Below, one piece after another: positions 1-64,000 of a stretch of DNA of 64,000 nucleotides. The translations under genes were made by a program, and so were the position numbers. Location of the stretch: IMG/VR virus record IMGVR_UViG_3300018050_001813, positions 1 through 64,000 of that record; one strand, written 5' to 3'. Source of the DNA: an uncultured virus (IMG/VR IMGVR_UViG_3300018050_001813). Its lineage: Duplodnaviria > Heunggongvirae > Uroviricota > Caudoviricetes. Numbering within the stretch: position 1 is the first letter of the stretch; every line of letters starts with the position of its first letter. The notes below the pieces were generated by a model. It was not told the DNA's origin, made no database searches, and saw nothing but the letters and a program-made list of their open reading frames with translations.

Positions 1-1
1 T

Positions 2-232
2 ACAAAATCTCACATTGTAGTAGCTAAGCAGGGGGATCAAATTAAGACAATACGTTTTGGTCAACAGGGTGTCAAAACAAATCAAACTGTTGGTCAGAGA
101 AAAGCTTTTGCCTCACGCCATGCAAAGAATATTTCCAAAGGCAAGATGTCGGCTGCATACTGGGCCAATAAAGTTAAATGGAGCCCCAGCAAAACTCAGT
201 CACCCTCAAAGAAATGGGTTAAGGGATCTTGA
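2..232 (+). CDS. Partial (5'-truncated) small basic phage protein
   Basis: Translated by hand: TKSHIVVAKQGDQIKTIRFGQQG...SRHAKNISKGKMSAAYWANKVKW...KGS*; not in the ORF track. Confidence 0.75.
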   Translation, partial: TKSHIVVAKQGDQIKTIRFGQQGVKTNQTVGQRKAFASRHAKNISKGKMSAAYWANKVKWSPSKTQSPSKKWVKGS

Positions 233-233
233 C

Positions 234-497
234 ATGGAAGCCATCATTGTTGCTGTCATCGCTGCTGTAGGCGGAATTCTTGCAGCTCTTGTTCAGAAAA
301 GTAGAGCTGAAAATAAAAATGATCACAATGTTGTTGCAACAATGCTGATAGATGTTAAGGATGAAATACTTAATTTACATCATAAGATAGATCATGTTGA
401 CGAACAGGTGGACAAGGTAGATGATCAAATGCATGATCATATGATGTGGCATTATAAGAAATCAAGCGAAAACAAAAGCAAAGTAAAGGGGGTGTAA
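234..497 (+). CDS. Small membrane protein with N-terminal TM helix and coiled coil (holin-like)
   Basis: Likely start MEAIIVAVIAAVGGILAALV at ATG 234, right after the upstream stop; the ORF-track extension to 57 overlaps that gene. Confidence 0.6.
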   Translation: MEAIIVAVIAAVGGILAALVQKSRAENKNDHNVVATMLIDVKDEILNLHHKIDHVDEQVDKVDDQMHDHMMWHYKKSSENKSKVKGV

Positions 498-499
498 TT

Positions 500-622
500 A
501 TGTCTGGTCATACTGGTATGGGTAAGAAAAAAATGGGTGGATCCAAGAAAATGGGCACTAAGAAGATGGGCGCCAAGAAAATGGGCGGTTCCAAGAAAAT
601 GGGTGGTAAGAAGATGTACTGA
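500..622 (+). CDS. 40-aa Lys/Met/Gly repeat protein (KKMG repeats)
   Basis: Translated by hand: MSGHTGMGKKKMGGSKKMGTKKMGAKKMGGSKKMGGKKMY*; G-rich RBS upstream; synonymous variation between repeats. Confidence 0.7.
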   Translation: MSGHTGMGKKKMGGSKKMGTKKMGAKKMGGSKKMGGKKMY

Positions 623-662
623 AATTAATTTTCAGTCTTAGTTTAAGATTAAGGTAATAATT

Positions 663-794
663 ATGGCAATGAAGAAGAAAGCAAGTGCTGCAAAAGGATC
701 AACTTCAAAAAAGATGGCTGGCCTTACTCCAGCTCAGAAGAAGCTTCCTCCATTTATTCAGTCAGCAATATTAAAAAAGAAAAAGAAAAAGTAA
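663..794 (+). CDS. 43-aa Lys-rich protein
   Basis: Translated by hand: MAMKKKASAAKGSTSKKMAGLTPAQKKLPPFIQSAILKKKKKK*; AAGGT RBS. Confidence 0.7.
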   Translation: MAMKKKASAAKGSTSKKMAGLTPAQKKLPPFIQSAILKKKKKK

Positions 795-810
795 TCTAAT
801 CATTTCAATT

Positions 811-849
811 AAAGAGGGTTATGGTAAAAACGCCATAGCCTTCTTTTTT
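811..849 (+). terminator. Rho-independent terminator
   Basis: aaagagggttatgg...ccatagccttc hairpin followed by a T-run. Confidence 0.6.
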
Positions 850-900
850 ATTTGTATCATTACTATATCTTCTGCGGACAACTTAAAGATCGAGGGAGAT

Positions 901-2244
901 ATGTCTAAATTTAAAAACATCTTATCAGTATTATCAATTACTCTAGGTATCGGACTGCTTATCAGTCCAGTTAGCAATTCATCCGTGGCCCTAGCTACCA
1001 GTGGTGGTGGTGGCCCAATTGTGTTGGATGGAATGGATCCAGTTTGCCACTCTGGATGGGAAAGTACTGGTCAATATATAGCCAAGGTTTTAAAGAAGGT
1101 GCATGATGGTGCGCGAAATTTAAATAATGGACATATCGCCATTGTTGGCTCAAACGCTACTACAACCTCATGTGGAGCTGACTGGGCTACCCAATTAAGT
1201 ACACAGTTTTTAGCTGAATTTTCTACTGCACCTCAGATTGATTTTTATGTTACAGATTCAGAAATAAGCACATTCTTCAGTAGCACAATCACCTCTAATC
1301 CTCCAGCGGTATTATGGATACCGGACAACTGGAATCGCGCTTCCAGTACAGAAGATATTTTTACAGCCAACGCAGAAAAGATAGCAGACTTTGTCAATGG
1401 TGGCGGTGGTCTTTTTGCTAACTTTGGTTCATATGGATGGCTAACAGCCCTGTTACCGCAAGCAGTATACAATAATGGTGGATGCAACGGGGGGCCAGAA
1501 GCTACAACAGACGGTATTGCTGATTTTGGTCTTAGTAATACACTTGTCGCTGCATGCTGGCACGGTTATTTTACTGGTAATGTGGGCACATTAAAAACAC
1601 TTGTAGACTATCCATATCCTAGCGCAAGTGACTCTAGAAAGTCTGTTTCTATTGGAGGCGGAAGCGTTTCTCTTCCTAGCTCTTTTATTCTTTCTTATAG
1701 CCCTCAGCAACCTCGTGCTGGTGAGCCAATTACAATTACCGCTACTGCGCAAACTTTAGCAGGAGTTCCACAGGCTGGAGTTACGGTTTCCATGACCGTC
1801 TCCTCTGGACCAGATTCAGGGCAAACTTTTACTGCAACCACAGATTCTAATGGAATAGCTAACATTACAGTTAATACAGCATCTCAAGGTACAGCAGTGT
1901 ATACCGCTAGTGCAACGGTTAACGGTGTAGTTAAAGTTGTTTCAATTACAGTTTCCTGGGACCCTCCTGCCCCCACTACCACTATTGAAACGACAACTAC
2001 CGTTGTTGCAACTGTTCCGGAAACAACTACAACTGAACCACAAATAATTGTAGATCCAACCACAACCACAATTCATGACCATAGCACTCATGACCATGGG
2101 ACAGAGGATACCATAAGTGCACCTCTTCCAACAACTGGGCAAGATAGCAATTCTTCCATGGGCATTGGCGCTTTCTTGATTACTATAGGCATATCAATAT
2201 TTATGTTTAATCGAAAGGTTTTAAAGAATGGCAAAGCCAACTGA
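901..2244 (+). CDS. Secreted, LPXTG-anchored surface protein with Ig-like (Big_1-like) domain and Thr-rich stalk
   Basis: N-terminal signal peptide; TATTDSNGIANITV Ig-like motif; PTTT stalk; C-terminal LPTTG + hydrophobic stretch + basic tail (NRKVLK). Confidence 0.75.
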   Translation: MSKFKNILSVLSITLGIGLLISPVSNSSVALATSGGGGPIVLDGMDPVCHSGWESTGQYIAKVLKKVHDGARNLNNGHIAIVGSNATTTSCGADWATQLSTQFLAEFSTAPQIDFYVTDSEISTFFSSTITSNPPAVLWIPDNWNRASSTEDIFTANAEKIADFVNGGGGLFANFGSYGWLTALLPQAVYNNGGCNGGPEATTDGIADFGLSNTLVAACWHGYFTGNVGTLKTLVDYPYPSASDSRKSVSIGGGSVSLPSSFILSYSPQQPRAGEPITITATAQTLAGVPQAGVTVSMTVSSGPDSGQTFTATTDSNGIANITVNTASQGTAVYTASATVNGVVKVVSITVSWDPPAPTTTIETTTTVVATVPETTTTEPQIIVDPTTTTIHDHSTHDHGTEDTISAPLPTTGQDSNSSMGIGAFLITIGISIFMFNRKVLKNGKAN

Positions 2245-2440
2245 TAAAAAATGGATTCAGAAAGCAATTAAAAGACCTGGAGCTTTTACGGCTAAAGCTA
2301 AAAAAGCTGGAAAAACACCAGCAGCCTATGCGTCAGCTGTAACCAAGAATCCTGGTAGATACAGCAAGCTGACTGTCCAGCAGGCAAATTTTGCTAAGAC
2401 TTTGAAAAAGATTACAAATAAAAATAAGAAAAAGAAGTGA
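2228..2440 (+). CDS. Small basic phage protein
   Basis: KKWIQKAIKRPGAFTAKAKKAG; Lys-rich with poly-K end. Confidence 0.7.
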   Translation: MAKPTDKKWIQKAIKRPGAFTAKAKKAGKTPAAYASAVTKNPGRYSKLTVQQANFAKTLKKITNKNKKKK

Positions 2441-2457
2441 TTTAGGAGATTAAGATT

Positions 2458-3270
2458 ATGATTTATCCATACATTAAACACGTTGTCCCAACTGCATTAA
2501 AGGCGCATAAGAATGGTCAGCTTCCTGAAAATCTGCTAGCTAATGTTAAGACTGGTGGACGGATGTATGCACCTGTGGCTGAAGAGTTCAATAAGATGTA
2601 CGACGCTGCAATGGCTGCTGGTTTTAAGCTTCGCAATGTTGGAGATTATCGTTCATTTAAGAGTCAGTTGGATATGTTTCTTTCTCGCTACTCCACAACA
2701 GATCAGGGTCGTAGCCCACAGGTAACCCGTCAATATGAAGGTAAGACCTGGTATTTAAAGCCGGGTAATGCTCCGTCAGCTGCACCAGATCCCACTGGAG
2801 TCAAGGGCTCAAATCATGGTTGGGGTACAGCCATAGATCTTGGTTACGAGGCTAATGGGAAACTACAGTCAATGGGCGGAGCCTGCTTCGAGTGGATGTG
2901 CGCAAATGCTCCTAAGTGGGGCTTTTATCTTCAAACATCAGATAAGAACTCAAAAGAATTCGAAGCTTGGCACTGGCAGTACTGCCTAGGGGACGCTAAG
3001 CCAGATGGTTCAGCAGCAGCTCCAGTTGAAGCCATTGTTCCTTCCGGTGGATCAGTTGAGGCTGGCCCTATGGTATTCAATTATCCTGGAACACCAGTTA
3101 AGTTAGGCTCAAAAGGCGCAGCTGCTGCTTTAGTTCAGGGTGTTATCGGCGCTAAGACCGATGGGGACTTTGGTCCCAAGTCTGTTGAAGCCCTTAAAAA
3201 ATGGCAAGCAGCGAATGGTTTAAAGGCTGACGGTGTTGTTGGTCCGGTGACATGGGATAAAATGTTCTGA
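2458..3270 (+). CDS. Endolysin: M15/VanY-type peptidase plus C-terminal peptidoglycan-binding domain
   Basis: SNHGWGTAID (SxHxxGxAxD) and EAWHW zinc motifs; C-terminal DGDFGPKS...WQAANGLKADGVVGPVTW PG_binding_1 pattern. Confidence 0.88.
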   Translation: MIYPYIKHVVPTALKAHKNGQLPENLLANVKTGGRMYAPVAEEFNKMYDAAMAAGFKLRNVGDYRSFKSQLDMFLSRYSTTDQGRSPQVTRQYEGKTWYLKPGNAPSAAPDPTGVKGSNHGWGTAIDLGYEANGKLQSMGGACFEWMCANAPKWGFYLQTSDKNSKEFEAWHWQYCLGDAKPDGSAAAPVEAIVPSGGSVEAGPMVFNYPGTPVKLGSKGAAAALVQGVIGAKTDGDFGPKSVEALKKWQAANGLKADGVVGPVTWDKMF

Positions 3271-3461
3271 TGAAAAAAATAATACTTGTATTAACTGCAA
3301 TTGTCGGAGCTTTTTGCATGGGTCTTTTAAGTGGTTGTAACGATTCGTATCGTTACCCCTGTCAGGATCCAGCTAATTGGGAGAGTGCGGATTGTAAGCC
3401 ACCTATTTGTGAAGCTTCTGGAACATGTCCAGAGGATATTTATGGGAGTATACCAGAATGA
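3270..3461 (+). CDS. Small Cys-rich lipoprotein
   Basis: Signal peptide ending in lipobox LSGC; start overlaps the endolysin stop. Confidence 0.65.
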   Translation: MKKIILVLTAIVGAFCMGLLSGCNDSYRYPCQDPANWESADCKPPICEASGTCPEDIYGSIPE

Positions 3462-3763
3462 GTAATGTAAAAAAAAGATATACAAACAGTGAAATTAAAG
3501 CTAGAATGGTCTTCTTCGTAGGTGCAACTTTAGCTTTTACCTTTGCAGTCATAGTTGTTGGCGTTATGTATGCGCTTGTATTTGTGACTCAACCAATTGA
3601 TCAGCAGTCGCCAAATGACAAGGCCTTTATTGATTCTCTATTAGTTCCAATCGTTCTATTCCTTTCCGGATGTCTTTCCGGCGTGCTTGCAGCCAATGGT
3701 CTAAAGGACAAAGAGAAGTCAAGCGGTAGCGGCTATGGAGTATATGATCAGGATCAAGAGTAA
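3458..3763 (+). CDS. Two-TM membrane protein, possible holin
   Basis: Two hydrophobic helices; lysis-module position; likely start ATG 3458. Confidence 0.55.
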   Translation: MSNVKKRYTNSEIKARMVFFVGATLAFTFAVIVVGVMYALVFVTQPIDQQSPNDKAFIDSLLVPIVLFLSGCLSGVLAANGLKDKEKSSGSGYGVYDQDQE

Positions 3764-3939
3764 TGGCACAAAGAAGAAATGTAGCAAAAAATCCCAAGCT
3801 ATGGAGTCAAGCTAAATCTATGGCTAGATCAAAGTTTGATGTTTACCCTTCCGCCTATGCTAATGCATGGGCTGTAAAATGGTACAAGTCCAAGGGTGGA
3901 GCATGGAGAACGACATCTGCACCTAAAAAGAAAAAGTGA
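3763..3939 (+). CDS. 58-aa basic phage protein
   Basis: Translated by hand: MAQRRNVAKNPKLWSQAKSMARSKFDVYPSAYANAWAVKWYKSKGGAWRTTSAPKKKK*. Confidence 0.7.
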   Translation: MAQRRNVAKNPKLWSQAKSMARSKFDVYPSAYANAWAVKWYKSKGGAWRTTSAPKKKK

Positions 3940-3945
3940 TATACT

Positions 3946-4224
3946 ATGGCTGGACCAAAAGGTGTTGGTTTAACTAAATGGTTTAATCAGAAATGGGTTA
4001 ACATTGGTGCTCCAAAAAAGAATGGCAAGTGGCAGCCTTGTGGAACGTCTGGTAAAGGTGGCGGTTATGCAAAATGCCTTCCTGTCGCCAAAGCCAATTC
4101 ACTATCGGCTTCTCAGAGGAGAAGTGCGGTTCAACGAAAAAGGTCTCAAGGTACTCCTTCGAAAGGTGTTAAAGGACAAGCTCCAAAAAATGTTGCTACC
4201 TTTAAAAAGAAAAAGAAAAAATAA
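3946..4224 (+). CDS. Basic phage protein
   Basis: GLTKWFNQKWVNIG...PCG...YAKCLP; poly-K end. Confidence 0.7.
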   Translation: MAGPKGVGLTKWFNQKWVNIGAPKKNGKWQPCGTSGKGGGYAKCLPVAKANSLSASQRRSAVQRKRSQGTPSKGVKGQAPKNVATFKKKKKK

Positions 4225-4430
4225 TGGATGAAGTTTTTTCTGGCTTTATGCCAGCAATAAAAAATATCGAAATTACTGGTCAGACACCAATGATAACTGG
4301 AGATGGATCATTAATTAATGGACACATAGTAAAGATAACTTTGGGCGACGACAAAGAAATAATACTTTCGCTCATGGAGGATCAGCTTCAAAAATTGTTT
4401 TTTGTTATATTAAAAGTGTTAAACGCATAA
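4224..4430 (+). CDS. Hypothetical protein
   Basis: ORF coupled to the upstream stop (TAATG). Confidence 0.6.
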   Translation: MDEVFSGFMPAIKNIEITGQTPMITGDGSLINGHIVKITLGDDKEIILSLMEDQLQKLFFVILKVLNA

Positions 4431-4441
4431 TTACTTATTAT

Positions 4442-4483
4442 AATGGTGGTACGATGTGACAGTATGAGCATCGTACCACCATT
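4442..4483. terminator. Perfect 15-bp inverted repeat, probable terminator
   Basis: aatggtggtacgatg (4442-4456) / catcgtaccaccatt (4469-4483), intergenic. Confidence 0.6.
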
Positions 4484-4550
4484 TGTGTTATAATGTATAA
4501 GTATATGTAGTATTCAACCGATGTTACTCAAATAAAGAGACGGTGCTATT

Positions 4551-5309
4551 ATGGCAAAAATTTTATATTATGATATAGAAACAGCTCCAAACTTAAGTTA
4601 CGTTTGGGGTCACTTTGAGCAAAATGTTATCGAGCACGACAGAGAATGGTATCTGCTATGCGTTTCCTATAGATGGGAAGGCGACAGCAAGACACAGGTG
4701 TGTTCTTTAATTGATTTTCCTGACGCATATAAAAAAGACCCAGAAAATGATTTCTTTGTCGCCAAGAAGCTATGGGAATTAATAGATGAAGCCGATATTG
4801 TTATTGCTCATAATGGCGATAGATTTGATATGCGCAAAGCAAACGCTAGATTTGTTTATCACAATCTTGGTCCAACATCTCCAGTTAAACAAATTGATAC
4901 CTTAAAAGTTGCTAGAAGATATTTCATGTTTAATAGCAATAAGTTAGATCACCTTGGCCAGCACTTGGGTGTTGGAAGAAAAGTTGATACGGGCGGCTTT
5001 GAAACATGGGCCGGATGTATGCGTGGTGATTTGAAAGCCTGGAAACTAATGACCAAGTATGCAAAGCAGGATGTCGATTTGTTACGTAAAGTTTATATGA
5101 AGCTAAGACCTTGGATGACTAATCATCCAAATCTCAACGTTTATTCTGGCGAATGCAGTTGTCCGACATGTGGGTCAGACGACCTCCAGCGTAGAGGTCA
5201 ACGCTATACTCAAATAGGAACCTATCAACAGTGGTTCTGTAACTCATGTGGAGCATGGAGCAGAACTAGATTGTTAGAAGATGTAGAGCGCCCAGGCATA
5301 GTTCCCTGA
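4551..5309 (+). CDS. RNase H-fold 3'-5' exonuclease (DnaQ/RNase_H_2-like) with C-terminal Zn ribbon
   Basis: ExoI YDIET, ExoII AHNGDRFD, ExoIII YAKQDV; CPTC...CNSC. Confidence 0.85.
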   Translation: MAKILYYDIETAPNLSYVWGHFEQNVIEHDREWYLLCVSYRWEGDSKTQVCSLIDFPDAYKKDPENDFFVAKKLWELIDEADIVIAHNGDRFDMRKANARFVYHNLGPTSPVKQIDTLKVARRYFMFNSNKLDHLGQHLGVGRKVDTGGFETWAGCMRGDLKAWKLMTKYAKQDVDLLRKVYMKLRPWMTNHPNLNVYSGECSCPTCGSDDLQRRGQRYTQIGTYQQWFCNSCGAWSRTRLLEDVERPGIVP

Positions 5310-5317
5310 TATATTTA

Positions 5318-5408
5318 GGAGAGGTGCCAGAGCACGGTTGAATGGAACATCCTGCTAAGATGTCGACACCCTTAAAAGTGTCCGTGGGTTCAAATCCCAC
5401 CCTCTCCG
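5318..5408 (+). tRNA. tRNA-Ser(GCT)
   Basis: GGAGAGG/CCTCTCC acceptor stem; ACATC-CTGCTAA-GATGT anticodon arm; long variable arm; GGTTCAAATCC T-arm. Confidence 0.93.
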
Positions 5409-5435
5409 CAAAATGTTTTTGTAAAAAGGAAAGAT

Positions 5436-6176
5436 ATGAATAATCCAGAAGTGTCAGTTGTATTAACTAGCTATAATAAGCCAAGCTATTTAGAAAAAGC
5501 AATACATTCAGTCATTCAGCAAACCTACGATAATATTCATTTAATTATTGCAGAAGACAATTCCCCAAACACAAAAGTCATGGATGTAATTCGTGATGTT
5601 GTTGATAATTATCGTGGAGATAAAAGAATAACATTCTTTAATTCATTTATCAAAGAGCAAGATAGGTTAAATACCGCCAGATATGCTACTCAGATAAACA
5701 CCGCAGTTCGTTTATATTCAAGATCAAAATACATTTGCTATTTGGCGGACGATGACTTTTATTATCCTGAGATGATTGAGAAAATGGTTTTTTCAGCGGA
5801 AAAAAATAAACATGATGTTGTCTTCTGCGCACAACACATCCTAGATGCAGATGGCAATATTGATGGCTGGGGATTAGATGGTAGAGGCGTTAGATGGTTT
5901 AGTTCACCTTTGGAAAGAGGCGCTGATAAGTTAGACCATAATCAAGTCATGACAACTAGAAGAGTGTTTGATTTAGTAGACGGATGGGACGATCACCCGC
6001 ACGCCTGGTCCGGCGCTGATGCATACTTCTTTGATAGAATAGAAAAAAATGGATTCTTATTTCATCCAATAGATTATGATAAACCTTTGCAGGGGAAAGT
6101 TTATAGGGAAAAGTCAGTGCAGTGGAACTGCACAAACGGTTTCATGCCGACAATGGGAGAAGATAGAAATGTCTAA
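5436..6176 (+). CDS. Glycosyltransferase family 2
   Basis: VSVVLTSYN...AIHSVIQQTY...EDNS; YLADDD DxD motif. Confidence 0.88.
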   Translation: MNNPEVSVVLTSYNKPSYLEKAIHSVIQQTYDNIHLIIAEDNSPNTKVMDVIRDVVDNYRGDKRITFFNSFIKEQDRLNTARYATQINTAVRLYSRSKYICYLADDDFYYPEMIEKMVFSAEKNKHDVVFCAQHILDADGNIDGWGLDGRGVRWFSSPLERGADKLDHNQVMTTRRVFDLVDGWDDHPHAWSGADAYFFDRIEKNGFLFHPIDYDKPLQGKVYREKSVQWNCTNGFMPTMGEDRNV

Positions 6177-7044
6177 TGTATGGGCAGTTGGAATGGCAAG
6201 AGATGAGGGTGATATCATATATCACACCATGATTCATCTCGCTGCAAATAAAGTAAACGGAATTATTATTGCAGATAATTTATCCAAAGATAATACCTGG
6301 GAACAAATGAATCTAGCCAAGGAGCACATACAATCGCATGGATGCGATACTCAAGTTGTTCTTTTAAAAGATGATGTTGTCGGATATACTCAAAGTGAAA
6401 AGATGACCGCTCTAGCGCAAAGAGCTAGAGAAAATGGTGCACAGTGGATTATTCCTTTTGATATAGATGAAATTTGGTTTTCGCCAAATCAAACTCTTTC
6501 TGATGCCTTCAGTCAACTAGATGCCGAAAACGTTGACGTATATAGAACGTTATACACAAATCATTCCGTAACAGAATATGACACCCCAGGGAAATCGCCA
6601 TTTCATTCAATGCAATATAAATGGGATCTCCCAACAAACCATAAGAGCTGTTTTAGGTTTAGAAAAAACGATGCTTTTGTCAAGATTTCAAATGGAAATC
6701 ATTTTGTTCAACATAACGGTGGGAATATTGGCGCTAATGTCAACGTTTACATTGACGATTATGGTCATGATCGGATTGTTTTTGGTCCACAGATTCTTGC
6801 CATTAGACATTTCCAGTGGAGATCTCTTGATCATTTTATTAAAAAAGTGACGAATGCCTATGAAGCGTGTAAAGCTCTTCCTAGCAATCATGATTTATAT
6901 AAAGGTGCTGCATGGTGGCAAGAGTTTGAAGAATTCGAAGCAAATGGCGTACCTGGCTTAGAAAAAATGTATTACAAAAATATTTTAGTACAGGGAGATT
7001 TGGGCAGATTGATACATGACCCAGCCCCAATAATGGAGTTGTGA
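6169..7044 (+). CDS. GT2-like glycosyltransferase
   Basis: MARDEGDII, DNLSKDNT, WIIPFDIDE, IRHFQWRS; likely start ATG 6169. Confidence 0.8.
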   Translation: MSNVWAVGMARDEGDIIYHTMIHLAANKVNGIIIADNLSKDNTWEQMNLAKEHIQSHGCDTQVVLLKDDVVGYTQSEKMTALAQRARENGAQWIIPFDIDEIWFSPNQTLSDAFSQLDAENVDVYRTLYTNHSVTEYDTPGKSPFHSMQYKWDLPTNHKSCFRFRKNDAFVKISNGNHFVQHNGGNIGANVNVYIDDYGHDRIVFGPQILAIRHFQWRSLDHFIKKVTNAYEACKALPSNHDLYKGAAWWQEFEEFEANGVPGLEKMYYKNILVQGDLGRLIHDPAPIMEL

Positions 7045-7700
7045 TGAATAAAGTTTCTTTGATAATAATAACTGACGGCAGACAAGCATGTATTTCTGAA
7101 ACAATACCGTCCATGCGTAAAAATTTAAACTATAATTTTTATGAGAAAATAATAATTAATGATTCAGCGGATCCCAGATATCATCAATATCTAATGTCTA
7201 ACTATCCGGATTTTCGTATAGTTTCACATGAAACTAGAAGAGGTTTAGCTGGAGCAGTACAGTCGGCATGGGCGTCTGTCTCTCGTAATTCAGACTATGT
7301 CTTTCATTTAGAAGATGACTTTTTATTTAATCAACCAGTTAGCATTGAAGATTTTATATCACTTCTGGAAGCTAATCCTCATCTTGTTCAAATGGCTTTA
7401 GTCCGCGCACCAGTTAATCCACCAGAGGAAGAGGTAGGCGGATTTGTTTTTCAACACCTTGAGGACTATCATCAGAAAGATGATTACTTTGAACACGCTA
7501 GATTATTTACTTTGAATCCATGTTTATATCCTATGTCTACAATCAAAATGGGTTGGCCAGACCATGGTGGTGAATCTGAATTTACTTCAAAGGTTCATTC
7601 ATTAAATAATAGTTATAGATTTGGTTTTTATGGAAATATATATGATAAACCTTATGTAACACATATAGGCGGAAGAAGAAGTGAAGGATGGTTCCTATAA
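7041..7700 (+). CDS. GT2-like glycosyltransferase
   Basis: IIINDS, GLAGAV, YVFHLEDDF, THIG. Confidence 0.8.
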   Translation: MMNKVSLIIITDGRQACISETIPSMRKNLNYNFYEKIIINDSADPRYHQYLMSNYPDFRIVSHETRRGLAGAVQSAWASVSRNSDYVFHLEDDFLFNQPVSIEDFISLLEANPHLVQMALVRAPVNPPEEEVGGFVFQHLEDYHQKDDYFEHARLFTLNPCLYPMSTIKMGWPDHGGESEFTSKVHSLNNSYRFGFYGNIYDKPYVTHIGGRRSEGWFL

Positions 7701-8423
7701 ATGAAAAAAGAAATTACAGTTACAAAAAATAATTTTATATTCAATGTAATAGACGACGATTTATTCCATAGACCACCAGGTTTTGACTATTGGGAAAAAT
7801 TCTATCCAGATTCAGAGCCTTCTGTATTCAGAGCATATGACAAATATTTGAATAAACAAAAAGACTTCTTAGACATAGGTGCGTGGATTGGTCCAAACAC
7901 TCTATATGCAGCGGAGCTTTCCAGAAAAGTAATAGCTGTTGAACCAGATCCAGTTGCTTTTAGTTTCTTAAAGAAAAACGTAGAAGCTAATCAATTTAAA
8001 AATGTTACTCTTTTAGAAAAAGCGTTTTCTTCAAGCAAGCAAGTAGCAATAGATCCTAGTGTAGAACTGGGTGACTCAATGACGAGAGTATTGGATTCTG
8101 TTGATCCAGGTAGGGAAATAGTAGATGGGGTTGATATGGAAGAGCTTCTTTCCTTAGGCGATTACTCGTTAATCAAGATAGATATTGAAGGTTATGAATC
8201 AATAGCAATACCTTTTTTTGAAGAATCTTTAATGAAAGCAAAAATACCAATGGTACTGTCTTTACATACTTCTTTTAATCCGAATAGAGAAGAAGGTCAT
8301 CGTAGTTTGGTCGCATCTTTATCTAAAATATATACCCACGCTTTTGATGATTATAATAATTTTATAGAAATTAAAGACCTACCTGAAGGTTTCGGTTGTT
8401 TTTTACTTACTAATGAGGAGTAG
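7701..8423 (+). CDS. FkbM-family SAM methyltransferase
   Basis: FLDIGAWIG, AVEPDP, LIKIDIEGYE. Confidence 0.88.
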   Translation: MKKEITVTKNNFIFNVIDDDLFHRPPGFDYWEKFYPDSEPSVFRAYDKYLNKQKDFLDIGAWIGPNTLYAAELSRKVIAVEPDPVAFSFLKKNVEANQFKNVTLLEKAFSSSKQVAIDPSVELGDSMTRVLDSVDPGREIVDGVDMEELLSLGDYSLIKIDIEGYESIAIPFFEESLMKAKIPMVLSLHTSFNPNREEGHRSLVASLSKIYTHAFDDYNNFIEIKDLPEGFGCFLLTNEE

Positions 8424-8425
8424 TT

Positions 8426-9094
8426 TTGTTTATAATACCGTGTAAATTTGACTCTAATTATCCTGTGATTTTTGAATGCATTGATTCTATAATGCGTTTT
8501 CATCCAAATGAAAAAATAGTTATCGTAGATTCTGATTCAAATGATAAATCATATTTTCAAGACATAGACTCTTCAGTTGTCATATATGATGTTGAGAATA
8601 GGCATTACGCCCTAGAGGCTTATAACATAGGTTATAAAAATAATCCAGAAGAAGACTTTTATTACTGCATTCATGACTCTCTTGTATTGAAAGATAACAT
8701 TGATTTTGTAAAAAGTAGCAAACTTACTACTATAAGGTGGTGGGATTCTCCACCGGTTCCAATAGGCAGAGATGCAAATGACAATGATCTGTCTGTATGG
8801 GCTGATTCAGTTATGAGAGAGTCTTTAGGGTACGGAATACCTGGTATTTACAAGGGTGTTTTCGGCCCGATGATGTTGTGTCAAAATAAGGTAATGAAAG
8901 ATCTATTTGATTGTGGATTTTTTAATATACTTCCAAATAATAAACATGAATCATGTGCAACTGAAAGAATACTAGGAATGGTACTCGAGAATTTGGGTTA
9001 TGATGTAACAAATTCCTTACAAGGGGTTATGGGGGATTTTCATGGCTTTTATGATGAGAGATATGTTAAGAAAAACTACCTACTAAGAATGTGA
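8426..9094 (+). CDS. Glycosyltransferase-like protein
   Basis: ECIDSIMRFHPNEKIVIVDSDS, CIHDS, CATERILG; lies within the glycosylation cluster. Confidence 0.6.
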   Translation: MFIIPCKFDSNYPVIFECIDSIMRFHPNEKIVIVDSDSNDKSYFQDIDSSVVIYDVENRHYALEAYNIGYKNNPEEDFYYCIHDSLVLKDNIDFVKSSKLTTIRWWDSPPVPIGRDANDNDLSVWADSVMRESLGYGIPGIYKGVFGPMMLCQNKVMKDLFDCGFFNILPNNKHESCATERILGMVLENLGYDVTNSLQGVMGDFHGFYDERYVKKNYLLRM

Positions 9095-9098
9095 TCAT

Positions 9099-10469
9099 AT
9101 GAATAGTTTAGTTATATTTGATTTAGATGGAGTACTTCTCGACAGTAGAGAAGTCCACTATCACGCACTAAATAATGCTCTTGCTTTTTTTGGTGAAGAA
9201 TATTTGATATCAAGAGAAGAGCATCTAAGTATATATGATGGCCTTCCTACCACCAAAAAGCTTGATACTCTATCTCAAGTAAAAGGTCTTCCATCTAATT
9301 TGCATAACTCTGTTTGGCAAAAGAAACAAGAAGAAACATTATCAATTTTTGACAACCTTAATCAAGATGATGAATTAATTTATTTCTTTAAAAAAATCAA
9401 AGAAAATAATATAAAAATAGCAGTTGCTTCTAATAGCGTGAGAGACACAGTCAAACTAGTTCTTCTTAGACTTGGTTTAATGAAATATGTTGACTACTTT
9501 GTCAGTAATGATGATGTCAAAAGAACAAAGCCATTTCCAGAAATGTATTGGCGATGTATGATAGCGTGTAATTCAGTGCCTAAAAAATGCGTTATAATTG
9601 AAGATAGCCACATAGGAAGACAGGGGGCCCTGGATAGCGGATCAATCTTAGTCCCTGTAGAAAACAGAGAAGATTTAAATATTAAAAAAATTGATAAAAT
9701 TATTGATATTCTTTCTAAAAAAGAAGAAAAAAACATACCTTGGAGATCAGAAAAAATGAATGTACTTATACCTATGGCTGGAGCAGGAAGCAGATTCGAA
9801 GCTGCTGGATATACATTTCCTAAGCCTTTAATAGAGGTAAACGGAAAGCCCATGATCCAGGTTGTTGTAGAGAACTTAAATATTGAAGCGAATTATATTT
9901 TTATAGTTCAAAAAGAACATTATGAAAAATACAATTTACAATATTTACTTAATCTAATAGCACCAAACTGTAAAATAGTCCAAGTTGAATCCTTAACGCA
10001 GGGCGCAGCGTGCACGACGCTCTTGGCTAAAGAGTTTATTGATAATGACAGTCCTTTAGTCATGGCCAATTCAGATCAATTTGTGGAATGGAATAGTAAC
10101 GAAGCACTTTACGCCTTCAGCGCGGATGGAATTGATGGTGGAATATTGACTTTTGAAGCTACTCATCCAAAATGGTCGTATGCAAAACTAGGAGATGATG
10201 GATTTGTATCAGAAGTTGCAGAGAAAAAACCAATTAGCAATTTAGCTACTGTTGGTATCTACTTTTGGAACAAGGGGTCGGATTATGTAAAATACGCAGA
10301 ACAAATGATAGATAAAGACATTAGGACAAACGGAGAATTCTACGTATGTCCAGTATTTAATGAAGCTATATCTGATGGAAAAAAAATTAGAGTAAAAAAT
10401 ATAGAAAAGATGTGGGGTATTGGAACTCCTGAAGATCTAAATTATTTCTTGGAGAACTACAAAAAATGA
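9099..10469 (+). CDS. HAD phosphatase fused to sugar-phosphate nucleotidyltransferase
   Basis: N-terminal FDLDGVL, KPFP, IEDS; C-terminal IPMAGAGSRF...PKPLI...GIGTPEDL. Confidence 0.88.
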   Translation: MNSLVIFDLDGVLLDSREVHYHALNNALAFFGEEYLISREEHLSIYDGLPTTKKLDTLSQVKGLPSNLHNSVWQKKQEETLSIFDNLNQDDELIYFFKKIKENNIKIAVASNSVRDTVKLVLLRLGLMKYVDYFVSNDDVKRTKPFPEMYWRCMIACNSVPKKCVIIEDSHIGRQGALDSGSILVPVENREDLNIKKIDKIIDILSKKEEKNIPWRSEKMNVLIPMAGAGSRFEAAGYTFPKPLIEVNGKPMIQVVVENLNIEANYIFIVQKEHYEKYNLQYLLNLIAPNCKIVQVESLTQGAACTTLLAKEFIDNDSPLVMANSDQFVEWNSNEALYAFSADGIDGGILTFEATHPKWSYAKLGDDGFVSEVAEKKPISNLATVGIYFWNKGSDYVKYAEQMIDKDIRTNGEFYVCPVFNEAISDGKKIRVKNIEKMWGIGTPEDLNYFLENYKK

Positions 10470-10906
10470 AATTAATTGCACATAGAGGAAATTATGTTGG
10501 TATCAATAGACATTTGGAGAATAACCCCGAATACATTAGGGAGGCTATAGGAAATGGCTACGATGTAGAGATAGATATTAGATTAGTTAATGAAACTTGG
10601 TACCTAGGTCATGATGAACCGCAATACGAGATTGATATAACCGATTATTTAGACGAAAGATACTGGCTCCACTGCAAAAATTCCGAAGCTTTTGAATCTT
10701 TATTCAACAAATATAACGTTGGTAATTTTTTTTGGCATCAGGAAGATAATTACACAATGACATCGTCAGGTTTAATATGGGCTTATCCTGGCGTTAAAAG
10801 ATTGGATAACAGCGTTGTCTTATTCCCTAAATCTGCAGAAGATGTAATAAATGTATATGGCGTATGCGACAACGACTTTTCAAAGATAAAAACATGGATC
10901 TTGTAA
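10466..10906 (+). CDS. Glycerophosphodiester phosphodiesterase-like protein
   Basis: LIAHRGN...EN...DVEIDI...LGHD...WLHCKN. Confidence 0.75.
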   Translation: MKLIAHRGNYVGINRHLENNPEYIREAIGNGYDVEIDIRLVNETWYLGHDEPQYEIDITDYLDERYWLHCKNSEAFESLFNKYNVGNFFWHQEDNYTMTSSGLIWAYPGVKRLDNSVVLFPKSAEDVINVYGVCDNDFSKIKTWIL

Positions 10907-11529
10907 TTATTGGAGCTGGTGGACATTCTAAAGATTTAGAATACTTAGCTTATTCTGATAAGTATAATGATTGGAATATCATAGGATATTTAGATGACAA
11001 TCTATCCTTAAATAATAACAATATAATCGGCAATATATCTATTGTTAATTCCTTATTAGAAAAATATCCTAACTTAAAATATACTATAGCAATTAATTCT
11101 TCTAAGATAAGAAAAAATGTAGAATCAAATATACAAAGAATAGATCGAGCAGCAAACCTTATCCATGAAACAGCTGTAATCGGAACCCATTGTCAGTATG
11201 GTAACGGGCTAACCATGGGTCCATATTCAGTACTGACAACCAAAGTTACGCTTGGTATACACGTGCACATAAATACAGCAGCATCTATAAATCAATCTAG
11301 TTCGATAGGAGATTTCTGTACCGTCAGTCCTGGAGCTAGAATATGTGGAGACGTTAATGTTGGCGCACAAACTTCCATAGGAGCAGGTAGTGTTATTATC
11401 AACTTCAAAAATGTAGGTAGCAACTGTACACTGGGTGCTGGAACCGTGGTAATAGATAATATAAGCGATCACACAACTGTAGTCGGAGTGCCCGGTAGGG
11501 AAATAAAGAAGTTTGGCGAATATATTTAA
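10894..11529 (+). CDS. NeuD/PglD-family sugar acetyltransferase
   Basis: IIGAGGH, GYLDD, hexapeptide repeats, VVGVPGR; likely start ATG 10894. Confidence 0.85.
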   Translation: MDLVIIGAGGHSKDLEYLAYSDKYNDWNIIGYLDDNLSLNNNNIIGNISIVNSLLEKYPNLKYTIAINSSKIRKNVESNIQRIDRAANLIHETAVIGTHCQYGNGLTMGPYSVLTTKVTLGIHVHINTAASINQSSSIGDFCTVSPGARICGDVNVGAQTSIGAGSVIINFKNVGSNCTLGAGTVVIDNISDHTTVVGVPGREIKKFGEYI

Positions 11530-11578
11530 GCTAGATTAGTTACTATATTGTTGTTAAATATTATGTAAGGAGTAAGTC

Positions 11579-11782
11579 ATGGCCGGAAAAAAGCCCGCAA
11601 AGAAAAATGTATCCAATACACCCGTAGCTACTCTAAAGGTAGAGCAACCAGGTAAGCCAGTATTATATGTTGGATTAAAAGGTGTTTCCTTTACTTGTCC
11701 AACATGTAGTCGTCAACTCCAGCGAGGTATGGTTTACGAGCATAATAATCAAAAATTTTGTTCAAGAAATTGTATCAAGTAA
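11579..11782 (+). CDS. Small Zn-finger protein
   Basis: CPTC...FCSRNC; AAGGAG RBS. Confidence 0.65.
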   Translation: MAGKKPAKKNVSNTPVATLKVEQPGKPVLYVGLKGVSFTCPTCSRQLQRGMVYEHNNQKFCSRNCIK

Positions 11783-11791
11783 TATACAGCA

Positions 11792-12961
11792 ATGTTTTTC
11801 CCTGCGCAAGAGTTTGAGCCAGAGTATGTACCAAAAGTTGGACTAACGCCATTTGAAGTTTCAAAAACAGTTTCCCATAAAGGTACTCCAATATTTCAAT
11901 TGACAGATACAGCCGATATGGCTAGTGATGATTTATTGAAATATCTTTCAGGATTAGATCCAAGAATTCTTGAGAATATGCCACAAGAAGTAATGGATGA
12001 GATTAATTCTGGGAATATAAGCCATATTTTTCAAACTGATCCATCTACATCCCAAAAATATTTAGACATGACTCCTTCTGAGCAAAAAGCTCTTGAAGGC
12101 AAAGGGTCCATATACCTCAGAACAAAAGAGGGAAGAACAGCTAGATTTAAGCTTCCAGAAATATCTGACGGAGATGCTGGATGGAATGCCAATAAGGGTA
12201 ATTCCATTTTTATGGATCAAACAATTTATGATACTACAGAAAATACAAGAAGCTTATCTGCAGCTGAAGCGCTTAAAAAAAATGTTCAAAGAGGAGAAAG
12301 GGCTGCAGAAACTGTAGATGAAAAAATATTAAGATCTAATGTGGTCGAAGAGATTTTATCTGGTTCAAAAACTTTAACTGGCGCTGGCTCAGGAGTTGCC
12401 GTCCCTACCGCTACAGTGACTACTGGTCCAACCCCAGGAGCTGTTCCTTCGGGTCCTACGGTAACAACTGGACCTACACCCGGAGCAGTTCCTCCAACAC
12501 CTACGGTAACAACTGGGCCTACGCCCGGAGCAGTTCCTCCAACACCTACAGTAACAACTGGGCCAACTCTACCTAAGAAACCAATTGGCAGACCTGTTAT
12601 ATCAGCTAATACTACTGCTCCAACACCAACTGCTGCTGGAGCTCAGCAAACAGCACAAGCTACAACTCAATCAGGAAATGCAACCCCACCACCAAAGGCT
12701 ACAATACACTCCAATGCCCCAACGCCACCAAGGCCGTCTAGTGGTGCACCGGCAAAAGCACCTGGGAAAATGAGAGCATTAGCTGATGATGTTTCAGCAG
12801 CGGTGACCAAAGGTCCAAACGGTGCCAGAAATTTAAAGATGCTTGGCATAGCTGGTGCTCTTGGTGTAGCTGGTTTTGGTTTATCTCGTGGCACTCGTTC
12901 TGTCCAAGATGAAAATGAAACAAATCAAAGATTAGAAATGCAGCGCAGAGGAATTATATAG
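11792..12961 (+). CDS. Hypothetical protein with Pro/Thr-rich repeats and C-terminal hydrophobic segment
   Basis: TVTTGPTPGAVP repeats; LGIAGALGVAGFGL. Confidence 0.7.
   Translation: MFFPAQEFEPEYVPKVGLTPFEVSKTVSHKGTPIFQLTDTADMASDDLLKYLSGLDPRILENMPQEVMDEINSGNISHIFQTDPSTSQKYLDMTPSEQKALEGKGSIYLRTKEGRTARFKLPEISDGDAGWNANKGNSIFMDQTIYDTTENTRSLSAAEALKKNVQRGERAAETVDEKILRSNVVEEILSGSKTLTGAGSGVAVPTATVTTGPTPGAVPSGPTVTTGPTPGAVPPTPTVTTGPTPGAVPPTPTVTTGPTLPKKPIGRPVISANTTAPTPTAAGAQQTAQATTQSGNATPPPKATIHSNAPTPPRPSSGAPAKAPGKMRALADDVSAAVTKGPNGARNLKMLGIAGALGVAGFGLSRGTRSVQDENETNQRLEMQRRGII
12412..12570 (+). repeat. ~45-bp coding tandem repeat (TVTTGPTPGAVPP) x ~3.5
   Basis: cctacggtaacaactgg(a/g)cctac(a/g)cccggagcagttcctccaaca units seen directly; ends approximate. 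Confidence 0.8.
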
Positions 12962-13008
12962 TATAATATCGTTACTATACGTATTAAATCTAAATAGGAG
13001 AATATCAT

Positions 13009-13332
13009 ATGTCAATTTATTGGTTAGCTGAATTTTTAGAAAAAATGGAAAGCAAACTTCCACCCGCTGAAGAAGAATATGTTCAAGCCATGATAGGTAT
13101 TGTATCTAGATACGGTAAGCTCGCCAATGGCGATGGTAATGGCATATGGGTTGGATATGTTCCAGGCACCGAAAATGACAACCTAACTATAGGTGTCAAA
13201 TGTGGTAATTGCGCACTTTATGAAGGTAATGGTGTTTGCAAGATTGTAGCTCAAACAGTCGAAGATAATGGTTACTGCAGACTTGCTGCTATTCCAGATG
13301 GCGTAGTAAAAGGTGGCACAAGAGATGAGTAA
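13009..13332 (+). CDS. HiPIP-like 4-Cys protein
   Basis: Y...CGNCALY...CKIV...VEDNGYC matches the high-potential iron-sulfur protein pattern. Confidence 0.6.
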   Translation: MSIYWLAEFLEKMESKLPPAEEEYVQAMIGIVSRYGKLANGDGNGIWVGYVPGTENDNLTIGVKCGNCALYEGNGVCKIVAQTVEDNGYCRLAAIPDGVVKGGTRDE

Positions 13333-13696
13333 TTATTGGTTATCAGAATATTCTAATGGCGATGATGAGGAAATGCCAGAAGACGAGATGCCCGAGGAAG
13401 AACCTGAGGATGAAGAGGATCCAGATGACCCTGAGGAAAAATTAAATCCTCGTCAAAAATTGATGTACGACCAATACGAACAATTGGTTGAAATGTTTGG
13501 AAAGTTTGATCAAACTTCAAAGGCAAACGGTGCACATTATGCTCCAGCCAAAGCTAATCCTTTTATTAAGCAGGGGATGATTTGTTCTAACTGCGTATTT
13601 TTTATGGGTGGTCAGGGATGTGAAATAGTAGCTGGCAAGGTTGAAGCTAACGCAATTTGCAAACTGTGGATTATTCCAGAAGATTTGATTAAATAA
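13325..13696 (+). CDS. HiPIP-like 4-Cys protein with acidic N-terminus (paralog of the upstream gene)
   Basis: HY...CSNCVFF...CEIVAGKVEANAICKLW; both paralogs start with a YWL motif; likely start ATG 13325. Confidence 0.6.
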   Translation: MSNYWLSEYSNGDDEEMPEDEMPEEEPEDEEDPDDPEEKLNPRQKLMYDQYEQLVEMFGKFDQTSKANGAHYAPAKANPFIKQGMICSNCVFFMGGQGCEIVAGKVEANAICKLWIIPEDLIK

Positions 13697-13885
13697 TCAA
13701 TCAGAATCTTCTGATTCCTTTTTAATCACAGCTCCAAGAAGAACAACAGCTAACGTAATAGCGCTGATCTTAATTCCCCAACTCTGTATATCGCCAGACA
13801 AAGTTATAAGAACCAATATAGTTCCAGCTATTGTCCAAGCCTGTTCGTAAAGTGCAGCTATTAATTTAGTCATAAATTTTTTCAT
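13697..13885 (-). CDS. Small two-TM membrane protein
   Basis: Two hydrophobic segments; GGGAG RBS. Confidence 0.6.
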   Translation of the reverse strand: MKKFMTKLIAALYEQAWTIAGTILVLITLSGDIQSWGIKISAITLAVVLLGAVIKKESEDSD

Positions 13886-13903
13886 TATTATATCTCCCTG
13901 TTA

Positions 13904-16135
13904 TTATCTTCTTCTTGGAGCTCCAGCTACTGGAGCAACGGCTATAACTGCACCAGCAGCTATGACCGCTCTTCTTTGTCCTACATTTATGCTGGAACCC
14001 AGAGGCACATAAGTATTTAAGCTTCCGGAACCAAATATATTTATTTCTTCTTCAAATGAAGAACGCACTTCTTCTGGAGCATCTTGCACCGCAGCAATAA
14101 TTTCCAAAGCTTGCTCTTCTGTTATTTCATCTATTGGAATTTCAGCAAAGATCTCAGCTGCTTGATCTCCGTCGATAGAAGATAGTACCTCTTCACTTGT
14201 AGCAATCTCAGTTGCTTGATCCTCTGTTATTCCATTTTCAATAATTGCATCGACTGCTTCTTGGACTTGCTCATCAGTGACTGTATCACTACTTAAGACA
14301 TCAACTAGTTCTTCGAATTGTTCATCACTTAATGGCTGATCTAAGACGGCATCAATGACTGCAGTAAACTCTTCGTCACTCAGTGGTTCTTCAAACACGG
14401 TATCAAGCACTTCAGCAAACGCTTCATCGCTTAGCTCTTCTGCAAACACTTGATCAATAACCTCTGTGAACTGCTCTTCCGATAGGTCACCAGATAATAG
14501 TTCTGTAGCTGCAGCAACTAATTCTTCTTCATTATCAGCTGAAGTTAAAATTTCATCTACGGCATTAGAAAATTCTTCTTCAGTTAAATCTCCAGATAAA
14601 ATCTCATCCACTTGATCAGATATTTCTTCCGGAATTACAGTCTCAGGCTCTGGCTCTGGCTCTATAACTTCTGGCTCAGGGATAATAATTTCTGGCTCTG
14701 TAGTTTCCGGCTCTATAACTTCCGGCTCTATAACTTCTGGTTCTACAACTTCTGGTTCAGTATCAACCACTGGTGGTTCTGTATCTGGAGGAATAACTAC
14801 AGGAGGAATTGTTTCCGGCTCAGTTGTAGTAGTTGTTTCTGGTTCCGGCTCAGTTGTAGTTGTGGGCTCTGGCTCTGGCTCAGTTGTGGTGGTGGTTTCT
14901 GGCTCGGGCTCAGTGGTAGTTGTTGTGGCGGGAGTTGGGTCAAGAACAGTTACATCAACAGTTACTTCAGGTCCATAGGCACAAGGACCCACTCCTTCTG
15001 AGCTAAAACAACTTTGATTTCCCGCTTTAATGCCAAAGCGAACAGGTCCAAATCCAGTAGTTCCAGAAAACATATAATCAGCAAGTGAGTAATTGGTTCC
15101 CTGGTCAGTCCAAACCCCCCAACCATTCAATGTGGTTCCGCCAATTTCGTCAAGGTCGTAGAAACTAACCGAGTAAGCGTAGATATCAACATTGCTTGCT
15201 GTTGGCGCGTCCCAATCTAAGTCCACACTCCCATCCTGGTTAGCTACTGCTGTCAAGTTTTCAACCGCATTAAAGTAGGGAGGAAGAGTAGTTGTTGTAG
15301 TTGTAGGTGTAGGTGTTTCGCCGGAAGTACCAAGAATACGAATGTAATACCCGCACCAACTACTACCCCAGGTATAGGTTGAGACGCCATTTGCAGTGCT
15401 ACCTGCGTAGGACGGGTAGTTGTCTACTAGATATGGTTCAATGATCGCGGTTTCGCCAACGTCAATTAAACCAGCGTGAACGGCAGCTGAAGAAAACGTT
15501 GAGTCATCTGTGTAGGGGTTGGAACCCCAGATCGCGCCACCAGAAGTTCCGGTGACAGTAAAGGCTTGATATGGACCGCAGCCATTATTGCCGGGAGTAA
15601 AAGGCAGTGGTGCCGGAGTGATAGATAAATTTACATTGTCAATGCTTGGACCGTAGTGCCCACTCCAAAAACCTTTGTCCATACCACTAAAGGTTATTGT
15701 AGCGGTTGTTGCACTTTGCGGAATGGTAATGGACAGGCTGAAGTTTTCAAGATCATGAGCAACAGATCTAGTAACTGTGGCTGAGGCGGGAGAAGGGGAA
15801 TTAGAAGATAGCGTTGCTGTCCAGGTGTCTGATATAACACCTTGGCCTACGCTATTTGTCAGGCTATTATCAACAGCAAATGAAAGAGTTACAGTATCCC
15901 CTGGTGTAACAGTGATAGCTTGAAATACTTCGCCGGTCTGATAGGAAAATCGCAAAGCGCCATTAAATAAAACTCCAGAGCCTCCATTTTGAGAGACAGT
16001 CCATCCGGAGGATCCATTAAAATCTCCGTTGACCAATAAGTTACTTGCCTGCGCGCTGGATAGTGGTGCAAAAAAGCCAACAATAGCGATGCTAATTGTG
16101 GAAAACCTAAATAAGTTACTAATAAAATTCCGCAT
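13904..16135 (-). CDS. Large secreted/membrane-anchored protein: carbohydrate-binding-like, LCCL and FN3-like domains, Pro/Glu/Thr stalk, acidic helical repeats
   Basis: Signal peptide from MRNFISN (ATG 16135, GGGAG RBS); NLLVNGDF; IWGSNPYTDDS...AAVHAG (LCCL); LSDEEF repeats; C-terminal hydrophobic segment + RRR. Confidence 0.7.
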   Translation of the reverse strand: MRNFISNLFRFSTISIAIVGFFAPLSSAQASNLLVNGDFNGSSGWTVSQNGGSGVLFNGALRFSYQTGEVFQAITVTPGDTVTLSFAVDNSLTNSVGQGVISDTWTATLSSNSPSPASATVTRSVAHDLENFSLSITIPQSATTATITFSGMDKGFWSGHYGPSIDNVNLSITPAPLPFTPGNNGCGPYQAFTVTGTSGGAIWGSNPYTDDSTFSSAAVHAGLIDVGETAIIEPYLVDNYPSYAGSTANGVSTYTWGSSWCGYYIRILGTSGETPTPTTTTTTLPPYFNAVENLTAVANQDGSVDLDWDAPTASNVDIYAYSVSFYDLDEIGGTTLNGWGVWTDQGTNYSLADYMFSGTTGFGPVRFGIKAGNQSCFSSEGVGPCAYGPEVTVDVTVLDPTPATTTTTEPEPETTTTTEPEPEPTTTTEPEPETTTTTEPETIPPVVIPPDTEPPVVDTEPEVVEPEVIEPEVIEPETTEPEIIIPEPEVIEPEPEPETVIPEEISDQVDEILSGDLTEEEFSNAVDEILTSADNEEELVAAATELLSGDLSEEQFTEVIDQVFAEELSDEAFAEVLDTVFEEPLSDEEFTAVIDAVLDQPLSDEQFEELVDVLSSDTVTDEQVQEAVDAIIENGITEDQATEIATSEEVLSSIDGDQAAEIFAEIPIDEITEEQALEIIAAVQDAPEEVRSSFEEEINIFGSGSLNTYVPLGSSINVGQRRAVIAAGAVIAVAPVAGAPRRR

Positions 16136-16259
16136 GATAAAGACTCCCATCCTCGATAAAATAGTAAGACTAAAGCGGCTAAATAAAAGCATAGATTGTT
16201 GACACACTAGATATTATTGTGATAATATATAAATATATTTTATTGACATTGAGGTTTAA

Positions 16260-17057
16260 ATGATTTCTATTTGTACACCAACTTATAATACTGATTCAAG
16301 TATTCTAGCTAGAACTTGGGCAAGTCTTAAATCTCAGACCTATACCAATTGGGAGTGGGTCGTTTGGGACGACTCTACCAATAATGATACATGGAGTCAA
16401 ATTTATGGTTTAGCATCTGATGAAAGATTTAGATTGATGGCGCATAAATCACATGTGCACTCCGGAAGTATTGGCAGAGTAAAACGCCAGTGTATGATGG
16501 CAGCCGAGGGCGACATTTTAGTTGAATTAGATCATGATGATGAGTTAACACCTGATGCTCTGCAATTAATTGTTGACGCATTTGAGGATCCAGAAGTTGG
16601 TTTTGTTTATTCTGATTGGTGTGAAATTTTACCTGATGGTCAATCAGGAAGATATCCTGATGGTTGGGCTTTTGGCTATGGTTCAGACTACTGGAATGAA
16701 GAACATCAAGTCTGGACAATGCGCGCTCCAGAAGTTAATGCCACTACTATTAGACATATCGTTTCAGCACCTAATCACATTCGTGCATGGCGAGCAAATG
16801 TGTATAGAGAATTAAATGGACATGATCCTCGTTTTACTGTAGCGGATGATTTTGATTTAGTTGTTAGAACTTTTTTAATTAGTAAATTTAAATATATACC
16901 TAAAATGATCTACAAGCAGCACATCGGTCCATCAACAGCTCAGCGCACACGCAACGGCTTAATTCAACATAACGTTGCAGAAATCTCAGCTAAATACGAT
17001 CATCTGATTACTGAACGTTTTGAATATTTAGATTCTTGTTCTGGCGCAAAAGAATAA
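16260..17057 (+). CDS. Glycosyltransferase family 2
   Basis: ISICTPTYN...SLKSQTYTNWEWVVWDDS; ELDHDDEL; DDFDL. Confidence 0.9.
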   Translation: MISICTPTYNTDSSILARTWASLKSQTYTNWEWVVWDDSTNNDTWSQIYGLASDERFRLMAHKSHVHSGSIGRVKRQCMMAAEGDILVELDHDDELTPDALQLIVDAFEDPEVGFVYSDWCEILPDGQSGRYPDGWAFGYGSDYWNEEHQVWTMRAPEVNATTIRHIVSAPNHIRAWRANVYRELNGHDPRFTVADDFDLVVRTFLISKFKYIPKMIYKQHIGPSTAQRTRNGLIQHNVAEISAKYDHLITERFEYLDSCSGAKE

Positions 17058-17111
17058 AAAATGTTACTATTAACATAAGCGCTTATTTTATATTCCTATA
17101 GAGGTTTTTAC

Positions 17112-20100
17112 ATGGCTAATACTATTTTAGTTAAGAATTCTGGTACAATTACGTCCGTACCCAGTTCTATGACTCATGGAGAACTAGCATTAAATTACGC
17201 AGATGGTAAATTATTTTATAAAAACACATCTAATGTAATTGTTGGCGCTAAATTAATTACTGGAATCTCTGGCACTACAGATCAAATTACAGTAACTGAA
17301 ACATCTGGCTCTTTTGCCATTAGCCTTCCTTCGACGGTTAAACTAACTACTCTATTTATTGATAATATAGAAGTAGATACAACTGGTGCAACAAGTGGTC
17401 AATCATTGGTCTATGATGGATCAAAGTTTGCTCCGTCAAGCATAACTGGCCCTCAGGGTGCACAAGGAAGTCAAGGACCTCAAGGAGCGACTGGTAGTCA
17501 AGGGGCAACTGGTCCCCAAGGCGCCCAAGGCGCCCAAGGTGCTACTGGACCAAGCGCAAATATTTCAGCAACAAATACAGTCGTTGCTGGAAAGTTGTCT
17601 GGTGACCAGTCAATTGCAAGCAACACCAATGATGTTCTCATTTCTTTTGTTGATGACTTTGACCCTAACAACTGGTGGGGTGCAACTACTAAACAATTCA
17701 CGCCAACAATTGCGGGATATTACAATGTTTCACTTCATGCATGGTGGACCGCTGCTGGAGTAACAACAAATCAATATAATATTCAGATTAGAAAAAATGG
17801 TAATACTTCTGCAATTTTTCAAAATCAAACAGTAACAGGTGCAGGTCTTTCACAGGGTGGAAGTAGGGTTATTTACCTAAATGGAACTACTGATTATTTA
17901 GATTTTACCGCATATAATGGAGACTCTTCTTCTAGAAGCCTTCAGTGGGGCGGAGCAGGTCAAGGAACATGGTTCTCTGCTGCTTTAATGACTACAGGCG
18001 TTGGTGCAACTGGTTCTCAGGGTCCACAGGGGCCTCAAGGAGACGTTGGCACACAGGGAGCACAGGGAGCACAAGGTGCCACTGGAGCCCAGGGTTCTAT
18101 CGGACCTCAAGGTAATACTGGTCCTCAAGGGGACATCGGACCTCAAGGTTCAACCGGACCTCAAGGGTCCGTTGGTCCACAAGGGGCTACTGGAGCCCAA
18201 GGTGCCACAGGCACCCAAGGCCCCCAAGGAGCTGTAGGGGCACAAGGAGATATTGGCCCCCAAGGGTCTACGGGCCCACAAGGTGCACAAGGCGCAACTG
18301 GATCACAGGGTCCTCAGGGCGCTACCGGCGCCCAAGGGGCAACAGGGCCCCAGGGCGCAACAGGGCCCCAAGGTAGCCAAGGTCCAGTCGGTGGAGATGG
18401 TCCACAGGGTGACGTTGGCCCTCAAGGCGCTACTGGCCCTCAGGGAGCAACAGGGGCTCAGGGTCCACAAGGGGCTACCGGAGCACAAGGTACAACAGGA
18501 GCACAAGGTGCTACAGGGGCCCAAGGAGCTCAAGGCCCTCAGGGAGATATAGGTCCTCAAGGTGCTACTGGTACCCAGGGAGCTACTGGTGCCCAAGGCG
18601 CCACAGGAGCGCAAGGTGACACCGGACCACAGGGTTCGACTGGGCCACAAGGAGATGTGGGCCCCCAAGGTGCAGTTGGCTCACAGGGAGCTCAAGGTGC
18701 AACGGGTCCCCAGGGTGCCACTGGTCCACAAGGCTCGACTGGGCCCCAAGGTGCCACTGGAGCACAAGGAGATACTGGACCCCAAGGTGCAACTGGTTCT
18801 CAAGGTGCAACAGGTCCTCAAGGACCGCAAGGAGCTACTGGCTCTCAAGGCACACAAGGAGCCCAGGGTTCACAAGGGCCACAAGGCCCAGTCGGAAACC
18901 TTAACTCACACGAATCAGTAAAAACCGCTACAAATGCAGCCCTTCCCAACTCTCCTACATACACTGTTGGTACTGCTGATGACAATAATGGAACTGGCGA
19001 TGGCGCGTATCTTCAAGCATCAACATTTGGTGCTCTTGTTGTTGACTCGCGTACTGTTGTTGCCAACGACAGAGTTCTCGTTAAAAATCAAATTAACCAA
19101 ATCCATAACGGTATCTATGTTGTAACAACAGTTGGTGACGGCTCTACATATTGGCGACTAACTCGTACCTCCGACTTTGACAATACCGATGGTACAGAAG
19201 TTCAAAACGGTGACTATGTTTTTGTTTCGCTAGGAACAGCAAATACAGGTACATCTTGGATGATGAACTCACTCGGTACGAATCCAGGCAATTCAATAAT
19301 TATCGGAACAGACGGAATGAACTGGGTTAATGTTGGTGGTGCTGGTCCACAAGGTGCTCAAGGACCGCAAGGTGCTGGTGGAACAATTGCGTACTGGGGT
19401 TCTTTTTGGTCAAATCAAGATCAAACCGCAGTAGCTGCAAATACAGCTTATGCAATAACTTATGATAATTATGATTCTAATAATTTTGGAGTAACACTTT
19501 CTAATAACTCAAGAATTAATTTCGGTTATGCTGGTGTATATTCTTTGACTTTCTCAGTCCAATGGGCAAACAGTAGTAATCAGATTCATGATGCAAATAT
19601 CTGGTTTAAGAAGAATGGTTCTAATATTCCTGACTCAGATAGCCGATGGAGTGTTGTTGAAAGCCATGGTGGAATAGATGGTAGGGCCATAGGTACAGTT
19701 AACTTTGTCTTAAGCCTCAATGCTAATGACTATATTGAGCTGTTTTGGCAAACAACAAATACTAGTATATCACTTGATTATTTTCCAGCAGTTTCTCCAG
19801 CACCAGCAATTCCTTCTATTATATTTACCGCTGTTCAGGTTACCTATACACAACTTGGGCCTCAAGGGCCCCAAGGTGCAACAGGTTCTCAGGGGGCAAC
19901 TGGACCCCAGGGCGCTACAGGTACTCAAGGTGCTACTGGAGCTCAGGGAGCCACAGGTGCCCAAGGAGATACAGGACCGCAAGGTTCAACAGGCGCTCAA
20001 GGTCCAATTGGACCTCAGGGTGACACTGGACCTCAGGGCCCTCAGGGATCTGTTGGCCCTCAAGGAGCCACTGGTCCTCAAGGAGCCACAGGTGCCCAAG

Positions 20101-22130
20101 GTGCAACTGGCCCACAAGGAGATGTCGGGCCCCAAGGTGCTACAGGTGCCCAGGGTGCAACCGGACCACAGGGGGCACAGGGAGCCACAGGTCCTCAGGG
20201 CGCAACAGGCGCCCAAGGTGCTACTGGCGCTCAAGGAGATGTTGGTCCACAGGGTTCCGTGGGTCCACAGGGACCACAAGGTTCTGTTGGACCTCAAGGT
20301 GAAACGGGGTCACAAGGATCTGCTGGACCCCAAGGTGCAACTGGCCCTCAAGGTTCCACCGGCCCACAGGGCGATATGGGTCCCCAAGGAAGTACTGGAC
20401 CACAGGGGCCTCAAGGCGCAACTGGACCACAAGGTCCAGAAGGACCAACTGGTTCAATCGACGATTTGTCTGATGTTGCAATCACAATGCCTTCAGGAGC
20501 ACAATTCCTTAAATATAATTCTGGAACATGGGTTAACAGTACGATTACTTTAGGTACTGATACTGATGGAAATTATGTATCAGGCGTAACTGCTGGTACA
20601 GGAATTTCAGTTAGCCATACACCATCTGAGGGATCTTCCGCATCAATATCATTATCTAATACTAGTATTTCGCTAAATGGAACATCTATTTCTTTAACTA
20701 GTGCGGGATCACAAACAGTAACAGCCGATGCGGGCACCTTAACTGGGACAACATTAAACTCAACTGTTGTTTCTTCTAGTTTAACTTCTGTTGGAACAGT
20801 TACCAGTGGAACATGGAATGGTGCAACAATAGCAGTTGCTAACGGAGGAACTGGCGCAACCGATACCGCTACAGCAAGAAGTAATCTAGGTCTTGCTATT
20901 GGAACAAATGTTCAGGCCTATGATGTAGAGCTCGCTGCGCTTGCTGGCTTAACTTCAGCGGCAGATAAATTACCATATTTTACTGGGTCTGGCACCGCCT
21001 CACTTGCTGATTTCACAAGTGCTGCTAGATCTGTGCTGGACGATGCATCTACATCTGATATGCGTACCACCTTAGGTCTTGCTATTGGCGTCGATGTACA
21101 AGCTTATAATTCCACATTAGCTGCAGTTGCTGGTGGAACCTATACTGGCGCAACATCTATTACGACACTAGGTACTGTTGTTACAGGAACTTGGAATGGC
21201 GGAACTGTAGCTATTGGTCATGGTGGAACTGGAGCTACAACAGCAGGTGATGCGCGTACTAATCTAGGTGTTGGTACAGCAGATAGTCCTTCATTCGCTG
21301 GAATAACCGCAGATGCAGTACAAGTTGGCATTACATCGGCAAACACTATTGACACAACGTCTGGTGGTCTTACGATTGATTCTGCTAGCGGCACAACAAC
21401 TGTTAGTGATAATTTAATTGTTTCAGGCGACTTAACTGTTAATGGCACTACCATTACTGTTAACTCAACTATAGTCACAGTAGATGATCCAATTATTACT
21501 CTTGGTGGCGACACAGCTCCTAGCTCAGATGATAATAAAGATAGAGGAGTTGAATTCCGTTGGCATAATGGTTCAGCGGCAAAAGTTGGATTCTTTGGCT
21601 ATGACGATTCAACTGGTAAGTTTACATTTATACCAGATGCCACGAACTCTTCTGAAGTATTCTCGGGCACCTTAGGTACGATAGATGTTGGAGCTATCCA
21701 TATCAATGGATCGCAGATAGCTGCAACAAGCTTAAGCAACGGTACTACGGGAACTGGTTCTATTGTTTTAGCAACTCAACCTACTCTTGCCACTGGAATT
21801 AATGTAACTGACGTTGCAACAACAATCAGCGCAAACAGTACGGCAACAACTATAGATACAACTGCAGTCTCGGGCACTGAGTGTGTCGAGTACACCTTAA
21901 GACTTACCCAGGGAAGTAAGCGTAGAGTTTCAAAGGTTCTTGTACACCTAAATAGCGCAGGTACTGATGTAGACCATGTTGAGTATGCGGTAATTGAGAC
22001 AGGCGGAGCAATAAGTGGCGTGAGCGTAACATCTACTGTCTCTGGTGGAGATATATTATTAAGAGCACAAGCCAGTGATGCATCATCGACAAATGTGACA
22101 GCTAAAGTTATTAAGGTAGTGATGCAGTAA
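17112..22130 (+). CDS. Collagen-like tail fibre/virion fibre with C1q-like domains
   Basis: Long G-X-Y runs (GPQ/GAT/GAQ); [11 protein letters not shown] and [15 protein letters not shown]1q-like segments; [15 protein letters not shown]-terminus; GGTGAT...ARSNLGL fibre repeats. Confidence 0.85.
18003..18896 (+). repeat. Collagen G-X-Y coding repeat, block 1
   Basis: Uninterrupted 9-bp periodic GGN-NNN-CAR/ACN; ends approximate. Confidence 0.9.
19858..20455 (+). repeat. Collagen G-X-Y coding repeat, block 2
   Basis: Same periodicity; ends approximate. Confidence 0.9.
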
Positions 22131-22951
22131 TGGCTCAGTCATCGTTCAAAATTTCCGATAATCTCAATGTTGATGGCCGAATAGTGGATCTACAAGGAAC
22201 TACTACAAGTGGTCAAGTTTTAACATATTCATCCTCAACATCTACTTTTACGCCATCCTTACAAACACCGGTTGGTACAGTAGTAATGTACGGTGGTAGC
22301 ACAGTGCCAACAGGATGGCTTCTTTGTGATGGTGGGGTTTATAATATTTCTTCTTATACTTCTTTAGGTAATCTTCTGCTTTCACGATATGGTGGAAATG
22401 GGACTACTACATTTGCTGTCCCAAATTTTGTTAGCCGTATTCCAATTGCTACCACTATTGCATCAAATCCTGCCACATCTTCTACAAGCAGTTCCGATAC
22501 ATATAATCACTCCCACAGTGCCACTTACGGCACTGACGGCACTACTGTATCATTGGCTCACAGCCATAACTCCACAGCTGGACCTAGTGCGGACCATAAC
22601 CACTCCCTTAACTCTGATAAAGGAAACCATAGCCATGGGGGTAATACTTCAGGTGGGGGCGCATCCCATACTCACAACCTAGGGTATAAGATGGGAAACG
22701 TTACGCAGGCAACAGGTGCGTCAGATAGTAACCATACTCACGGATATAGTACAAATAACGCTAATCACTACCACAACAATGCGGCAAATAGTGCGAATCA
22801 TACTCATGGCTCATCAGACGCCACATCTCTTAGTCATTCTCATTCACATAACAGTGTCACATTAGTGACAGCAAATCAAACTACGAGCATAGGTAGCCAT
22901 AGTCACTCTACATTCACTATTATGCGGACACTTTTTATCATAAAGACGTGA
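22130..22951 (+). CDS. Phage tail-collar domain protein with His-rich (HxH) tip
   Basis: PVGTVVMYGGSTVPTGWLLCDG...YGGNGTTTFAVPN; many HxH; C-terminal FIIKT. Confidence 0.85.
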   Translation: MAQSSFKISDNLNVDGRIVDLQGTTTSGQVLTYSSSTSTFTPSLQTPVGTVVMYGGSTVPTGWLLCDGGVYNISSYTSLGNLLLSRYGGNGTTTFAVPNFVSRIPIATTIASNPATSSTSSSDTYNHSHSATYGTDGTTVSLAHSHNSTAGPSADHNHSLNSDKGNHSHGGNTSGGGASHTHNLGYKMGNVTQATGASDSNHTHGYSTNNANHYHNNAANSANHTHGSSDATSLSHSHSHNSVTLVTANQTTSIGSHSHSTFTIMRTLFIIKT

Positions 22952-22957
22952 TACACA

Positions 22958-23806
22958 ATGACATCTTCTAATTTTATTATTCCAACAACATTGACAACTG
23001 CGGGTGTTCTTGTCGATCCAAGTAGTGTTGTGGATGGTGCAGCTCTTATGTACAAAACAGCCAGTGGAGCTTTTGTGGCAACAGAACGCGCTGTGCCAGT
23101 TGGCACTATTAGAATGTATGTAAGCGCAAGTACTCCAACTAATTATATTATATGCAATGGGCAGTCATTAAATACCTATACCTATAGAACCCTTCACGCT
23201 GTAATTTCAAACAAATATGGCGGAACTGCTTATTCGGCAGGGACTACTGACCAGTCAGGCGCTGTCACGACGTTTAATCTTCCAAACTTGATAAATACCG
23301 TATTGCCATATGCTAGCAACGCAAACACTTCTCTGGCAACATCAATGAGCATAGGATCAACTTCAATTAACATTGACCATAGCCACTCATTTCCAATAAC
23401 TTTGACGTCTGGCTCAGGGGCTACTTCGCATAACCATACGTCAACCGCTGGCAACTCTGCTAATCATACACATACTTGGTCGGATGCGACTCAGACCGGT
23501 GGTGGCCACACTCACAATATTCAGGGAACCTCAACTTCACACGACCACGTATTCGCAAGAAGTAATGCAGGTGGAAATGACACTACCGGCAACGCCTCTG
23601 CTAATCACAGCCACGGTATAACAGCTCCAGGCTCAAATCATAACCATAATGCAAACTCTGGTGATGGTCATGGACATTCAACAAGTAATGATGGTGGCAA
23701 TCATTCTTCGCACAACTATCAAATGACAAGCAATGCTGCGACACTTTCCCATTCTCATGTCAGTAACTCTGTTACTGGAATTTGGTTTTACATAAGGTAT
23801 CAGTAA
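22958..23806 (+). CDS. Phage tail-collar domain protein with His-rich tip
   Basis: PVGTIRMY...YIICNGQ...TFNLPNL; HxH repeats; FYIRY. Confidence 0.85.
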   Translation: MTSSNFIIPTTLTTAGVLVDPSSVVDGAALMYKTASGAFVATERAVPVGTIRMYVSASTPTNYIICNGQSLNTYTYRTLHAVISNKYGGTAYSAGTTDQSGAVTTFNLPNLINTVLPYASNANTSLATSMSIGSTSINIDHSHSFPITLTSGSGATSHNHTSTAGNSANHTHTWSDATQTGGGHTHNIQGTSTSHDHVFARSNAGGNDTTGNASANHSHGITAPGSNHNHNANSGDGHGHSTSNDGGNHSSHNYQMTSNAATLSHSHVSNSVTGIWFYIRYQ

Positions 23807-24618
23807 TGGCTGAATCAACATTCAATACACCTTCTACACTAAATATTGACTCAATTGAGGTAGATATTTCTTCCCCCGTAGATAGCCAAGTAATTGTTTA
23901 TAACGGGACAAAGTTCGTATCCACATATCATGTACCTGTTGGCACTATAGAGATGTGGGGCGGACTATCGACTAATGTCCCATATGGTTGGCTTCTTTGT
24001 GATGGTCAGCAAGTATCATCATCATCTCCTCTTGGTTCAGTACTTGGTACTAGATATAATACTGGTGGCGAAACGGGAGGTAATGTTCGAGTGCCAAATA
24101 TGTCTGCCGTTATACCGATGGGTATAACTAGTGGGGCAAATGCAGGAACATCAAATTTCAGCTATGCAGATGCAAACGTAGCTCACACTCACGCGAGCTT
24201 TACATCAAGCACTGCCAATACAAACTCAGATGGAACAAACCATGCACATAACTATGCAGATGGTGGTTCACACAACCATTCAACCAGTTCTGCAGACTTT
24301 GGCCATACCCACAATACAGGCAGTCCATCAAATACGCATACTCACAATACACAAGGCGCAAATGCGGCGTTTGCAAATACTGGTTTTACCGCTCACCTAG
24401 CCGTGAACCACGGTAACACGAACTCAGACAGCGGTTTGCACTCACACGCTACTGGAAACCAAAATGCTAATCATAGTCATAACGTTTCTGGTAATAGCAA
24501 TTCGACTTCGCACACTCACACCTGGCCAGCAAATGCGACGAGTCAAACAACTTCAGGTGCTGGCTCGCATAACCACACTGTTACAGTTGTATCTATATGT
24601 TTTATAATTAAGTCATAG
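23806..24618 (+). CDS. Phage tail-collar domain protein with His-rich tip
   Basis: PVGTIEMWGG...GWLLCDGQ...VPNM; HxH repeats; FIIKS; likely start ATG 23806. Confidence 0.85.
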   Translation: MAESTFNTPSTLNIDSIEVDISSPVDSQVIVYNGTKFVSTYHVPVGTIEMWGGLSTNVPYGWLLCDGQQVSSSSPLGSVLGTRYNTGGETGGNVRVPNMSAVIPMGITSGANAGTSNFSYADANVAHTHASFTSSTANTNSDGTNHAHNYADGGSHNHSTSSADFGHTHNTGSPSNTHTHNTQGANAAFANTGFTAHLAVNHGNTNSDSGLHSHATGNQNANHSHNVSGNSNSTSHTHTWPANATSQTTSGAGSHNHTVTVVSICFIIKS

Positions 24619-24626
24619 GAGTAATT

Positions 24627-25343
24627 ATGTTAGAATTTCACCCAATGCATGAGTACGGTATCGGATATTACTTTCGAGAAATAGGAATAACGGATCAAAA
24701 GGGTTTCTTTGCCTTCGTACGAGCAATTAAAAACTTTAGGTTTGAAGCAGAGCACGATGCGCAAAAGAACGTTGATTTCAACCGATGCGACAACTCAGCT
24801 CCAAGAGACCTAGTTCTACCAAGCGGTTTTCATGAATGGAACTATGATACTGAAAGATGTTCATGTGGCTCTTCTGAAAAGCCAATCGGGACCACTAACT
24901 CTCACCGTGTGTTTCTAACCTCATGTAGAGTCTTCCGTATCCCCGTGCAAACATACGGAGGTTTCATCACATATTTAGAGTATAATGAAACAGATAAAGA
25001 AGCTGATGACATGCTGACTTTTGAATGTAGTGGGAGAACGTTGCAGGAGGTCTTTCGGTGCATACTAGAGTGGCAGTGGGTTCATCTTAACATGGGAAAC
25101 AATGAACTTGTGGCCGTCGCAGCGAACGATTTTATTAATACCATAAACCCGCCCGATGAGATTATCGACTGGTTGTGGTCGGAAGTGCCGGATCAGCATG
25201 TTGCAAAATATTTACGCGGTATTCCAAATCCTCGTAATAGAAATCCAATAGAATCAACTCCTGATATGACTACTAGATTTAATCTATGGATTGAAGAGCA
25301 CATGGTCCATTCTGCGCCTATTTGGCCATACGGGCCGAGGTGA
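24627..25343 (+). CDS. Hypothetical protein (paralog of the next gene)
   Basis: Shares RCD, LEW and HVxxYLRG motifs with 25347-26252. Confidence 0.65.
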   Translation: MLEFHPMHEYGIGYYFREIGITDQKGFFAFVRAIKNFRFEAEHDAQKNVDFNRCDNSAPRDLVLPSGFHEWNYDTERCSCGSSEKPIGTTNSHRVFLTSCRVFRIPVQTYGGFITYLEYNETDKEADDMLTFECSGRTLQEVFRCILEWQWVHLNMGNNELVAVAANDFINTINPPDEIIDWLWSEVPDQHVAKYLRGIPNPRNRNPIESTPDMTTRFNLWIEEHMVHSAPIWPYGPR

Positions 25344-25346
25344 GTT

Positions 25347-26252
25347 ATGGAAATTTCTCACTATAACTATGTGTATGCGGTCGTTCATGACTTGTCTACG
25401 GTTCGTTCAAATGAGTTTACGAAAGTTGAATATGATGAATTAACCTTGGTCAATACAGCGGGCAACAGACTGATTCCAAGAGATATGTATGGTGTTTTCA
25501 TAGATGAACGAGGCAATATATTTTTGGGAATTACCGATATTCTAAAGACATATAATATGATATTAAATTATCAAAGCACTGAATACTATATCAACTATGT
25601 TCACTATCAAGAGGTAAGTCATCTTCTAGAATGGGAACCACAGACGGTTAACGGATTCTTTAAATTTATGGATTCAAAACCCGCCGGTAGACTTAATTCC
25701 GATAGGTGTGATGCTGCGAGGAATGGCCCCTCTGTGTTCATAAGAGATGGTCAAGTGCCAATCGGTACAGCTGTCAATAGTCTTCGCCCAATGTCCCTTG
25801 ATGATCTTGAAGTTTATTTTTCTTTACTTTCCGTTGATGGTATAGCTCATCTAATTTACGTGAAATATTTTGAAGGTCAAAACGATTCAAATGAAGAATT
25901 TGAGACAAATGAAAGTGATCTTCCAACGGCATCTAGAAGTATATTTCCTTTACTTAAGCTTCTTCTTGAGTGGGAATCTATGACAAATGACCCTTGGAAT
26001 TCAACTGAAGAAGTTGCAGTAGCATGTAAAATATTCTTTCAAAAACTTGGCATAACGGAACAAATAAGAAATGAAATAAACTCAAATAATGGACCAATGC
26101 ATGTTTATAGGTATCTTCGTGGCGATACAGATGCTAGAATGCAACCAGCAGTTTCTGAACTTGGCGCTATGACTAGTCTAACAAAAATATGGCTGAAAAC
26201 GAAGATGCTCTATCCAAACATAACAACCTTTTATCGGGCAATTTCAAACTAA
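25347..26252 (+). CDS. Hypothetical protein (paralog of the previous gene)
   Basis: RCD...LLEWES...EEVAVA...HVYRYLRG. Confidence 0.65.
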   Translation: MEISHYNYVYAVVHDLSTVRSNEFTKVEYDELTLVNTAGNRLIPRDMYGVFIDERGNIFLGITDILKTYNMILNYQSTEYYINYVHYQEVSHLLEWEPQTVNGFFKFMDSKPAGRLNSDRCDAARNGPSVFIRDGQVPIGTAVNSLRPMSLDDLEVYFSLLSVDGIAHLIYVKYFEGQNDSNEEFETNESDLPTASRSIFPLLKLLLEWESMTNDPWNSTEEVAVACKIFFQKLGITEQIRNEINSNNGPMHVYRYLRGDTDARMQPAVSELGAMTSLTKIWLKTKMLYPNITTFYRAISN

Positions 26253-26259
26253 AAAATAT

Positions 26260-26916
26260 ATGGAGATAGAACAAATGAACATTCATGATTATGGGAATGG
26301 TATCATTTTTTATGACAATGGACTTAGTGATCAATTGTGCGATACTATTTGGTCATTTTACTACGATAATTTAGAATTTACTAAGCCGGGTGTCACAATC
26401 TCCGGAAAGCCACTAACTCCTTCTGGTGAGCGTTGGAAAAATACAATAGATCAAGAAGGTTACTGGAATGACCCGGGAATTGACTTGTCTATTAAGGCCG
26501 AACGCTCTAGAATTGATGAGTTAATATATCAAGAACTTCGTCCTGTGGTGTCAGCATATCTAGATTCTTTTAAATATCTTGGAGAAGCGCCTGGTGTTAA
26601 TGATACAGGCTATCTATGGCAGATGTATGTAAAAGGCGATGGTTATTATCGCGAACATGTTGACGGACAGCAGTGGGTTTATCGAGTGCACCGTAGAATT
26701 TGTGGCATCGTTTGTTATGTTAATACAGTTGAAGATGGCGGAGAAACATACTTTGCCTATCAAGATTTAAAGATTAAACCAAAAAAAGGTGGAGTCGTTA
26801 TTTTTCCGGCGCACTGGATGTATCCACATGAGTCACTTGTTCCTGAATCATCAGACAAATTAATTCTAAGTTCTTTCCTAGAATGTGAACCAGAGTTTCA
26901 TGCACACCCGAATTGA
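26260..26916 (+). CDS. 2OG-Fe(II) oxygenase, prolyl-4-hydroxylase-like
   Basis: YYREHVD...YVNTVEDGGET.F...KPKKG..VIFP...YPHES...K. Confidence 0.88.
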   Translation: MEIEQMNIHDYGNGIIFYDNGLSDQLCDTIWSFYYDNLEFTKPGVTISGKPLTPSGERWKNTIDQEGYWNDPGIDLSIKAERSRIDELIYQELRPVVSAYLDSFKYLGEAPGVNDTGYLWQMYVKGDGYYREHVDGQQWVYRVHRRICGIVCYVNTVEDGGETYFAYQDLKIKPKKGGVVIFPAHWMYPHESLVPESSDKLILSSFLECEPEFHAHPN

Positions 26917-26992
26917 TTTTCAAAATTAAAAAAAACACCCAAAATGAATTTGGGCTTCAAAATTTTTTTCTGATTTTACCCTATATAGGGCT

Positions 26993-27319
26993 TTAGTCCA
27001 TGGGTGGTCTGCGCACCTGCAAAGAGCCACTACGACCACCTAGTCCAAAAAGACCTTTTCTTGTGTCTGTTTTAAGGAAGTTTGGATTATCATAAGTTGT
27101 AGTAGAACCAAACATTCCGCCACGACCACGTGGACTTCTGGTAACCATTGTACTAGGGCTCATTGGGGCTCTTGGCATTCTCCTGGCCTGACCAGCGGTT
27201 TGGCCCATGAAATCGTTAATAGCCCTTCCTCCGCCACCACCGGGCGACATAACATCTTGAAATGCTCCCATCATTCTCATTCCAGCTCTTGACAATCTAC
27301 TATTTCCAAAACCAGGCAT
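26993..27319 (-). CDS. Gly/Met/Arg-rich low-complexity protein
   Basis: AAGGAG RBS; upstream TTACTAT motif. Confidence 0.6.
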   Translation of the reverse strand: MPGFGNSRLSRAGMRMMGAFQDVMSPGGGGGRAINDFMGQTAGQARRMPRAPMSPSTMVTRSPRGRGGMFGSTTTYDNPNFLKTDTRKGLFGLGGRSGSLQVRRPPMD

Positions 27320-27335
27320 TTCTTGTTCTCCTTGA

Positions 27336-27680
27336 CTAATACTTGTTCATAATATAATCTATAGTAACGATATTTCCGTCAGTAAACTTTGCTATAAAGT
27401 CTATAATATGAATAGTATCGTCATTTTTATATGTTGTATAGAAATTGAGAAATCCGTGAAAATCCACATCTTTATATGGAGACAACTCCATGCTGCGCTT
27501 ATCTGACCAGCTAAGTTCTCTGTATAAAAGTCTTCCTGAAGTAGATATTAAGTAACTGTCCATCATACAATGCAGATCTTTGCTCTGGAATTCGTGCCCG
27601 GGCGAAAATGACAACTCCTGGTCATCTACAATGATTTTGGGAAGATCATATTGTACATATATTGAATCAAACATTCCCAT
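27336..27680 (-). CDS. Conserved phage hypothetical protein
   Basis: MGMFD...FQSKDLHC...FHG...AKFTDG pattern. Confidence 0.7.
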   Translation of the reverse strand: MGMFDSIYVQYDLPKIIVDDQELSFSPGHEFQSKDLHCMMDSYLISTSGRLLYRELSWSDKRSMELSPYKDVDFHGFLNFYTTYKNDDTIHIIDFIAKFTDGNIVTIDYIMNKY

Positions 27681-28011
27681 TTGGGGCCCCGATCTTAGGT
27701 CTATTTTTTTTTAATAATTAATAATTAGACTTATCTTTTTTGTATGTATAATAAAGAAATTAATTTTTTCCAAAGAAAAAGGAAGAAATAAAAATAAGAC
27801 TTGTAGCTAGTAATAGGCCAGTAATAAAGTCAATCATTTTTGTCTATTTTCTGTTGATTTTCAATTTCTTTTCTGAACACAGAAGCTAAAGTTTTTATAA
27901 GTATAGTTGAGGAAAAAAGAATAGCTAAGAAAGTTAAAGTCATGCTAAATATATTGGGGGCTTGTTGAGCTATCATAATACCATCCTTTATATAAAGATA
28001 GTAATATTATA

Positions 28012-28278
28012 TCATAAATACAGAGTATGAGTTTGATGAGCTATTGTTTCTTCGTCATCAATCATATTAAATTTATCAATACCAGGTATAATTCCCAAAC
28101 GATGACCGTCATCCCAGTCAACATGAAGTGTGTCAAAATCGTCTATAAACGCTATGGTCCCAGTGGCACCTGATTCTATATCGGTGTAAGGATCCTCAAT
28201 TTTAATTGCCCGAATTCTCTGGCCAATCTTGTAATTCTTTGAACGCTTCATTTTCTTTGGAAACAGCTTTCGCATCAT
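28012..28278 (-). CDS. DUF4314-like protein
   Basis: G.RI.....DPY....GATGTI..IDD..TLHVDWDDG..LGIIPG.D; start uncertain. Confidence 0.7.
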   Translation of the reverse strand: MMRKLFPKKMKRSKNYKIGQRIRAIKIEDPYTDIESGATGTIAFIDDFDTLHVDWDDGHRLGIIPGIDKFNMIDDEETIAHQTHTLYL

Positions 28279-28408
28279 GGTTAATATATTCTATACCGGT
28301 AATGTGGTCTGGATAAGCTGTCGCATACAAGGACATCGTTGTAGCCTCCCCCTCGGAGTCCGCTTCTACAACGAGTGTCCTTGTAATACGAACAATATAT
28401 TTAGCCAT
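28202..28408 (-). CDS. Hypothetical protein
   Basis: ORF with RBS and upstream TTACTAT motif. Confidence 0.6.
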   Translation of the reverse strand: MAKYIVRITRTLVVEADSEGEATTMSLYATAYPDHITGIEYINHDAKAVSKENEAFKELQDWPENSGN

Positions 28409-28462
28409 AAATATCTTCCCTAAATTAGAGATTCAAGAAAGATAGTAACGGCAAATACATAA

Positions 28463-28810
28463 TCAGCCAAGCATGACCCAAAGATCAAACATCTTTGTTG
28501 TCTCGTTGTAAAGAGAAGATGATGAAATGGTCAAGTTGTCTTTTTTGGCGCGCGTATACAAAGATACACGAAGCGAAGCAAGCTGCTGCTTTGAGGTAAT
28601 CGGAATGTTCACATGGAACCATTCGTTACGATTGGTGATCAGCTCACTGTAAATGGTGCTGATAACAGGGTTGCGACGACGACCCTTACCACTGTTCATG
28701 GGGGGCTCACCTTTAATCCTGGTGAGGAGCTTTGTGGGCTCTGAGATTCCAAACTTACGGGGGTTTGACTCTATTTGAGTCTCAACACTGGGCTGAATAG
28801 CCATGTTCAT
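28463..28810 (-). CDS. Hypothetical protein
   Basis: AAGGAG RBS; 115-aa ORF. Confidence 0.65.
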   Translation of the reverse strand: MNMAIQPSVETQIESNPRKFGISEPTKLLTRIKGEPPMNSGKGRRRNPVISTIYSELITNRNEWFHVNIPITSKQQLASLRVSLYTRAKKDNLTISSSSLYNETTKMFDLWVMLG

Positions 28811-29039
28811 TTCTCCTTGTTAAGGGGTTTGTCCATATGTTTTATTGCACTATAAGTTGTTAATTATAATTTACTAACTTGGGCAAGCAATTGTTTTAAA
28901 AGCCCTTTGATTTCTTTAAGCTCCTCAACTACATCTGAAAGTAAGTCAGATTGATTTTGGGAAGCCATTTCTTGAGAGCGATGACGCAACTCTTCATTTG
29001 CAGTTTTGGCATTTTCTCTGCCAATGTCTCTCCATGTTT

Positions 29040-29705
29040 TCATAAAATGTCCTTTTGTTGAGAGTTTCTTCTTTTCCATTCTTGAAGACTAATTACAAGT
29101 GGTTTTTCGATATAATAATCGTCTTCGGGAAAGTAATAACCATGTTTAATAATTACTGCAGGAGTACCTTGTGGATGATCAGAGTCATGACAAGCGTGAT
29201 CTACTGAGACTTGTTCGCCAAATTGTCCGGCTGATTTAATACCTAATCTTTTCAAACCATGATCATAAAAAGTAATGTGCTCACGATAGATATCTTCAAA
29301 GAGATCACCTTTGCCAGGGTTGTCTTTGATTATCTCCAAGCCCATCTCTAAATTCTGATGCTGCTTAATGATAAAACGAATAACATCCCAACGAGCAACT
29401 CTGCATTCTGACTCAATATTTCGTCGTTCTCTTATAACTAAATCAATAACAGCATTCTTTAATTTTTGTATCTGCTGCTCTTGATTTTTTATTTGATCAT
29501 TTGTAGAATCTAAAGCTTCAGATAAAAAAATATTTCGTTCTATAATTTCAGCGGTGTTGTTTGAGATAGCTGTAGTTGGATATTTTGGAAAAACCATTGC
29601 TTGGGCATCTTTTACACAAGAATCATTTGTGCAATAGCGATAAAGACGCTCTGGGTGAATATTGGGTTTACCACAGTAAACACAAGTAAGATATGTTTCA
29701 GTCAT
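29040..29705 (-). CDS. Protein with N-terminal Cys motif, coiled coil and GrpE-like C-terminus
   Basis: CVYC...C...C; LGIKSAGQFGEQV...H...GTPAVIIKHGY...IEKPLV resembles the GrpE head domain. Confidence 0.45.
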   Translation of the reverse strand: MTETYLTCVYCGKPNIHPERLYRYCTNDSCVKDAQAMVFPKYPTTAISNNTAEIIERNIFLSEALDSTNDQIKNQEQQIQKLKNAVIDLVIRERRNIESECRVARWDVIRFIIKQHQNLEMGLEIIKDNPGKGDLFEDIYREHITFYDHGLKRLGIKSAGQFGEQVSVDHACHDSDHPQGTPAVIIKHGYYFPEDDYYIEKPLVISLQEWKRRNSQQKDIL

Positions 29706-31433
29706 ATTAGGAATTAATAGCCTCTGCGTATAATACATTATACTGATTAGCTAGCTTGATTATTTCTTCTTGCGGAGCATTAGAAGCAACAGCCATAGCT
29801 AGTTGAGATCCAAGAACACCAATTCTTTGCCATTTTTTGACTAAAAAATCAGGAGGTATTGGTTTTGGCTTTTCATATCTTGAAGGATATCTACTGTAGG
29901 CCATCAGTTATCTTCAAAGTTTTCTTTGTAAAAAAGAGCCATTTCATGGTCGATCTGCTTTCTGGTAACTTGCATGTCCCGAGCATCGATATACCAAAGT
30001 TTAAAATATTCTTCAGCAACAAATCTCCAACGATTAGCTTCTCTTTCCCAATATTTTACATCTTCTTGAGCACGAGAAACTGAAACTTGAAGATCTTGAA
30101 TTATTGCGTGAGACTCATCCATTACTTGCTCTTATCAAGAAAGTTTTTGATAACAAATATATTACCTAAAATAAGAGTTGTTGCAAAAAAGAATCCGGTA
30201 AAAAAATTCATGTTAACTCCTAACCAAAGTTAATGTGATCTATATTATCTATTATAACACGCAAAGCTTCATCTTCTAAAGCTTGCCAAGCGTTTTGCCA
30301 ATCTTGCCTTAAAAGAATAGCATTATTAGGGTCATTATCCCAAGCTTGAGAATAATGGTTTTCTATTTCGCAATAATTACTTATTACTTTGCGAATGCGC
30401 TGAAGTTCAAGGTTTTCTGTAGCTAATTGTTGTCGCAGTCGTTCAATCTCTTTAGCAGATGCTGTAAGTAAATGGTTTGGCCACGTAGATTCAGCGGCTG
30501 AACGCAACATATCTACAATGTCATCTTGATCGTCAGTCATTGCAGAGCTCCCAGTCTCCACACCACTCGTTACTTTCAACATGTGGCCACTTTGTACCTA
30601 GGCCTACGACAATAATTGGGGCATGCCTACGACATTCGTTTAACTTCTGTGCAGAATACGTTTCGTAATAAATGCAGTTAGAACAAGTGTTATTAACTGT
30701 GATTAATTGATTTTCATATTCTGGTTCTTCAATTGGTTCGCGAAACAAAAGTTCTCCTTTATAATGATTCATAATTATCAGTCATTATATTCGCTAACTA
30801 ATTTAATAATCTGATTATGAAGATCAGCGACTTTTTCTACAGTAGACAAATCATTAGAATATCTAGTGTAAATCTGTAAAACTTGACGACAATAAGCTAT
30901 GTCTCCTAGCATAGGAGTGACATTGTTATCGAAAGAATTTATCCATATCTGCAATGCATCTGCGAGAGCATTCATGATAATGTTAGAATCTTCTATTTGT
31001 ATAAAATAATTTTTGTTGTTTTCTTCCAAAATAGAAACCTTATGGGTAAGAGCATTTATCATAGCTTGTTTCATAGCAAGATGATCCATCAGTAATCTTT
31101 TACCTTACGGTAGATGCTTCTACCCAGAGTAGCTATAGCGAAAAAAATAAATGATATATACACTATGAGTGGCATATCATTGAGAGATTTTTTTTTCATT
31201 TTCTTCCTCTAAATAAATTCTTTCAAGCCAGCGAAAACGGGCATCTGATGTATATTTGTGGTCATAACGATTAATAGGCCATTGATCTCTAGGTATAAGA
31301 GCAACTACAGCTTCTTCTGTTCCACAATCTGAACAAATTTCTTCATTAACAATACGAGAAATAGCGCCCATATATTTGCCAGGAGTAATATTATTAGGAA
31401 TATAAGCTAGACATCTTGGGCATATTGGTTTGT

Positions 31434-31928
31434 TTAACATATTTGAAAACCGCCACAATCAAGTAAAAACTCTGAAAAGTTTGATATATTATCTAAACTA
31501 AGATGATATGATGTTTCAAAGTTAGGAATAGTACCAGTACCTTTGCACGAATGGCATTCTGGATTAGGATCTTTAGGTTGAGTTTTAGGAAAGGGTATTT
31601 CTCCATCGTGAACAAAAGACTCTAAAAGAGAAACGCCAGTACAATGACACGGCTGATTGGAAAGATTATCCAAATAATCTTGACGTTTATCTATGTATTC
31701 TTGAGCTTCACCAGACTCTATTGATTTGCGCAAAGCAAAACCAAGCTTGCGAGAATTAACAGAATTAAGACCATCACCATCATTACTGTGAGCGTACTTA
31801 ACTTTATTGGCTATATCAGGAAGAACATGAATACAGTAATCCCACAAAGGGTGCCAATACCAAACATTGTTACGAAAATAGGATCCTTTTTCTGTTTTTG
31901 GATTCTTTCCGAAAACATCCATTCCCAT
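31434..31928 (-). CDS. Conserved phage hypothetical protein with Zn-finger insert
   Basis: MGMDV.G...YFRNNVWYWHPLW...CHSCKGTG...FL..CGGF.IC; GGAGG RBS. Confidence 0.7.
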   Translation of the reverse strand: MGMDVFGKNPKTEKGSYFRNNVWYWHPLWDYCIHVLPDIANKVKYAHSNDGDGLNSVNSRKLGFALRKSIESGEAQEYIDKRQDYLDNLSNQPCHCTGVSLLESFVHDGEIPFPKTQPKDPNPECHSCKGTGTIPNFETSYHLSLDNISNFSEFLLDCGGFQIC

Positions 31929-31947
31929 GGTTACCTCCAGTGTTTTG

Positions 31948-32020
31948 CTCCGAGAGCAGGGCTCGAACCTGCGACCCGCTGATTAACAGTCAGCTGCTCT
32001 GCCAACTGAGCTATCTCGGA
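31948..32020 (-). tRNA. tRNA-Asn(GTT)
   Basis: Reverse complement TCCGAGATAGCTCAGTTGGCAGAGCAGCTGACTGTTAATCAGCGGGTCGCAGGTTCGAGCCCTGCTCTCGGAG. Confidence 0.95.
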
Positions 32021-32218
32021 TAGGGTTTACAATCAAGTTCAGCTGTATGAAAAAGAAATTTTCTTACGAGTAATATAAAACATTATTATGGAGATAAGAG
32101 TCTCCATAAGTTTAAGTATAGACTGAAACTCTTTAATACTTTTCATCAATTTAATCAAAAATAATTTAAGCTTTGACGAAAAGTCTTTGAGCATCTTTTT
32201 TCCTTTGTGAGGTTGTGT

Positions 32219-32611
32219 CTATTCAATTCTTTCCATAAGTTTAAGAGTAACCATATTTGGAGTGCATCTATGGGTTGGAACATCACTAATTCCAACAAGC
32301 ATAGTGAGAATAGATCCGCATCCTGGACATTTCCATTTAGAACCTTTTTTAGTAGATTCTAACATATCTTGATAGTTGACTGGTTTAGGATGCAGCATGC
32401 TATGAACTTTGGAAACTGAAAGATCAGAAAGTTCAGAGGAGTTATTTTTGGGTGCAACTTGTGGTTCAGATATTTTTACTTCTGGCGGCGCAAGCTTTAT
32501 AGCTGTGCTTTCCAAAGAAATGCACGCAGGGCAAAGTAGCGGTTTTCTTCCACGGAGTCTAGTTCTTTTCCAAGTGGAAGAGCAAGAAATGCAAGTAAGT
32601 TCTTCCTCCAT
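32219..32611 (-). CDS. Zn-finger protein
   Basis: CISC...CPAC...CPGC...HRC. Confidence 0.65.
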   Translation of the reverse strand: MEEELTCISCSSTWKRTRLRGRKPLLCPACISLESTAIKLAPPEVKISEPQVAPKNNSSELSDLSVSKVHSMLHPKPVNYQDMLESTKKGSKWKCPGCGSILTMLVGISDVPTHRCTPNMVTLKLMERIE

Positions 32612-32624
32612 AAGAATCCTTTAA

Positions 32625-32990
32625 TTAACGAGAAAAGTTTATTTTTTCCTTTGATATTACCATAGCTTTAGGTATGTTTATGACCATACAAAAGTAATTA
32701 TCTATAGTAACAGTAGAAGCTATAGTGTAATAATTTGATTTTCCATTGTCAGAAATAAGATAGCCTACAGTATGACAAATGTAGTCTTCTCTTTCTATGG
32801 AAGAACAATCATGCCAGTCATCAGTTTCGGAAAAAGCGTCTCTCCAAATAATATGGTAAACAGGGGCATCTTTTGTTAGTGATTTAATTTTATCTTTTTT
32901 AATAAAAGATTTTACTTTTTTTTCACTAACTTGCTCGATAGGTAATATATTTTCTGCGGATTGCTGAGGTTCTTCAATTCTCTTTGACAT
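32625..32990 (-). CDS. Hypothetical phage protein
   Basis: IIWRDA...CHTVGYL...IPKAMV pattern; AGGAG RBS. Confidence 0.65.
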   Translation of the reverse strand: MSKRIEEPQQSAENILPIEQVSEKKVKSFIKKDKIKSLTKDAPVYHIIWRDAFSETDDWHDCSSIEREDYICHTVGYLISDNGKSNYYTIASTVTIDNYFCMVINIPKAMVISKEKINFSR

Positions 32991-33163
32991 ATTAGTCTCC
33001 TAGGATAATATAGCTATTAATGTATATTATACCAAAAAACTAATTAGTTTTGGTCAAAGAATCATAATTTACATAATAAGTTGTACCAAAGACAATTTTG
33101 GCTATATTATGGATTTCATCAGAGTTGCTGTAATAATCGCTGGGAGTTAAAAATAAAGTGTTT

Positions 33164-33454
33164 TTATGTCTGGCTTTGTTCTTGCTTTTTCGTCTCTTGC
33201 TCAATGTTCACCGGTCCAGACTGTTCGGATGCAAAAGATATTCTTTCAGAAGAATAAGTGTCTCTTATTGTGAGATTAAAATAATTACCCACAGAAGGGG
33301 CTGATATAAGAGATTCATAAACTTTTTTAGGAACTCTATGATAAGCCCAAATGGAGCCACTCTTAAATTCTATGACTAATGTCATAGCAAGCGAGCTCCA
33401 TCCAATAGACTTTATAAAAGAACTATCTTTAGGTTCATTTATATAAATTGACAT
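33164..33454 (-). CDS. KTSC domain protein
   Basis: SSFIKSIGW...LVIEFKSGSIWAY..VP..VY..LISAPSVGNYFN..IR. Confidence 0.85.
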   Translation of the reverse strand: MSIYINEPKDSSFIKSIGWSSLAMTLVIEFKSGSIWAYHRVPKKVYESLISAPSVGNYFNLTIRDTYSSERISFASEQSGPVNIEQETKKQEQSQT

Positions 33455-33462
33455 TAAGAATC

Positions 33463-33930
33463 CTATGGGTAGTTGTGCACAGTTTTAGTAGCATGATCAA
33501 CGTAGAGTACTCTTTGATATATCTCAAATGGAGAAACATACTCACCATTAATAACTTTTACATCTTGACGAACTTGATATGTCAAACCATTAGACCAAGA
33601 AAAACCTTCAACAACATAACCTTGTTTTTTTCTCACGGCATAATATGGTGATGGAGAACCATCTTCCAACATTAAATAGCGGAAAGTAAAAAGAGGTATT
33701 GGAGAAAATAGATATTGACCAGTTTTGTCTTGAACTTTGCCAAAAAAGAGACAAAATTCAGACGACATTTTGTCAATCTCATCAAAAGTATATATATCTG
33801 GAGCACTATATCTGTAATGTAAATAGTTATTAAGATAGTTGTGCTGAAGATATAAGTATGATTCCTCTTCGTCTATATCAGACTCAACAAGATGCACAGT
33901 ATGCAATGTTTTTATAAGAGGATCTATCAT
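33463..33930 (-). CDS. Hypothetical protein
   Basis: 155-aa ORF in a tightly packed operon. Confidence 0.6.
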   Translation of the reverse strand: MIDPLIKTLHTVHLVESDIDEEESYLYLQHNYLNNYLHYRYSAPDIYTFDEIDKMSSEFCLFFGKVQDKTGQYLFSPIPLFTFRYLMLEDGSPSPYYAVRKKQGYVVEGFSWSNGLTYQVRQDVKVINGEYVSPFEIYQRVLYVDHATKTVHNYP

Positions 33931-33934
33931 AATA

Positions 33935-34306
33935 TCACTCGGATGAAATAATAAGTTTTACATATAAAGTTTTACGTTCAATAGCAGTAAGAAATTTTAT
34001 AGCATTGTTGCGCCATTGATTTTCTTCAATAATATATTCTTCGATTTGATCTTGGGAAGCATAGTTATCACGCATATTTTTGATTTCAGCTTTAGTGTTT
34101 GCTTTGAATTGAGTAAGCTGAAGCTCTAGTTCCTTGCGAAGATTGCGAAGACAAAAAAGCCAAAGATCAAGATTATTAAAAAGTATAGTTTTTTCTTCAG
34201 AAGTGCAAGGCTTATTTTTTACGTCACGCAAAACTATATCTTGAAAAGATTTAAGATCACTATCGGTTAATTCAGATATGTGAGAAGTGCTCCATATATC
34301 AGTCAT
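33935..34306 (-). CDS. Hypothetical coiled-coil protein
   Basis: 123-aa ORF with RBS. Confidence 0.6.
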   Translation of the reverse strand: MTDIWSTSHISELTDSDLKSFQDIVLRDVKNKPCTSEEKTILFNNLDLWLFCLRNLRKELELQLTQFKANTKAEIKNMRDNYASQDQIEEYIIEENQWRNNAIKFLTAIERKTLYVKLIISSE

Positions 34307-34314
34307 TTTTTACC

Positions 34315-35049
34315 TTACCGCTTATGAATAAAATCATAAGCTTGTTTTATGTCAATAGAAAAATGCTCTGGTGTATTACCACCAGACTTTAGTATATACA
34401 TTGGGGAATATGTAACAAGTATTGGCCAATAGCCAAGCCACATTATATTTCCGCGAGTCTCTTTAATTTTTATTTGTGAACCAAAAAGAACAGATGCCGG
34501 AGTGGCGCCAAGGCAAAGGATCAACTTTGGATTTAACAATTGCAGTTCAAGATGAAGGTATGGAGAACAATTAATAACTTCCTGTTCTTCATACTTTCTT
34601 CTTACTGGACATCTATTGACATAAGTTAAACAAAGTTGATCTGAAGAAAATCCAGCTTCCTTGAAAGCATTAACCATTAAGGTTATTGCTTCAGGGGATA
34701 TAGAAGGAGAATCAACAACTATAACTACATCTGGATTTTCCACATTCCATTTTGGTAGCTCAGGAACACTATCAATCTTGCATTTTCTACAATTTTTAGT
34801 TACGGTATGTAAATCTTTAATATTTGTAGAAATTTTTCTAGATAAAATATCAACACGAATATCATGAAAAAGTTGAGTAATTTCAGATATTGCCATTCTA
34901 TTTTCTAGCCTAGAATAGATAAGAGATAAAATATCTGTTTCAGCAAAACCTAAATATGCTTCTGAGCTACCAAATGGATGATGATCTTCTTTTTGGGATA
35001 GGGCATTTTCGATAAGCTTTTGAAGATCTAGCTCATCGAAATCTTCCAT
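34315..35049 (-). CDS. Uracil-DNA glycosylase family 4-like protein (degenerate catalytic motifs)
   Basis: CRKC, TYVNRCP, CSPYLHLELQLLNPKLILCLGATPA, TYSP. Confidence 0.75.
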   Translation of the reverse strand: MEDFDELDLQKLIENALSQKEDHHPFGSSEAYLGFAETDILSLIYSRLENRMAISEITQLFHDIRVDILSRKISTNIKDLHTVTKNCRKCKIDSVPELPKWNVENPDVVIVVDSPSISPEAITLMVNAFKEAGFSSDQLCLTYVNRCPVRRKYEEQEVINCSPYLHLELQLLNPKLILCLGATPASVLFGSQIKIKETRGNIMWLGYWPILVTYSPMYILKSGGNTPEHFSIDIKQAYDFIHKR

Positions 35050-35474
35050 CAGAAGCTCGAAGGAATAGAAGCGCTAGACTGAGGAGCTGAAGCCTTTGTA
35101 GCGCCATCGGCAGCTGGCTTTGCGGCTCTACCAGAATAGGTAAGGTGCTCAGCAACAATGACGATTCTGGAACGGGCCTGATCGTCCTGCTTCCAGCGCT
35201 CCTGAACAAGGCGTCCTACAATAGAAATTGTAGAGCCCTTCTTGAGCTTCGACTGGTCAATCTGAGTGCCAACAAAAGTGGCGTTCTTGCTGACAAATCC
35301 AGAGCTGTCCTTGAGGTAGTAAACTACATCAAAATAGCCAGAGTTATTGTCAGTATCCTTATCGGAACCAGAATAATCAACCCCTATTCTGAGCTTCAGT
35401 ATCTTTCCGTTAACGAGTTCTGGATCTGCAACCAGTCCTCCTGTAATATTAATTAGGTTATTAGGGTCTATCAT
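35049..35474 (-). CDS. ssb: Single-stranded DNA-binding protein
   Basis: NITGGLVADPEL...KKGSTISIVGRLVQERWK...RSRIVIVAE OB fold. Confidence 0.85.
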   Translation of the reverse strand: MIDPNNLINITGGLVADPELVNGKILKLRIGVDYSGSDKDTDNNSGYFDVVYYLKDSSGFVSKNATFVGTQIDQSKLKKGSTISIVGRLVQERWKQDDQARSRIVIVAEHLTYSGRAAKPAADGATKASAPQSSASIPSSF

Positions 35475-35706
35475 GGTTTCTCCTGTTCATTGGTTTCTAT
35501 TGCTTTCTCAAAATGATCTACAATCTCTTTGAGATAATTAACTGATATTACTACAGCTTTTTCTGGACCATGTTCCATAATATTATGGTTGATCATGGAA
35601 ACAAATAAATTGTAGATACCAGATTTAAGATCCATAATTATATCAGTAGGAATATAGTCTGGTTGTTCATCTATGAGAGAATATTTCTCATCTTCATTAT
35701 TTTGCA

Positions 35707-36003
35707 TTATTTAACTCTCTTTGATAGTGCGGTATCAATCATTTGACCTAAAGCTTTAATATCATTATAACCTTTATCATACAATATGGAAATAATAGGT
35801 TTAGGGTCAATATGGTTGTATGTAATTAATTGAAGATTAAAAACATCGTTGAGAGTATAAATTCTATAATTGTTTAAATCTCTACGAGGAGCAGGATACT
35901 TTTGGTTTTTTTCTCTGTTTGATACGGTGAGCGTAGTAACATTGAGAATTTGAGCAACCTCAGATCTTGTAAAGATTGGTTCTGAAGTGTATGTTTTAGT
36001 CAA
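35707..36003 (-). CDS. MerR-type HTH DNA-binding protein
   Basis: FTRSEVAQILNVTTLTVSNRE...PRRDLNNYRIYTLND. Confidence 0.8.
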   Translation of the reverse strand: MTKTYTSEPIFTRSEVAQILNVTTLTVSNREKNQKYPAPRRDLNNYRIYTLNDVFNLQLITYNHIDPKPIISILYDKGYNDIKALGQMIDTALSKRVK

Positions 36004-36067
36004 ATTTTTCTACCTTTATTTATGTTTATATAAATATATAGTAGCAAAAAATAAGAGATAATTCAAG

Positions 36068-37207
36068 TCAAATGAGAGAAGAAAGAGAAACAAAAACGTC
36101 AGAAATAACTTTATCTATTGAAGAATGATTCTGAAAAGTTGTTTCAGAGTTGTTAATAAAGTTCTTAACAGCCTCATCAAAATACAAAGGTGGAGACTGA
36201 AGAGAACGAAGATACTTGTAGTATCTATTCTCATTATAGTCATATAGATTTCCAGAATCTTCGGACTCTTCATGGGAAAGGCGAACATCATCAGGATCAA
36301 TTCCGTAATGGTCAAAATAATCAAGAATTCTTGATGTGCCAATTTCTTGAATAGTTGAATGAACTCTTTCAGAGGTACAGGGATTCGGCCAAGGAATGGA
36401 AGATATATCATTAAGAGATATTTTCTCCCAAGCAGAAAAGACATGAGATATAAAAGAATAATCTATATAAAAAGTAAAAGGACTAATCGGTGAAGCGAGA
36501 GGATAAAATGGGTTAGCCGAAAATTCAGAGCGACGGTTAATTTGAAAAATGCATTCAGCAATGTTCATTGTAAGATCAAGGTTTGATCCAGAGTTCCATA
36601 TCCAATTATATGCTGCGTTAACAACGCCAGAAACGCTATTATCATAGCGATTTATTTCTTCCATGCTATCAAACATAGGATTGCACAAAGTGGCATTATT
36701 ATAAAAATTAAGAAGTGGTGGCAAATAAAGTCTTGAAGAAGAAAAGTCAGCACCCTGTAAAGAATGAGACATGAAGTACATAGCTATTTGATTGGGATAA
36801 TGTACTCCATTAAAAACGGAATATGAAACAAAATAAACAGTCCAAGGAATTGGAAGTCTGTATATATAATTCTTAGAATTATCATAATCAATATTGTCAA
36901 TAACAGCAGGGATTACTTGTATGTTATTATACGTAGGAGGACGTTCAAAGATAACAACTTTATTATCAATATGAATTAATCCCGGAGGAAGTATTCCAGT
37001 ATCAAAATGAAGTAAAGAGTTATCATTTGATTTGTTTAGATAGTTGATAACAGGAGATATTAATTCGGGGGAAATATCTACAAAAAGAGAATTAACAGAC
37101 AAACTATTGCGATAACAATCGTAGCCTATAGTATCTTCATAGTTGGGATGATTAAAAGAAAAGCTTCTATAAGAAGAGGAAATGTAATTAAAGTTTGACA
37201 TATTCAT
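36068..37207 (-). CDS. Prokaryotic E2 family D-like protein (paralog 3)
   Basis: FERPP...RLPIPWTVYFV...LYLPPLLNFYNNATLC...WNSGSNLDL. Confidence 0.5.
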   Translation of the reverse strand: MNMSNFNYISSSYRSFSFNHPNYEDTIGYDCYRNSLSVNSLFVDISPELISPVINYLNKSNDNSLLHFDTGILPPGLIHIDNKVVIFERPPTYNNIQVIPAVIDNIDYDNSKNYIYRLPIPWTVYFVSYSVFNGVHYPNQIAMYFMSHSLQGADFSSSRLYLPPLLNFYNNATLCNPMFDSMEEINRYDNSVSGVVNAAYNWIWNSGSNLDLTMNIAECIFQINRRSEFSANPFYPLASPISPFTFYIDYSFISHVFSAWEKISLNDISSIPWPNPCTSERVHSTIQEIGTSRILDYFDHYGIDPDDVRLSHEESEDSGNLYDYNENRYYKYLRSLQSPPLYFDEAVKNFINNSETTFQNHSSIDKVISDVFVSLSSLI

Positions 37208-38816
37208 CCTTAGAAACTACATCATACAATGCGGTTGATTGACAAGGGAAATAAAAATCGTTTTCAATATAAACTTTTAACATTTCCAAATAAAGATCAT
37301 GAAGAGTCAGATCGGAAGAAGAAGGATTAACAAAATAGATTTTAGAATTTTCAAAATTATAAATAGGAATAGAAGAATTTTGAAGAGAATCTAAAACAGA
37401 CTTATTAATATTAATAGGAATATCTCCATTACTTAAGTGGTTGTTAAGATAGTTCATAGGACTGTAAGCAACTGGAGAATTAACTAAAATAATATTAGTA
37501 GTATTGGAATCAAATTCCGCATAAGACATGTTTTTAGCGGAAATGGAACTGATTAAATTACGAATGTAAGAACTATCTAGAACACGATAATTCCTATGTT
37601 GAGACGTAATAGACTCAAAAGAAATAGGCTTAAAAGCAGAAGAATTATGATGATTTGATGCAAATATAGAATTGTCTTTATTCTTATCTATATCTTGATA
37701 CATAAAATCTATTTCTTCAAGAAGAGCTAAAACCTCAGAAAGTGTAAAAGTAGAAATTATAGACAATATTGCATAATGAGAATATTCAGAAGGTAAATTA
37801 GTAAAAAACTTAGAAGGGGCAGATTTATATATGGAATATATCTTAGAGATTTTATTTAATCCTGCTTTTTCCATAGTTTCTTCATCTGGGGAAAAAAGTT
37901 TAATTAGATTAGGAATAGAAGAAAGAAATTTAGGATTAGGATTTTTAGCGTTAAGTTGGTGATAAAATTTATAAGTATAAAGATATAACCAAGCATTAGT
38001 GAGATCTGCATTCCAAGAACCAGCAAAAAACTCGTTGATCATATAGGAATACAATGAAGCAGGAGTTGTATTAGCGTTTTCTAATGGAAGGTCAGAGAGA
38101 CTGCCGGAATAGCATATTCTTGAATCAGTATAAGTATTTGGAAGATATGTCGGATAGTAGTTATCGGACATTGAAGTCAAAGACTTATGAGAAAAATACA
38201 TGTACTGAGATCCACCAGGATAATTTGGATTAAAGACATAGATTGTCCAAGGTATCCAAACAGTTTTTGGTGGAAGCTTTTTTTTATACGCAGAAGCACC
38301 GCCGGGCTTATAATCTACTATGGCTTGAAAAGGAGGACGCTCAACAAATATAGTGCCGTCAGAAGAAATGTATCTTGTTGCTATTGGATAAGCGGATTTA
38401 GGAATAAAAGATTGAAAAGACTCGTTATAAGATTTAGTTAAATCCTCGGTTGGAATTGAACATAAGCGAGAAATTTTAGCTTGCACTAAAGAAGGAGGAG
38501 AAAAAGGTGTTGAATTGTTATCCTTTTTTAGTTTATCAAATTTAACTTTATCTAAAGGATAAGCAGGAGAGAATATGCTATCTATTTCTTCAAGCACATG
38601 AGACTGAGTTGTGTACTGTGACTTGAAAGATTCTACAGTACAATAAACTGCAGCTCTATAACCAGTATTATTAGCAGCATGAACGTATGCATAATAGGAG
38701 CTAATACTGGCACTAGAAGAACTAGGATTATTATTATAATGAATCTCGTAAGAAGAGATATCTTCAGAATTAATTACTGAATAAAAAGAACTGCAAAATT
38801 GAGATTGGAAAGACAT
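37188..38816 (-). CDS. Protein containing a prokaryotic E2 family D-like domain (paralog 2)
   Basis: VERPP...WIPWTIYVF...YPTYLPNTYTDSRIC...FFAGSWNADL. Confidence 0.5.
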   Translation of the reverse strand: MSFQSQFCSSFYSVINSEDISSYEIHYNNNPSSSSASISSYYAYVHAANNTGYRAAVYCTVESFKSQYTTQSHVLEEIDSIFSPAYPLDKVKFDKLKKDNNSTPFSPPSLVQAKISRLCSIPTEDLTKSYNESFQSFIPKSAYPIATRYISSDGTIFVERPPFQAIVDYKPGGASAYKKKLPPKTVWIPWTIYVFNPNYPGGSQYMYFSHKSLTSMSDNYYPTYLPNTYTDSRICYSGSLSDLPLENANTTPASLYSYMINEFFAGSWNADLTNAWLYLYTYKFYHQLNAKNPNPKFLSSIPNLIKLFSPDEETMEKAGLNKISKIYSIYKSAPSKFFTNLPSEYSHYAILSIISTFTLSEVLALLEEIDFMYQDIDKNKDNSIFASNHHNSSAFKPISFESITSQHRNYRVLDSSYIRNLISSISAKNMSYAEFDSNTTNIILVNSPVAYSPMNYLNNHLSNGDIPININKSVLDSLQNSSIPIYNFENSKIYFVNPSSSDLTLHDLYLEMLKVYIENDFYFPCQSTALYDVVSKDEYVKL

Positions 38817-38817
38817 T

Positions 38818-39924
38818 TTAACCTGCCAATAGTGAAGTAATATAACTTTCTTTTTCTACATCTTTGTTTGAATCAGAAATTTCACTTTTTTCATTTTCGG
38901 AAATAGAATGAGAAGTAGATAGATAAGGATCAATATATTGAGTGTATATTGAAGTAGCTTCTTGTAGACACTCATCATAAGAAATAGTTGATGGATAATT
39001 TAAAGTATTAACAGACTGATTGAGTGTATCATTATTAATAATAAATACATGATTACCCGCAGCTGTTAATGAATGATTTAAGGAAAAGTTAATAGAAGAA
39101 GAAGAGTGAGAAGAGGCTATAGTATTTGAAAGTATCTCAGTCTTGATAGGAGAATAAAGTGGGCAAGAAGAAAAAGAATTAAAACTGCCACAAGAAGTAA
39201 AAGATTCACTAGCAAGTTTTGGATGAGAGCACGAATGAAAATCGCTAATAGTATTAGCATATTTATAGTGAGAAGATATAACTACAGGAACTGAATTGTC
39301 TGAAGATGTATGTGAATAATATTCACAAAGTGGAACATCTTGAGCAATAGTGGTGTAGTTAAAAAATGTAATTGTAGGAAATGACCAAGCTATAGAATTT
39401 GGATTAGTGGGAGATTTGCATACAGTAGCAAAAGATAAAATGGAGTGTGAATAGCCAATGGGAAGTTCGGTATTGGCAAAATCACCTTTGCCTAAATAGC
39501 GAGCATAAAGTTTGTTTAGGCTATTTGTAGCTTCAACTAAATTGACAAGAGAAAGGTTGCAGTATAATTCTCCGGAATTAAAATAATCTATAACAAAAGT
39601 TCCACCAGGTATAGATGAGTCATGATTAATAAAAAGATTAAGATCTAAAGGAGTATTTTCTGGAGAAATGTAAGGCTGTATAACAGCTTTGTATACATTG
39701 TTAGAATGGTGAGTAACGGGATAATTAGACATTGGTAAGCTCGCCTTTAGTGGTGAATTAGTAATAGTTTTAAAAGCTTTTTTAAAAGCTGAATCATCTA
39801 TATCAACATTTGAAGGATTAAGAATAGCAGAAATGAGATTTTCTAAAGCTGTAGATTCTGATTTAATAGCAGAAAATTTATCAGAAAAAGAAATAAATTC
39901 ATCAGACATAAATATCAGTACCAA
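38818..39924 (-). CDS. Ser-rich hypothetical protein with Cys cluster
   Basis: Long ORF; CEYY...CSHP...CG...CPLY. Confidence 0.6.
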   Translation of the reverse strand: MVLIFMSDEFISFSDKFSAIKSESTALENLISAILNPSNVDIDDSAFKKAFKTITNSPLKASLPMSNYPVTHHSNNVYKAVIQPYISPENTPLDLNLFINHDSSIPGGTFVIDYFNSGELYCNLSLVNLVEATNSLNKLYARYLGKGDFANTELPIGYSHSILSFATVCKSPTNPNSIAWSFPTITFFNYTTIAQDVPLCEYYSHTSSDNSVPVVISSHYKYANTISDFHSCSHPKLASESFTSCGSFNSFSSCPLYSPIKTEILSNTIASSHSSSSINFSLNHSLTAAGNHVFIINNDTLNQSVNTLNYPSTISYDECLQEATSIYTQYIDPYLSTSHSISENEKSEISDSNKDVEKESYITSLLAG

Positions 39925-40457
39925 GTAATAAGTTTGGAGTTTTGAATCTGCATAAGTAAATCTTCATTCTGCTGCTGAAGCTCGGAGCATTTAAGCTCTA
40001 AGGATTTAATGTAATCAATATAATACTGATTATCAGCAGAAGCATTAGAGAAGTTATCTATAACTTGATTAAGTATTTTAATATTATCTAAATTAGAAGC
40101 ATTGTCGATGGAATTAAATAGTTCTTCAGTAAATGGTATATGATGTATAAGAACTATTGAGCCAGAAGCTTCACGAATAACATTAAATATTTTTAAGTTG
40201 TTATAAAATCTTTTGTAAAGAACATTGGGCAAAAAGGGATGAACTGTTTTGCGATAAGATGTTTTAGAACAAGTATAAAGATAAAAAGAATAAGAAGACT
40301 GAGATACTTCATTAATAATAGATGAATGAAGAGAATAAGTCTCAGCATAGAGTTGAACATTATCTGATGTAAGTTTTATTGGATTACTTGAAAAAATAGA
40401 TGATTCAAAGTAATTAGATAAATGAGTCAAATCATTAAAACGATGTATTACGGTCAT
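39915..40457 (-). CDS. Hypothetical protein
   Basis: 180-aa ORF in operon. Confidence 0.55.
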   Translation of the reverse strand: MTVIHRFNDLTHLSNYFESSIFSSNPIKLTSDNVQLYAETYSLHSSIINEVSQSSYSFYLYTCSKTSYRKTVHPFLPNVLYKRFYNNLKIFNVIREASGSIVLIHHIPFTEELFNSIDNASNLDNIKILNQVIDNFSNASADNQYYIDYIKSLELKCSELQQQNEDLLMQIQNSKLITWY

Positions 40458-40646
40458 GAGATTACCTCTATGGAGTATAGTTCAACTTTGCCAGTTTTTA
40501 TGAACTCTTGAAGAGTAGTTGAAGCTACGTGCAAAGACGTTATTGTTGGATAAATAGATTTAGCTAAAGGATATATTTGACTAAGATAAGTTATGTTTTG
40601 TAAAAGAAGTTTGGAATAACTATCTACAAACAATACGCAAGAAGAA

Positions 40647-41033
40647 TCAGGCGTCTGAATCAGATAGCTTTTCTTCAGCCAAGTTGTTAACGGCTGAGGC
40701 AACTCTAGGATTTTCGTCAGCCAAGATTCCTTTTGATGCATTTTGCATTACCTCTAGCATTTGTTTGCGCGATTGCTGCAAAGTTTCATGAAAAGCTTTA
40801 CGAGCTTCGTCAGTAGCAAAAGCAAGTTGCCCAACTAAAGCTTCAGTAAAAACTGCCTGCTCACCATAGCTAATAACAAGTGTAGCCACTTGCTTTTCAA
40901 TGGATTCGACAGATGTTTCAAGAGTCTTGAGACGGTCTTCAACCTGAGCTGCTAGACCATTAATAATATCTTGAAAGAATTTTGTAAGAAACTCAGCTGT
41001 TGTTTTATCAAGGTATTCGTTGTTGTCTGTCAT
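40647..41033 (-). CDS. Coiled-coil hypothetical protein
   Basis: Heptad pattern; overlaps the upstream stop (ATGA). Confidence 0.6.
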   Translation of the reverse strand: MTDNNEYLDKTTAEFLTKFFQDIINGLAAQVEDRLKTLETSVESIEKQVATLVISYGEQAVFTEALVGQLAFATDEARKAFHETLQQSRKQMLEVMQNASKGILADENPRVASAVNNLAEEKLSDSDA

Positions 41034-41671
41034 ATTTCATACCAATCTTGATTGTTAGTGACATAAGAAGTCAAGGATAAATCCATAAGATATGAGATAG
41101 AACAAATATCTTGACGAGTTACCTTGATTTGATCTACAGATAAAGGAGATTTCATATCAGGAATAAAAGCACCGCTGTCACTCTTGCGGGCTGCAAAGTG
41201 CCCACACTTCCAAACAAATGAAGTGGAATCATAAGATTCGCTGGACTGCCAGTAATGTGCTTTAAATATTCTAGATATGGGCTTGCCATCGATAACGGCG
41301 CCACCATAAGAAACAAAGCCTTCGTTAGTAGGAACGCCCATCTTTTCGTTTTGAGGATAATTGGTTACAGCATTTCCGGTAGTAATAGACTTAAGGTAAG
41401 CAGCGAAGTCTATAGCATCTACGAAAACAGCAGTGCTACTAATAAGCTTACCTTCGGGAGAAGTTTTGCCAATATCAAGTTTCATTTTAAGAGCTTGATG
41501 CCATGGACGAATAGCTAGAAAGCCAGACTGAGTTTTAGATCTAAACCACTTTTTGTATAGCTCTTGATTAAACTCTTTATTATCAGAGTTCTTAATGGTA
41601 TCAGATGGTGAACCATCGTCATCAAGAGAGGATAAAAAATCCTCAACATTGCTGTAAACATTATCAGTCAT
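41030..41671 (-). CDS. Hypothetical protein
   Basis: AGGAG RBS; 213 aa. Confidence 0.7.
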   Translation of the reverse strand: MTDNVYSNVEDFLSSLDDDGSPSDTIKNSDNKEFNQELYKKWFRSKTQSGFLAIRPWHQALKMKLDIGKTSPEGKLISSTAVFVDAIDFAAYLKSITTGNAVTNYPQNEKMGVPTNEGFVSYGGAVIDGKPISRIFKAHYWQSSESYDSTSFVWKCGHFAARKSDSGAFIPDMKSPLSVDQIKVTRQDICSISYLMDLSLTSYVTNNQDWYEI

Positions 41672-41683
41672 TGTTTCTCCTTT

Positions 41684-43288
41684 TTATTTCCATGTCACTG
41701 ATGCTGGTTGCTTTTGCGTTGAAGTCTTAGAGAGCATTAGTATAGCATCATCCATCTGTTCTGTGGATGCCCAATCCCACTGCTCAAGAGCATATTTATA
41801 CATAGATACAACTGTCTCATGGTGCTTCATCCAAATAATATTCTTCATCTTTGGAGCATAAGTAAGAATATCATTTGTTTCAATTGGGCGAAGGGAATCG
41901 GAAACAACATAAAACTTAGTCTCTCTAATCAAAGAAACTATCTCTGCACCAGTCATATACTGAGTGGATTGAGCAAGAGCGTCGTAATCATAAGAGTGAT
42001 CGGTGTCAATCTTAGAAAGATGTATCTGGAAGATGTGTTTGCGTTCCTCATAAGAAGGAAGACCAACAAACATAATCTTATCAAAGCGGTCGGCACGCAA
42101 CATCTCTGGTCTCAAAGAATCAAGAGAGTTAGCTGCACAAAGAAGGAAAGTATCCTCTGGCAATTCCTGAAGACCAGTTAGGAACTCTCCATGCACACGA
42201 TCAGTGGTGCCACCATCAACATGGGAAGAGCTGGAGCCACCACTAAGATCTCGACCAAACTCGTCAATCCAAACGCACAAAGGAGACATAGCGCGAATCT
42301 GCTTAAAGACTGCACGCATGTTAGCCTCCGATTGGCCAATGAAAGAATTCATAACCTGACTGATACCAGTGCGAGCAAGATCAAGATCAAGCTCTTTGGC
42401 GGTTGCCTGACAAATAGCAGACTTGCCAGTACCAGGAACGCCAACCATCAACAGTCTTCTAATTGGAGTGACGCCGAAAGAAGCAGTGCGCTGCTGGTCT
42501 TTGCGAAGAATGGCAGTACGGCGAATGATATCTTTAATATTATCAAGACCACCAATATCAGAAAAAGATATTGCAGGCTTAACTATTTCAAGAATACCAT
42601 TCTTCTTTATATTTGCCATCTTGACGTCATAAATATACTTGGGGTCAATTGTAGAGTTATTAACAACAGACATCAAGCAAAGATCAATAAACTGCGACTC
42701 ACATAGACCAATACCAGCATTGACGACATCTTTTACAGAAACATTATTAAGAAGTCGATCATGAGAAGCGGTATTGATATGATTGACTATTGTTGCTAGC
42801 TCTTGAGGTGTTGGAATAGAATCCTCTAAAACATTGAAAAGATGGAGAAAATCCTCAGGGCACTCAAGAGAAGAAACGAAAATAAATTGAAGCGGCATAG
42901 CTGCAATATCATCAGACCAAAAAGCTGAACGGTAAGCAGACTTAAAGTGAGAAAGAATAGAAGAGTATGGAGAGATTGCATCTGCCGGAGAAGAAGCAAT
43001 ATTTACAATATAAGTAGAACGAGTAAGAGATTTCTCAGTAGTAAGATAGTGAAGAGCTATCTGAGGATCAAAAGTTACAATATGACTTTCTGAACTCATC
43101 TCTGGATAAGTAGGATTTTCAACAAGAATAGGCTTCCATTTGCCATCAACAAATTTAGAAAAGCCATTGAGAAAATCTATAGTATAAAAATTTCGAGAAA
43201 TAGTAGAAGTAATGATATCGGTAACTCTAGAGGGATCAGATGAGTGAACCCAAAGGTTAGGATATCCGAGTTTAATTTTATCAAACAT
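41684..43288 (-). CDS. AAA+ ATPase (Ycf46-like architecture)
   Basis: FSDIGGLDNIK; Walker A GVPGTGKS; Walker B VWIDE; SRH PEMLRADRFD. Confidence 0.9.
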   Translation of the reverse strand: MFDKIKLGYPNLWVHSSDPSRVTDIITSTISRNFYTIDFLNGFSKFVDGKWKPILVENPTYPEMSSESHIVTFDPQIALHYLTTEKSLTRSTYIVNIASSPADAISPYSSILSHFKSAYRSAFWSDDIAAMPLQFIFVSSLECPEDFLHLFNVLEDSIPTPQELATIVNHINTASHDRLLNNVSVKDVVNAGIGLCESQFIDLCLMSVVNNSTIDPKYIYDVKMANIKKNGILEIVKPAISFSDIGGLDNIKDIIRRTAILRKDQQRTASFGVTPIRRLLMVGVPGTGKSAICQATAKELDLDLARTGISQVMNSFIGQSEANMRAVFKQIRAMSPLCVWIDEFGRDLSGGSSSSHVDGGTTDRVHGEFLTGLQELPEDTFLLCAANSLDSLRPEMLRADRFDKIMFVGLPSYEERKHIFQIHLSKIDTDHSYDYDALAQSTQYMTGAEIVSLIRETKFYVVSDSLRPIETNDILTYAPKMKNIIWMKHHETVVSMYKYALEQWDWASTEQMDDAILMLSKTSTQKQPASVTWK

Positions 43289-43322
43289 TGTGGTATCACC
43301 GTAATACTAGTTGTAGGCTTTT

Positions 43323-43378
43323 CAAAAAATATAGGGGGTGGGGGGAGGGCACTCATAAAGAGTAACCCTCCCCCCGCC
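43323..43378 (-). terminator. GC-rich terminator hairpin after the Ubl gene
   Basis: ggggggaggg.actc/gagt..ccctcccccc stem followed on the minus strand by a T-rich tract. Confidence 0.65.
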
Positions 43379-43414
43379 GAACAGCGTTAAAAACAACTGT
43401 TCGTAAGTGGGCAA

Positions 43415-43669
43415 TCAGCCCTTCTCGCCAGCACGACGATGGAACTCGACGTTCTGGCCAGGCTGGATTACCGCGTTCTCATCAAGCTTGTCCTTGCCAC
43501 AGTAGGCAACAGCGTCAGTGGGGATGCCCCAGATCTTGCTGAACTGCTCACGGACTTCTTTAACGCTCTTGCCAGCAATGTTGCTAGGCTGGTTGTAAAC
43601 ACCATAACGGATGTTTGCCATTCCAGTGGAACGGTTTGGCTGAGCGCCGGAATTATTGGAAGTTTCCAT
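43415..43669 (-). CDS. Ubiquitin-like (beta-grasp) protein, PRTRC protein C-like
   Basis: 84 aa; GKSVKEVRE...GIP...IQPGQNVEFHRRAGEKG with terminal Gly; directly downstream of E1. Confidence 0.75.
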   Translation of the reverse strand: METSNNSGAQPNRSTGMANIRYGVYNQPSNIAGKSVKEVREQFSKIWGIPTDAVAYCGKDKLDENAVIQPGQNVEFHRRAGEKG

Positions 43670-43691
43670 TGTGTATTATCTCCTATTTATA

Positions 43692-44456
43692 TTATACGTT
43701 AACTGGTTGATTTAAAGATGAGTGCATTCTGTCGTATGGTTCAGACTTGCCAATACCAAGATCGAAGAAGATCTCTGTCTCTTCTGGACTCTGATTGGAC
43801 ACTATTGTTTTCTGAACTCTACCTAGAATAAACGATGCAACCGCCATGTTAGTAGCAAGAAGCTGGGTTCCACCTTCAATCTCAGAACGCTCTTGACAGC
43901 TAAGTTCACCAGGATTCTTATCCGGAGGATTATGATACTCTGGATGAAACTCAGCTGGATGGGCTGTTATCTCAACGCCATCGCGTTTCTGATAATGATA
44001 TATGGAACCGAAAAGAGCATCGTCATTACCGCCAGTGAAGACGTCAACGTTGCTCAACTTTGAAGCAGCGTCGAAAATAATTTTTCTTGCAGCAAAGTTG
44101 TCAACAACAGCAAAGACAACATCATTGTCTCTAATAAGATCACTTGCTTTGATCTTGGGACTTTCTTCGTCTGTAACGCCAGAAAAGTTATCGTCAACAA
44201 CCCACTTAGCCACTGGAATTATAGTGGTCTTAGGAAACTGGGGAACTAGCTCAGTAGCTTTAACGACAGCTTTGTTACCAAGTTTAGTGAAGTCTTGACG
44301 CTCTTTATTCTTTTCCTCATAGGTATCGCCGTCAACAATAATAAGAGCAGATCCAGGGAACTTCCACTCAAGAAGACGAACGAGACCAGCAGCAAGCCAT
44401 GTGCCAATGCCGCCGGCTCCAACAAGAATAAAACGTTTAGAATCATTCGGATTCAT
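43692..44456 (-). CDS. E1/ThiF-family ubiquitin-like activating enzyme
   Basis: LVGAGGIG, VDGD..E.KN..RQ, VDNFAARK, putative catalytic SC (PGELSCQE), TNMAVA; likely start ATG 44456. Confidence 0.88.
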   Translation of the reverse strand: MNPNDSKRFILVGAGGIGTWLAAGLVRLLEWKFPGSALIIVDGDTYEEKNKERQDFTKLGNKAVVKATELVPQFPKTTIIPVAKWVVDDNFSGVTDEESPKIKASDLIRDNDVVFAVVDNFAARKIIFDAASKLSNVDVFTGGNDDALFGSIYHYQKRDGVEITAHPAEFHPEYHNPPDKNPGELSCQERSEIEGGTQLLATNMAVASFILGRVQKTIVSNQSPEETEIFFDLGIGKSEPYDRMHSSLNQPVNV

Positions 44457-46143
44457 ATATATCTCTTTCTGTAAAATATTCAGAATATAAATTACACCCA
44501 TCGGAAGTTATGGTATCAGCATAGTTTTCCGGCTCTTTGTCTTTGGGTGAAGATATAAAATTGATTATTGTAGATGAATATCTTGGGCACATGGTTGTGT
44601 AATAATGTTCGCATTTATGGCATTCGGATTGCGAAGCATAAACATCAAATTTGCCCATAAAATTATCAAAGTCAAAAGCATCCAAGCTAGTTACTTGTAC
44701 TTGACAGTAACAGTCGATGATTTTTTGATTACAACAAAGTGTAAGATTTTCATCTGAAAGAGATATGTCAGATGATTTCCACTGAGAATCAAGATAGGTG
44801 CTTATGATATCTGGAGTCAGTCTAAGTAGCAAATAGTTGTTTTCAACATCTTTACCCAACATGTATAAAGCTACATCTTGAGAGATGTTTCTTTGACGGC
44901 AATATTCGCCAACATCGTAAACAACTTGATCTACTGGCGTGTCCGGCTCACATAAGGGAACATCACAAATAGCGCAGCAGTGGTCAACATAGATAGAATT
45001 AATAGGGAGATACGAAAAGCAAGATGGGCAGGAGAATTTGCCTTTTTCAATAGTGGAGCTTGCTTCGCAGACAAGAATAGCTTGCTGTTCATATCCTATT
45101 GCTTCCTCTATAATATCAAGAATATGGGGTGAATAGTTAACAAAATTAGTTAACTGAGTGTTATTAGGCCCAGCCGCCGTAGTAGGCTGAGTAGGAATTT
45201 GGGTTTGTGGATGAGGCTGTCCAAGATTGGCCGTGCGAGTACCCCCCATATTGGGGGGGCTGACTTTTTTTACTTTATCAGTCCACCCTACAACTTCGGG
45301 ATCTGGAGCTCTTTCTATGGTATAGCCCTCAAAAACATCTTCTGGATCAAGCTTGTAAGCTTTACCGGCCATCTGCATTTCGATATAATACTGAGTTGCT
45401 CCATTGTTGACAGACTTCTGCCAACCAAATGTGATATGGATGCCGTCAAAGTCAGCTTGGTCAGCGTGATCAGTGCCTGAAGCGTAAGCGCTCATTCCTG
45501 GATGACTGTGAACTGAGCCAACGATAATAACATTGTCAGGCTTCACCTGAGCAATGCTGTCGGGATCATAATTGCAGTGAACAGAAGTATTAACTTGGTC
45601 AGGAACTAAAATTCCCCAACCATCAGAACCTTCTTTATCCTGGTCAAAAGTAAGCATGACAATAGACTCAGTGCCATGCTGAGCATCGACCAATCTAAAG
45701 AACTGATCAAGCTTTTCAATAAGCAAATGAGGAATGGGAGGCATATTGTAGATAGCCTCTTCTTCAAGACTGATGAATTCGGCGCTTAGTTCTGGGCGAA
45801 CAGCGGATACGGAACGACCAACAAAGTTGTTAACAACTCTATAGATCTGAGAAGATTTTACAATAACAGGAGGGGGCGCTATAGCAGCAGTTTTGTTAGT
45901 GTTATTGTAAGTGACAGTACCAGACTTAGGGGCAGATGTATTTGTTGGCTTAATTTCAGTTTCTTGGTTTGCAATCAAATAATAAATATTGAAACCAAAA
46001 GATTCAACACACTCACAAATATCGTCTCTATCGGCGATAAAAGTAGGAAGACCATCGTTAGTAATCCAGAGGGGATTGAGATCTTCTAGAGTAAGATAGT
46101 CTTCTTCTTCCTGATCAAAAGGAAGAGTTTGCTGTTCGGACAT
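44443..46143 (-). CDS. JAB/MPN+ metalloprotease (Prok-JAB) with C-terminal Cys-rich domains
   Basis: E (GTES)...GSVHSHPGMSAYASGTD (HxH-x7-S-x2-D); several CxxC motifs in the C-terminal half. Confidence 0.85.
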   Translation of the reverse strand: MSEQQTLPFDQEEEDYLTLEDLNPLWITNDGLPTFIADRDDICECVESFGFNIYYLIANQETEIKPTNTSAPKSGTVTYNNTNKTAAIAPPPVIVKSSQIYRVVNNFVGRSVSAVRPELSAEFISLEEEAIYNMPPIPHLLIEKLDQFFRLVDAQHGTESIVMLTFDQDKEGSDGWGILVPDQVNTSVHCNYDPDSIAQVKPDNVIIVGSVHSHPGMSAYASGTDHADQADFDGIHITFGWQKSVNNGATQYYIEMQMAGKAYKLDPEDVFEGYTIERAPDPEVVGWTDKVKKVSPPNMGGTRTANLGQPHPQTQIPTQPTTAAGPNNTQLTNFVNYSPHILDIIEEAIGYEQQAILVCEASSTIEKGKFSCPSCFSYLPINSIYVDHCCAICDVPLCEPDTPVDQVVYDVGEYCRQRNISQDVALYMLGKDVENNYLLLRLTPDIISTYLDSQWKSSDISLSDENLTLCCNQKIIDCYCQVQVTSLDAFDFDNFMGKFDVYASQSECHKCEHYYTTMCPRYSSTIINFISSPKDKEPENYADTITSDGCNLYSEYFTERDIYESE

Positions 46144-46197
46144 TATTTCTCCTTAATATTAATATTTCTAGTTATTTGTATGTGTGTAATAAATATA

Positions 46198-47586
46198 TTA
46201 AAAAGGTGATTCTTCAATAAATTGAGGAGAATCGGGCGATTGTTCAACTGGAACTTCAGGAGTGGAGCAGTTGAGACAATAGCCATCATCATTTAAAATA
46301 AATGAATCAAACATAGGATGAGTATGCCAAATGCCATTATCGCATTCACCGCAATACTTATATTGCAAAGAAGTAGCATCAGTTAATGATATCCAACAAT
46401 CAGACTTGTTCAAATACAGAATATCACCATAGTCAGGATGATGGTAATTTTCTGTATTTATACAGTAGACATATTCTTCAAAGCAACCGTCGCATATGAA
46501 GGCTGAATTATTTGTGGTATTGGGAGAGGAGTTCTCGGAATAATACTCTTCACAACTATCACACATCCAGCTATCATCCTCCTCGTCTTCTTCTTGAGAA
46601 AAGACAGGAGCGGCTATACTCTGATTAATTTTTACAGCTTCAGAGTTTGCGATAACATTGATAACAGGAGGTTGATTAGTAGAGGCATTGTAAGCCTGCT
46701 TGAACCAATCAAAAACTTTTTTGTCGGGCAAAGTATAATCAGAACGAAGTATTTGATTAACAGGTTTTGGAATAGTTGTATCAGTATAGTATGCCTGATA
46801 ATTACCGGTTATAGCGTCTGCTACAGTCAAAGGTTGACCATTAGGATAGTGTTTATCCTGATTGTCTCGATCCTTAACTAAAACAGGTATCCACAACTCT
46901 GGATCAAGAGTCCACTCATATCCATTGTCGGCAGAGTATGACTGCCACTCGGAAGGATCGTAAAGATAAGATGGCTTTTTATGAGAAGAGTAAAAACGAG
47001 GACCATCAGTCTCTGACATATTTTGATCGTTGTAAGCTTCGGTTCCAGAGCATCGGTCTAAAATTTTAGCGAGCTTTTCACCGAAAGGATAAGAAGATAT
47101 GTCTTCGTTGTGATACAAGCAAATCCAGCCAACACCATTTCCGCGGTAACCCTTACAATTAATATTAGGAAGGTTTACGTGGTAAAGCGGAGCAGCGGGA
47201 TAAGTTATGGGAACAGGAGAATAAAATGTTCTAGCTCCATAAATGTTGCCGTCCATAAGATCGGCAATAACAATTCTGTAGGGCTGAGCAACGTAATACT
47301 TAACAGCAGAACGATCTCCTTCGTATTGGCCCCAGTTGATATAATACATGCCAGGCTTATGCTGATAAACAACTTGAGTATGATTTCCAGCAGAACGAAG
47401 TGCAAGCAAACCAGAACCATCAACAGGCATTAAGCCAGTGTCGACATAAGAATACGAAGAAAATGAAGTATAAAAAGATGTCATGTCTTTATCGGTGACA
47501 TGATCTAAACCAAAAGAGTTAACAGAAGAACGAAAAGTTAGATTTCCGTCTTCGGTGTTAACGAATGAATATTGAACGTTGCTCAT
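46198..47586 (-). CDS. Prokaryotic E2 family D-like protein with C-terminal Zn fingers (paralog 1)
   Basis: YYVAQPYRIVI...LYHVNLPNIN...GWICL; immediately upstream of JAB-E1-Ubl; CxxC repeats. Confidence 0.55.
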   Translation of the reverse strand: MSNVQYSFVNTEDGNLTFRSSVNSFGLDHVTDKDMTSFYTSFSSYSYVDTGLMPVDGSGLLALRSAGNHTQVVYQHKPGMYYINWGQYEGDRSAVKYYVAQPYRIVIADLMDGNIYGARTFYSPVPITYPAAPLYHVNLPNINCKGYRGNGVGWICLYHNEDISSYPFGEKLAKILDRCSGTEAYNDQNMSETDGPRFYSSHKKPSYLYDPSEWQSYSADNGYEWTLDPELWIPVLVKDRDNQDKHYPNGQPLTVADAITGNYQAYYTDTTIPKPVNQILRSDYTLPDKKVFDWFKQAYNASTNQPPVINVIANSEAVKINQSIAAPVFSQEEDEEDDSWMCDSCEEYYSENSSPNTTNNSAFICDGCFEEYVYCINTENYHHPDYGDILYLNKSDCWISLTDATSLQYKYCGECDNGIWHTHPMFDSFILNDDGYCLNCSTPEVPVEQSPDSPQFIEESPF

Positions 47587-47607
47587 TATAAAATCCTTAA
47601 ATATAGT

Positions 47608-48012
47608 TTATTCTTCTATTTCTTTGAAGATGCTGTCGATGCCTTCGTCAACGTCTTTAGAAAAATCACCAAAAGCCCAAGCAAACCAGTGAGGATCATC
47701 GTTAATTATTTTAACGACATTCAATTTAGTTTCAAGTTGATCATGAGCTTCGACTAGATCAGACAAACGAGAAAGTGCCTTGGAAAGTTTTTTAAGATCA
47801 TTTTTATTTGCACCTAGCATAAGAATATTTCTTAGTACTGGAATGCCAGAAACATAAAACTTTTCTGATTCAATTATGGCATTTATTCTTTCGTCTAAAG
47901 TATCATAAGAGTTTTGTATTTCAGCTTTAACCTTGTTTGCCATAGAAAAAGAAAAGTTGAAATTATCCATAGCGATTTTAGATGCGGGGGGCAAATTATC
48001 TGGGTGCGTCAC
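47608..48012 (-). CDS. Hypothetical protein
   Basis: 134-aa ORF, AAGGAG RBS. Confidence 0.55.
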   Translation of the reverse strand: MTHPDNLPPASKIAMDNFNFSFSMANKVKAEIQNSYDTLDERINAIIESEKFYVSGIPVLRNILMLGANKNDLKKLSKALSRLSDLVEAHDQLETKLNVVKIINDDPHWFAWAFGDFSKDVDEGIDSIFKEIEE

Positions 48013-48400
48013 GCTTAACTCCTTTGCTTAGCTTGCGTAAGATAATAAAATCTTTAACCTCAAGTATCGACCACCATACGGTAGCCGAACCTATCGCTAG
48101 CTTTGTAAGAACTCTAGCCAAGTACTGTTCATCCATAGAAGAAGCAGAACCTGGCGCAAGTCCTTGAACGTCAAAATAAGAATCTTCTAAAAGATCAGAT
48201 ATTTTGGTACGTAATTGTTCCTTCTTCTGTTGACGTTGTAAATTCATCTTTGATGTCTTCATTAAATTCCCCAAAGTGTTGTGGTGTTACTGTCGTGAAA
48301 AAACTAGCTAGTATAATGTCAATCTGTTTTTCGGGGGTTTTATTCTTCAGTCTATTATTAAAAACTTTAGCAGATAAACCTGCTAAGACAAATGGAAGAA

Positions 48401-48862
48401 TTAAGAGGTGCATAATGCAATATTCCTTTTTGCGGAGCGGTATTTTGCGCCATCAGTTCCTATAAAATTCAATAAGAGTTCACTGACAGCAAGAACACCG
48501 AGACCGAGTGATGTTGTGAAGTTAAAAATAATATTTAAAAGGAATAATATAAAAGCAGTAAGTGAGCCTACAATAGGACCCGATAAAGCAACTTTTAGTT
48601 TTGACTCATTGGATAAACCTGGAGCACGAATAAATGCTATAGCAAATAGTGGAAGAGGAATAAAAATTGGCAATGAAGCTTTTGAACCAAGTTTTCTGGC
48701 CATAAAATAATGAGATATTTCATGAGCAAAAAGAACTAGGAGAGCAAAGAAAACAAATGGACTATGTATAATAGAATAATTAACTGCAGCTACCGCAGAA
48801 GCTGTAGCTATAGTCCAAGTTATCTTTGGTATTTTGGAAAAGAAAGCTTTTATTTTTTTCAT
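48401..48862 (-). CDS. Minimal site-2 protease (peptidase M50)-like membrane protein
   Basis: TM-embedded HEISH; VALSGP; C-terminal N...TDG motif. Confidence 0.7.
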   Translation of the reverse strand: MKKIKAFFSKIPKITWTIATASAVAAVNYSIIHSPFVFFALLVLFAHEISHYFMARKLGSKASLPIFIPLPLFAIAFIRAPGLSNESKLKVALSGPIVGSLTAFILFLLNIIFNFTTSLGLGVLAVSELLLNFIGTDGAKYRSAKRNIALCTS

Positions 48863-49629
48863 GTGTTAACCACGAGATCAAATGGAACATTATAAATTTC
48901 TGAAAGATCTTTGAGTAAGCCTTCATTTGCCATAGCGGAAAATAGAAAAGCATAACTTTCAGAAACATAATCATTGTCAACCGGATCATTGAGCTGATCA
49001 AAGTATTTATCGCCATCTTGAATATGGCTATCGTCAAGCAAATACTCCTTTACGGGGAGATTAAGCTGCTTACCTAAATGCTTGTAGATAGCTCTATCAA
49101 GGTTTAGGCAAAACATAGAAATGTTTACACTTGACAAATAAAAAGTTTGAACATGTTCTAAAGAATATTCTATCTTAAGAAGATCAAATAATTCTTTAAC
49201 AACATTCTCATCTGCGTCAGCATTAATAAAGACTTTGTTCATCATAGAAAGATAGCGAAGTCTTTGAATAATTAAGGCTTCCTTATGATTAAACATTTGT
49301 ATCTTAGCGAAATCACCATTAGTAAGAGTATTAAGAGTGATAGAAATAGCTTTGATATAGGAAGGAGTTTGTACCTTTTGATAATAAGCAGATGTTGCTG
49401 CATGAAAACTAGCGGCAAGCTTTACTTTTTCTTCATCAATAGGAGAGTTCTCATCAGAAGAAATTTCATCAACAAGCTGCTTAGCAGAAGAAATGAAGTC
49501 TTCTATAGTTTTATTTTTATTGGAGGAAGATGGCGAATAAGCTTCAGATTGAAGAGCAGCAGAAGAATCTTCTGCATCTACCTCTGGATCATATTCGAAG
49601 AGATCATCATCATTCTGGGAGTAGGTCAT
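48859..49629 (-). CDS. Acidic hypothetical protein
   Basis: Likely start MTYSQNDDD at 49629. Confidence 0.6.
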   Translation of the reverse strand: MTYSQNDDDLFEYDPEVDAEDSSAALQSEAYSPSSSNKNKTIEDFISSAKQLVDEISSDENSPIDEEKVKLAASFHAATSAYYQKVQTPSYIKAISITLNTLTNGDFAKIQMFNHKEALIIQRLRYLSMMNKVFINADADENVVKELFDLLKIEYSLEHVQTFYLSSVNISMFCLNLDRAIYKHLGKQLNLPVKEYLLDDSHIQDGDKYFDQLNDPVDNDYVSESYAFLFSAMANEGLLKDLSEIYNVPFDLVVNT

Positions 49630-50074
49630 TTTTGGTGGTAGTCTTTCTGCGGTATTTGCGTTTAGGACTGATAATTCTAAGATTTTCAATCTTGGCCATT
49701 TGAACAAACTGTTTAGCTTTTTCAATGGTTAAGTTGAGAAGGTCGTTATTAAGATATTGCCTAATAAAATATAAGCGTTGACGATATATGGTTCCGCCCC
49801 AAACACCATCATAATTATATTTAATAGCTTCATGTAAACACTCTACTTGTACAGGACAAGCAGAACACATGCTTATAGCTTTGGCTGCAGAGGATGCAGA
49901 TTTATTGTCGCTGTTAATAGAAAAGAAATGATCTGTCGATAAAGATCCGTTTCTACAAAGAGCTTTTTCTCTCCATAGAGAACCTAAATCGTCAAAGCAC
50001 TCATAAAGATTAGCAACGTTTTTGGGAGAACCTCTACGAGAAGTAATGGGAGAAGTGGGATTAGAATCCATCAA
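49610..50074 (-). CDS. whiB: WhiB-family Fe-S transcription factor
   Basis: WREKALC...FF...AISMCSACPVQVECL..A.....GVWGG...RQR. Confidence 0.9.
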   Translation of the reverse strand: MMDSNPTSPITSRRGSPKNVANLYECFDDLGSLWREKALCRNGSLSTDHFFSINSDNKSASSAAKAISMCSACPVQVECLHEAIKYNYDGVWGGTIYRQRLYFIRQYLNNDLLNLTIEKAKQFVQMAKIENLRIISPKRKYRRKTTTKNDLLPE

Positions 50075-50341
50075 GTTCCGATCTAAAAACTATTGAAGAT
50101 TTTATTTTTTGCACAGAAGATAGAATTTCAGAAGATAGAGATGAAAGAACAGAGAGATCATCTAAAAACTGAGAAACTTCTTCAACAGACAGCTTGTTAT
50201 TTTTATCTACAGTTCTCATTCTTTTTTGTATGCTCTGTATCTTAGAGTAAATATCATGAGATTGAAGAAGGATAGATTGGATAGAGTTTAGTGATTTTTC
50301 AAATGAAGAGTATTCTTCATCAAAGTATTGAAGTGGATTCA

Positions 50342-50416
50342 TGGTACCCCCGGGTGGAATCGAACCACCTTTGAGACTTTATAAGAGTCTTGTCCTAACC
50401 AGTAGACGACGAGGGC
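50342..50416 (-). tRNA. tRNA-Ile(TAT) with encoded CCA
   Basis: Reverse complement GCCCTCGTCGTCTACTGGTTAGGACAAGACT-CTTATAA-AGTCTCAAAGGTGGTTCGATTCCACCCGGGGGTACCA. Confidence 0.85.
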
Positions 50417-50894
50417 TAGCAAATAAAATTAAATGCTAGCCTCGGATATTCGATCATCAGTAAAATAGATTGCAGTAACATCATTAACAGAATAACCGCA
50501 TCTGTAATTGTCTGCTTTACGCCAGACAAAATAATATGGAGCTTCTTCAGCGGGCCATTCTAAACTTTCTTCAAAATAAAGAAGTTCATCAAAAGGTACA
50601 ATTTCGCCACTAGCAAACTTCATATAGCCTTTGCTTTTATGGGAAAGAATAGAAGGATGATTTGGTTTATCGGTAATAAGAATCATGAAGAAATACTTTC
50701 TTTAGCTGTAGCTAAGAATGAGCCGTATAAATATCTATTGTCAAGAAGAACACATTTAACATAATAGTTTTTCTCTTGCTTCAGTATAGACATAATACTG
50801 CGGAAATGCAAATCGGCTGAAGGATTGTTTTGAATATACTGAGTTAACCACTCAATAGTTAATTTATATGGTGTAGATTGAAGAAGGTTTTCCA

Positions 50895-51410
50895 TCAGAA
50901 ATCAGGGTTAGGGCAAAAATATAAAACAGCTGATGCAACAATTGCGCGTTGAAGTGCAGCGTCTTCGTTGTCAATTGCGCCTTCGTTAATGCGCTCTTCG
51001 ACATCGGAAGATTTCATTCCAAGATTAATTGCATCGCACCAGAGTAGTCCGTATCCGACAATGTCTTGATCAGATAATGGAATAAAGGCACTGCCGTAAA
51101 TTTGTTTAGTTTTTGCGAGAAAATAAATTTGAAGATCTTTTTGAGAAATACCTATTGGTAAATCATCTAGAGATGGAATTGAAGTGGTAGTTGAATTAGA
51201 AGTTGAACTACTTAAAGGTGAAAGTTGAGTAGTTGAAGGAGAAGAAGTTACAACTGCATCTACAGAAGTATAAATTAATAAAGTAATTATTAAAACTAAT
51301 GTAGCTGCACTGGACAGTAAAATAGGTGTAATATATTTTTTCAAAAGTTTATCCTTAAAGAGCTTTATTAGTATTTTGTTGATTGACAAAATCTCTAGCG
51401 CGATTAACAT
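50895..51410 (-). CDS. DUF732-like secreted protein
   Basis: TM/signal, Ser/Thr stalk, GLLWCDAINLGM...SAVLYFCP; start uncertain. Confidence 0.65.
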   Translation of the reverse strand: MLIALEILSINKILIKLFKDKLLKKYITPILLSSAATLVLIITLLIYTSVDAVVTSSPSTTQLSPLSSSTSNSTTTSIPSLDDLPIGISQKDLQIYFLAKTKQIYGSAFIPLSDQDIVGYGLLWCDAINLGMKSSDVEERINEGAIDNEDAALQRAIVASAVLYFCPNPDF

Positions 51411-51783
51411 ATTTTAATGCAGTATCTATAAGATTTCCAGAAGGATCATCTTGGATAAATAATTCTGTCTCATCTTTTACCTGCATACAGGTTACAAAAT
51501 TTTCACCTTCAAGATGAATACAAACTCTTACTCTCTTCTTTTCTGGATGTTTTGAAGGAGTATGTGAATCATCTATTGGGAAAGCCCAACCATGAGTGAC
51601 AAGGATTGCTCTTTTTAAATATCCATAAGCAGCAAACGAAATCATTAACTCATAAGCATCTTCAGATTCTTCTATTGATTCCCAATTGTTTCCATTTAAC
51701 ACCCAAAGACTAGAAGAACTATTCCAATCATTAGTAGTCTCATAGTCTTTTTGGAATTTATTAAATAAAACTTCATAGGACAT
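51355..51783 (-). CDS. Hypothetical protein
   Basis: GWAFP...PSKHPEKKRVR; GGAG RBS. Confidence 0.6.
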   Translation of the reverse strand: MSYEVLFNKFQKDYETTNDWNSSSSLWVLNGNNWESIEESEDAYELMISFAAYGYLKRAILVTHGWAFPIDDSHTPSKHPEKKRVRVCIHLEGENFVTCMQVKDETELFIQDDPSGNLIDTALKYVNRARDFVNQQNTNKAL

Positions 51784-51803
51784 AAATTCTCCAATAGAAT
51801 ATT

Positions 51804-52220
51804 TTAGGAAACAGGATAATTAAGAGATATATACTCCGCATTTTGTATGTGCTGTCTACACAAAACAGTGGTAGAAGCTATAGCTATAGCAAACTGAAGT
51901 TGACGATCAGGTCCGTTAGTTCCAGATTCATTTATACGTTCAACTATATCTACATCTGTCATTCCTTCGTCCATTAAAGTACAAAGAAGATATCCAGTTT
52001 CTAATGCAGTTTGCTTGTATGTTTCAGAAACAAATCCATAATAATATTCAACATCATCAAAGAAAGCATACTCTAAAGGAGTATAAGTGATTTCTTCAGC
52101 AGGGAGATTCTGTTGGGTGAATGATGTTGAGGATTGAAGGATAGTTGCTCCCTCCTCGCTGCTTGCCCCCGACGAGCAACCAACGAGGAAGAGAGCTATA
52201 ACAAAAAAAGTTAAACGCAT
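51804..52220 (-). CDS. DUF732-like lipoprotein
   Basis: Lipobox LVGC; ETGYLLCTLMDEGMT...ASTTVLC. Confidence 0.65.
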   Translation of the reverse strand: MRLTFFVIALFLVGCSSGASSEEGATILQSSTSFTQQNLPAEEITYTPLEYAFFDDVEYYYGFVSETYKQTALETGYLLCTLMDEGMTDVDIVERINESGTNGPDRQLQFAIAIASTTVLCRQHIQNAEYISLNYPVS

Positions 52221-52636
52221 CAGAGTCCATCAAATTTATAAACTTGACTGGGACAAAAGTTTGCTACTGCAGATAAAGCTACTAACTGAACAAACTCAAG
52301 GTCTCCACCAGCGTTTTCGATAGCCCATACCACTTCTTGTCCAGTCATTCCATCAAGAAGGTAGTCGCAAACAATTCTACCAGTCTCAATCATTTGAGAA
52401 CGAGTAACATAGATTGTTCTGGGGTAGTTACTTTCAATGTCGTAGATGAACTCATCTTCTTCTGTCCACGGAGCTTGAGTGGTAGGAGCGGGAGTTGCAA
52501 CTGGTGCATCTGTAGTCTTAACAACAGTTTTTTCAGGACTGTTTGGTACTTCGGTATCTGTAACGTATACAGTCTTAGTGCCACCACATGCTGTTAATGC
52601 AATAAGTGCACATGCGCCAATAATAATCTTTTTCAT
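52220..52636 (-). CDS. DUF732-like lipoprotein
   Basis: Lipobox LTAC; ETGRIVCDYLLDGMT...SAVANFCP. Confidence 0.7.
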   Translation of the reverse strand: MKKIIIGACALIALTACGGTKTVYVTDTEVPNSPEKTVVKTTDAPVATPAPTTQAPWTEEDEFIYDIESNYPRTIYVTRSQMIETGRIVCDYLLDGMTGQEVVWAIENAGGDLEFVQLVALSAVANFCPSQVYKFDGL

Positions 52637-52752
52637 TTTTATTTTATCCTTTCAGAATAAAGTAGTAGTCGTGTTGGAGATATGGGTCCACCAACATTAT
52701 ACACGATTTTTTCGTTCCCCCCAAATGATTTGAGGACGTTGGCTACTACTAG

Positions 52753-52824
52753 AGCCGGATCTCAGGATTGAACTGAGGACCTACGCATTACAAGTGCGTT
52801 GCTCTACCACTGAGCTAATCCGGC
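52753..52824 (-). tRNA. tRNA-Thr(TGT)
   Basis: Reverse complement GCCGGATTAGCTCAGTGGTAGAGCAACGCA-CTTGTAA-TGCGTAGGTCCTCAGTTCAATCCTGAGATCCGGCT. Confidence 0.95.
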
Positions 52825-53252
52825 TAGGAGCTTATTTATCATCTTGTTGCTTATTGTCAGTATTGTCGGGAGAAACCTTCGGTGAAGGGGTAGATGGCTT
52901 CTTATGGCCTTTAAATACTTTTCTAAATTTTGCAAGTGACATATAATCTCCTAAAGTTTAGCTATTACAAAAATACTGCAGGTATTCTATCCTACGTACT
53001 TCGCAACCGCTTTTCCGTAATATATAAAAGACTTTACGTATTAAGTAATAGCAAGGAAATATTGTTAAAGTCTTTCGGACACTATTGATTAATCTTCTTA
53101 AAAAGAAGAAAAATCTCAGACGTACTCGCACGTTGAATATTTCCAAAATGAAGGATGCTGTTATAACGCGAGCGCCCCGTAGTAGGCTCAACAGACAATA
53201 GTAGTTGTTTTTACTTGCGCTCTTATTTTTTGGGTATTATAACAGCATCCAG

Positions 53253-53326
53253 TGGGACGAGCAGGAATTGAACCCGCGACCCGGGGATTATGAGTCCCAT
53301 GCTCTAACCAACTGAGCTATCGTCCC
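53253..53326 (-). tRNA. tRNA-CAT (elongator Met or Ile2)
   Basis: Reverse complement GGGACGATAGCTCAGTTGGTTAGAGCATGGGA-CTCATAA-TCCCCGGGTCGCGGGTTCAATTCCTGCTCGTCCCA; G1-C72 paired, so not an initiator. Confidence 0.9.
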
Positions 53327-54041
53327 ATATCGTCTCTCCGACTGTCACGCCTTCATAGGGGCACTTCGCTTGACGTTTAGCTACTGCATGGAGGACACGC
53401 AAACCGAAACCTCTCCCCAAGATACAAGATAGATTTTATGTCTCTGCATGAGATTAATCTATATAAATCAAAGTCCTTGTAGCATGTCTGCAAAATGCTC
53501 TGTCTGAGTTTTAAAAACCTGTATTTCAGAATTAATAAATTCTTTAATTTCAGAAGAAAGATTATCAAGAGCAGAACAAATGTTATCAGCCATAATGCGA
53601 ATCTGAACAAGTTGCTCTTTTTCTTGGTCGCTAATAAATAACATTGAATGAGTCATGTCGGAATTCTCCCGGTTAAAACTTTGTAGGTACGTAGAGTTAA
53701 GTCATCAATAATTAAATATTCAGAGCCTTCTTCAAGTTCATCAGAGTGAACTCCGACATAAAGCATATCTCGTAAGGCTTGATCTATAACATCAACGGCT
53801 TGAAAATCATTTTGAAGCTCACCAGGAATCTGCACGATAAGCTCAATATTTACTTTAACTTTCATACGTTTAAATCCTTTGAAGATTCTTGATCAATCAT
53901 GATACGTAAACGAATATCTAATAATAGATCTGTCATTTCTTCTGTAGATACAAGTTTTCTACCAGAAATATCATTGATAGCTTTGTCAACTAAATTAGTA
54001 ATTTGCTGAATGGTTTCAGTTTGCATATTGATAATCCTTAG

Positions 54042-54437
54042 TTAACGTTTTGGAAACATATTAGAAACAAGACGAGCTCTGTAATTTAGAGCTTCAGAAA
54101 GAAGATCCTCAGGAAGGACTTCTTCTTTCTTGTCATTAATAGTGGAACACAACCAACGTAAAGCGTCAATGCAGTCAGTTAAGTAAGGATCTTCAACGCG
54201 GTCAGAATTAATATAATGCTTAACATAATAAGAAAGATTATTCATTCTCATGGTATACATGTTTGCAAGTATCTTAATCATAAGATCGCCGAAAGCATGA
54301 GTATACTGTAAAAGCTCTTCGTTGTTTTCAAGATATTCTTGAATATTTAATTCTTGTGAATTAGATTCAGAATTATATTCTTCGTTGATAATTAGTTGAA
54401 GAAAAGGTTTATTAGAGTCTTCGTTATGAGTGTTCAT
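54042..54437 (-). CDS. Hypothetical protein
   Basis: AAGGA RBS; 131 aa. Confidence 0.6.
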   Translation of the reverse strand: MNTHNEDSNKPFLQLIINEEYNSESNSQELNIQEYLENNEELLQYTHAFGDLMIKILANMYTMRMNNLSYYVKHYINSDRVEDPYLTDCIDALRWLCSTINDKKEEVLPEDLLSEALNYRARLVSNMFPKR

Positions 54438-54643
54438 AAAATTCCTTAGAAGAATTAGTTAGGATTCTTGATACCATTCAGAAGCAAGTTCAATTGCTGG
54501 AGCATAGTTGTCCCAAGTATCATCGTCACCGGATTGAATTCCATGTGGAACTAATCCTTGTGAACAAAGATAATTGAAAGCTTCTTTAATAAGATCAAGT
54601 TGTTTATCTTGTGGCAGATCAATAAATTCTTTATTAGACATAG

Positions 54644-54716
54644 TGCCCCCTGCAGGGTTCGAACCTGCGACCAATGGATTAAAAGTCCACTGCTCTACCA
54701 ACTGAGCTAAAAGGGC
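54644..54716 (-). tRNA. tRNA-Lys(TTT)
   Basis: Reverse complement GCCCTTTTAGCTCAGTTGGTAGAGCAGTGGA-CTTTTAA-TCCATTGGTCGCAGGTTCGAACCCTGCAGGGGGCA. Confidence 0.95.
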
Positions 54717-54761
54717 AAGGCGGGCAGCGAAGCCAGAAAGGAGTAGAACTTCGCCGCCCTG

Positions 54762-54834
54762 TGGGCCTGGTGGGTTTCGAACCCACACTGGAAGGATTTT
54801 AAGTCCTCTGCCTCTGCCGTTGGGCTACAGGCCC
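54762..54834 (-). tRNA. tRNA-Leu(TAA), short variable arm
   Basis: Reverse complement GGGCCTGTAGCCCAACGGCAGAGGCAGAGGA-CTTAAAA-TCCTTCCAGTGTGGGTTCGAAACCCACCAGGCCCA. Confidence 0.9.
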
Positions 54835-55714
54835 GAGACCCTTGAAACCATTAAATTATTCTTCGTAAGAAGGAAACGAAGCGGGATCAGTAAGAATATT
54901 ATGAATACCAGTATACCAAGTGATAATATTATCTAGCTTTTCAGAGTCAATATTTTCATGATCTGGCATTGAGAGAACACTGTCGGAAACAATGATCTTA
55001 GTGAACTTTAGAAGTTCTATGGTGTTTTTGATATTGTTGATGTCTTCAATTTCGGAACCAATGATTACTGAAAGTGACATGATGTTTTTTCCTTATTGTT
55101 ATTTTGTTTTGATATCCCCCTCTCTTGTCTTTGAATATACTAATTGATATTTTTATCTTGGCGAATTTGGCTAAGAAGATTGGCAGTTAGACAATCAAGA
55201 CAAAGATTTTTTTTAAATCTATTAGAATGATAAACATCCTTACTTTTCAAAGAACAATCAGAACATTTAAGAGATTTGTTAAATGTCCTTGATGTATTCT
55301 GAGGAGTTTTCATATATTTTTGTTACCTGCTCAACTATGTGATATGGAATAGAATGAAAGTGTTCATCGTGCATACTTGTTTTATAATTGTAAGAACCAA
55401 AGATAAGAACATCTCCATAAACAGCATCGGTAACAGTTGCGCCAAAGTATGTAGAGAAAGAATGTCTTAACAACTGTGTTGCAACATGATTAGCATAGAA
55501 TATAGAATATTGCAAAAGAGGATCAAAACAGATTAAGAAATCTGGATGTGGATGAATTATTTTGATCTCATTAGTAGAAAATACATATGATATAGCATTT
55601 TCATATGTGTCATGTATGACTGTAGGAGTGCGGTTTATAGATGGAGATATATGTAATGATTTTATTTTTCCAGAACTATCATAAAGCTCTGGAGAAATAA
55701 TAGGATGATAATTG

Positions 55715-56134
55715 TTATAGAGCACAAGAATCACATAGAGTTTTGCGCCAAAAAGAATTAGTAAGTTTTCCTAATTGCCCACAGTTTTCACAGATAGAAA
55801 AAGATTGGGATTCGGCATGGTTGATAAGCACTTCAATAATATGACGTGCGGTATCTTGACCTTGATGAATGGATAGATCTACATAGTATCTTAATCCACC
55901 GAATTTTTCTTTGACTTGAGCAATCTTATAATGAGGATCAATATAAGATATGTCTGTGTTAAGCTGGGCAATAAGATGGATCCAACCTGGACCTACATCT
56001 AGATGTGTAGGAAAGTTAGGATTAAATCTTGATAGTAAATCAAGAATAGAAGGAGTGTTTAAAAGAACTTGTTGACGCAAGGTAGTAGAGTTAATTTTAG
56101 ATAAATAAGACTGCCAATATTCTTCGTTAGTCAC
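55715..56134 (-). CDS. Conserved phage hypothetical protein
   Basis: GPGW..LI...QVKEKFGGLRYY...S..ICE.CG..G...W.KTLC pattern. Confidence 0.75.
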   Translation of the reverse strand: MTNEEYWQSYLSKINSTTLRQQVLLNTPSILDLLSRFNPNFPTHLDVGPGWIHLIAQLNTDISYIDPHYKIAQVKEKFGGLRYYVDLSIHQGQDTARHIIEVLINHAESQSFSICENCGQLGKLTNSFWRKTLCDSCAL

Positions 56135-56606
56135 TATTGGTGTCCTTCCATGTAATCATGTCAGTATAAAATGATGAGCCTATTTCATCGTTTGTAGTAA
56201 AAACAACTCTTGATATTCCGGCATCGACAATCTCTTGCATACACCATGAACATGGTCTAGCTAAAGCAGGAATATCTTTTGAACGTAGACGAGCAACATA
56301 GAGAGTTGCTCCTCGTACGTTACGGGTGTTTTTAAGAACGCGAACTTCGGCATGTGTGCTCACTCTATTAGGAGGTGTACTAGGAGATATTTTTGGCATG
56401 TTTACATCAGCGCCAAGAACTCTACCTGATTTGACAACCATTGCTGCAATACGAAAACGATATTGAGAAGTAGTAGCGATCTTAGCTGTAGCTGATAAAA
56501 AAGAAACATCATTATTGCTAAGAGTATCTTGAACAAAAATATAATCAGTATAAGGATTATTGACTTGACGAGAATAGTAATTAGTAAACCTTGACATGTG
56601 TTCCAT
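56127..56606 (-). CDS. Cytidine/dCMP deaminase-family protein
   Basis: HAE and RPCSWC zinc motifs; GATLYVAR; GISRVVF. Confidence 0.85.
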   Translation of the reverse strand: MEHMSRFTNYYSRQVNNPYTDYIFVQDTLSNNDVSFLSATAKIATTSQYRFRIAAMVVKSGRVLGADVNMPKISPSTPPNRVSTHAEVRVLKNTRNVRGATLYVARLRSKDIPALARPCSWCMQEIVDAGISRVVFTTNDEIGSSFYTDMITWKDTNSD

Positions 56607-56615
56607 TATATCAGA

Positions 56616-58289
56616 TTACCACTTAGATCGTGAATATTTAATTTTGTTATCCAACCAAGCTGGTCTTGGATTGGCTTCATAATATTTAGAAATGATTTGA
56701 CTAGCAGTTCCTTTAGTCATATCAGAAGTAACGGGAACACCAATTCTTTTAAGAAGTTTTTTCTGTGCGTCAGTTGGACCATCAGATCGCCAAGCTGCAT
56801 CAGAATCAATAAGCTTTGTATCAAATCTTTTCATGATCCATTTGTCGCTACGAACAAAAGCATCTCGCATATCTTCAGGATAACCTAAGAATGTAGTTTT
56901 TAATCCTTCAGATGTACGATGCCTATGTTCAACGGTCCATCTTCCTAAAGTATCAACATATATTCTAAGAGAATTATTATTATCTATACCAAGATGATAA
57001 TCATTTTCTGCTACTTCAGCCCAAACAAAACGAGAATATTGTTGAACAAATTCGTTTGGTGGGGGCGGCATAAAAAGATTAATACGCTTATAAGCTAGTT
57101 CTATATCATCAGGTGCTAATACCCTAACGGCTTCACCAGGACAATAATCTTCGAGCTCTTTATATTTATTCGCTACGTCTGTTAATGATTGGCCTTGTAA
57201 ATCGAATTCTGGGGGTAGGCCGAGAAGAGATGGAAGGCCAATAGGTTTGCGACCCTTTGTGGTGTCGGCAAAATCTAAAATGGTGCAATGAGGTTTTCCT
57301 TCATATAGTCTTGTGCCTCTACCAACAATTTGCGTATATAAGAGAGTAGATCTAGTAGGTCTAGCAAGTAAAATTGCTTCTACGGATGGTTCGTCGAATC
57401 CTTCCGTAAGAACTCCAACATTGATGAGGACTCGCGTTTCACCGCTAGCAAAACGCGCCAGAATATCTCTACGATCATCTGTACTAGAAACACCTAATAT
57501 TACCTCATTTGTTATTTGCGCTTGCCCAAAGGATAGGGCCAGGTTTTGGGCATGTCTGACTCCGGCAGCGAAAACAAGGGCTTTCGCATTAGGGACCAGA
57601 TCATTATAAGCAGCAACAATGGTAGCATTGCGCTGAGGATTATCAATAACATCTTCAAGTTGTGATTGGTTGTAGTCTCCATCATTTGTTTCTACTCCTG
57701 AAATATCTGTGTCTGTTTTAATCCTATATCCTACCAGAGGAGATAGATATCCGTCTTGTATAAGATCTTGAATTGTTTTATAATATACTATTTCTTGAAA
57801 AACATCAGTAAGACGAACACTGTCACTACGTTGTGGAGTAGCTGTTACTCCAAGTAGAAACGACGGATTGAAGTAATCCAGGATACGACGATACGTAGGA
57901 GCCGCTGCATGATGTGCCTCATCTATAACTATGCTATTAAAGTAGTCAGGTGGATACTTTTGTATTCGAGTTGATTGAGCTCTACCAAGAGTTGGAACAC
58001 TAGCTACAACAACATCTACATGTCCAGCATGGTTTTCGCCTTGTTCAATTTCTACAGTTAAATCAGGATTAGACCAAGATATTTTTTCTTTTGCCTGATG
58101 AAGAAGTTCTTCTCTGTGAGCTAGAACAAGCATAGGTAGGCTTTTTTGTTTGAACTGTGGAAGGTGGGAAAAGATAACAGTTTTCCCTGCACCAGTAGGG
58201 AGGACAACAAGTTGACGGACTATACCCTTTTCAGAAAAAGATACAACAGAATCTAAAGCTTCTTGTTGGTATGGTCTGAGTTGCAACAT
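56616..58289 (-). CDS. SF2 DEAD/DEAH-box helicase (ResIII/Irc3-like)
   Basis: LRPYQ, LPTGAGKT, IDEAHH, TATP, LTEGFD, QIVGRGTR. Confidence 0.93.
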   Translation of the reverse strand: MLQLRPYQQEALDSVVSFSEKGIVRQLVVLPTGAGKTVIFSHLPQFKQKSLPMLVLAHREELLHQAKEKISWSNPDLTVEIEQGENHAGHVDVVVASVPTLGRAQSTRIQKYPPDYFNSIVIDEAHHAAAPTYRRILDYFNPSFLLGVTATPQRSDSVRLTDVFQEIVYYKTIQDLIQDGYLSPLVGYRIKTDTDISGVETNDGDYNQSQLEDVIDNPQRNATIVAAYNDLVPNAKALVFAAGVRHAQNLALSFGQAQITNEVILGVSSTDDRRDILARFASGETRVLINVGVLTEGFDEPSVEAILLARPTRSTLLYTQIVGRGTRLYEGKPHCTILDFADTTKGRKPIGLPSLLGLPPEFDLQGQSLTDVANKYKELEDYCPGEAVRVLAPDDIELAYKRINLFMPPPPNEFVQQYSRFVWAEVAENDYHLGIDNNNSLRIYVDTLGRWTVEHRHRTSEGLKTTFLGYPEDMRDAFVRSDKWIMKRFDTKLIDSDAAWRSDGPTDAQKKLLKRIGVPVTSDMTKGTASQIISKYYEANPRPAWLDNKIKYSRSKW

Positions 58290-58493
58290 GATGTCCCCCC
58301 TAACGGTTTAGTTGAATTCAAGTTCTGTTAAATAATATTCAGAGTCCATAAGGCGTCTGATGTTTTGCTCAAACTCCTCATCTGACATAACATATGATTT
58401 TACCATATGGGGAGTTTGATATTTGTTTGCGCTACAGTTGGTAACGGCAATGTATTTAATTTCTTTGTCTTGCATTATTATTCATTTTCTATG

Positions 58494-59090
58494 TTACTGA
58501 TGAATTGCACTATAATATGCAATTTTAAGGGAATCAAATATCTGAAGCGAAGCTCCAGAATAACTAAGATACGAAAGACATTCGTGAACAGTATATGGCG
58601 AGGAATCTAAGTGAGTGAACATAAAAAAAAGATTAATCATATCTTTTGTAGGACCTTCAAAGTTTGTGTCAAGAAGGTTCTGAGTAGTAAAATGATCAGA
58701 GTGCCAAGTGATAGTTTTATCTTGATTTTTTGTATATGGAAGCTGAATTATATATCCTCGGTATTCTGAAATAAGAAAAAGTTGTAGACAATCAATTTCT
58801 TGATTATCAGAATTTTTAATAATAGAATCCAAGGAAATTAAAGCACAGCTAGAATCTAAACAAGGATAAAGATAAAGTGCTTCAGCGAGCTTAGATAAAG
58901 TATTGGAAAAAGACTGCTGAGGAGCAGGAGTGACAACTACTTGACGAGTTTTTTCATTCTTAAAAAATGTTATCATAGGATGGTATTTAGCATCACGAGA
59001 TGCTGTATCCATCAAAACATTTTGAAGAATATTAATTTCTTCATCAATAATTGCACATTCTTCTTTAATTTTTTCTAGATCGTATGTCAT
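58494..59090 (-). CDS. Hypothetical protein
   Basis: 198-aa ORF with RBS. Confidence 0.6.
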   Translation of the reverse strand: MTYDLEKIKEECAIIDEEINILQNVLMDTASRDAKYHPMITFFKNEKTRQVVVTPAPQQSFSNTLSKLAEALYLYPCLDSSCALISLDSIIKNSDNQEIDCLQLFLISEYRGYIIQLPYTKNQDKTITWHSDHFTTQNLLDTNFEGPTKDMINLFFMFTHLDSSPYTVHECLSYLSYSGASLQIFDSLKIAYYSAIHQ

Positions 59091-59097
59091 ATCTGTC

Positions 59098-59424
59098 CTA
59101 TAAAAGAACCATTATAGCACTAAAAAGTGCGTAGGTTCCATAAAGATAAAGGAATAAAGCGGAGAAGAAAACAAAAGAACTGGAAGCTGTCAACATAATG
59201 ATAGAGAACAATACTGTTTCTACAGCCCAATAGCTGATTAGTGAAGCAGCTTTTGTTTCGTCTTTACGAAAAAAGGCAATAGACTTTCCAAGAGCTTTAC
59301 CAAGCTTATGAAAGATGTTTTTATTTTTCTTAGCAGGGACAGCTAAAGCATAGGTATACGTATAAGCGTTTCCGGTAGCAATAGTTGGATTATGCATTTG
59401 AACAAGAGCATTAATAGTATTCAT
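59098..59424 (-). CDS. Membrane protein
   Basis: C-terminal hydrophobic helices. Confidence 0.6.
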   Translation of the reverse strand: MNTINALVQMHNPTIATGNAYTYTYALAVPAKKNKNIFHKLGKALGKSIAFFRKDETKAASLISYWAVETVLFSIIMLTASSSFVFFSALFLYLYGTYALFSAIMVLL

Positions 59425-59583
59425 AAAACTTCCTTTCGTTTTTGAATAATTATTTCATTTTGAGGAAGCCATCCAAACCAATTTGTCTTGAGACTTTTTA
59501 GAAGAATAGATCCCTGCCGATTTGAATTCTCAATGAATTCAAAATCAGGACCAGCTTCATTGATACGGTTTCGTGTACGACCA

Positions 59584-60048
59584 CTAGCTGTCTGTGGATT
59601 TTTCTTGATTGTTAAAATTATCATTAATAATATTCCTAAAAGTTTTATCTCTTTCGCGATTCTGTTTAATGACATCAACGATCTGCTGAGCGAGCTCTTC
59701 AAGATCGTCTTTAAGATCTTCAGGAACTTCATGATCTTGTTCATAGATGTCAATATGCTCCTGAAGTTGTTCAGGAGTCATTTGAAGAGTTTCGGCATAT
59801 TCATTAATATAATTTCCGATAAGAGTATAATGATAAATATCTTCATCAGACAAACCAGTTTCTCTTTGAAGATGTTCATGAGCAGCATGAACTGGTCTTA
59901 CTTTAAGAAAAGCTTCAGTAGTACTATCAGTAATTTGATTCATATAATAGATGAACAAATCCTGTTTACGACGGAAAAGCCACAGGCACTTCAATGCATG
60001 AAATTTGTCTGGATGAAAATTATCAGGAGTGTAATCATTAATATTCAT
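59584..60048 (-). CDS. Acidic hypothetical protein
   Basis: 154-aa ORF coupled to the upstream gene. Confidence 0.6.
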   Translation of the reverse strand: MNINDYTPDNFHPDKFHALKCLWLFRRKQDLFIYYMNQITDSTTEAFLKVRPVHAAHEHLQRETGLSDEDIYHYTLIGNYINEYAETLQMTPEQLQEHIDIYEQDHEVPEDLKDDLEELAQQIVDVIKQNRERDKTFRNIINDNFNNQEKSTDS

Positions 60049-60049
60049 T

Positions 60050-60658
60050 TTAATATCCTGCGACTTTATAATCGAGTTGCTCTTCTGTCAGATTTCCGTT
60101 GGCACGATTTTCCATAAATTTGTCGTAGTCATCACGAGTATTTTTGGAGATCTGCCAAACATTAATGCCCCAACGATCTGGATGAGCATTCTCTACCCAG
60201 TGAGGATTTTTAGTATTAAACATAAAAACCTCTCCGCCTGTTAAATCATAACGCCCTACGGGCACTGATTCATGAAGGCCGGGTTGCCAAAAATATTGGT
60301 CATTAGAACGCTCATAGTACCAAGTAACTTTACCAAGATTGATAGACATACCTCGGTAATCAGCGTAACGCGCATCACGATGACGCCTAATATTGCCACC
60401 CTTAGTGACAAGAACTGCTTCAGGAGTAAATCCTGGAGGAGAAATAAGACGAATATAATTCATAATTCTTTCGTCTTCAAATCCTACGTGCCAAGTAGCA
60501 GAAGATGTAAGGGGTGGTGCAGTTTGGATCCAAAGCTGACGACGACCCTTAGCAGCTCCTTGGCTATTAATGATCATGTGAGGTAGGATAGTTTCGTTAA
60601 GATAATCAACAATAGATTTTTGATTATCTGCAGAAATTGTTTTAATATACTCTTCCAT
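60050..60658 (-). CDS. 2OG-Fe(II) oxygenase-like (AlkB-type fold) protein
   Basis: IRRHRD...INLG...NPHWV...DRWGINVW (HxD...H...R); likely start MEEYIK at 60658 with GGAGA RBS. Confidence 0.6.
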   Translation of the reverse strand: MEEYIKTISADNQKSIVDYLNETILPHMIINSQGAAKGRRQLWIQTAPPLTSSATWHVGFEDERIMNYIRLISPPGFTPEAVLVTKGGNIRRHRDARYADYRGMSINLGKVTWYYERSNDQYFWQPGLHESVPVGRYDLTGGEVFMFNTKNPHWVENAHPDRWGINVWQISKNTRDDYDKFMENRANGNLTEEQLDYKVAGY

Positions 60659-60737
60659 AATATATATTTCTCCCAAATAAAATAAAAGGTTCAGATTTTT
60701 GTATGAACTATTATTTTTTAAAAACACTTAATCTTCA

Positions 60738-61503
60738 TGTTACGTAATCGTGTTGTATGGTTCATTTCCAGGCGTTGTTACAATTGCACGCGCTTGATTC
60801 ATTCTGGTATCTTAATATAAGTCAACGGTATTGATTCATTCGACCCAAATGATATAAATCGCTCGCGATAATTCATTCAAACTGGGTGTTACAATTCTGA
60901 AGATTTGATTCATTCTACTGGGATGTTACAATTCGTACTGCGTGATTCATTCTTTCTGCTTGTTACTAATTATTCATGATGATTCATTCGGGTACGCTGT
61001 TACTAATTTTTCCATTTGATTCATTCGTTCAATATAATACAAGTCAAAAAGGCTGATTCATTCTAGAGCTATAATACAATTCGGATAGAGTGATTCATTC
61101 TGAACAATTGATACAGTTCATGGAAGGTGATTCATTCATGAAGTGTGATATTTATTTTTGGGTTTGATTCATTCATCAACAATGATACTAATCTTAGAAA
61201 ATAATTCATTTATTGTGAGTGTTACAAATCATTGAGTATAATTCATTCGTCCGATTTGTTATTAATCATATTTGATGATTCATTCTTAGATGATGTTACT
61301 AATCTATCCTTTTGATTCATTCGCGGTCGATGTTACTAATTCCATATCGTGATTCATTCAATTCGGCTGTTACTAATTTTTCCATTTGATTCATTCTGGC
61401 AACTTGTTACTAATTACGCTTTTTGATTCATTCGCTTTCGTTGTTACTAATCGGTCAGAATGATTCATTCATTCGCGCTGTTACTAATCGGGCCCATTGA
61501 TTT
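60738..61503 (-). ncRNA. TIGR-like dual-repeat, dual-spacer array (20 full 37-bp units)
   Basis: + strand TGATTCATTC-N8-TGTTACTAAT-N9, first repeat starting every 37 bp from 60758 to 61461 with a partial copy at 61498; directly downstream of a Nop-domain gene; strand inferred from that gene. Confidence 0.88.
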
Positions 61504-61530
61504 AAATTTTATTATAAAAAATTTGTATAC
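61504..61530 (-). promoter_or_regulatory. AT-rich leader with TATAAT, putative array promoter
   Basis: Minus strand tatacaaattttttataataaaattt just upstream of the first repeat. Confidence 0.4.
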
Positions 61531-61576
61531 CGAGGTACACCCATATTTCTGGATATACCCCGGCAACAAACACTAG

Positions 61577-62503
61577 TCATGCAAATGGATTGTTAGGAAT
61601 AGCAATTTCATGTACGTGTCCACCATGTTCAATGATGTACGGGCGAGGCGCAGGTGTGCCATGATGAGCCTGATATGCCACTGCGTGATAGTGGCTCAGG
61701 AAGATCTTGGCAGCAAAGCGTCGTGCTTGTGCATCAATCTGTGCAGGAGGAAGCTTGCCTGATTCGAGACAGGTACGAGTAGGATTATTGCCCCACTTCT
61801 TAGTGGTAAGAATCTGCTTAGCAAATTCTGCATAATCTCCAGCTTCGTTCTTTTCGATGCGGCGAGCCTTATCCTGCTTGTAGAGATGACCGTAGAAGCA
61901 CTGATCTTTATTGGAGAACTTCATGAAGCTCTGACCAATCTTCCAAGTGAGAGTCTTCAACTGTGCGTTGAAGGGGCGCTTCTGGCCTTTTTCCCACTTG
62001 ATAGTAGGATCAATACCAGCGTAACGCCAGATTGCTCCAGCAGTCGGTGCCTTCTCGATGTCAATATGAGCAACGAGTCCAGCAGTAATAACTGGTCCAA
62101 TGCCATACTGGCTTTTAGCCCAGTTGCCGACTACGAACTGATCACCAAAGTGATCAAGCGGAGAGACAAGTGACTTCTCTAGCATCTCAATAACAGTTGC
62201 ATAATAGCTGAGCAGTTCATGAGGACTACCAGCCTTAGTCAAGTCACGGACTTGGTTGTTATAACCAAGGCGTGCTTTCTGCAAGTCATAATAAAGCGAG
62301 ACAAGTTCGCGTGCGGAGCGTCGATCAAGATCAACTTCCATCTTGCGAACATCCTTATTGAGGACTCGCTGATTGAATTGAAAGAAATCGAATGCTTGAC
62401 GAACAATGTCGTCAGGATGAGTTTGATCTTCAAGAATATCATCAAGAAGATGATCATCTTCATGGATTTCATTGTCATTAATGTGGAATTCTGCGGAAGT
62501 CAT
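61577..62503 (-). CDS. TasA-like Nop-domain (IS110/Transposase_20-related) RNA-binding protein lacking a nuclease domain
   Basis: Coiled coil (YYDLQKARLGYNNQ); GIGPVITAGLVAHID...AIWRYAGIDP; no N-terminal DEDD RuvC; adjacent dual-repeat array. Confidence 0.82.
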   Translation of the reverse strand: MTSAEFHINDNEIHEDDHLLDDILEDQTHPDDIVRQAFDFFQFNQRVLNKDVRKMEVDLDRRSARELVSLYYDLQKARLGYNNQVRDLTKAGSPHELLSYYATVIEMLEKSLVSPLDHFGDQFVVGNWAKSQYGIGPVITAGLVAHIDIEKAPTAGAIWRYAGIDPTIKWEKGQKRPFNAQLKTLTWKIGQSFMKFSNKDQCFYGHLYKQDKARRIEKNEAGDYAEFAKQILTTKKWGNNPTRTCLESGKLPPAQIDAQARRFAAKIFLSHYHAVAYQAHHGTPAPRPYIIEHGGHVHEIAIPNNPFA

Positions 62504-62565
62504 AAATACTCCTTAAGTCTATTAACAAATTTTTTTATTATATAGCGATTCTTTTATGTATGTAG

Positions 62566-62612
62566 AAAAAAGTTGTGGAGGGACCCGATAGGGCAGGTCC
62601 CTCCACAACTTT
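62566..62612 (-). terminator. Rho-independent terminator separating the upstream gene from tasA-like
   Basis: aaagttgtggagggacc / ggtccctccacaacttt 17-bp stem; T-run on the minus strand; TATAAT and AAGGAG follow before the tasA-like start. Confidence 0.8.
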
Positions 62613-62627
62613 GTATGAACATGCTGT

Positions 62628-64000
62628 TTAGTACAGCGACTTCTCCAGCTTTCTGACAGGAGGCTTAGGGCTGACGAAGACGATAGGAGACTGCTCCGCG
62701 TGAGCTCTCTGAAACTCAAGCGGATCAGTATATTCCACTTCGATGCCTTGGGCATCCTTCCAGAGCCAACTCTTCTTGATATCTGTAACAATCTTCATGC
62801 GATCTTTGACAAGTTCGCGATGGGCAGAACGAGCAATTCCGTAATACTGAAGAGCTTCTTCAAGATACGGAAAGACGAATCTGTTCATCACAACCTGGTC
62901 AGTGACCTTACCAGTAGAAGTAGGGTTCTTGATTGATTCAGAATAGAGTGCAATCACAAAGTCATATGAATCGAGAATTCGCTCATAAGAATTGATCTTG
63001 TCAACAATATCTGAATACAAATGTTCCCACGAAGAACGCTGGATTGCTCCAGAGCTCTTCGTTACTTCTGTGGAATTAGTATTGTACAGGTTCATTCGGA
63101 ATTGGCGAAGAACTGGATAAGCATGATGGCGAAGACGATTGCCAAGTTGGTGAATGATCTCATCAGGACGGGCGTTCTTCTGAGACCAATCACGAACGCT
63201 GTTTACGTAACGCTTGAAATAAGTGTCACATAGTGCGTTCAGCTGCGAGAGCTTACCGTGATAAAGTTCCACGGTTTCGCCTCGCTTAAGGAATCGCTTC
63301 ATTCCACGCTTGTACCAAAAGTCCTCATCAATCGGTTTGCCGGATTTGATGACTTCACGCATCATCTGTTCGGCTTCACGATCAATAGCAAGGACATCAG
63401 CGGCGTTGTCGGGATTAATGCACTTATCGATAGCAGTTTCCAAAGTGCACAATTGGACAGGTCGATGCTTAGCAATGACCATAGAATGGGCCATTGCGGC
63501 GTTGACGAATCCACCGACGTTACCACCAGCCATAGCAATTTTGATGTCACGAATGACATCATCTTGAGTGTAAGGGCCAGTTCGCTTTACCTTAGGCAAT
63601 GCTTCGGAAGGAAGTCCAGTATACTGGATCTTATTCGCAAAGATTGAGCTAGACAAGCGAGGAGGCCATCCACGACCGTTAACTTCGGGGAACATGACGG
63701 GAGTACCATCTGCCTTATGCCACGTGGGGGCCCAAGAGCCCTCCACATAGCGGAAGATGGTGTATTCGCCGTAGCCATTTGGTGAACGAGTGGCTACAAC
63801 GACTTTCTCTCCGTCATAATCTCCGCCTTGCATGGTGCGGTAGAAGAGCTTGAAGAAGTCATCTTCATCCATACCACCATGGCTCTCATACATTTCGAGC
63901 CAATCGCAATCGTTAACGACGTGACAACCAAGAGCATTGCAACGTACGATTGTATCCTCTTCAACGATCATATCATATCCTGCCATGCGAGCAAGGCTTT
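62628..64000 (-). CDS. Large protein, 5'-truncated by the window; possible two-barrel (RdRP/YonO-like) polymerase C-terminal part
   Basis: Frame stays open to the window end; GGMDEDD, GGDYDGE, RSP, NVGGFVN...AID motifs; functional call is tentative. Confidence 0.35.
   Translation of the reverse strand, partial: SLARMAGYDMIVEEDTIVRCNALGCHVVNDCDWLEMYESHGGMDEDDFFKLFYRTMQGGDYDGEKVVVATRSPNGYGEYTIFRYVEGSWAPTWHKADGTPVMFPEVNGRGWPPRLSSSIFANKIQYTGLPSEALPKVKRTGPYTQDDVIRDIKIAMAGGNVGGFVNAAMAHSMVIAKHRPVQLCTLETAIDKCINPDNAADVLAIDREAEQMMREVIKSGKPIDEDFWYKRGMKRFLKRGETVELYHGKLSQLNALCDTYFKRYVNSVRDWSQKNARPDEIIHQLGNRLRHHAYPVLRQFRMNLYNTNSTEVTKSSGAIQRSSWEHLYSDIVDKINSYERILDSYDFVIALYSESIKNPTSTGKVTDQVVMNRFVFPYLEEALQYYGIARSAHRELVKDRMKIVTDIKKSWLWKDAQGIEVEYTDPLEFQRAHAEQSPIVFVSPKPPVRKLEKSLY

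Follow-up and report, generated by a model that had tools for sequence, protein, structure and literature searches.

A probable dual-repeat TIGR-TasA system with a 20-unit array in the genome of an uncultured phage

The genome of an uncultured phage known from the 77.8-kb IMG/VR record IMGVR_UViG_3300018050_001813, whose first 64,000 nucleotides constitute the window analysed here, carries on its minus strand a gene for a nuclease-free Tas protein, tasA, and downstream of it a 20-unit array of two alternating short repeats. Very probably, this locus is an intact dual-repeat TIGR-TasA system that operates along the lines proposed below; it is a good example of an already described RNA-guided DNA-binding system and not something new. 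From the size of the record and its completeness estimate, the whole phage genome should measure about 200 kb. The description of TIGR-Tas systems dates from 2025; Faure et al. and Xu et al., in their discussions, treat both the natural targets and the manner in which guides are gained as open. Taken alone, the locus adds little: it is in all likelihood an intact TasA system with clear boundaries and 20 guides. Together with the comparable arrays of its close relatives, it might provide a natural setting in which to test array turnover.

The tasA gene occupies positions 61577–62503 of the minus strand as an open reading frame of 308 amino acids, which is present, along with its motifs, as the earlier note had claimed. 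The protein can be divided into an acidic, low-confidence tail (residues 1–46), coiled-coil helices, a Nop domain and a C-terminal loop bearing Y289 and H296. Its membership in the Nop/Tas family, likewise claimed at the outset, is borne out by several lines of comparison. The NCBIfam model NF052498 (“TIGR-Tas system RNA-guided endonuclease”) matches residues 65–276 with 174.6 bits (cut-off 100; E 2.7e-51). Among PDB sequences, phmmer retrieves 9mty_A (E 4.9e-13) and TasH (E 3.9e-12), and a profile of 58 sequences recovers the same two at 8.5e-33 and 9.6e-21, with the recombinase IS621 at merely 3.9e-5. An AF2 model made with the 58-sequence alignment (pLDDT 88.6, pTM 0.82, as against a pLDDT of 34.5 for the single-sequence fold) retrieves in Foldseek searches of the PDB exclusively TasH and TasR chains at ranks 1–10 (E 2.5e-7 to 2.6e-6, probability 1.00, TM-scores of 0.51–0.58 on the query), followed by IS621 and ISCro4. 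The detectable homology begins at residue 65 in the NCBIfam match and at about residues 46–48 in the others, and the model has a pLDDT below 50 for residues 1–14 and 10-residue block means of at most 58 through residue 30. Neither RuvC nor HNH was found by Pfam, whose sole match was a weak one to Transposase_20, in agreement with the original description of the protein as free of such a nuclease domain. The label “transposase” that PHROGs assigns to the protein (phrog_4285, E 4e-42) was rejected, as was membership in the IS110 transposase family, on account of the low scores of transpos_IS110 of NCBIfam (15.3 bits against a cut-off of 140) and Transposase_20 of Pfam (18.5 bits against 21.3, E 0.0027) and of the lack of a match to DEDD_Tnp_IS110.

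Among solved structures, the best sequence match is TaTasR (PDB 9MTY, the TasR structure of Faure et al., PMC12045711), the similarity extending to the C-terminal EHGGHV; however, the roughly 120 residues of its N-terminal RuvC nuclease have no counterpart in the phage protein, and its array is built of 36-nt units with 9-nt spacers. SpTasH of Salicola phage CGphi29 (PDB 9W03, 9W04 and 21KL; NAR 2026, PMC13421893) matches in sequence and fold across the coiled coil and Nop domain, at about 21–22% identity in the structural alignment, and likewise has 8-nt spacers and a Tyr289/His296 processing pair in the C-terminal loop. SpTasH differs in having an N-terminal HNH nuclease with which it cuts DNA, whereas here there is only the acidic, disordered N-terminus of about 46 residues. 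Y289 and H296 of the phage TasA align with Y289 and H296 of SpTasH, the reported precursor-processing residues, and the two positions are occupied by Tyr in 46 and by His in 55 of the 58 aligned homologues. The RNA-guided IS110 recombinases (e.g., IS621 and ISCro4; PDB profile matches of 3.9e-5 and 1.9e-4) have an RNA-binding Nop-like C-terminal domain in common with TasA, but they also possess a DEDD catalytic domain that is absent here and use one bridge RNA in place of an array of many guides.

The array (60758–61497, minus strand) lies 70 nt downstream of tasA and comprises 20 units of 37 nt in a strict 37-bp period, with a cut-down repeat at both ends; it was delimited by its layout, by pattern search and by comparison of the units, and the period of 37 was also called by Tandem Repeats Finder. 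On the minus strand, each unit reads spacer A (8 nt plus R), loop repeat AUUAGUAACA, spacer B (8 nt) and edge repeat GAAUGAAUCA. When the sequence is laid out in lines of 37 bp starting at 60721, repeats of the type TGATTCATTC fall at 60758 + 37n through 61461, confirming the register first noticed. A search of the window for this repeat with at most one mismatch yields 24 matches, against 9.66 ± 3.41 in shuffled sequences (n = 100, none of which reached 24); 18 of the 24 lie in the exact register between 60795 and 61461, 16 of them being exact, and the units at 60758 and 61202 carry two mismatches each. Counted as edge repeats, 16 of 20 units are exact. The second repeat, TGTTACTAAT, shows no mismatch in the six gene-proximal units and 1 to 5 mismatches farther out. 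No open reading frame of at least 40 amino acids is listed between 60728 and 61576.

The earlier note had read the variable segments as 8 and 9 nt in length. The first of these values holds; the second does not, because the supposed ninth base is a purine in 63 of 65 unique units drawn from five arrays, and the free segments are therefore 8 + 8 nt. Both 8-nt segments have a purine directly after them, the 37th base of the unit is an additional base within the loop repeat, and this anatomy is uniform over the 65 unique units. The array opens with an edge repeat truncated at its 5′ end, AAATCA (61498–61503, minus strand), recognized from the layout and the alignment of leaders, which fits the array starts of Faure et al. 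and is kept in four of five aligned leaders, being altered in the relative L003. At the far end lies a degenerate 21st unit (60721–60757, minus strand), in which a loop repeat with a 1-nt insertion is followed by a 3′-truncated, degenerate edge (AAGUG); L003 has the same array tail. The distal units with degenerate loop repeats may not give rise to working guides. Both consensus repeats take the form AW...WCA, and the layout fits the published box C/box D scheme. Read by eye, the position that follows a spacer's AW is able to pair with the initial W of WCA (A–U in the edge, U–A in the loop), and in one relative (L010) the second edge pair is C–G instead of U–A, although the repeats hardly vary in the clade and offer little independent covariation.

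In the alternation of its repeats and the pair of short spacers in each unit, the array conforms to the dual-repeat TIGR arrays of Faure et al. (2025, Science, PMC12045711), as had been proposed. Judged by the published description, the parallels with the FpTasA system of Flavonifractor plautii from that work include a solo Nop-domain protein without a nuclease, a downstream array in which two short repeats alternate and every unit holds a pair of short spacers, a 5′-truncated edge repeat at the array start, and a phage setting. There are also differences: dual-repeat guides have been described as uniformly 36 nt, as against units of 37 nt here, and their spacers as 9 + 9 nt, as against free segments of 8 + 8 nt with a purine after each. 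The repeat ends of TasR arrays have been described as UG...CCA, whereas by the published layout those found here are AW...WCA. Such a slightly unusual unit (37 nt, 8 + 8-nt spacers and AW/WCA ends) could help define the variation that the protein–RNA fit allows. CRISPR-Cas was considered and rejected as an identification of the array, which has two different repeats of 10–11 nt and 8-nt spacers, unlike CRISPR with its one repeat of about 25–36 nt, its spacers of comparable length and its cas genes; searches of the neighbouring proteins against PHROGs, Pfam and NCBIfam returned no match to Cas families.

The signals around the gene are those that the earlier note had listed, namely an upstream terminator, a −10 box and a ribosome-binding site, all of which were recovered. 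The intrinsic terminator of the upstream gene (62628–63986) lies at 62566–62612 on the minus strand, by coordinates taken from the fold string, and has a U run after its 19-bp stem (−41.4 kcal/mol, z −5.82). It is followed on the same strand by a promoter-like site for tasA, TCTACA-18-TATAAT (62537–62566), which is purely a pattern match (10/12 in the consensus scan), and by an AAGGAG ribosome-binding site read from the sequence (62509–62514), with the ATG 5 nt on. Just past the tasA stop, the minus strand can form a leader hairpin of about 22 bp running directly into U6 (61515–61571; −30.7 kcal/mol, z −5.84), which is probably the terminator of tasA or an attenuator ahead of the array. It is kept in three relatives (L002, L003 and L004), and in our own reading of the alignment the differences are G–U-compatible on the gene's strand alone. 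Overlapping its U run is a TATAAT box (61511–61516, minus strand) that stands 7 nt ahead of the first cut-down edge repeat and is kept in four of five aligned leaders; to judge by its sequence, it may be the array's own −10 element; a good −35 element to accompany it was not seen. Past the array, a weak hairpin of 5 bp and the U-rich stretch behind it (60689–60708, minus strand) make at best a weak terminator, the fold of 60655–60760 being no better than shuffles (z 0.50). A search of Rfam gave one chance-level match inside tasA and otherwise nothing. It counts against the full reading of the locus that the sole promoter signal for the array is a −10 box and that a strong terminator-like hairpin stands between tasA and the array, while the one past the array is weak; the 37-nt unit length and the failure to find a target for any guide count against it as well.

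On the mechanism proposed here, tasA would be transcribed from its own promoter, and the array, lying on the same strand, would be transcribed either by read-through of the hairpin past tasA or from the overlapping TATAAT. TasA would bind the precursor via the repeat ends around the spacers, i.e., WCA before and AW after, and its Tyr289 and His296 would cut inside the edge repeats, yielding about 20 different guides of 37 nt; TasA has been reported to bind RNAs of unit length. A TasA dimer with one guide would then open a DNA site of 16–17 bp with one 8-nt spacer on each strand, such that one target strand would read spacer A and then the reverse complement of spacer B. The processing, the dimer formation, the two-strand geometry and the repressive outcome are all put forward by analogy with studied members of the family: lacking a nuclease, the complex would block transcription or replication instead of cutting, and MbTasA has been reported to repress transcription in a guide-dependent manner and to bind target DNA in gel-shift assays.

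An association of homologues with such arrays, the absence of which the earlier note had named as a refutation, is found at 36 of 50 related loci. At 28 of these, at least two in-phase units with the same edge repeat lie downstream of the gene and co-oriented with it, and at eight further loci there are arrays with units of 36 or 38 nt built from other repeats. This bears on the suggestion that the repeats act as DNA, for instance as iterons or a centromere-like protein-bound site, with the Nop protein adjacent by coincidence. Origins of replication and partition sites, too, contain short direct repeats at fixed spacing; yet the segments lying between the repeats are hypervariable from one near-identical phage to the next, the array in relatives without exception shares the strand of the gene and lies directly downstream, the repeat ends fit the box C/box D layout of published tigRNAs, and binding of such RNAs has been demonstrated for the family to which the protein belongs. 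We therefore hold a DNA-site role to be extremely unlikely.

The relatives also speak to the possibility that the locus is a decaying remnant in which the gene or the array has recently ceased to work. In a related genome that is about 98% identical over long aligned blocks (G001), an 81-bp deletion removes the last 25 codons of tasA, including the Tyr/His loop, and the system can therefore be dispensed with or decay. Two more distant loci (L008 and L009, ~45% identity) have lost the Tyr/His residues and have no array, and in the phage itself distal loop repeats are degenerate, with 2–5 mismatches. Against this, the tasA frame is whole, with the family-conserved residues and the Tyr/His pair kept, 16 of the 20 edge repeats show no mismatch, nor do the six loop repeats closest to the leader, and an independent metagenome contig (L166) carries an identical gene together with an identical 20-unit array. 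Recent loss of function is thus very improbable, and an intact TIGR-TasA system remains the preferred reading. Among 50,697 deposited phage records, tblastn matched solely Salicola phage CGphi29 (two records of one phage), and megablast of positions 56000–64000 against deposited phages gave no match.

The earlier note had further suggested searching for targets of the spacer pairs; none was found in the phage or in four related genomes, and none that convinces in IMG/VR. The 20 guides of the window matched the 77.8-kb record at a rate equal to that of controls when up to three mismatches were allowed (two real and two control arrangements). Similarly, 65 guides searched against 872 kb (the record and G001–G004, in both arrangements with gaps of 0–2) gave ten one-mismatch and no exact matches, against 11–19 in permuted controls (n = 3); about 60% of the phage's own genome lies outside the record, and this part was reached via G001, which is 92% complete. 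These counts speak against the alternative that the guides steer TasA to promoters or genes of the phage itself and so time their expression. TasA proteins do repress transcription in reporter assays, and regulation of the viral life cycle is among the possible roles in the discussion of Xu et al.; however, the matches to own DNA stay at the control level in both searches, and conserved own genes should mean conserved guides, yet the near-identical G001 has only 9 of the 20. Self-regulation is hence improbable. The sets of guides diverge strongly among near-identical phages, and the phage's own DNA is matched by none; the targets are therefore most likely foreign, be they competing phages, other mobile elements or the host, and not genes of the phage itself, and the guides may serve against competitors or host loci.

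In a self-target search with the published arrangement, 154 guides gave 22 one-mismatch matches and one exact match, as against 11 and 20 one-mismatch and no exact matches in controls. The single exact match joins the first guide of L175 to the codons for the peptide QIDAHT in a glycosyltransferase-like gene of G003; with about 0.2 exact matches expected by chance on our own estimate, it is a lead only. Copying of guides from neighbouring array DNA was not seen (four matches at two mismatches, against 3–7 in controls). The scans of IMG/VR took in guides 1 and 2 of the 20 in the window. Guide 1 had 16 matches in eight flank clusters, against 11 in six for a backwards control, and guide 2 matched 81 stretches, 80 of which were clustered, into 35 clusters. 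The largest cluster of guide 1 (eight matches) represents one conserved gene in GC-rich records, four of the five looked up being classed as provirus. It was considered as a target and judged to be chance multiplied by gene conservation; the other guides gave nothing above control on the five contigs looked up.

The comparison set holds ten distinct arrays with 154 distinct guides. G001 and this phage have nine guides in common, of 18 and 20 parsed, respectively. Units in the first six ranks behind the leader are less often common to several arrays than those farther on: of 60 such units, 15 are common to more than one array, and that few were seen in 109 of 10,000 permutations, with the cut at six chosen after looking; a rank-sum permutation test for polarity of the shared guides was not significant (1998/10,000). 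It is conceivable, at somewhat less than even chances, that TIGR arrays in this clade are renewed at roughly the pace of CRISPR arrays, and by a modular route. If true, such turnover would give a comparative handle on how guides are gained and reshuffled in TIGR arrays, and would argue that they chase changing foreign targets and not the phage's own genes. Half-guides recur in combination with unrelated partner halves, a pattern that would arise if units recombined at the loop repeat or halves were replaced in place.

Judged by its sequence, the locus formed by the array (60758–61497) and the adjoining tasA gene (61577–62503, minus strand) qualifies as a dual-repeat TIGR-TasA system; the observation put forward in the earlier note is confirmed, and its TIGR-TasA-like reading is supported. 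Such an interpretation, which is supported by the evidence below, adds another TIGR-TasA member to a known class: the preprint of Xu et al. (2026) reports 20,096 tas loci and 6,685 arrays, and the window contig may already be among those loci. A full-text search found no literature joining "tigRNA" with "jumbo phage".

The 37-bp periodicity of alternating repeats is plain when the plus strand is broken into 37-bp rows starting at 60721: TGATTCATTC-type repeats fall at 60758 + 37n, the last at 61461, and between them come TGTTACTAAT-type repeats, with short variable segments separating the two kinds. With at most one mismatch allowed, the first repeat has 24 matches in the 64-kb window against 9.66 ± 3.41 in shuffled sequence, with none of 100 shuffles reaching 24; 18 of these matches lie in exact 37-bp register from 60795 to 61461 (16 without mismatch), and the units at 60758 and 61202 carry two mismatches in this repeat. 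The same period is given by Tandem Repeats Finder. The ORF listing has no ORF of at least 40 aa between 60728 and 61576, and the 308-aa ORF at 61577–62503 is present on the minus strand as claimed, just upstream of the array in that reading.

Taken together and read on the gene's (minus) strand, 65 unique units, drawn from the window array and four related ones, have the following layout: positions 1–8 are free (spacer A), position 9 is a purine in 63/65 units, positions 10–19 are the loop repeat AUUAGUAACA, positions 20–27 are free (spacer B), and positions 28–37 are the edge repeat GAAUGAAUCA, with position 28 a purine in 63/65. Given the near-constant purine at position 9, both free segments are 8 nt long, rather than 8 and 9 nt as proposed earlier. 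Among the window's loop repeats, those of the six leader-proximal units are perfect, and those farther along are degenerate. Under the layout described for the array finder of Xu et al., namely box C (3 nt), a 9-nt spacer and box D (2 nt), with a 4-nt gap separating intervals, the edge and loop repeats would both read AW...WCA; the gap is then 4 nt in the edge (UGAA) and 5 nt in the loop (UAGUA), which explains the 37th base of the unit. The gap-side base of box D could pair with the base that opens box C (as A-U in the edge and as U-A in the loop), agreeing with the account of UG...CCA repeats in Faure et al. (Science 2025, PMC12045711), in which G pairs with C. This pairing is our reading of the consensus repeats, and covariation for it is thin because the repeats barely vary within the clade; in the sole comparison from outside it, the edge repeat GAACGUAGUCA of the tasA-related locus L010 has, by eye, C-G instead of U-A as the second pair.

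The tasA product receives only a sub-threshold Transposase_20 match in Pfam (E = 0.0027) and is labeled a transposase in PHROGs (phrog_4285, E = 4e-42). The curated NCBIfam model NF052498, "TIGR-Tas system RNA-guided endonuclease", covers residues 65–276 at 174.6 bits (cut-off 100). An IS110 identity can be rejected, the NCBIfam IS110 model scoring 15.3 bits against a cut-off of 140. Searched against PDB sequences, the single protein recovers 9mty_A (E = 4.9e-13), the TasR complex of Faure et al. (PMC12045711), and TasH (E = 3.9e-12); a 58-homologue profile returns these at 8.5e-33 and 9.6e-21, with IS621 and ISCro4 far weaker (3.9e-5 and 1.9e-4). The predicted model has a pLDDT of 34.5 from the single sequence, and of 88.6 (pTM 0.82) with the alignment; in a Foldseek search of the PDB with the latter, TasH and TasR chains take all of the first ten ranks (E = 2.5e-7 to 2.6e-6), and IS621 and ISCro4 come next. 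Membership of the Nop/Tas family is thus borne out by the NF052498 score, the PDB profile matches and the Foldseek ranks. The absence of a nuclease domain holds as well, since homology starts at residue 65 (NCBIfam) or at residues ~46–48 (other matches), the N-terminus is of low confidence (pLDDT <50 for residues 1–14, block means of at most 58 up to residue 30), and the RuvC domain forming the first ~120 residues of TasR has no counterpart in the window protein. Y289 and H296 are retained in the C-terminal loop, and the profile alignment places them on Y289 and H296 of SpTasH, the two residues to which catalysis of precursor processing is ascribed (NAR 2026, PMC13421893); among the 58 aligned homologues, the Tyr is found in 46 and the His in 55.

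The family comprises 2639 cluster representatives at E ≤ 0.001 (1230 at E ≤ 1e-30), with no informative name among the 120 closest proteins listed, and its sole match in 50,697 deposited phage records is Salicola phage CGphi29, the source of SpTasH, present as two records. Homologues lie next to such arrays at 36 of 50 loci (10 viral and 40 metagenomic, some contigs being in both collections): at 28, two or more in-phase units with the edge repeat of the window array follow the gene on its own strand, and eight (L010, L011, L193, L194, L201, L202, L203 and L204) have periodic arrays of 36 or 38 nt with other repeats. No array was seen at the other 14, seven of which have ~0.7 kb or less of sequence past the gene. 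At four loci of 45–46% identity (L008, L009, L198 and L200), a gene starts right after the stop of the tasA homologue. The ~248-aa homologues of L008 (2995–3741) and L009 (3001–3732), also at 45–46% identity, have no array nearby, nor was one found anywhere in the complete 210-kb genome of L008, in whose translation we read the Tyr/His positions as changed. In two related phages (G003 and G004), a protein C-terminus consists of a long run of 12-bp repeats coding for FPP(Y/F) (L040 11610–11790; L049 17345–17520), and the 36-bp periodicity at these loci is a false signal arising from it.

Arrays differ even between close relatives. The related phage G001 is 87–98.7% identical to the window over long aligned blocks (~98% over most), and the two arrays have nine guides in common, in the same order, of 20 in the window and 18 parsed in G001. 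There, an 81-bp deletion (~12110; 3840–3965 in its tasA locus, L003) takes the last 25 codons of tasA along with the Tyr/His loop and stop codon, and the first array unit is scrambled. In an independent metagenome contig (L166), the gene and all 20 units are identical to those of the window. Ten distinct arrays hold 187 units, of which 154 are distinct; 15/60 in the first six ranks are common to another array versus 58/127 at later ranks. Sharing of at most 15/60 arose in 109 of 10,000 within-array permutations, the six-rank cut having been chosen after looking, and a rank-sum test of sharing against rank was not significant (1998/10000). Eight unit pairs have one identical half and differ at 4/8 or more positions in the other, whereas letter-shuffled units gave 0.52 such pairs on average, and never more than 3, over 200 trials; these pairs are not all independent, and one resembles a 1-nt register shift. 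One of them, units 4 and 14, lies within the window array. A literature search on TasA or "TIGR array" found no TIGR paper using the term "spacer acquisition".

The terminator, -10 box and RBS ascribed to tasA were all found: upstream lies a hairpin of 19 bp that ends in a U run (-41.4 kcal/mol, z -5.82) and terminates the preceding gene, followed on its 3' side by a promoter-like TCTACA-18-TATAAT and then AAGGAG. A ~22-bp hairpin (-30.7 kcal/mol, z -5.84) separates the tasA stop from the array; it leads directly into U6 and is kept in L002, L003 and L004. Its differences, as we read the alignment, yield G-U pairs on the gene's strand only, a pattern that favors an RNA element encoded there. 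The array opens with a cut-down edge repeat, AAATCA, and 7 nt before this repeat a TATAAT box overlaps the U run, with no good -35 element seen for it. The array might be transcribed either through the ~22-bp hairpin or from this TATAAT box. It ends in a degenerate 21st unit and a degenerate half edge, with only a weak hairpin (z 0.50).

Given the 8-nt 3' overhangs and the tolerance of 1–2-bp gaps between half-sites described by Faure et al. (PMC12045711), one target strand should read spacer A and then the reverse complement of spacer B. The spacer-pair search suggested earlier gave no target in this phage or four related genomes, and no convincing one in IMG/VR for guides 1 and 2. The 20 window guides show no excess in their own 77.8-kb record, and 65 guides gave 10 one-mismatch and no exact matches across 872 kb made up of this genome and four related ones (permuted controls, 11–19). 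With all 154 guides, this and the related genomes yielded 22 one-mismatch matches and one exact match, as against 11 and 20 one-mismatch and no exact matches in controls. The exact match, within chance expectation by our estimate, places the first guide of the L175 array on a glycosyltransferase-like gene (L034 ~7536; G003:67536) with a 2-bp gap, over codons for the peptide QIDAHT; the first guide of the L169 array also matches this gene, and a paralogous site at G003:70990 has three mismatches. The arrays themselves are not targeted. In IMG/VR, guide 1 had 16 matches in 8 clusters (backwards control, 11 in 6), the largest cluster falling in a single conserved gene of GC-rich records, most of them classed as provirus, in which no other guide exceeded control; guide 2 returned 81 stretches, 80 of which formed 35 clusters. 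Searches of this kind, we conclude, are unable to place 16-nt guides, a point also made by Xu et al. That the array regulates the phage's own genes is unlikely.

The IMG/VR record of the window is 77,827 bp (CheckV completeness 37%) with a GC content of 38%; related phages span 180–211 kb, two with terminal repeats. Genes in the window include those for tail fibers, an endolysin, a DNA polymerase exonuclease subunit, a helicase, a dCMP deaminase and a WhiB-like regulator (49610–50071, minus strand; phrog_472, E = 5.9e-15). Actinomycetota and the phages that infect them typically encode WhiB proteins, and this gene is a possible lead to the host. Immediately past the array, a 202-aa gene (60050–60658, minus strand) has no Pfam, PHROGs or NCBIfam match; it occupies the same place in L002–L005 (66–99.5% identity) and, at 39% identity, lies slightly downstream of the array-less TasA homologues in L008 and L009. 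By eye its product has an HxD...H-like pattern, and weak protein-atlas leads are to Asp/Arg hydroxylase and 2OG-oxygenase clusters. Glycosyltransferase-like, methyltransferase, 2OG-Fe(II) oxygenase-like and dCMP deaminase genes (7044–8423 and 26260–26916, plus strand; 56127–56606, minus strand) may together point to nucleotide or DNA modification. A 1672-aa tail-fiber protein (17112–22130, plus strand) has many collagen-like repeat matches.

Follow-up and report, generated by a model that had tools for sequence, protein, structure and literature searches.

TIGR arrays have been described as consisting of two alternating repeats of 8–12 nt, with spacers that are usually 9 nt long (PMC12045711). 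In the same account, the repeats of TaTasR have UG (box D) at their start and CCA (box C) at their end, two motifs that covary between edge and loop; guides of 36 nt begin and finish in mid-edge, no clear base-specific contacts are described for the loop linker, and the pseudo-symmetric RNA is read by a C2-symmetric dimer, like Nop5 in box C/D RNPs (PMC12045711). FpTIGR-TasA of Flavonifractor plautii combines a nuclease-less Tas, which binds unit-length guides, with a dual-repeat array having 18 variable nucleotides (9 + 9) and 36-nt guides, while 16 variable nucleotides are given for SpTIGR (PMC12045711). SpTIGR-TasH of Salicola phage CGphi29 (NC_020844; PDB 9w03, 9w04, and 21kl; PMC12045711, PMC13421893) is a phage-borne system with a dual-repeat array located downstream of tas and on the tas strand, and Y289 and H296 of SpTasH form the catalytic pair of a metal-independent guide processing (PMC13421893). 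A Y/H loop that processes guides in dual-repeat systems is also described in a preprint (10.64898/2026.09.09.750476), in which TasA is presented as an RNA-guided repressor and a block of transcription is demonstrated for a TasA other than the one treated here.

The DNA analyzed in the present study, called the window below, is a stretch of 64,000 nt corresponding to positions 1 to 64,000 of IMG/VR record IMGVR_UViG_3300018050_001813. The full record is a viral sequence of 77.8 kb, estimated to be 37% complete, with genes for tail-fibre, endolysin, polymerase, and helicase, and a megablast search of 58000–64000 against deposited phages gave no match. In this DNA, a short-period array adjoins a Tas gene, and we consider it very probable that the region is the dual-repeat TIGR array of a phage TIGR-TasA system. 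A strict period of 37 nt runs across 60758–61497, where 20 units of exactly 37 nt can be laid out in register, and the same period was returned by Tandem Repeats Finder and by a repeat finder. The 10-mer TGATTCATTC, or a variant of it differing at one or two bases, is present in 19 copies from 60795 to 61461 in exact 37-nt steps, and a diverged copy at 60758 brings the unit count to 20. A unit reads TGATTCATTC-N8-TGTTACTAAT-N9 on the + strand and GAATGAATCA-N8-RATTAGTAACA-N8 on the minus strand. In each unit of the array core (60758..61497, minus strand, 20 × 37 nt), the edge repeat GAATGAATCA (10 nt) is followed by spacer A (8 nt), the loop repeat RATTAGTAACA (11 nt), and spacer B (8 nt), and the two alternating kinds of repeat with two spacers per unit are the arrangement of a dual-repeat TIGR array. 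In the unit at 61434..61470 (minus strand), for example, the edge occupies 61470–61461, spacer A TTCTGACC 61460–61453, the loop GATTAGTAACA 61452–61442 with a purine at 61452, and spacer B ACGAAAGC 61441–61434. CRISPR and ordinary satellite DNA were ruled out by the repeat length of 10–11 nt, the presence of two alternating kinds, and the adjoining Tas gene.

The original prediction placed the array at 60758..61497, which is right for the core, but the array reaches slightly further on both sides. A degenerate first edge repeat ATTTAAATCA (61498..61507, minus strand) marks its start 70 nt past the tasA stop codon, and a degenerate terminal unit, TACAACAC / GATTACGTAACA / TGAAGAT..., occupies 60721..60757 on the same strand and is retained also as the last unit of the near-identical relative L003. 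There are accordingly 20 full units and two degenerate end elements, or 21 guide-like units on the minus strand.

The tasA gene (61577..62503, minus strand), located upstream of the array, encodes a protein of 308 aa, which is composed of an acidic N-terminus (residues 1–43, predicted to be disordered), coiled coil helices (residues 61–121), a Nop-type RNA-binding domain, and a C-terminal loop with Y289 and H296. In a phmmer search against PDB, TaTIGR-TasR of a Thermoproteota archaeon (9mty) was the best sequence match among solved structures (E 4.9e-13), including the C-terminal EHGGHV stretch, and TasH (9w03 and others) was matched at E 3.9e-12. The protein is also matched by phrog_4285 (E 4e-42), and by the Pfam family Transposase_20 (IS110 C-terminal family) solely below its cutoff. 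When its AF2 model (pLDDT 72.7) was compared with PDB by Foldseek, the top ten hits were all TasR or TasH chains, followed by the IS621 recombinase. Since no HNH or RuvC domain was found by Pfam, and just about 60 residues are located ahead of the coiled coil, the protein is assigned to TasA. Its Y289/H296 align on Y289/H296 of SpTasH translated from NC_020844. When the first 40 residues were searched for in Table S1 of PMC12045711, row 3185 of sheet ProteinInfo (cluster node3431node) was found to contain the identical 308-aa sequence.

Ten related viral loci, on phage contigs of 180–211 kb, have been compared with the window. The six with at least 64% Tas identity (L002–L007, among which L004/L005 and L006/L007 are near-duplicate pairs) all carry both repeats and the 37-nt unit. 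The Tas proteins of the related loci belong to cluster node3431node too, except that of L008, which is in a neighboring cluster. Downstream of the array, a gene for 202 aa (60050..60658, minus strand) has no Pfam or PHROG match, and copies 66–99.5% identical to it follow the array in L002–L005; it is a conserved array neighbor, and nothing ties it to the system. Directly upstream of tasA, a protein of 855 aa (62628–63986 and beyond; ORF 62628–65195 in the full record) likewise has no Pfam or PHROG match and is conserved in the relatives, at other positions in L007 and L008. A sigma-70-like promoter match upstream of tasA (62537..62566, minus strand; 10 of 12 hexamer positions) is a weak candidate defined by consensus match only, and such sites occur in the region at shuffle level (11 versus a mean of 9.3).

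When SpTIGR was re-parsed from NC_020844, its unit was AAGCGAGCCA-N8-AAGACAACCA-N8, that is, 10 + 8 + 10 + 8 = 36 nt, with one interval of 37 nt. The window array shares with it the 8-nt spacers A and B, the 10-nt edge, and repeats that open with a purine followed by A and end with CA, and differs from it in having an 11-nt loop and a 37-nt unit instead of a 10-nt loop and a 36-nt unit. The unit has 37 rather than 36 nt because of one additional base in the unconstrained loop linker, which measures 6 nt between RA and ACA in the window and 5 nt in SpTIGR of the Salicola phage; this base would sit in a stretch of the RNA left unread by the protein. SpTasH resembles the window protein in its homologous Nop domain and conserved Y289/H296 dyad, but it has an N-terminal HNH nuclease, whereas the window TasA is without a nuclease. 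FpTIGR-TasA, to which the window is likened by description (PMC12045711), agrees in the nuclease-less Tas and the dual-repeat array and differs in its 9 + 9 spacers and 36-nt guides. TaTIGR-TasR has 9-nt repeats (UG...CCA), 9-nt spacers, a RuvC nuclease, and W at the place of Y289 of the window TasA, and the likeness to it lies in the pseudo-symmetric RNA and the symmetric dimer (PMC12045711). The canonical 36-nt layout with 9 + 9 spacers, found in TaTIGR and FpTIGR, is therefore not that of the window, where the spacers are 8 nt and the unit is 37 nt.

Reading by a symmetric dimer and kinship with box C/D RNPs, both suggested in the original prediction, agree with the published structural model and do not constitute a new inference. 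Archaeal and eukaryotic box C/D sRNPs (Nop5/Nop56/Nop58) resemble TIGR systems in that their Nop-domain dimer is joined through a coiled coil and each RNA has two guides located between C and D boxes (PMC12045711). An Rfam scan of 60000–62000 gave nothing above threshold, the best hit being the C/D-box family snoR124 (24.4 bits versus a cutoff of 70, E 0.73). The K-turn motifs of box C/D RNAs are RUGAUGA and CUGA; the window array is without these boxes, and the target of TIGR is DNA, not RNA. A full-text literature search, with the supplementary array alignments of PMC12045711 outside its scope, returned no paper on a 37-nt tigRNA; the expression "37-nt" is absent from the main text of PMC12045711, and the value is within the ranges published there. 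The system, the option of 8 + 8 spacers, the symmetric dimer, and the box C/D kinship are thus already in print, and the same protein sequence is included in a published Tas catalogue.

Unit lengths have been counted in five parsed arrays (window, L002, L003, L004, and L007, with two out-of-register L002 intervals of 13 and 24 nt set aside): 69 of the 78 units have 37 nt and nine have 38 nt. The extra base of the 38-nt units is located after the purine or inside the loop in five of the nine, where spacer A still has 8 nt, and where spacer B meets the following edge in three, and its place is ambiguous in one. In the array L010:3923-4260, whose Tas identity is 40%, an 11-nt edge GAACGTAGTCA and 8-nt spacers are combined with loops of 8 to 11 nt, giving unit lengths of 35–38 nt in one array, with units of 35, 36, and 38 nt side by side. 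In this phage clade, therefore, neither the spacer length nor the place of the purine behind spacer A changes, whereas the loop linker varies in length, and this can be put as a rule: the distance from box C through the 8-nt spacer to the box D purine is constant and the linker is variable. Since the linker varies (units of 35–38 nt), arrays are poorly classified by unit length and better by spacer length, a point of relevance to array-finding software and to guide design with such TasA proteins. The window array does differ from the 36-nt, 9 + 9 layout, as had been pointed out at the outset, but the accompanying proposal that it may define a subtype is not supported, because SpTIGR already has 16 variable nucleotides arranged as 10 + 8 + 10 + 8 and in the relative with 40% identity both the loops (8–11 nt) and the units (35–38 nt) vary in length within one array. 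A 37-nt unit with two 8-nt guides is a small length variant of the layout in print.

Judging from the homologous systems, a TasA dimer would bind the precursor RNA, and the Y289/H296 dyad would cut inside each edge repeat, leaving guides of roughly 37 nt. Spacers A and B would then pair with opposite strands of adjacent 8-bp half-sites, and TasA, having no nuclease, may bind the DNA and block transcription instead of cutting. An 8-nt 3' overhang and a "C-5" rule of cleavage have been published (PMC12045711), from which we derive that the target strand should read as spacer A and then the reverse complement of spacer B; with such a target, the spacer 3' ends and both purines face the center of the site.

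Targets have been searched for on several scales. When the 21 units were compared with the 77.8-kb record in four arrangements, with gaps of 0–2 nt and up to two mismatches, self-matches were at chance level and no exact opposite-strand match was found. The 71 unique units of five arrays gave no exact opposite-strand match in 661 kb (the window record and three related phages, arrays masked), and with one mismatch there were 6 and 3 opposite-strand matches versus 5 and 8 in two same-strand controls. The only exact match in the 661 kb belongs to a same-strand control: spacer A of unit 8, 2 nt, and spacer B at 43145–43162 (minus strand), inside ORF 41684–43288. This site, which does not have the published opposite-strand arrangement, recurs at the corresponding position in G001 and G002, three of the records thus carrying it; it is probably a chance match, and the version of the unit in L003 differs at two bases. 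A comparison of the guides with the arrays themselves gave 2-mismatch matches only, five in all.

In a viral collection, unit 9, which is conserved in three arrays, had 79 matches in 38 families, and its letter-reversed control had 70 matches in 45 families; the largest family comprised 21 contigs for unit 9 versus six for the control. The candidate target in this family of 21 small viral contigs (L122:11095-11111, minus strand, with a 1-nt gap, in ORF L122:10527-11129) is located 18 nt past the start codon (ATG) of a lysine-rich ORF of 200 aa that adjoins a peptidase-like gene. No match to five contigs of the family was found for the other units with 0 or 1 mismatch in opposite-strand arrangements, and unit 7 had 23 matches in the collection, with no contig name common to the unit 9 list. 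The collection matches of units 9 and 7 are at chance level, and the candidate family is not distinguishable from chance.

On the + strand, the first base of the 9-nt segment (column 29) is C in 13 units, T in 6, and G in 1, which reproduces exactly the 19 pyrimidines in 20 units counted in the original prediction, and it carries 0.86 bit, versus 0.03–0.28 bit for the other 16 variable columns. If the purine share of the spacers is set at 0.486, as computed from the pooled column counts, the binomial probability of at least 19 purines in 20 on the minus strand is 1.2e-5. The comparison with arrays of homologs, which had been proposed as a check, shows the purine column to be kept: in 63 unique 37-nt units of five related arrays it is G44/A17/C1/T1 (61 of 63 purines, 0.94 bit), versus 1.1–2.0 bit in the other loop columns and 0.01–0.18 bit in the spacers, and P for at least 61 purines in 63 is 4e-17 at the same share. 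Since the purine is conserved above the spacer columns, the layout is 10 + 8 + 11 + 8, and the pooled columns support its behaving as a repeat position, with a preference for G over A like that at the start of the edge repeat (G55/A6/C1/T1 in the 63 units). In a rival reading, it pairs with the target, either in a 9 + 8 layout or in a symmetric form, where the two purines opening the loop and the edge would pair with the two central bp of an 18-bp footprint; the target would then be spacer A, R, Y, and the reverse complement of spacer B, an 8 + 2 + 8 site with a built-in central motif. We regard this as unlikely, although both purines would indeed meet at the site center together with the spacer 3' ends in the A-then-reverse-complement-of-B arrangement, TaTasR has 9-nt spacers and tolerates gaps of 1–2 bp (PMC12045711), and the purine is only semi-conserved at 0.94 bit. 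A base following arbitrary targets should not be a purine in 61 of 63 units, and the matching first base of the edge, which by convention is repeat, is even more fixed. Two further points against pairing are weak because the matches concerned are at chance level: the 1-nt gap in the large candidate target family is occupied by G, whereas the purine of unit 9 is A, and the predicted AC occurs in none of the 28 gap-2 matches of unit 9. In the preferred layout, with the purine inside the repeat, box D of the loop repeat begins with it, and it corresponds to the initial G of the edge repeat. Both repeats share the start RA, at the box D position, and the end WCA, at the box C position, with A at position 2 and the final A invariant in all 63 unique units; the RAWTR start and AWCA end originally noted fit the consensus of both repeats. 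The distinction made there between an edge-like repeat 1 and a loop-like repeat 2 also holds, exact consensus being found in 16 and 8 of the 20 units, respectively (counted from the unit listing), and the register layout confirms the minus-strand unit proposed with it. Pairing between box D and box C at the purine position was considered and is not supported by covariation, since the purine is A in 6 of the 20 window units, where it co-occurs with C near the loop end, and A cannot form a Watson–Crick pair with C.

This reading presupposes a strand, and transcription of the array most probably proceeds on the minus strand, either jointly with tasA or directly after it. This strand carries tasA and, between about 27 kb and 71 kb, nearly all of the called genes, and in each of the six loci whose Tas identity is at least 64% the array is located downstream of tas and on the tas strand. 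The minus strand is also the only one on which the repeats end with UCA (edge) and ACA (loop) before a spacer, comparable to the CCA of SpTIGR, which is experimentally oriented and in which both repeats end with this box C directly before the spacer. Compared with the SpTIGR edge, the minus-strand edge RARYGARYCA has 5 of 10 identical bases and 5 transitions, whereas the + strand edge has 0 of 10. The array also starts with a degenerate edge, comparable to the truncated first edge described for TIGR arrays (PMC12045711); at its other end, where a truncated edge and a terminator would be expected, the terminal unit is degenerate. Motif logic alone does not fix the strand, because the + strand repeats begin with UG, the box D of TaTasR. 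Each of them starts with TG in 17 of 20 units, so that a + strand transcript with the unit UGAUUCAUUC-N8-UGUUACUAAU-N9 would fit the "UG" rule of TaTasR. The ends of these + strand repeats, however, have no common C-box-like motif (UUC versus AAU/AAUY), and in view of the gene strand, the six loci, and the SpTIGR edge we consider + strand transcription extremely improbable. That the array is an inactive relic, a repeat tract neither expressed nor used any more, is very improbable in our judgment. It might be suspected from the TasA C-terminus deleted in the relative L003, and from the fact that neither a target nor a terminator was found: a simple scan gave no terminator-like site after the array, whereas SpTIGR ends with a clear terminator hairpin. 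Against it, the window tasA is intact with its catalytic dyad kept, and 16 of the 20 edge repeats have the consensus sequence exactly. The geometry is also preserved in arrays of relatives whose spacers are different, a pattern that speaks for selection acting on the repeats.

Comparison among near-identical phages provides information on changes in guides. The window array (60721–61507, 21 units) and that of L003 (L003:3961-4700, 19 units) have ten common units in the same order, and their flanks are about 99.3% identical in DNA (about 0.7% differing). At the tas-proximal end, six units of the window and four of L003 have no counterpart in the other array. A rare loop variant and six of the eight spacer A bases are common to window unit 12 and L003 unit 13, whose spacers B differ. 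L002 (L002:4004-5080, 28 units), whose TasA is 99% identical, has two units in common with the window, at L002 positions 16 and 20 in the distal half and in the same order, and L004:4044-4470 has none. It is possible, if somewhat doubtful, that the array records guide turnover, with polarized addition of units at the tas-proximal end and in-place replacement of half-units. If this is true, the comparison would provide direct evidence on the growth of TIGR arrays. Near-identical phages provide material for the unsolved problem of guide gain and loss in TIGR arrays, and their comparison may prove of more use than the geometry.

The tasA gene itself is a hot spot of divergence. Among 87 mismatches to L003 in 3851 aligned bases, 66 are located in 61600–62399, and the two sequences differ at about 7% of the bases within tasA. 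The window TasA is 99.3% identical to that of L002, and the flanking proteins of L002 are just 75–82% identical. This suggests, on the basis of the sequences compared, that tasA may have been exchanged between phage lineages. In L003, 82 nt are missing at the tasA 3' end (L003:3852; window 61572–61652), and the reading frame continues into the array region, so that the last 24 TasA residues, including the Y/H dyad, are gone. This loss could be real decay or an assembly error; the closest relative being without the dyad, some copies of the system may be decaying.

Several minor features of the guides have also been registered. Spacer A AATGGAAA and its loop are present twice in the window array (minus-strand units starting at 61396 and 61026) with different spacers B, and one whole unit is duplicated in the L002 array (offsets 90 and 906). 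In the 63 unique units from the window and L002–L007, the guides are G-poor, with about 15% G and 34% A in spacer A and about 20% G in spacer B, and the last base of spacer B is G in just four of the 63.
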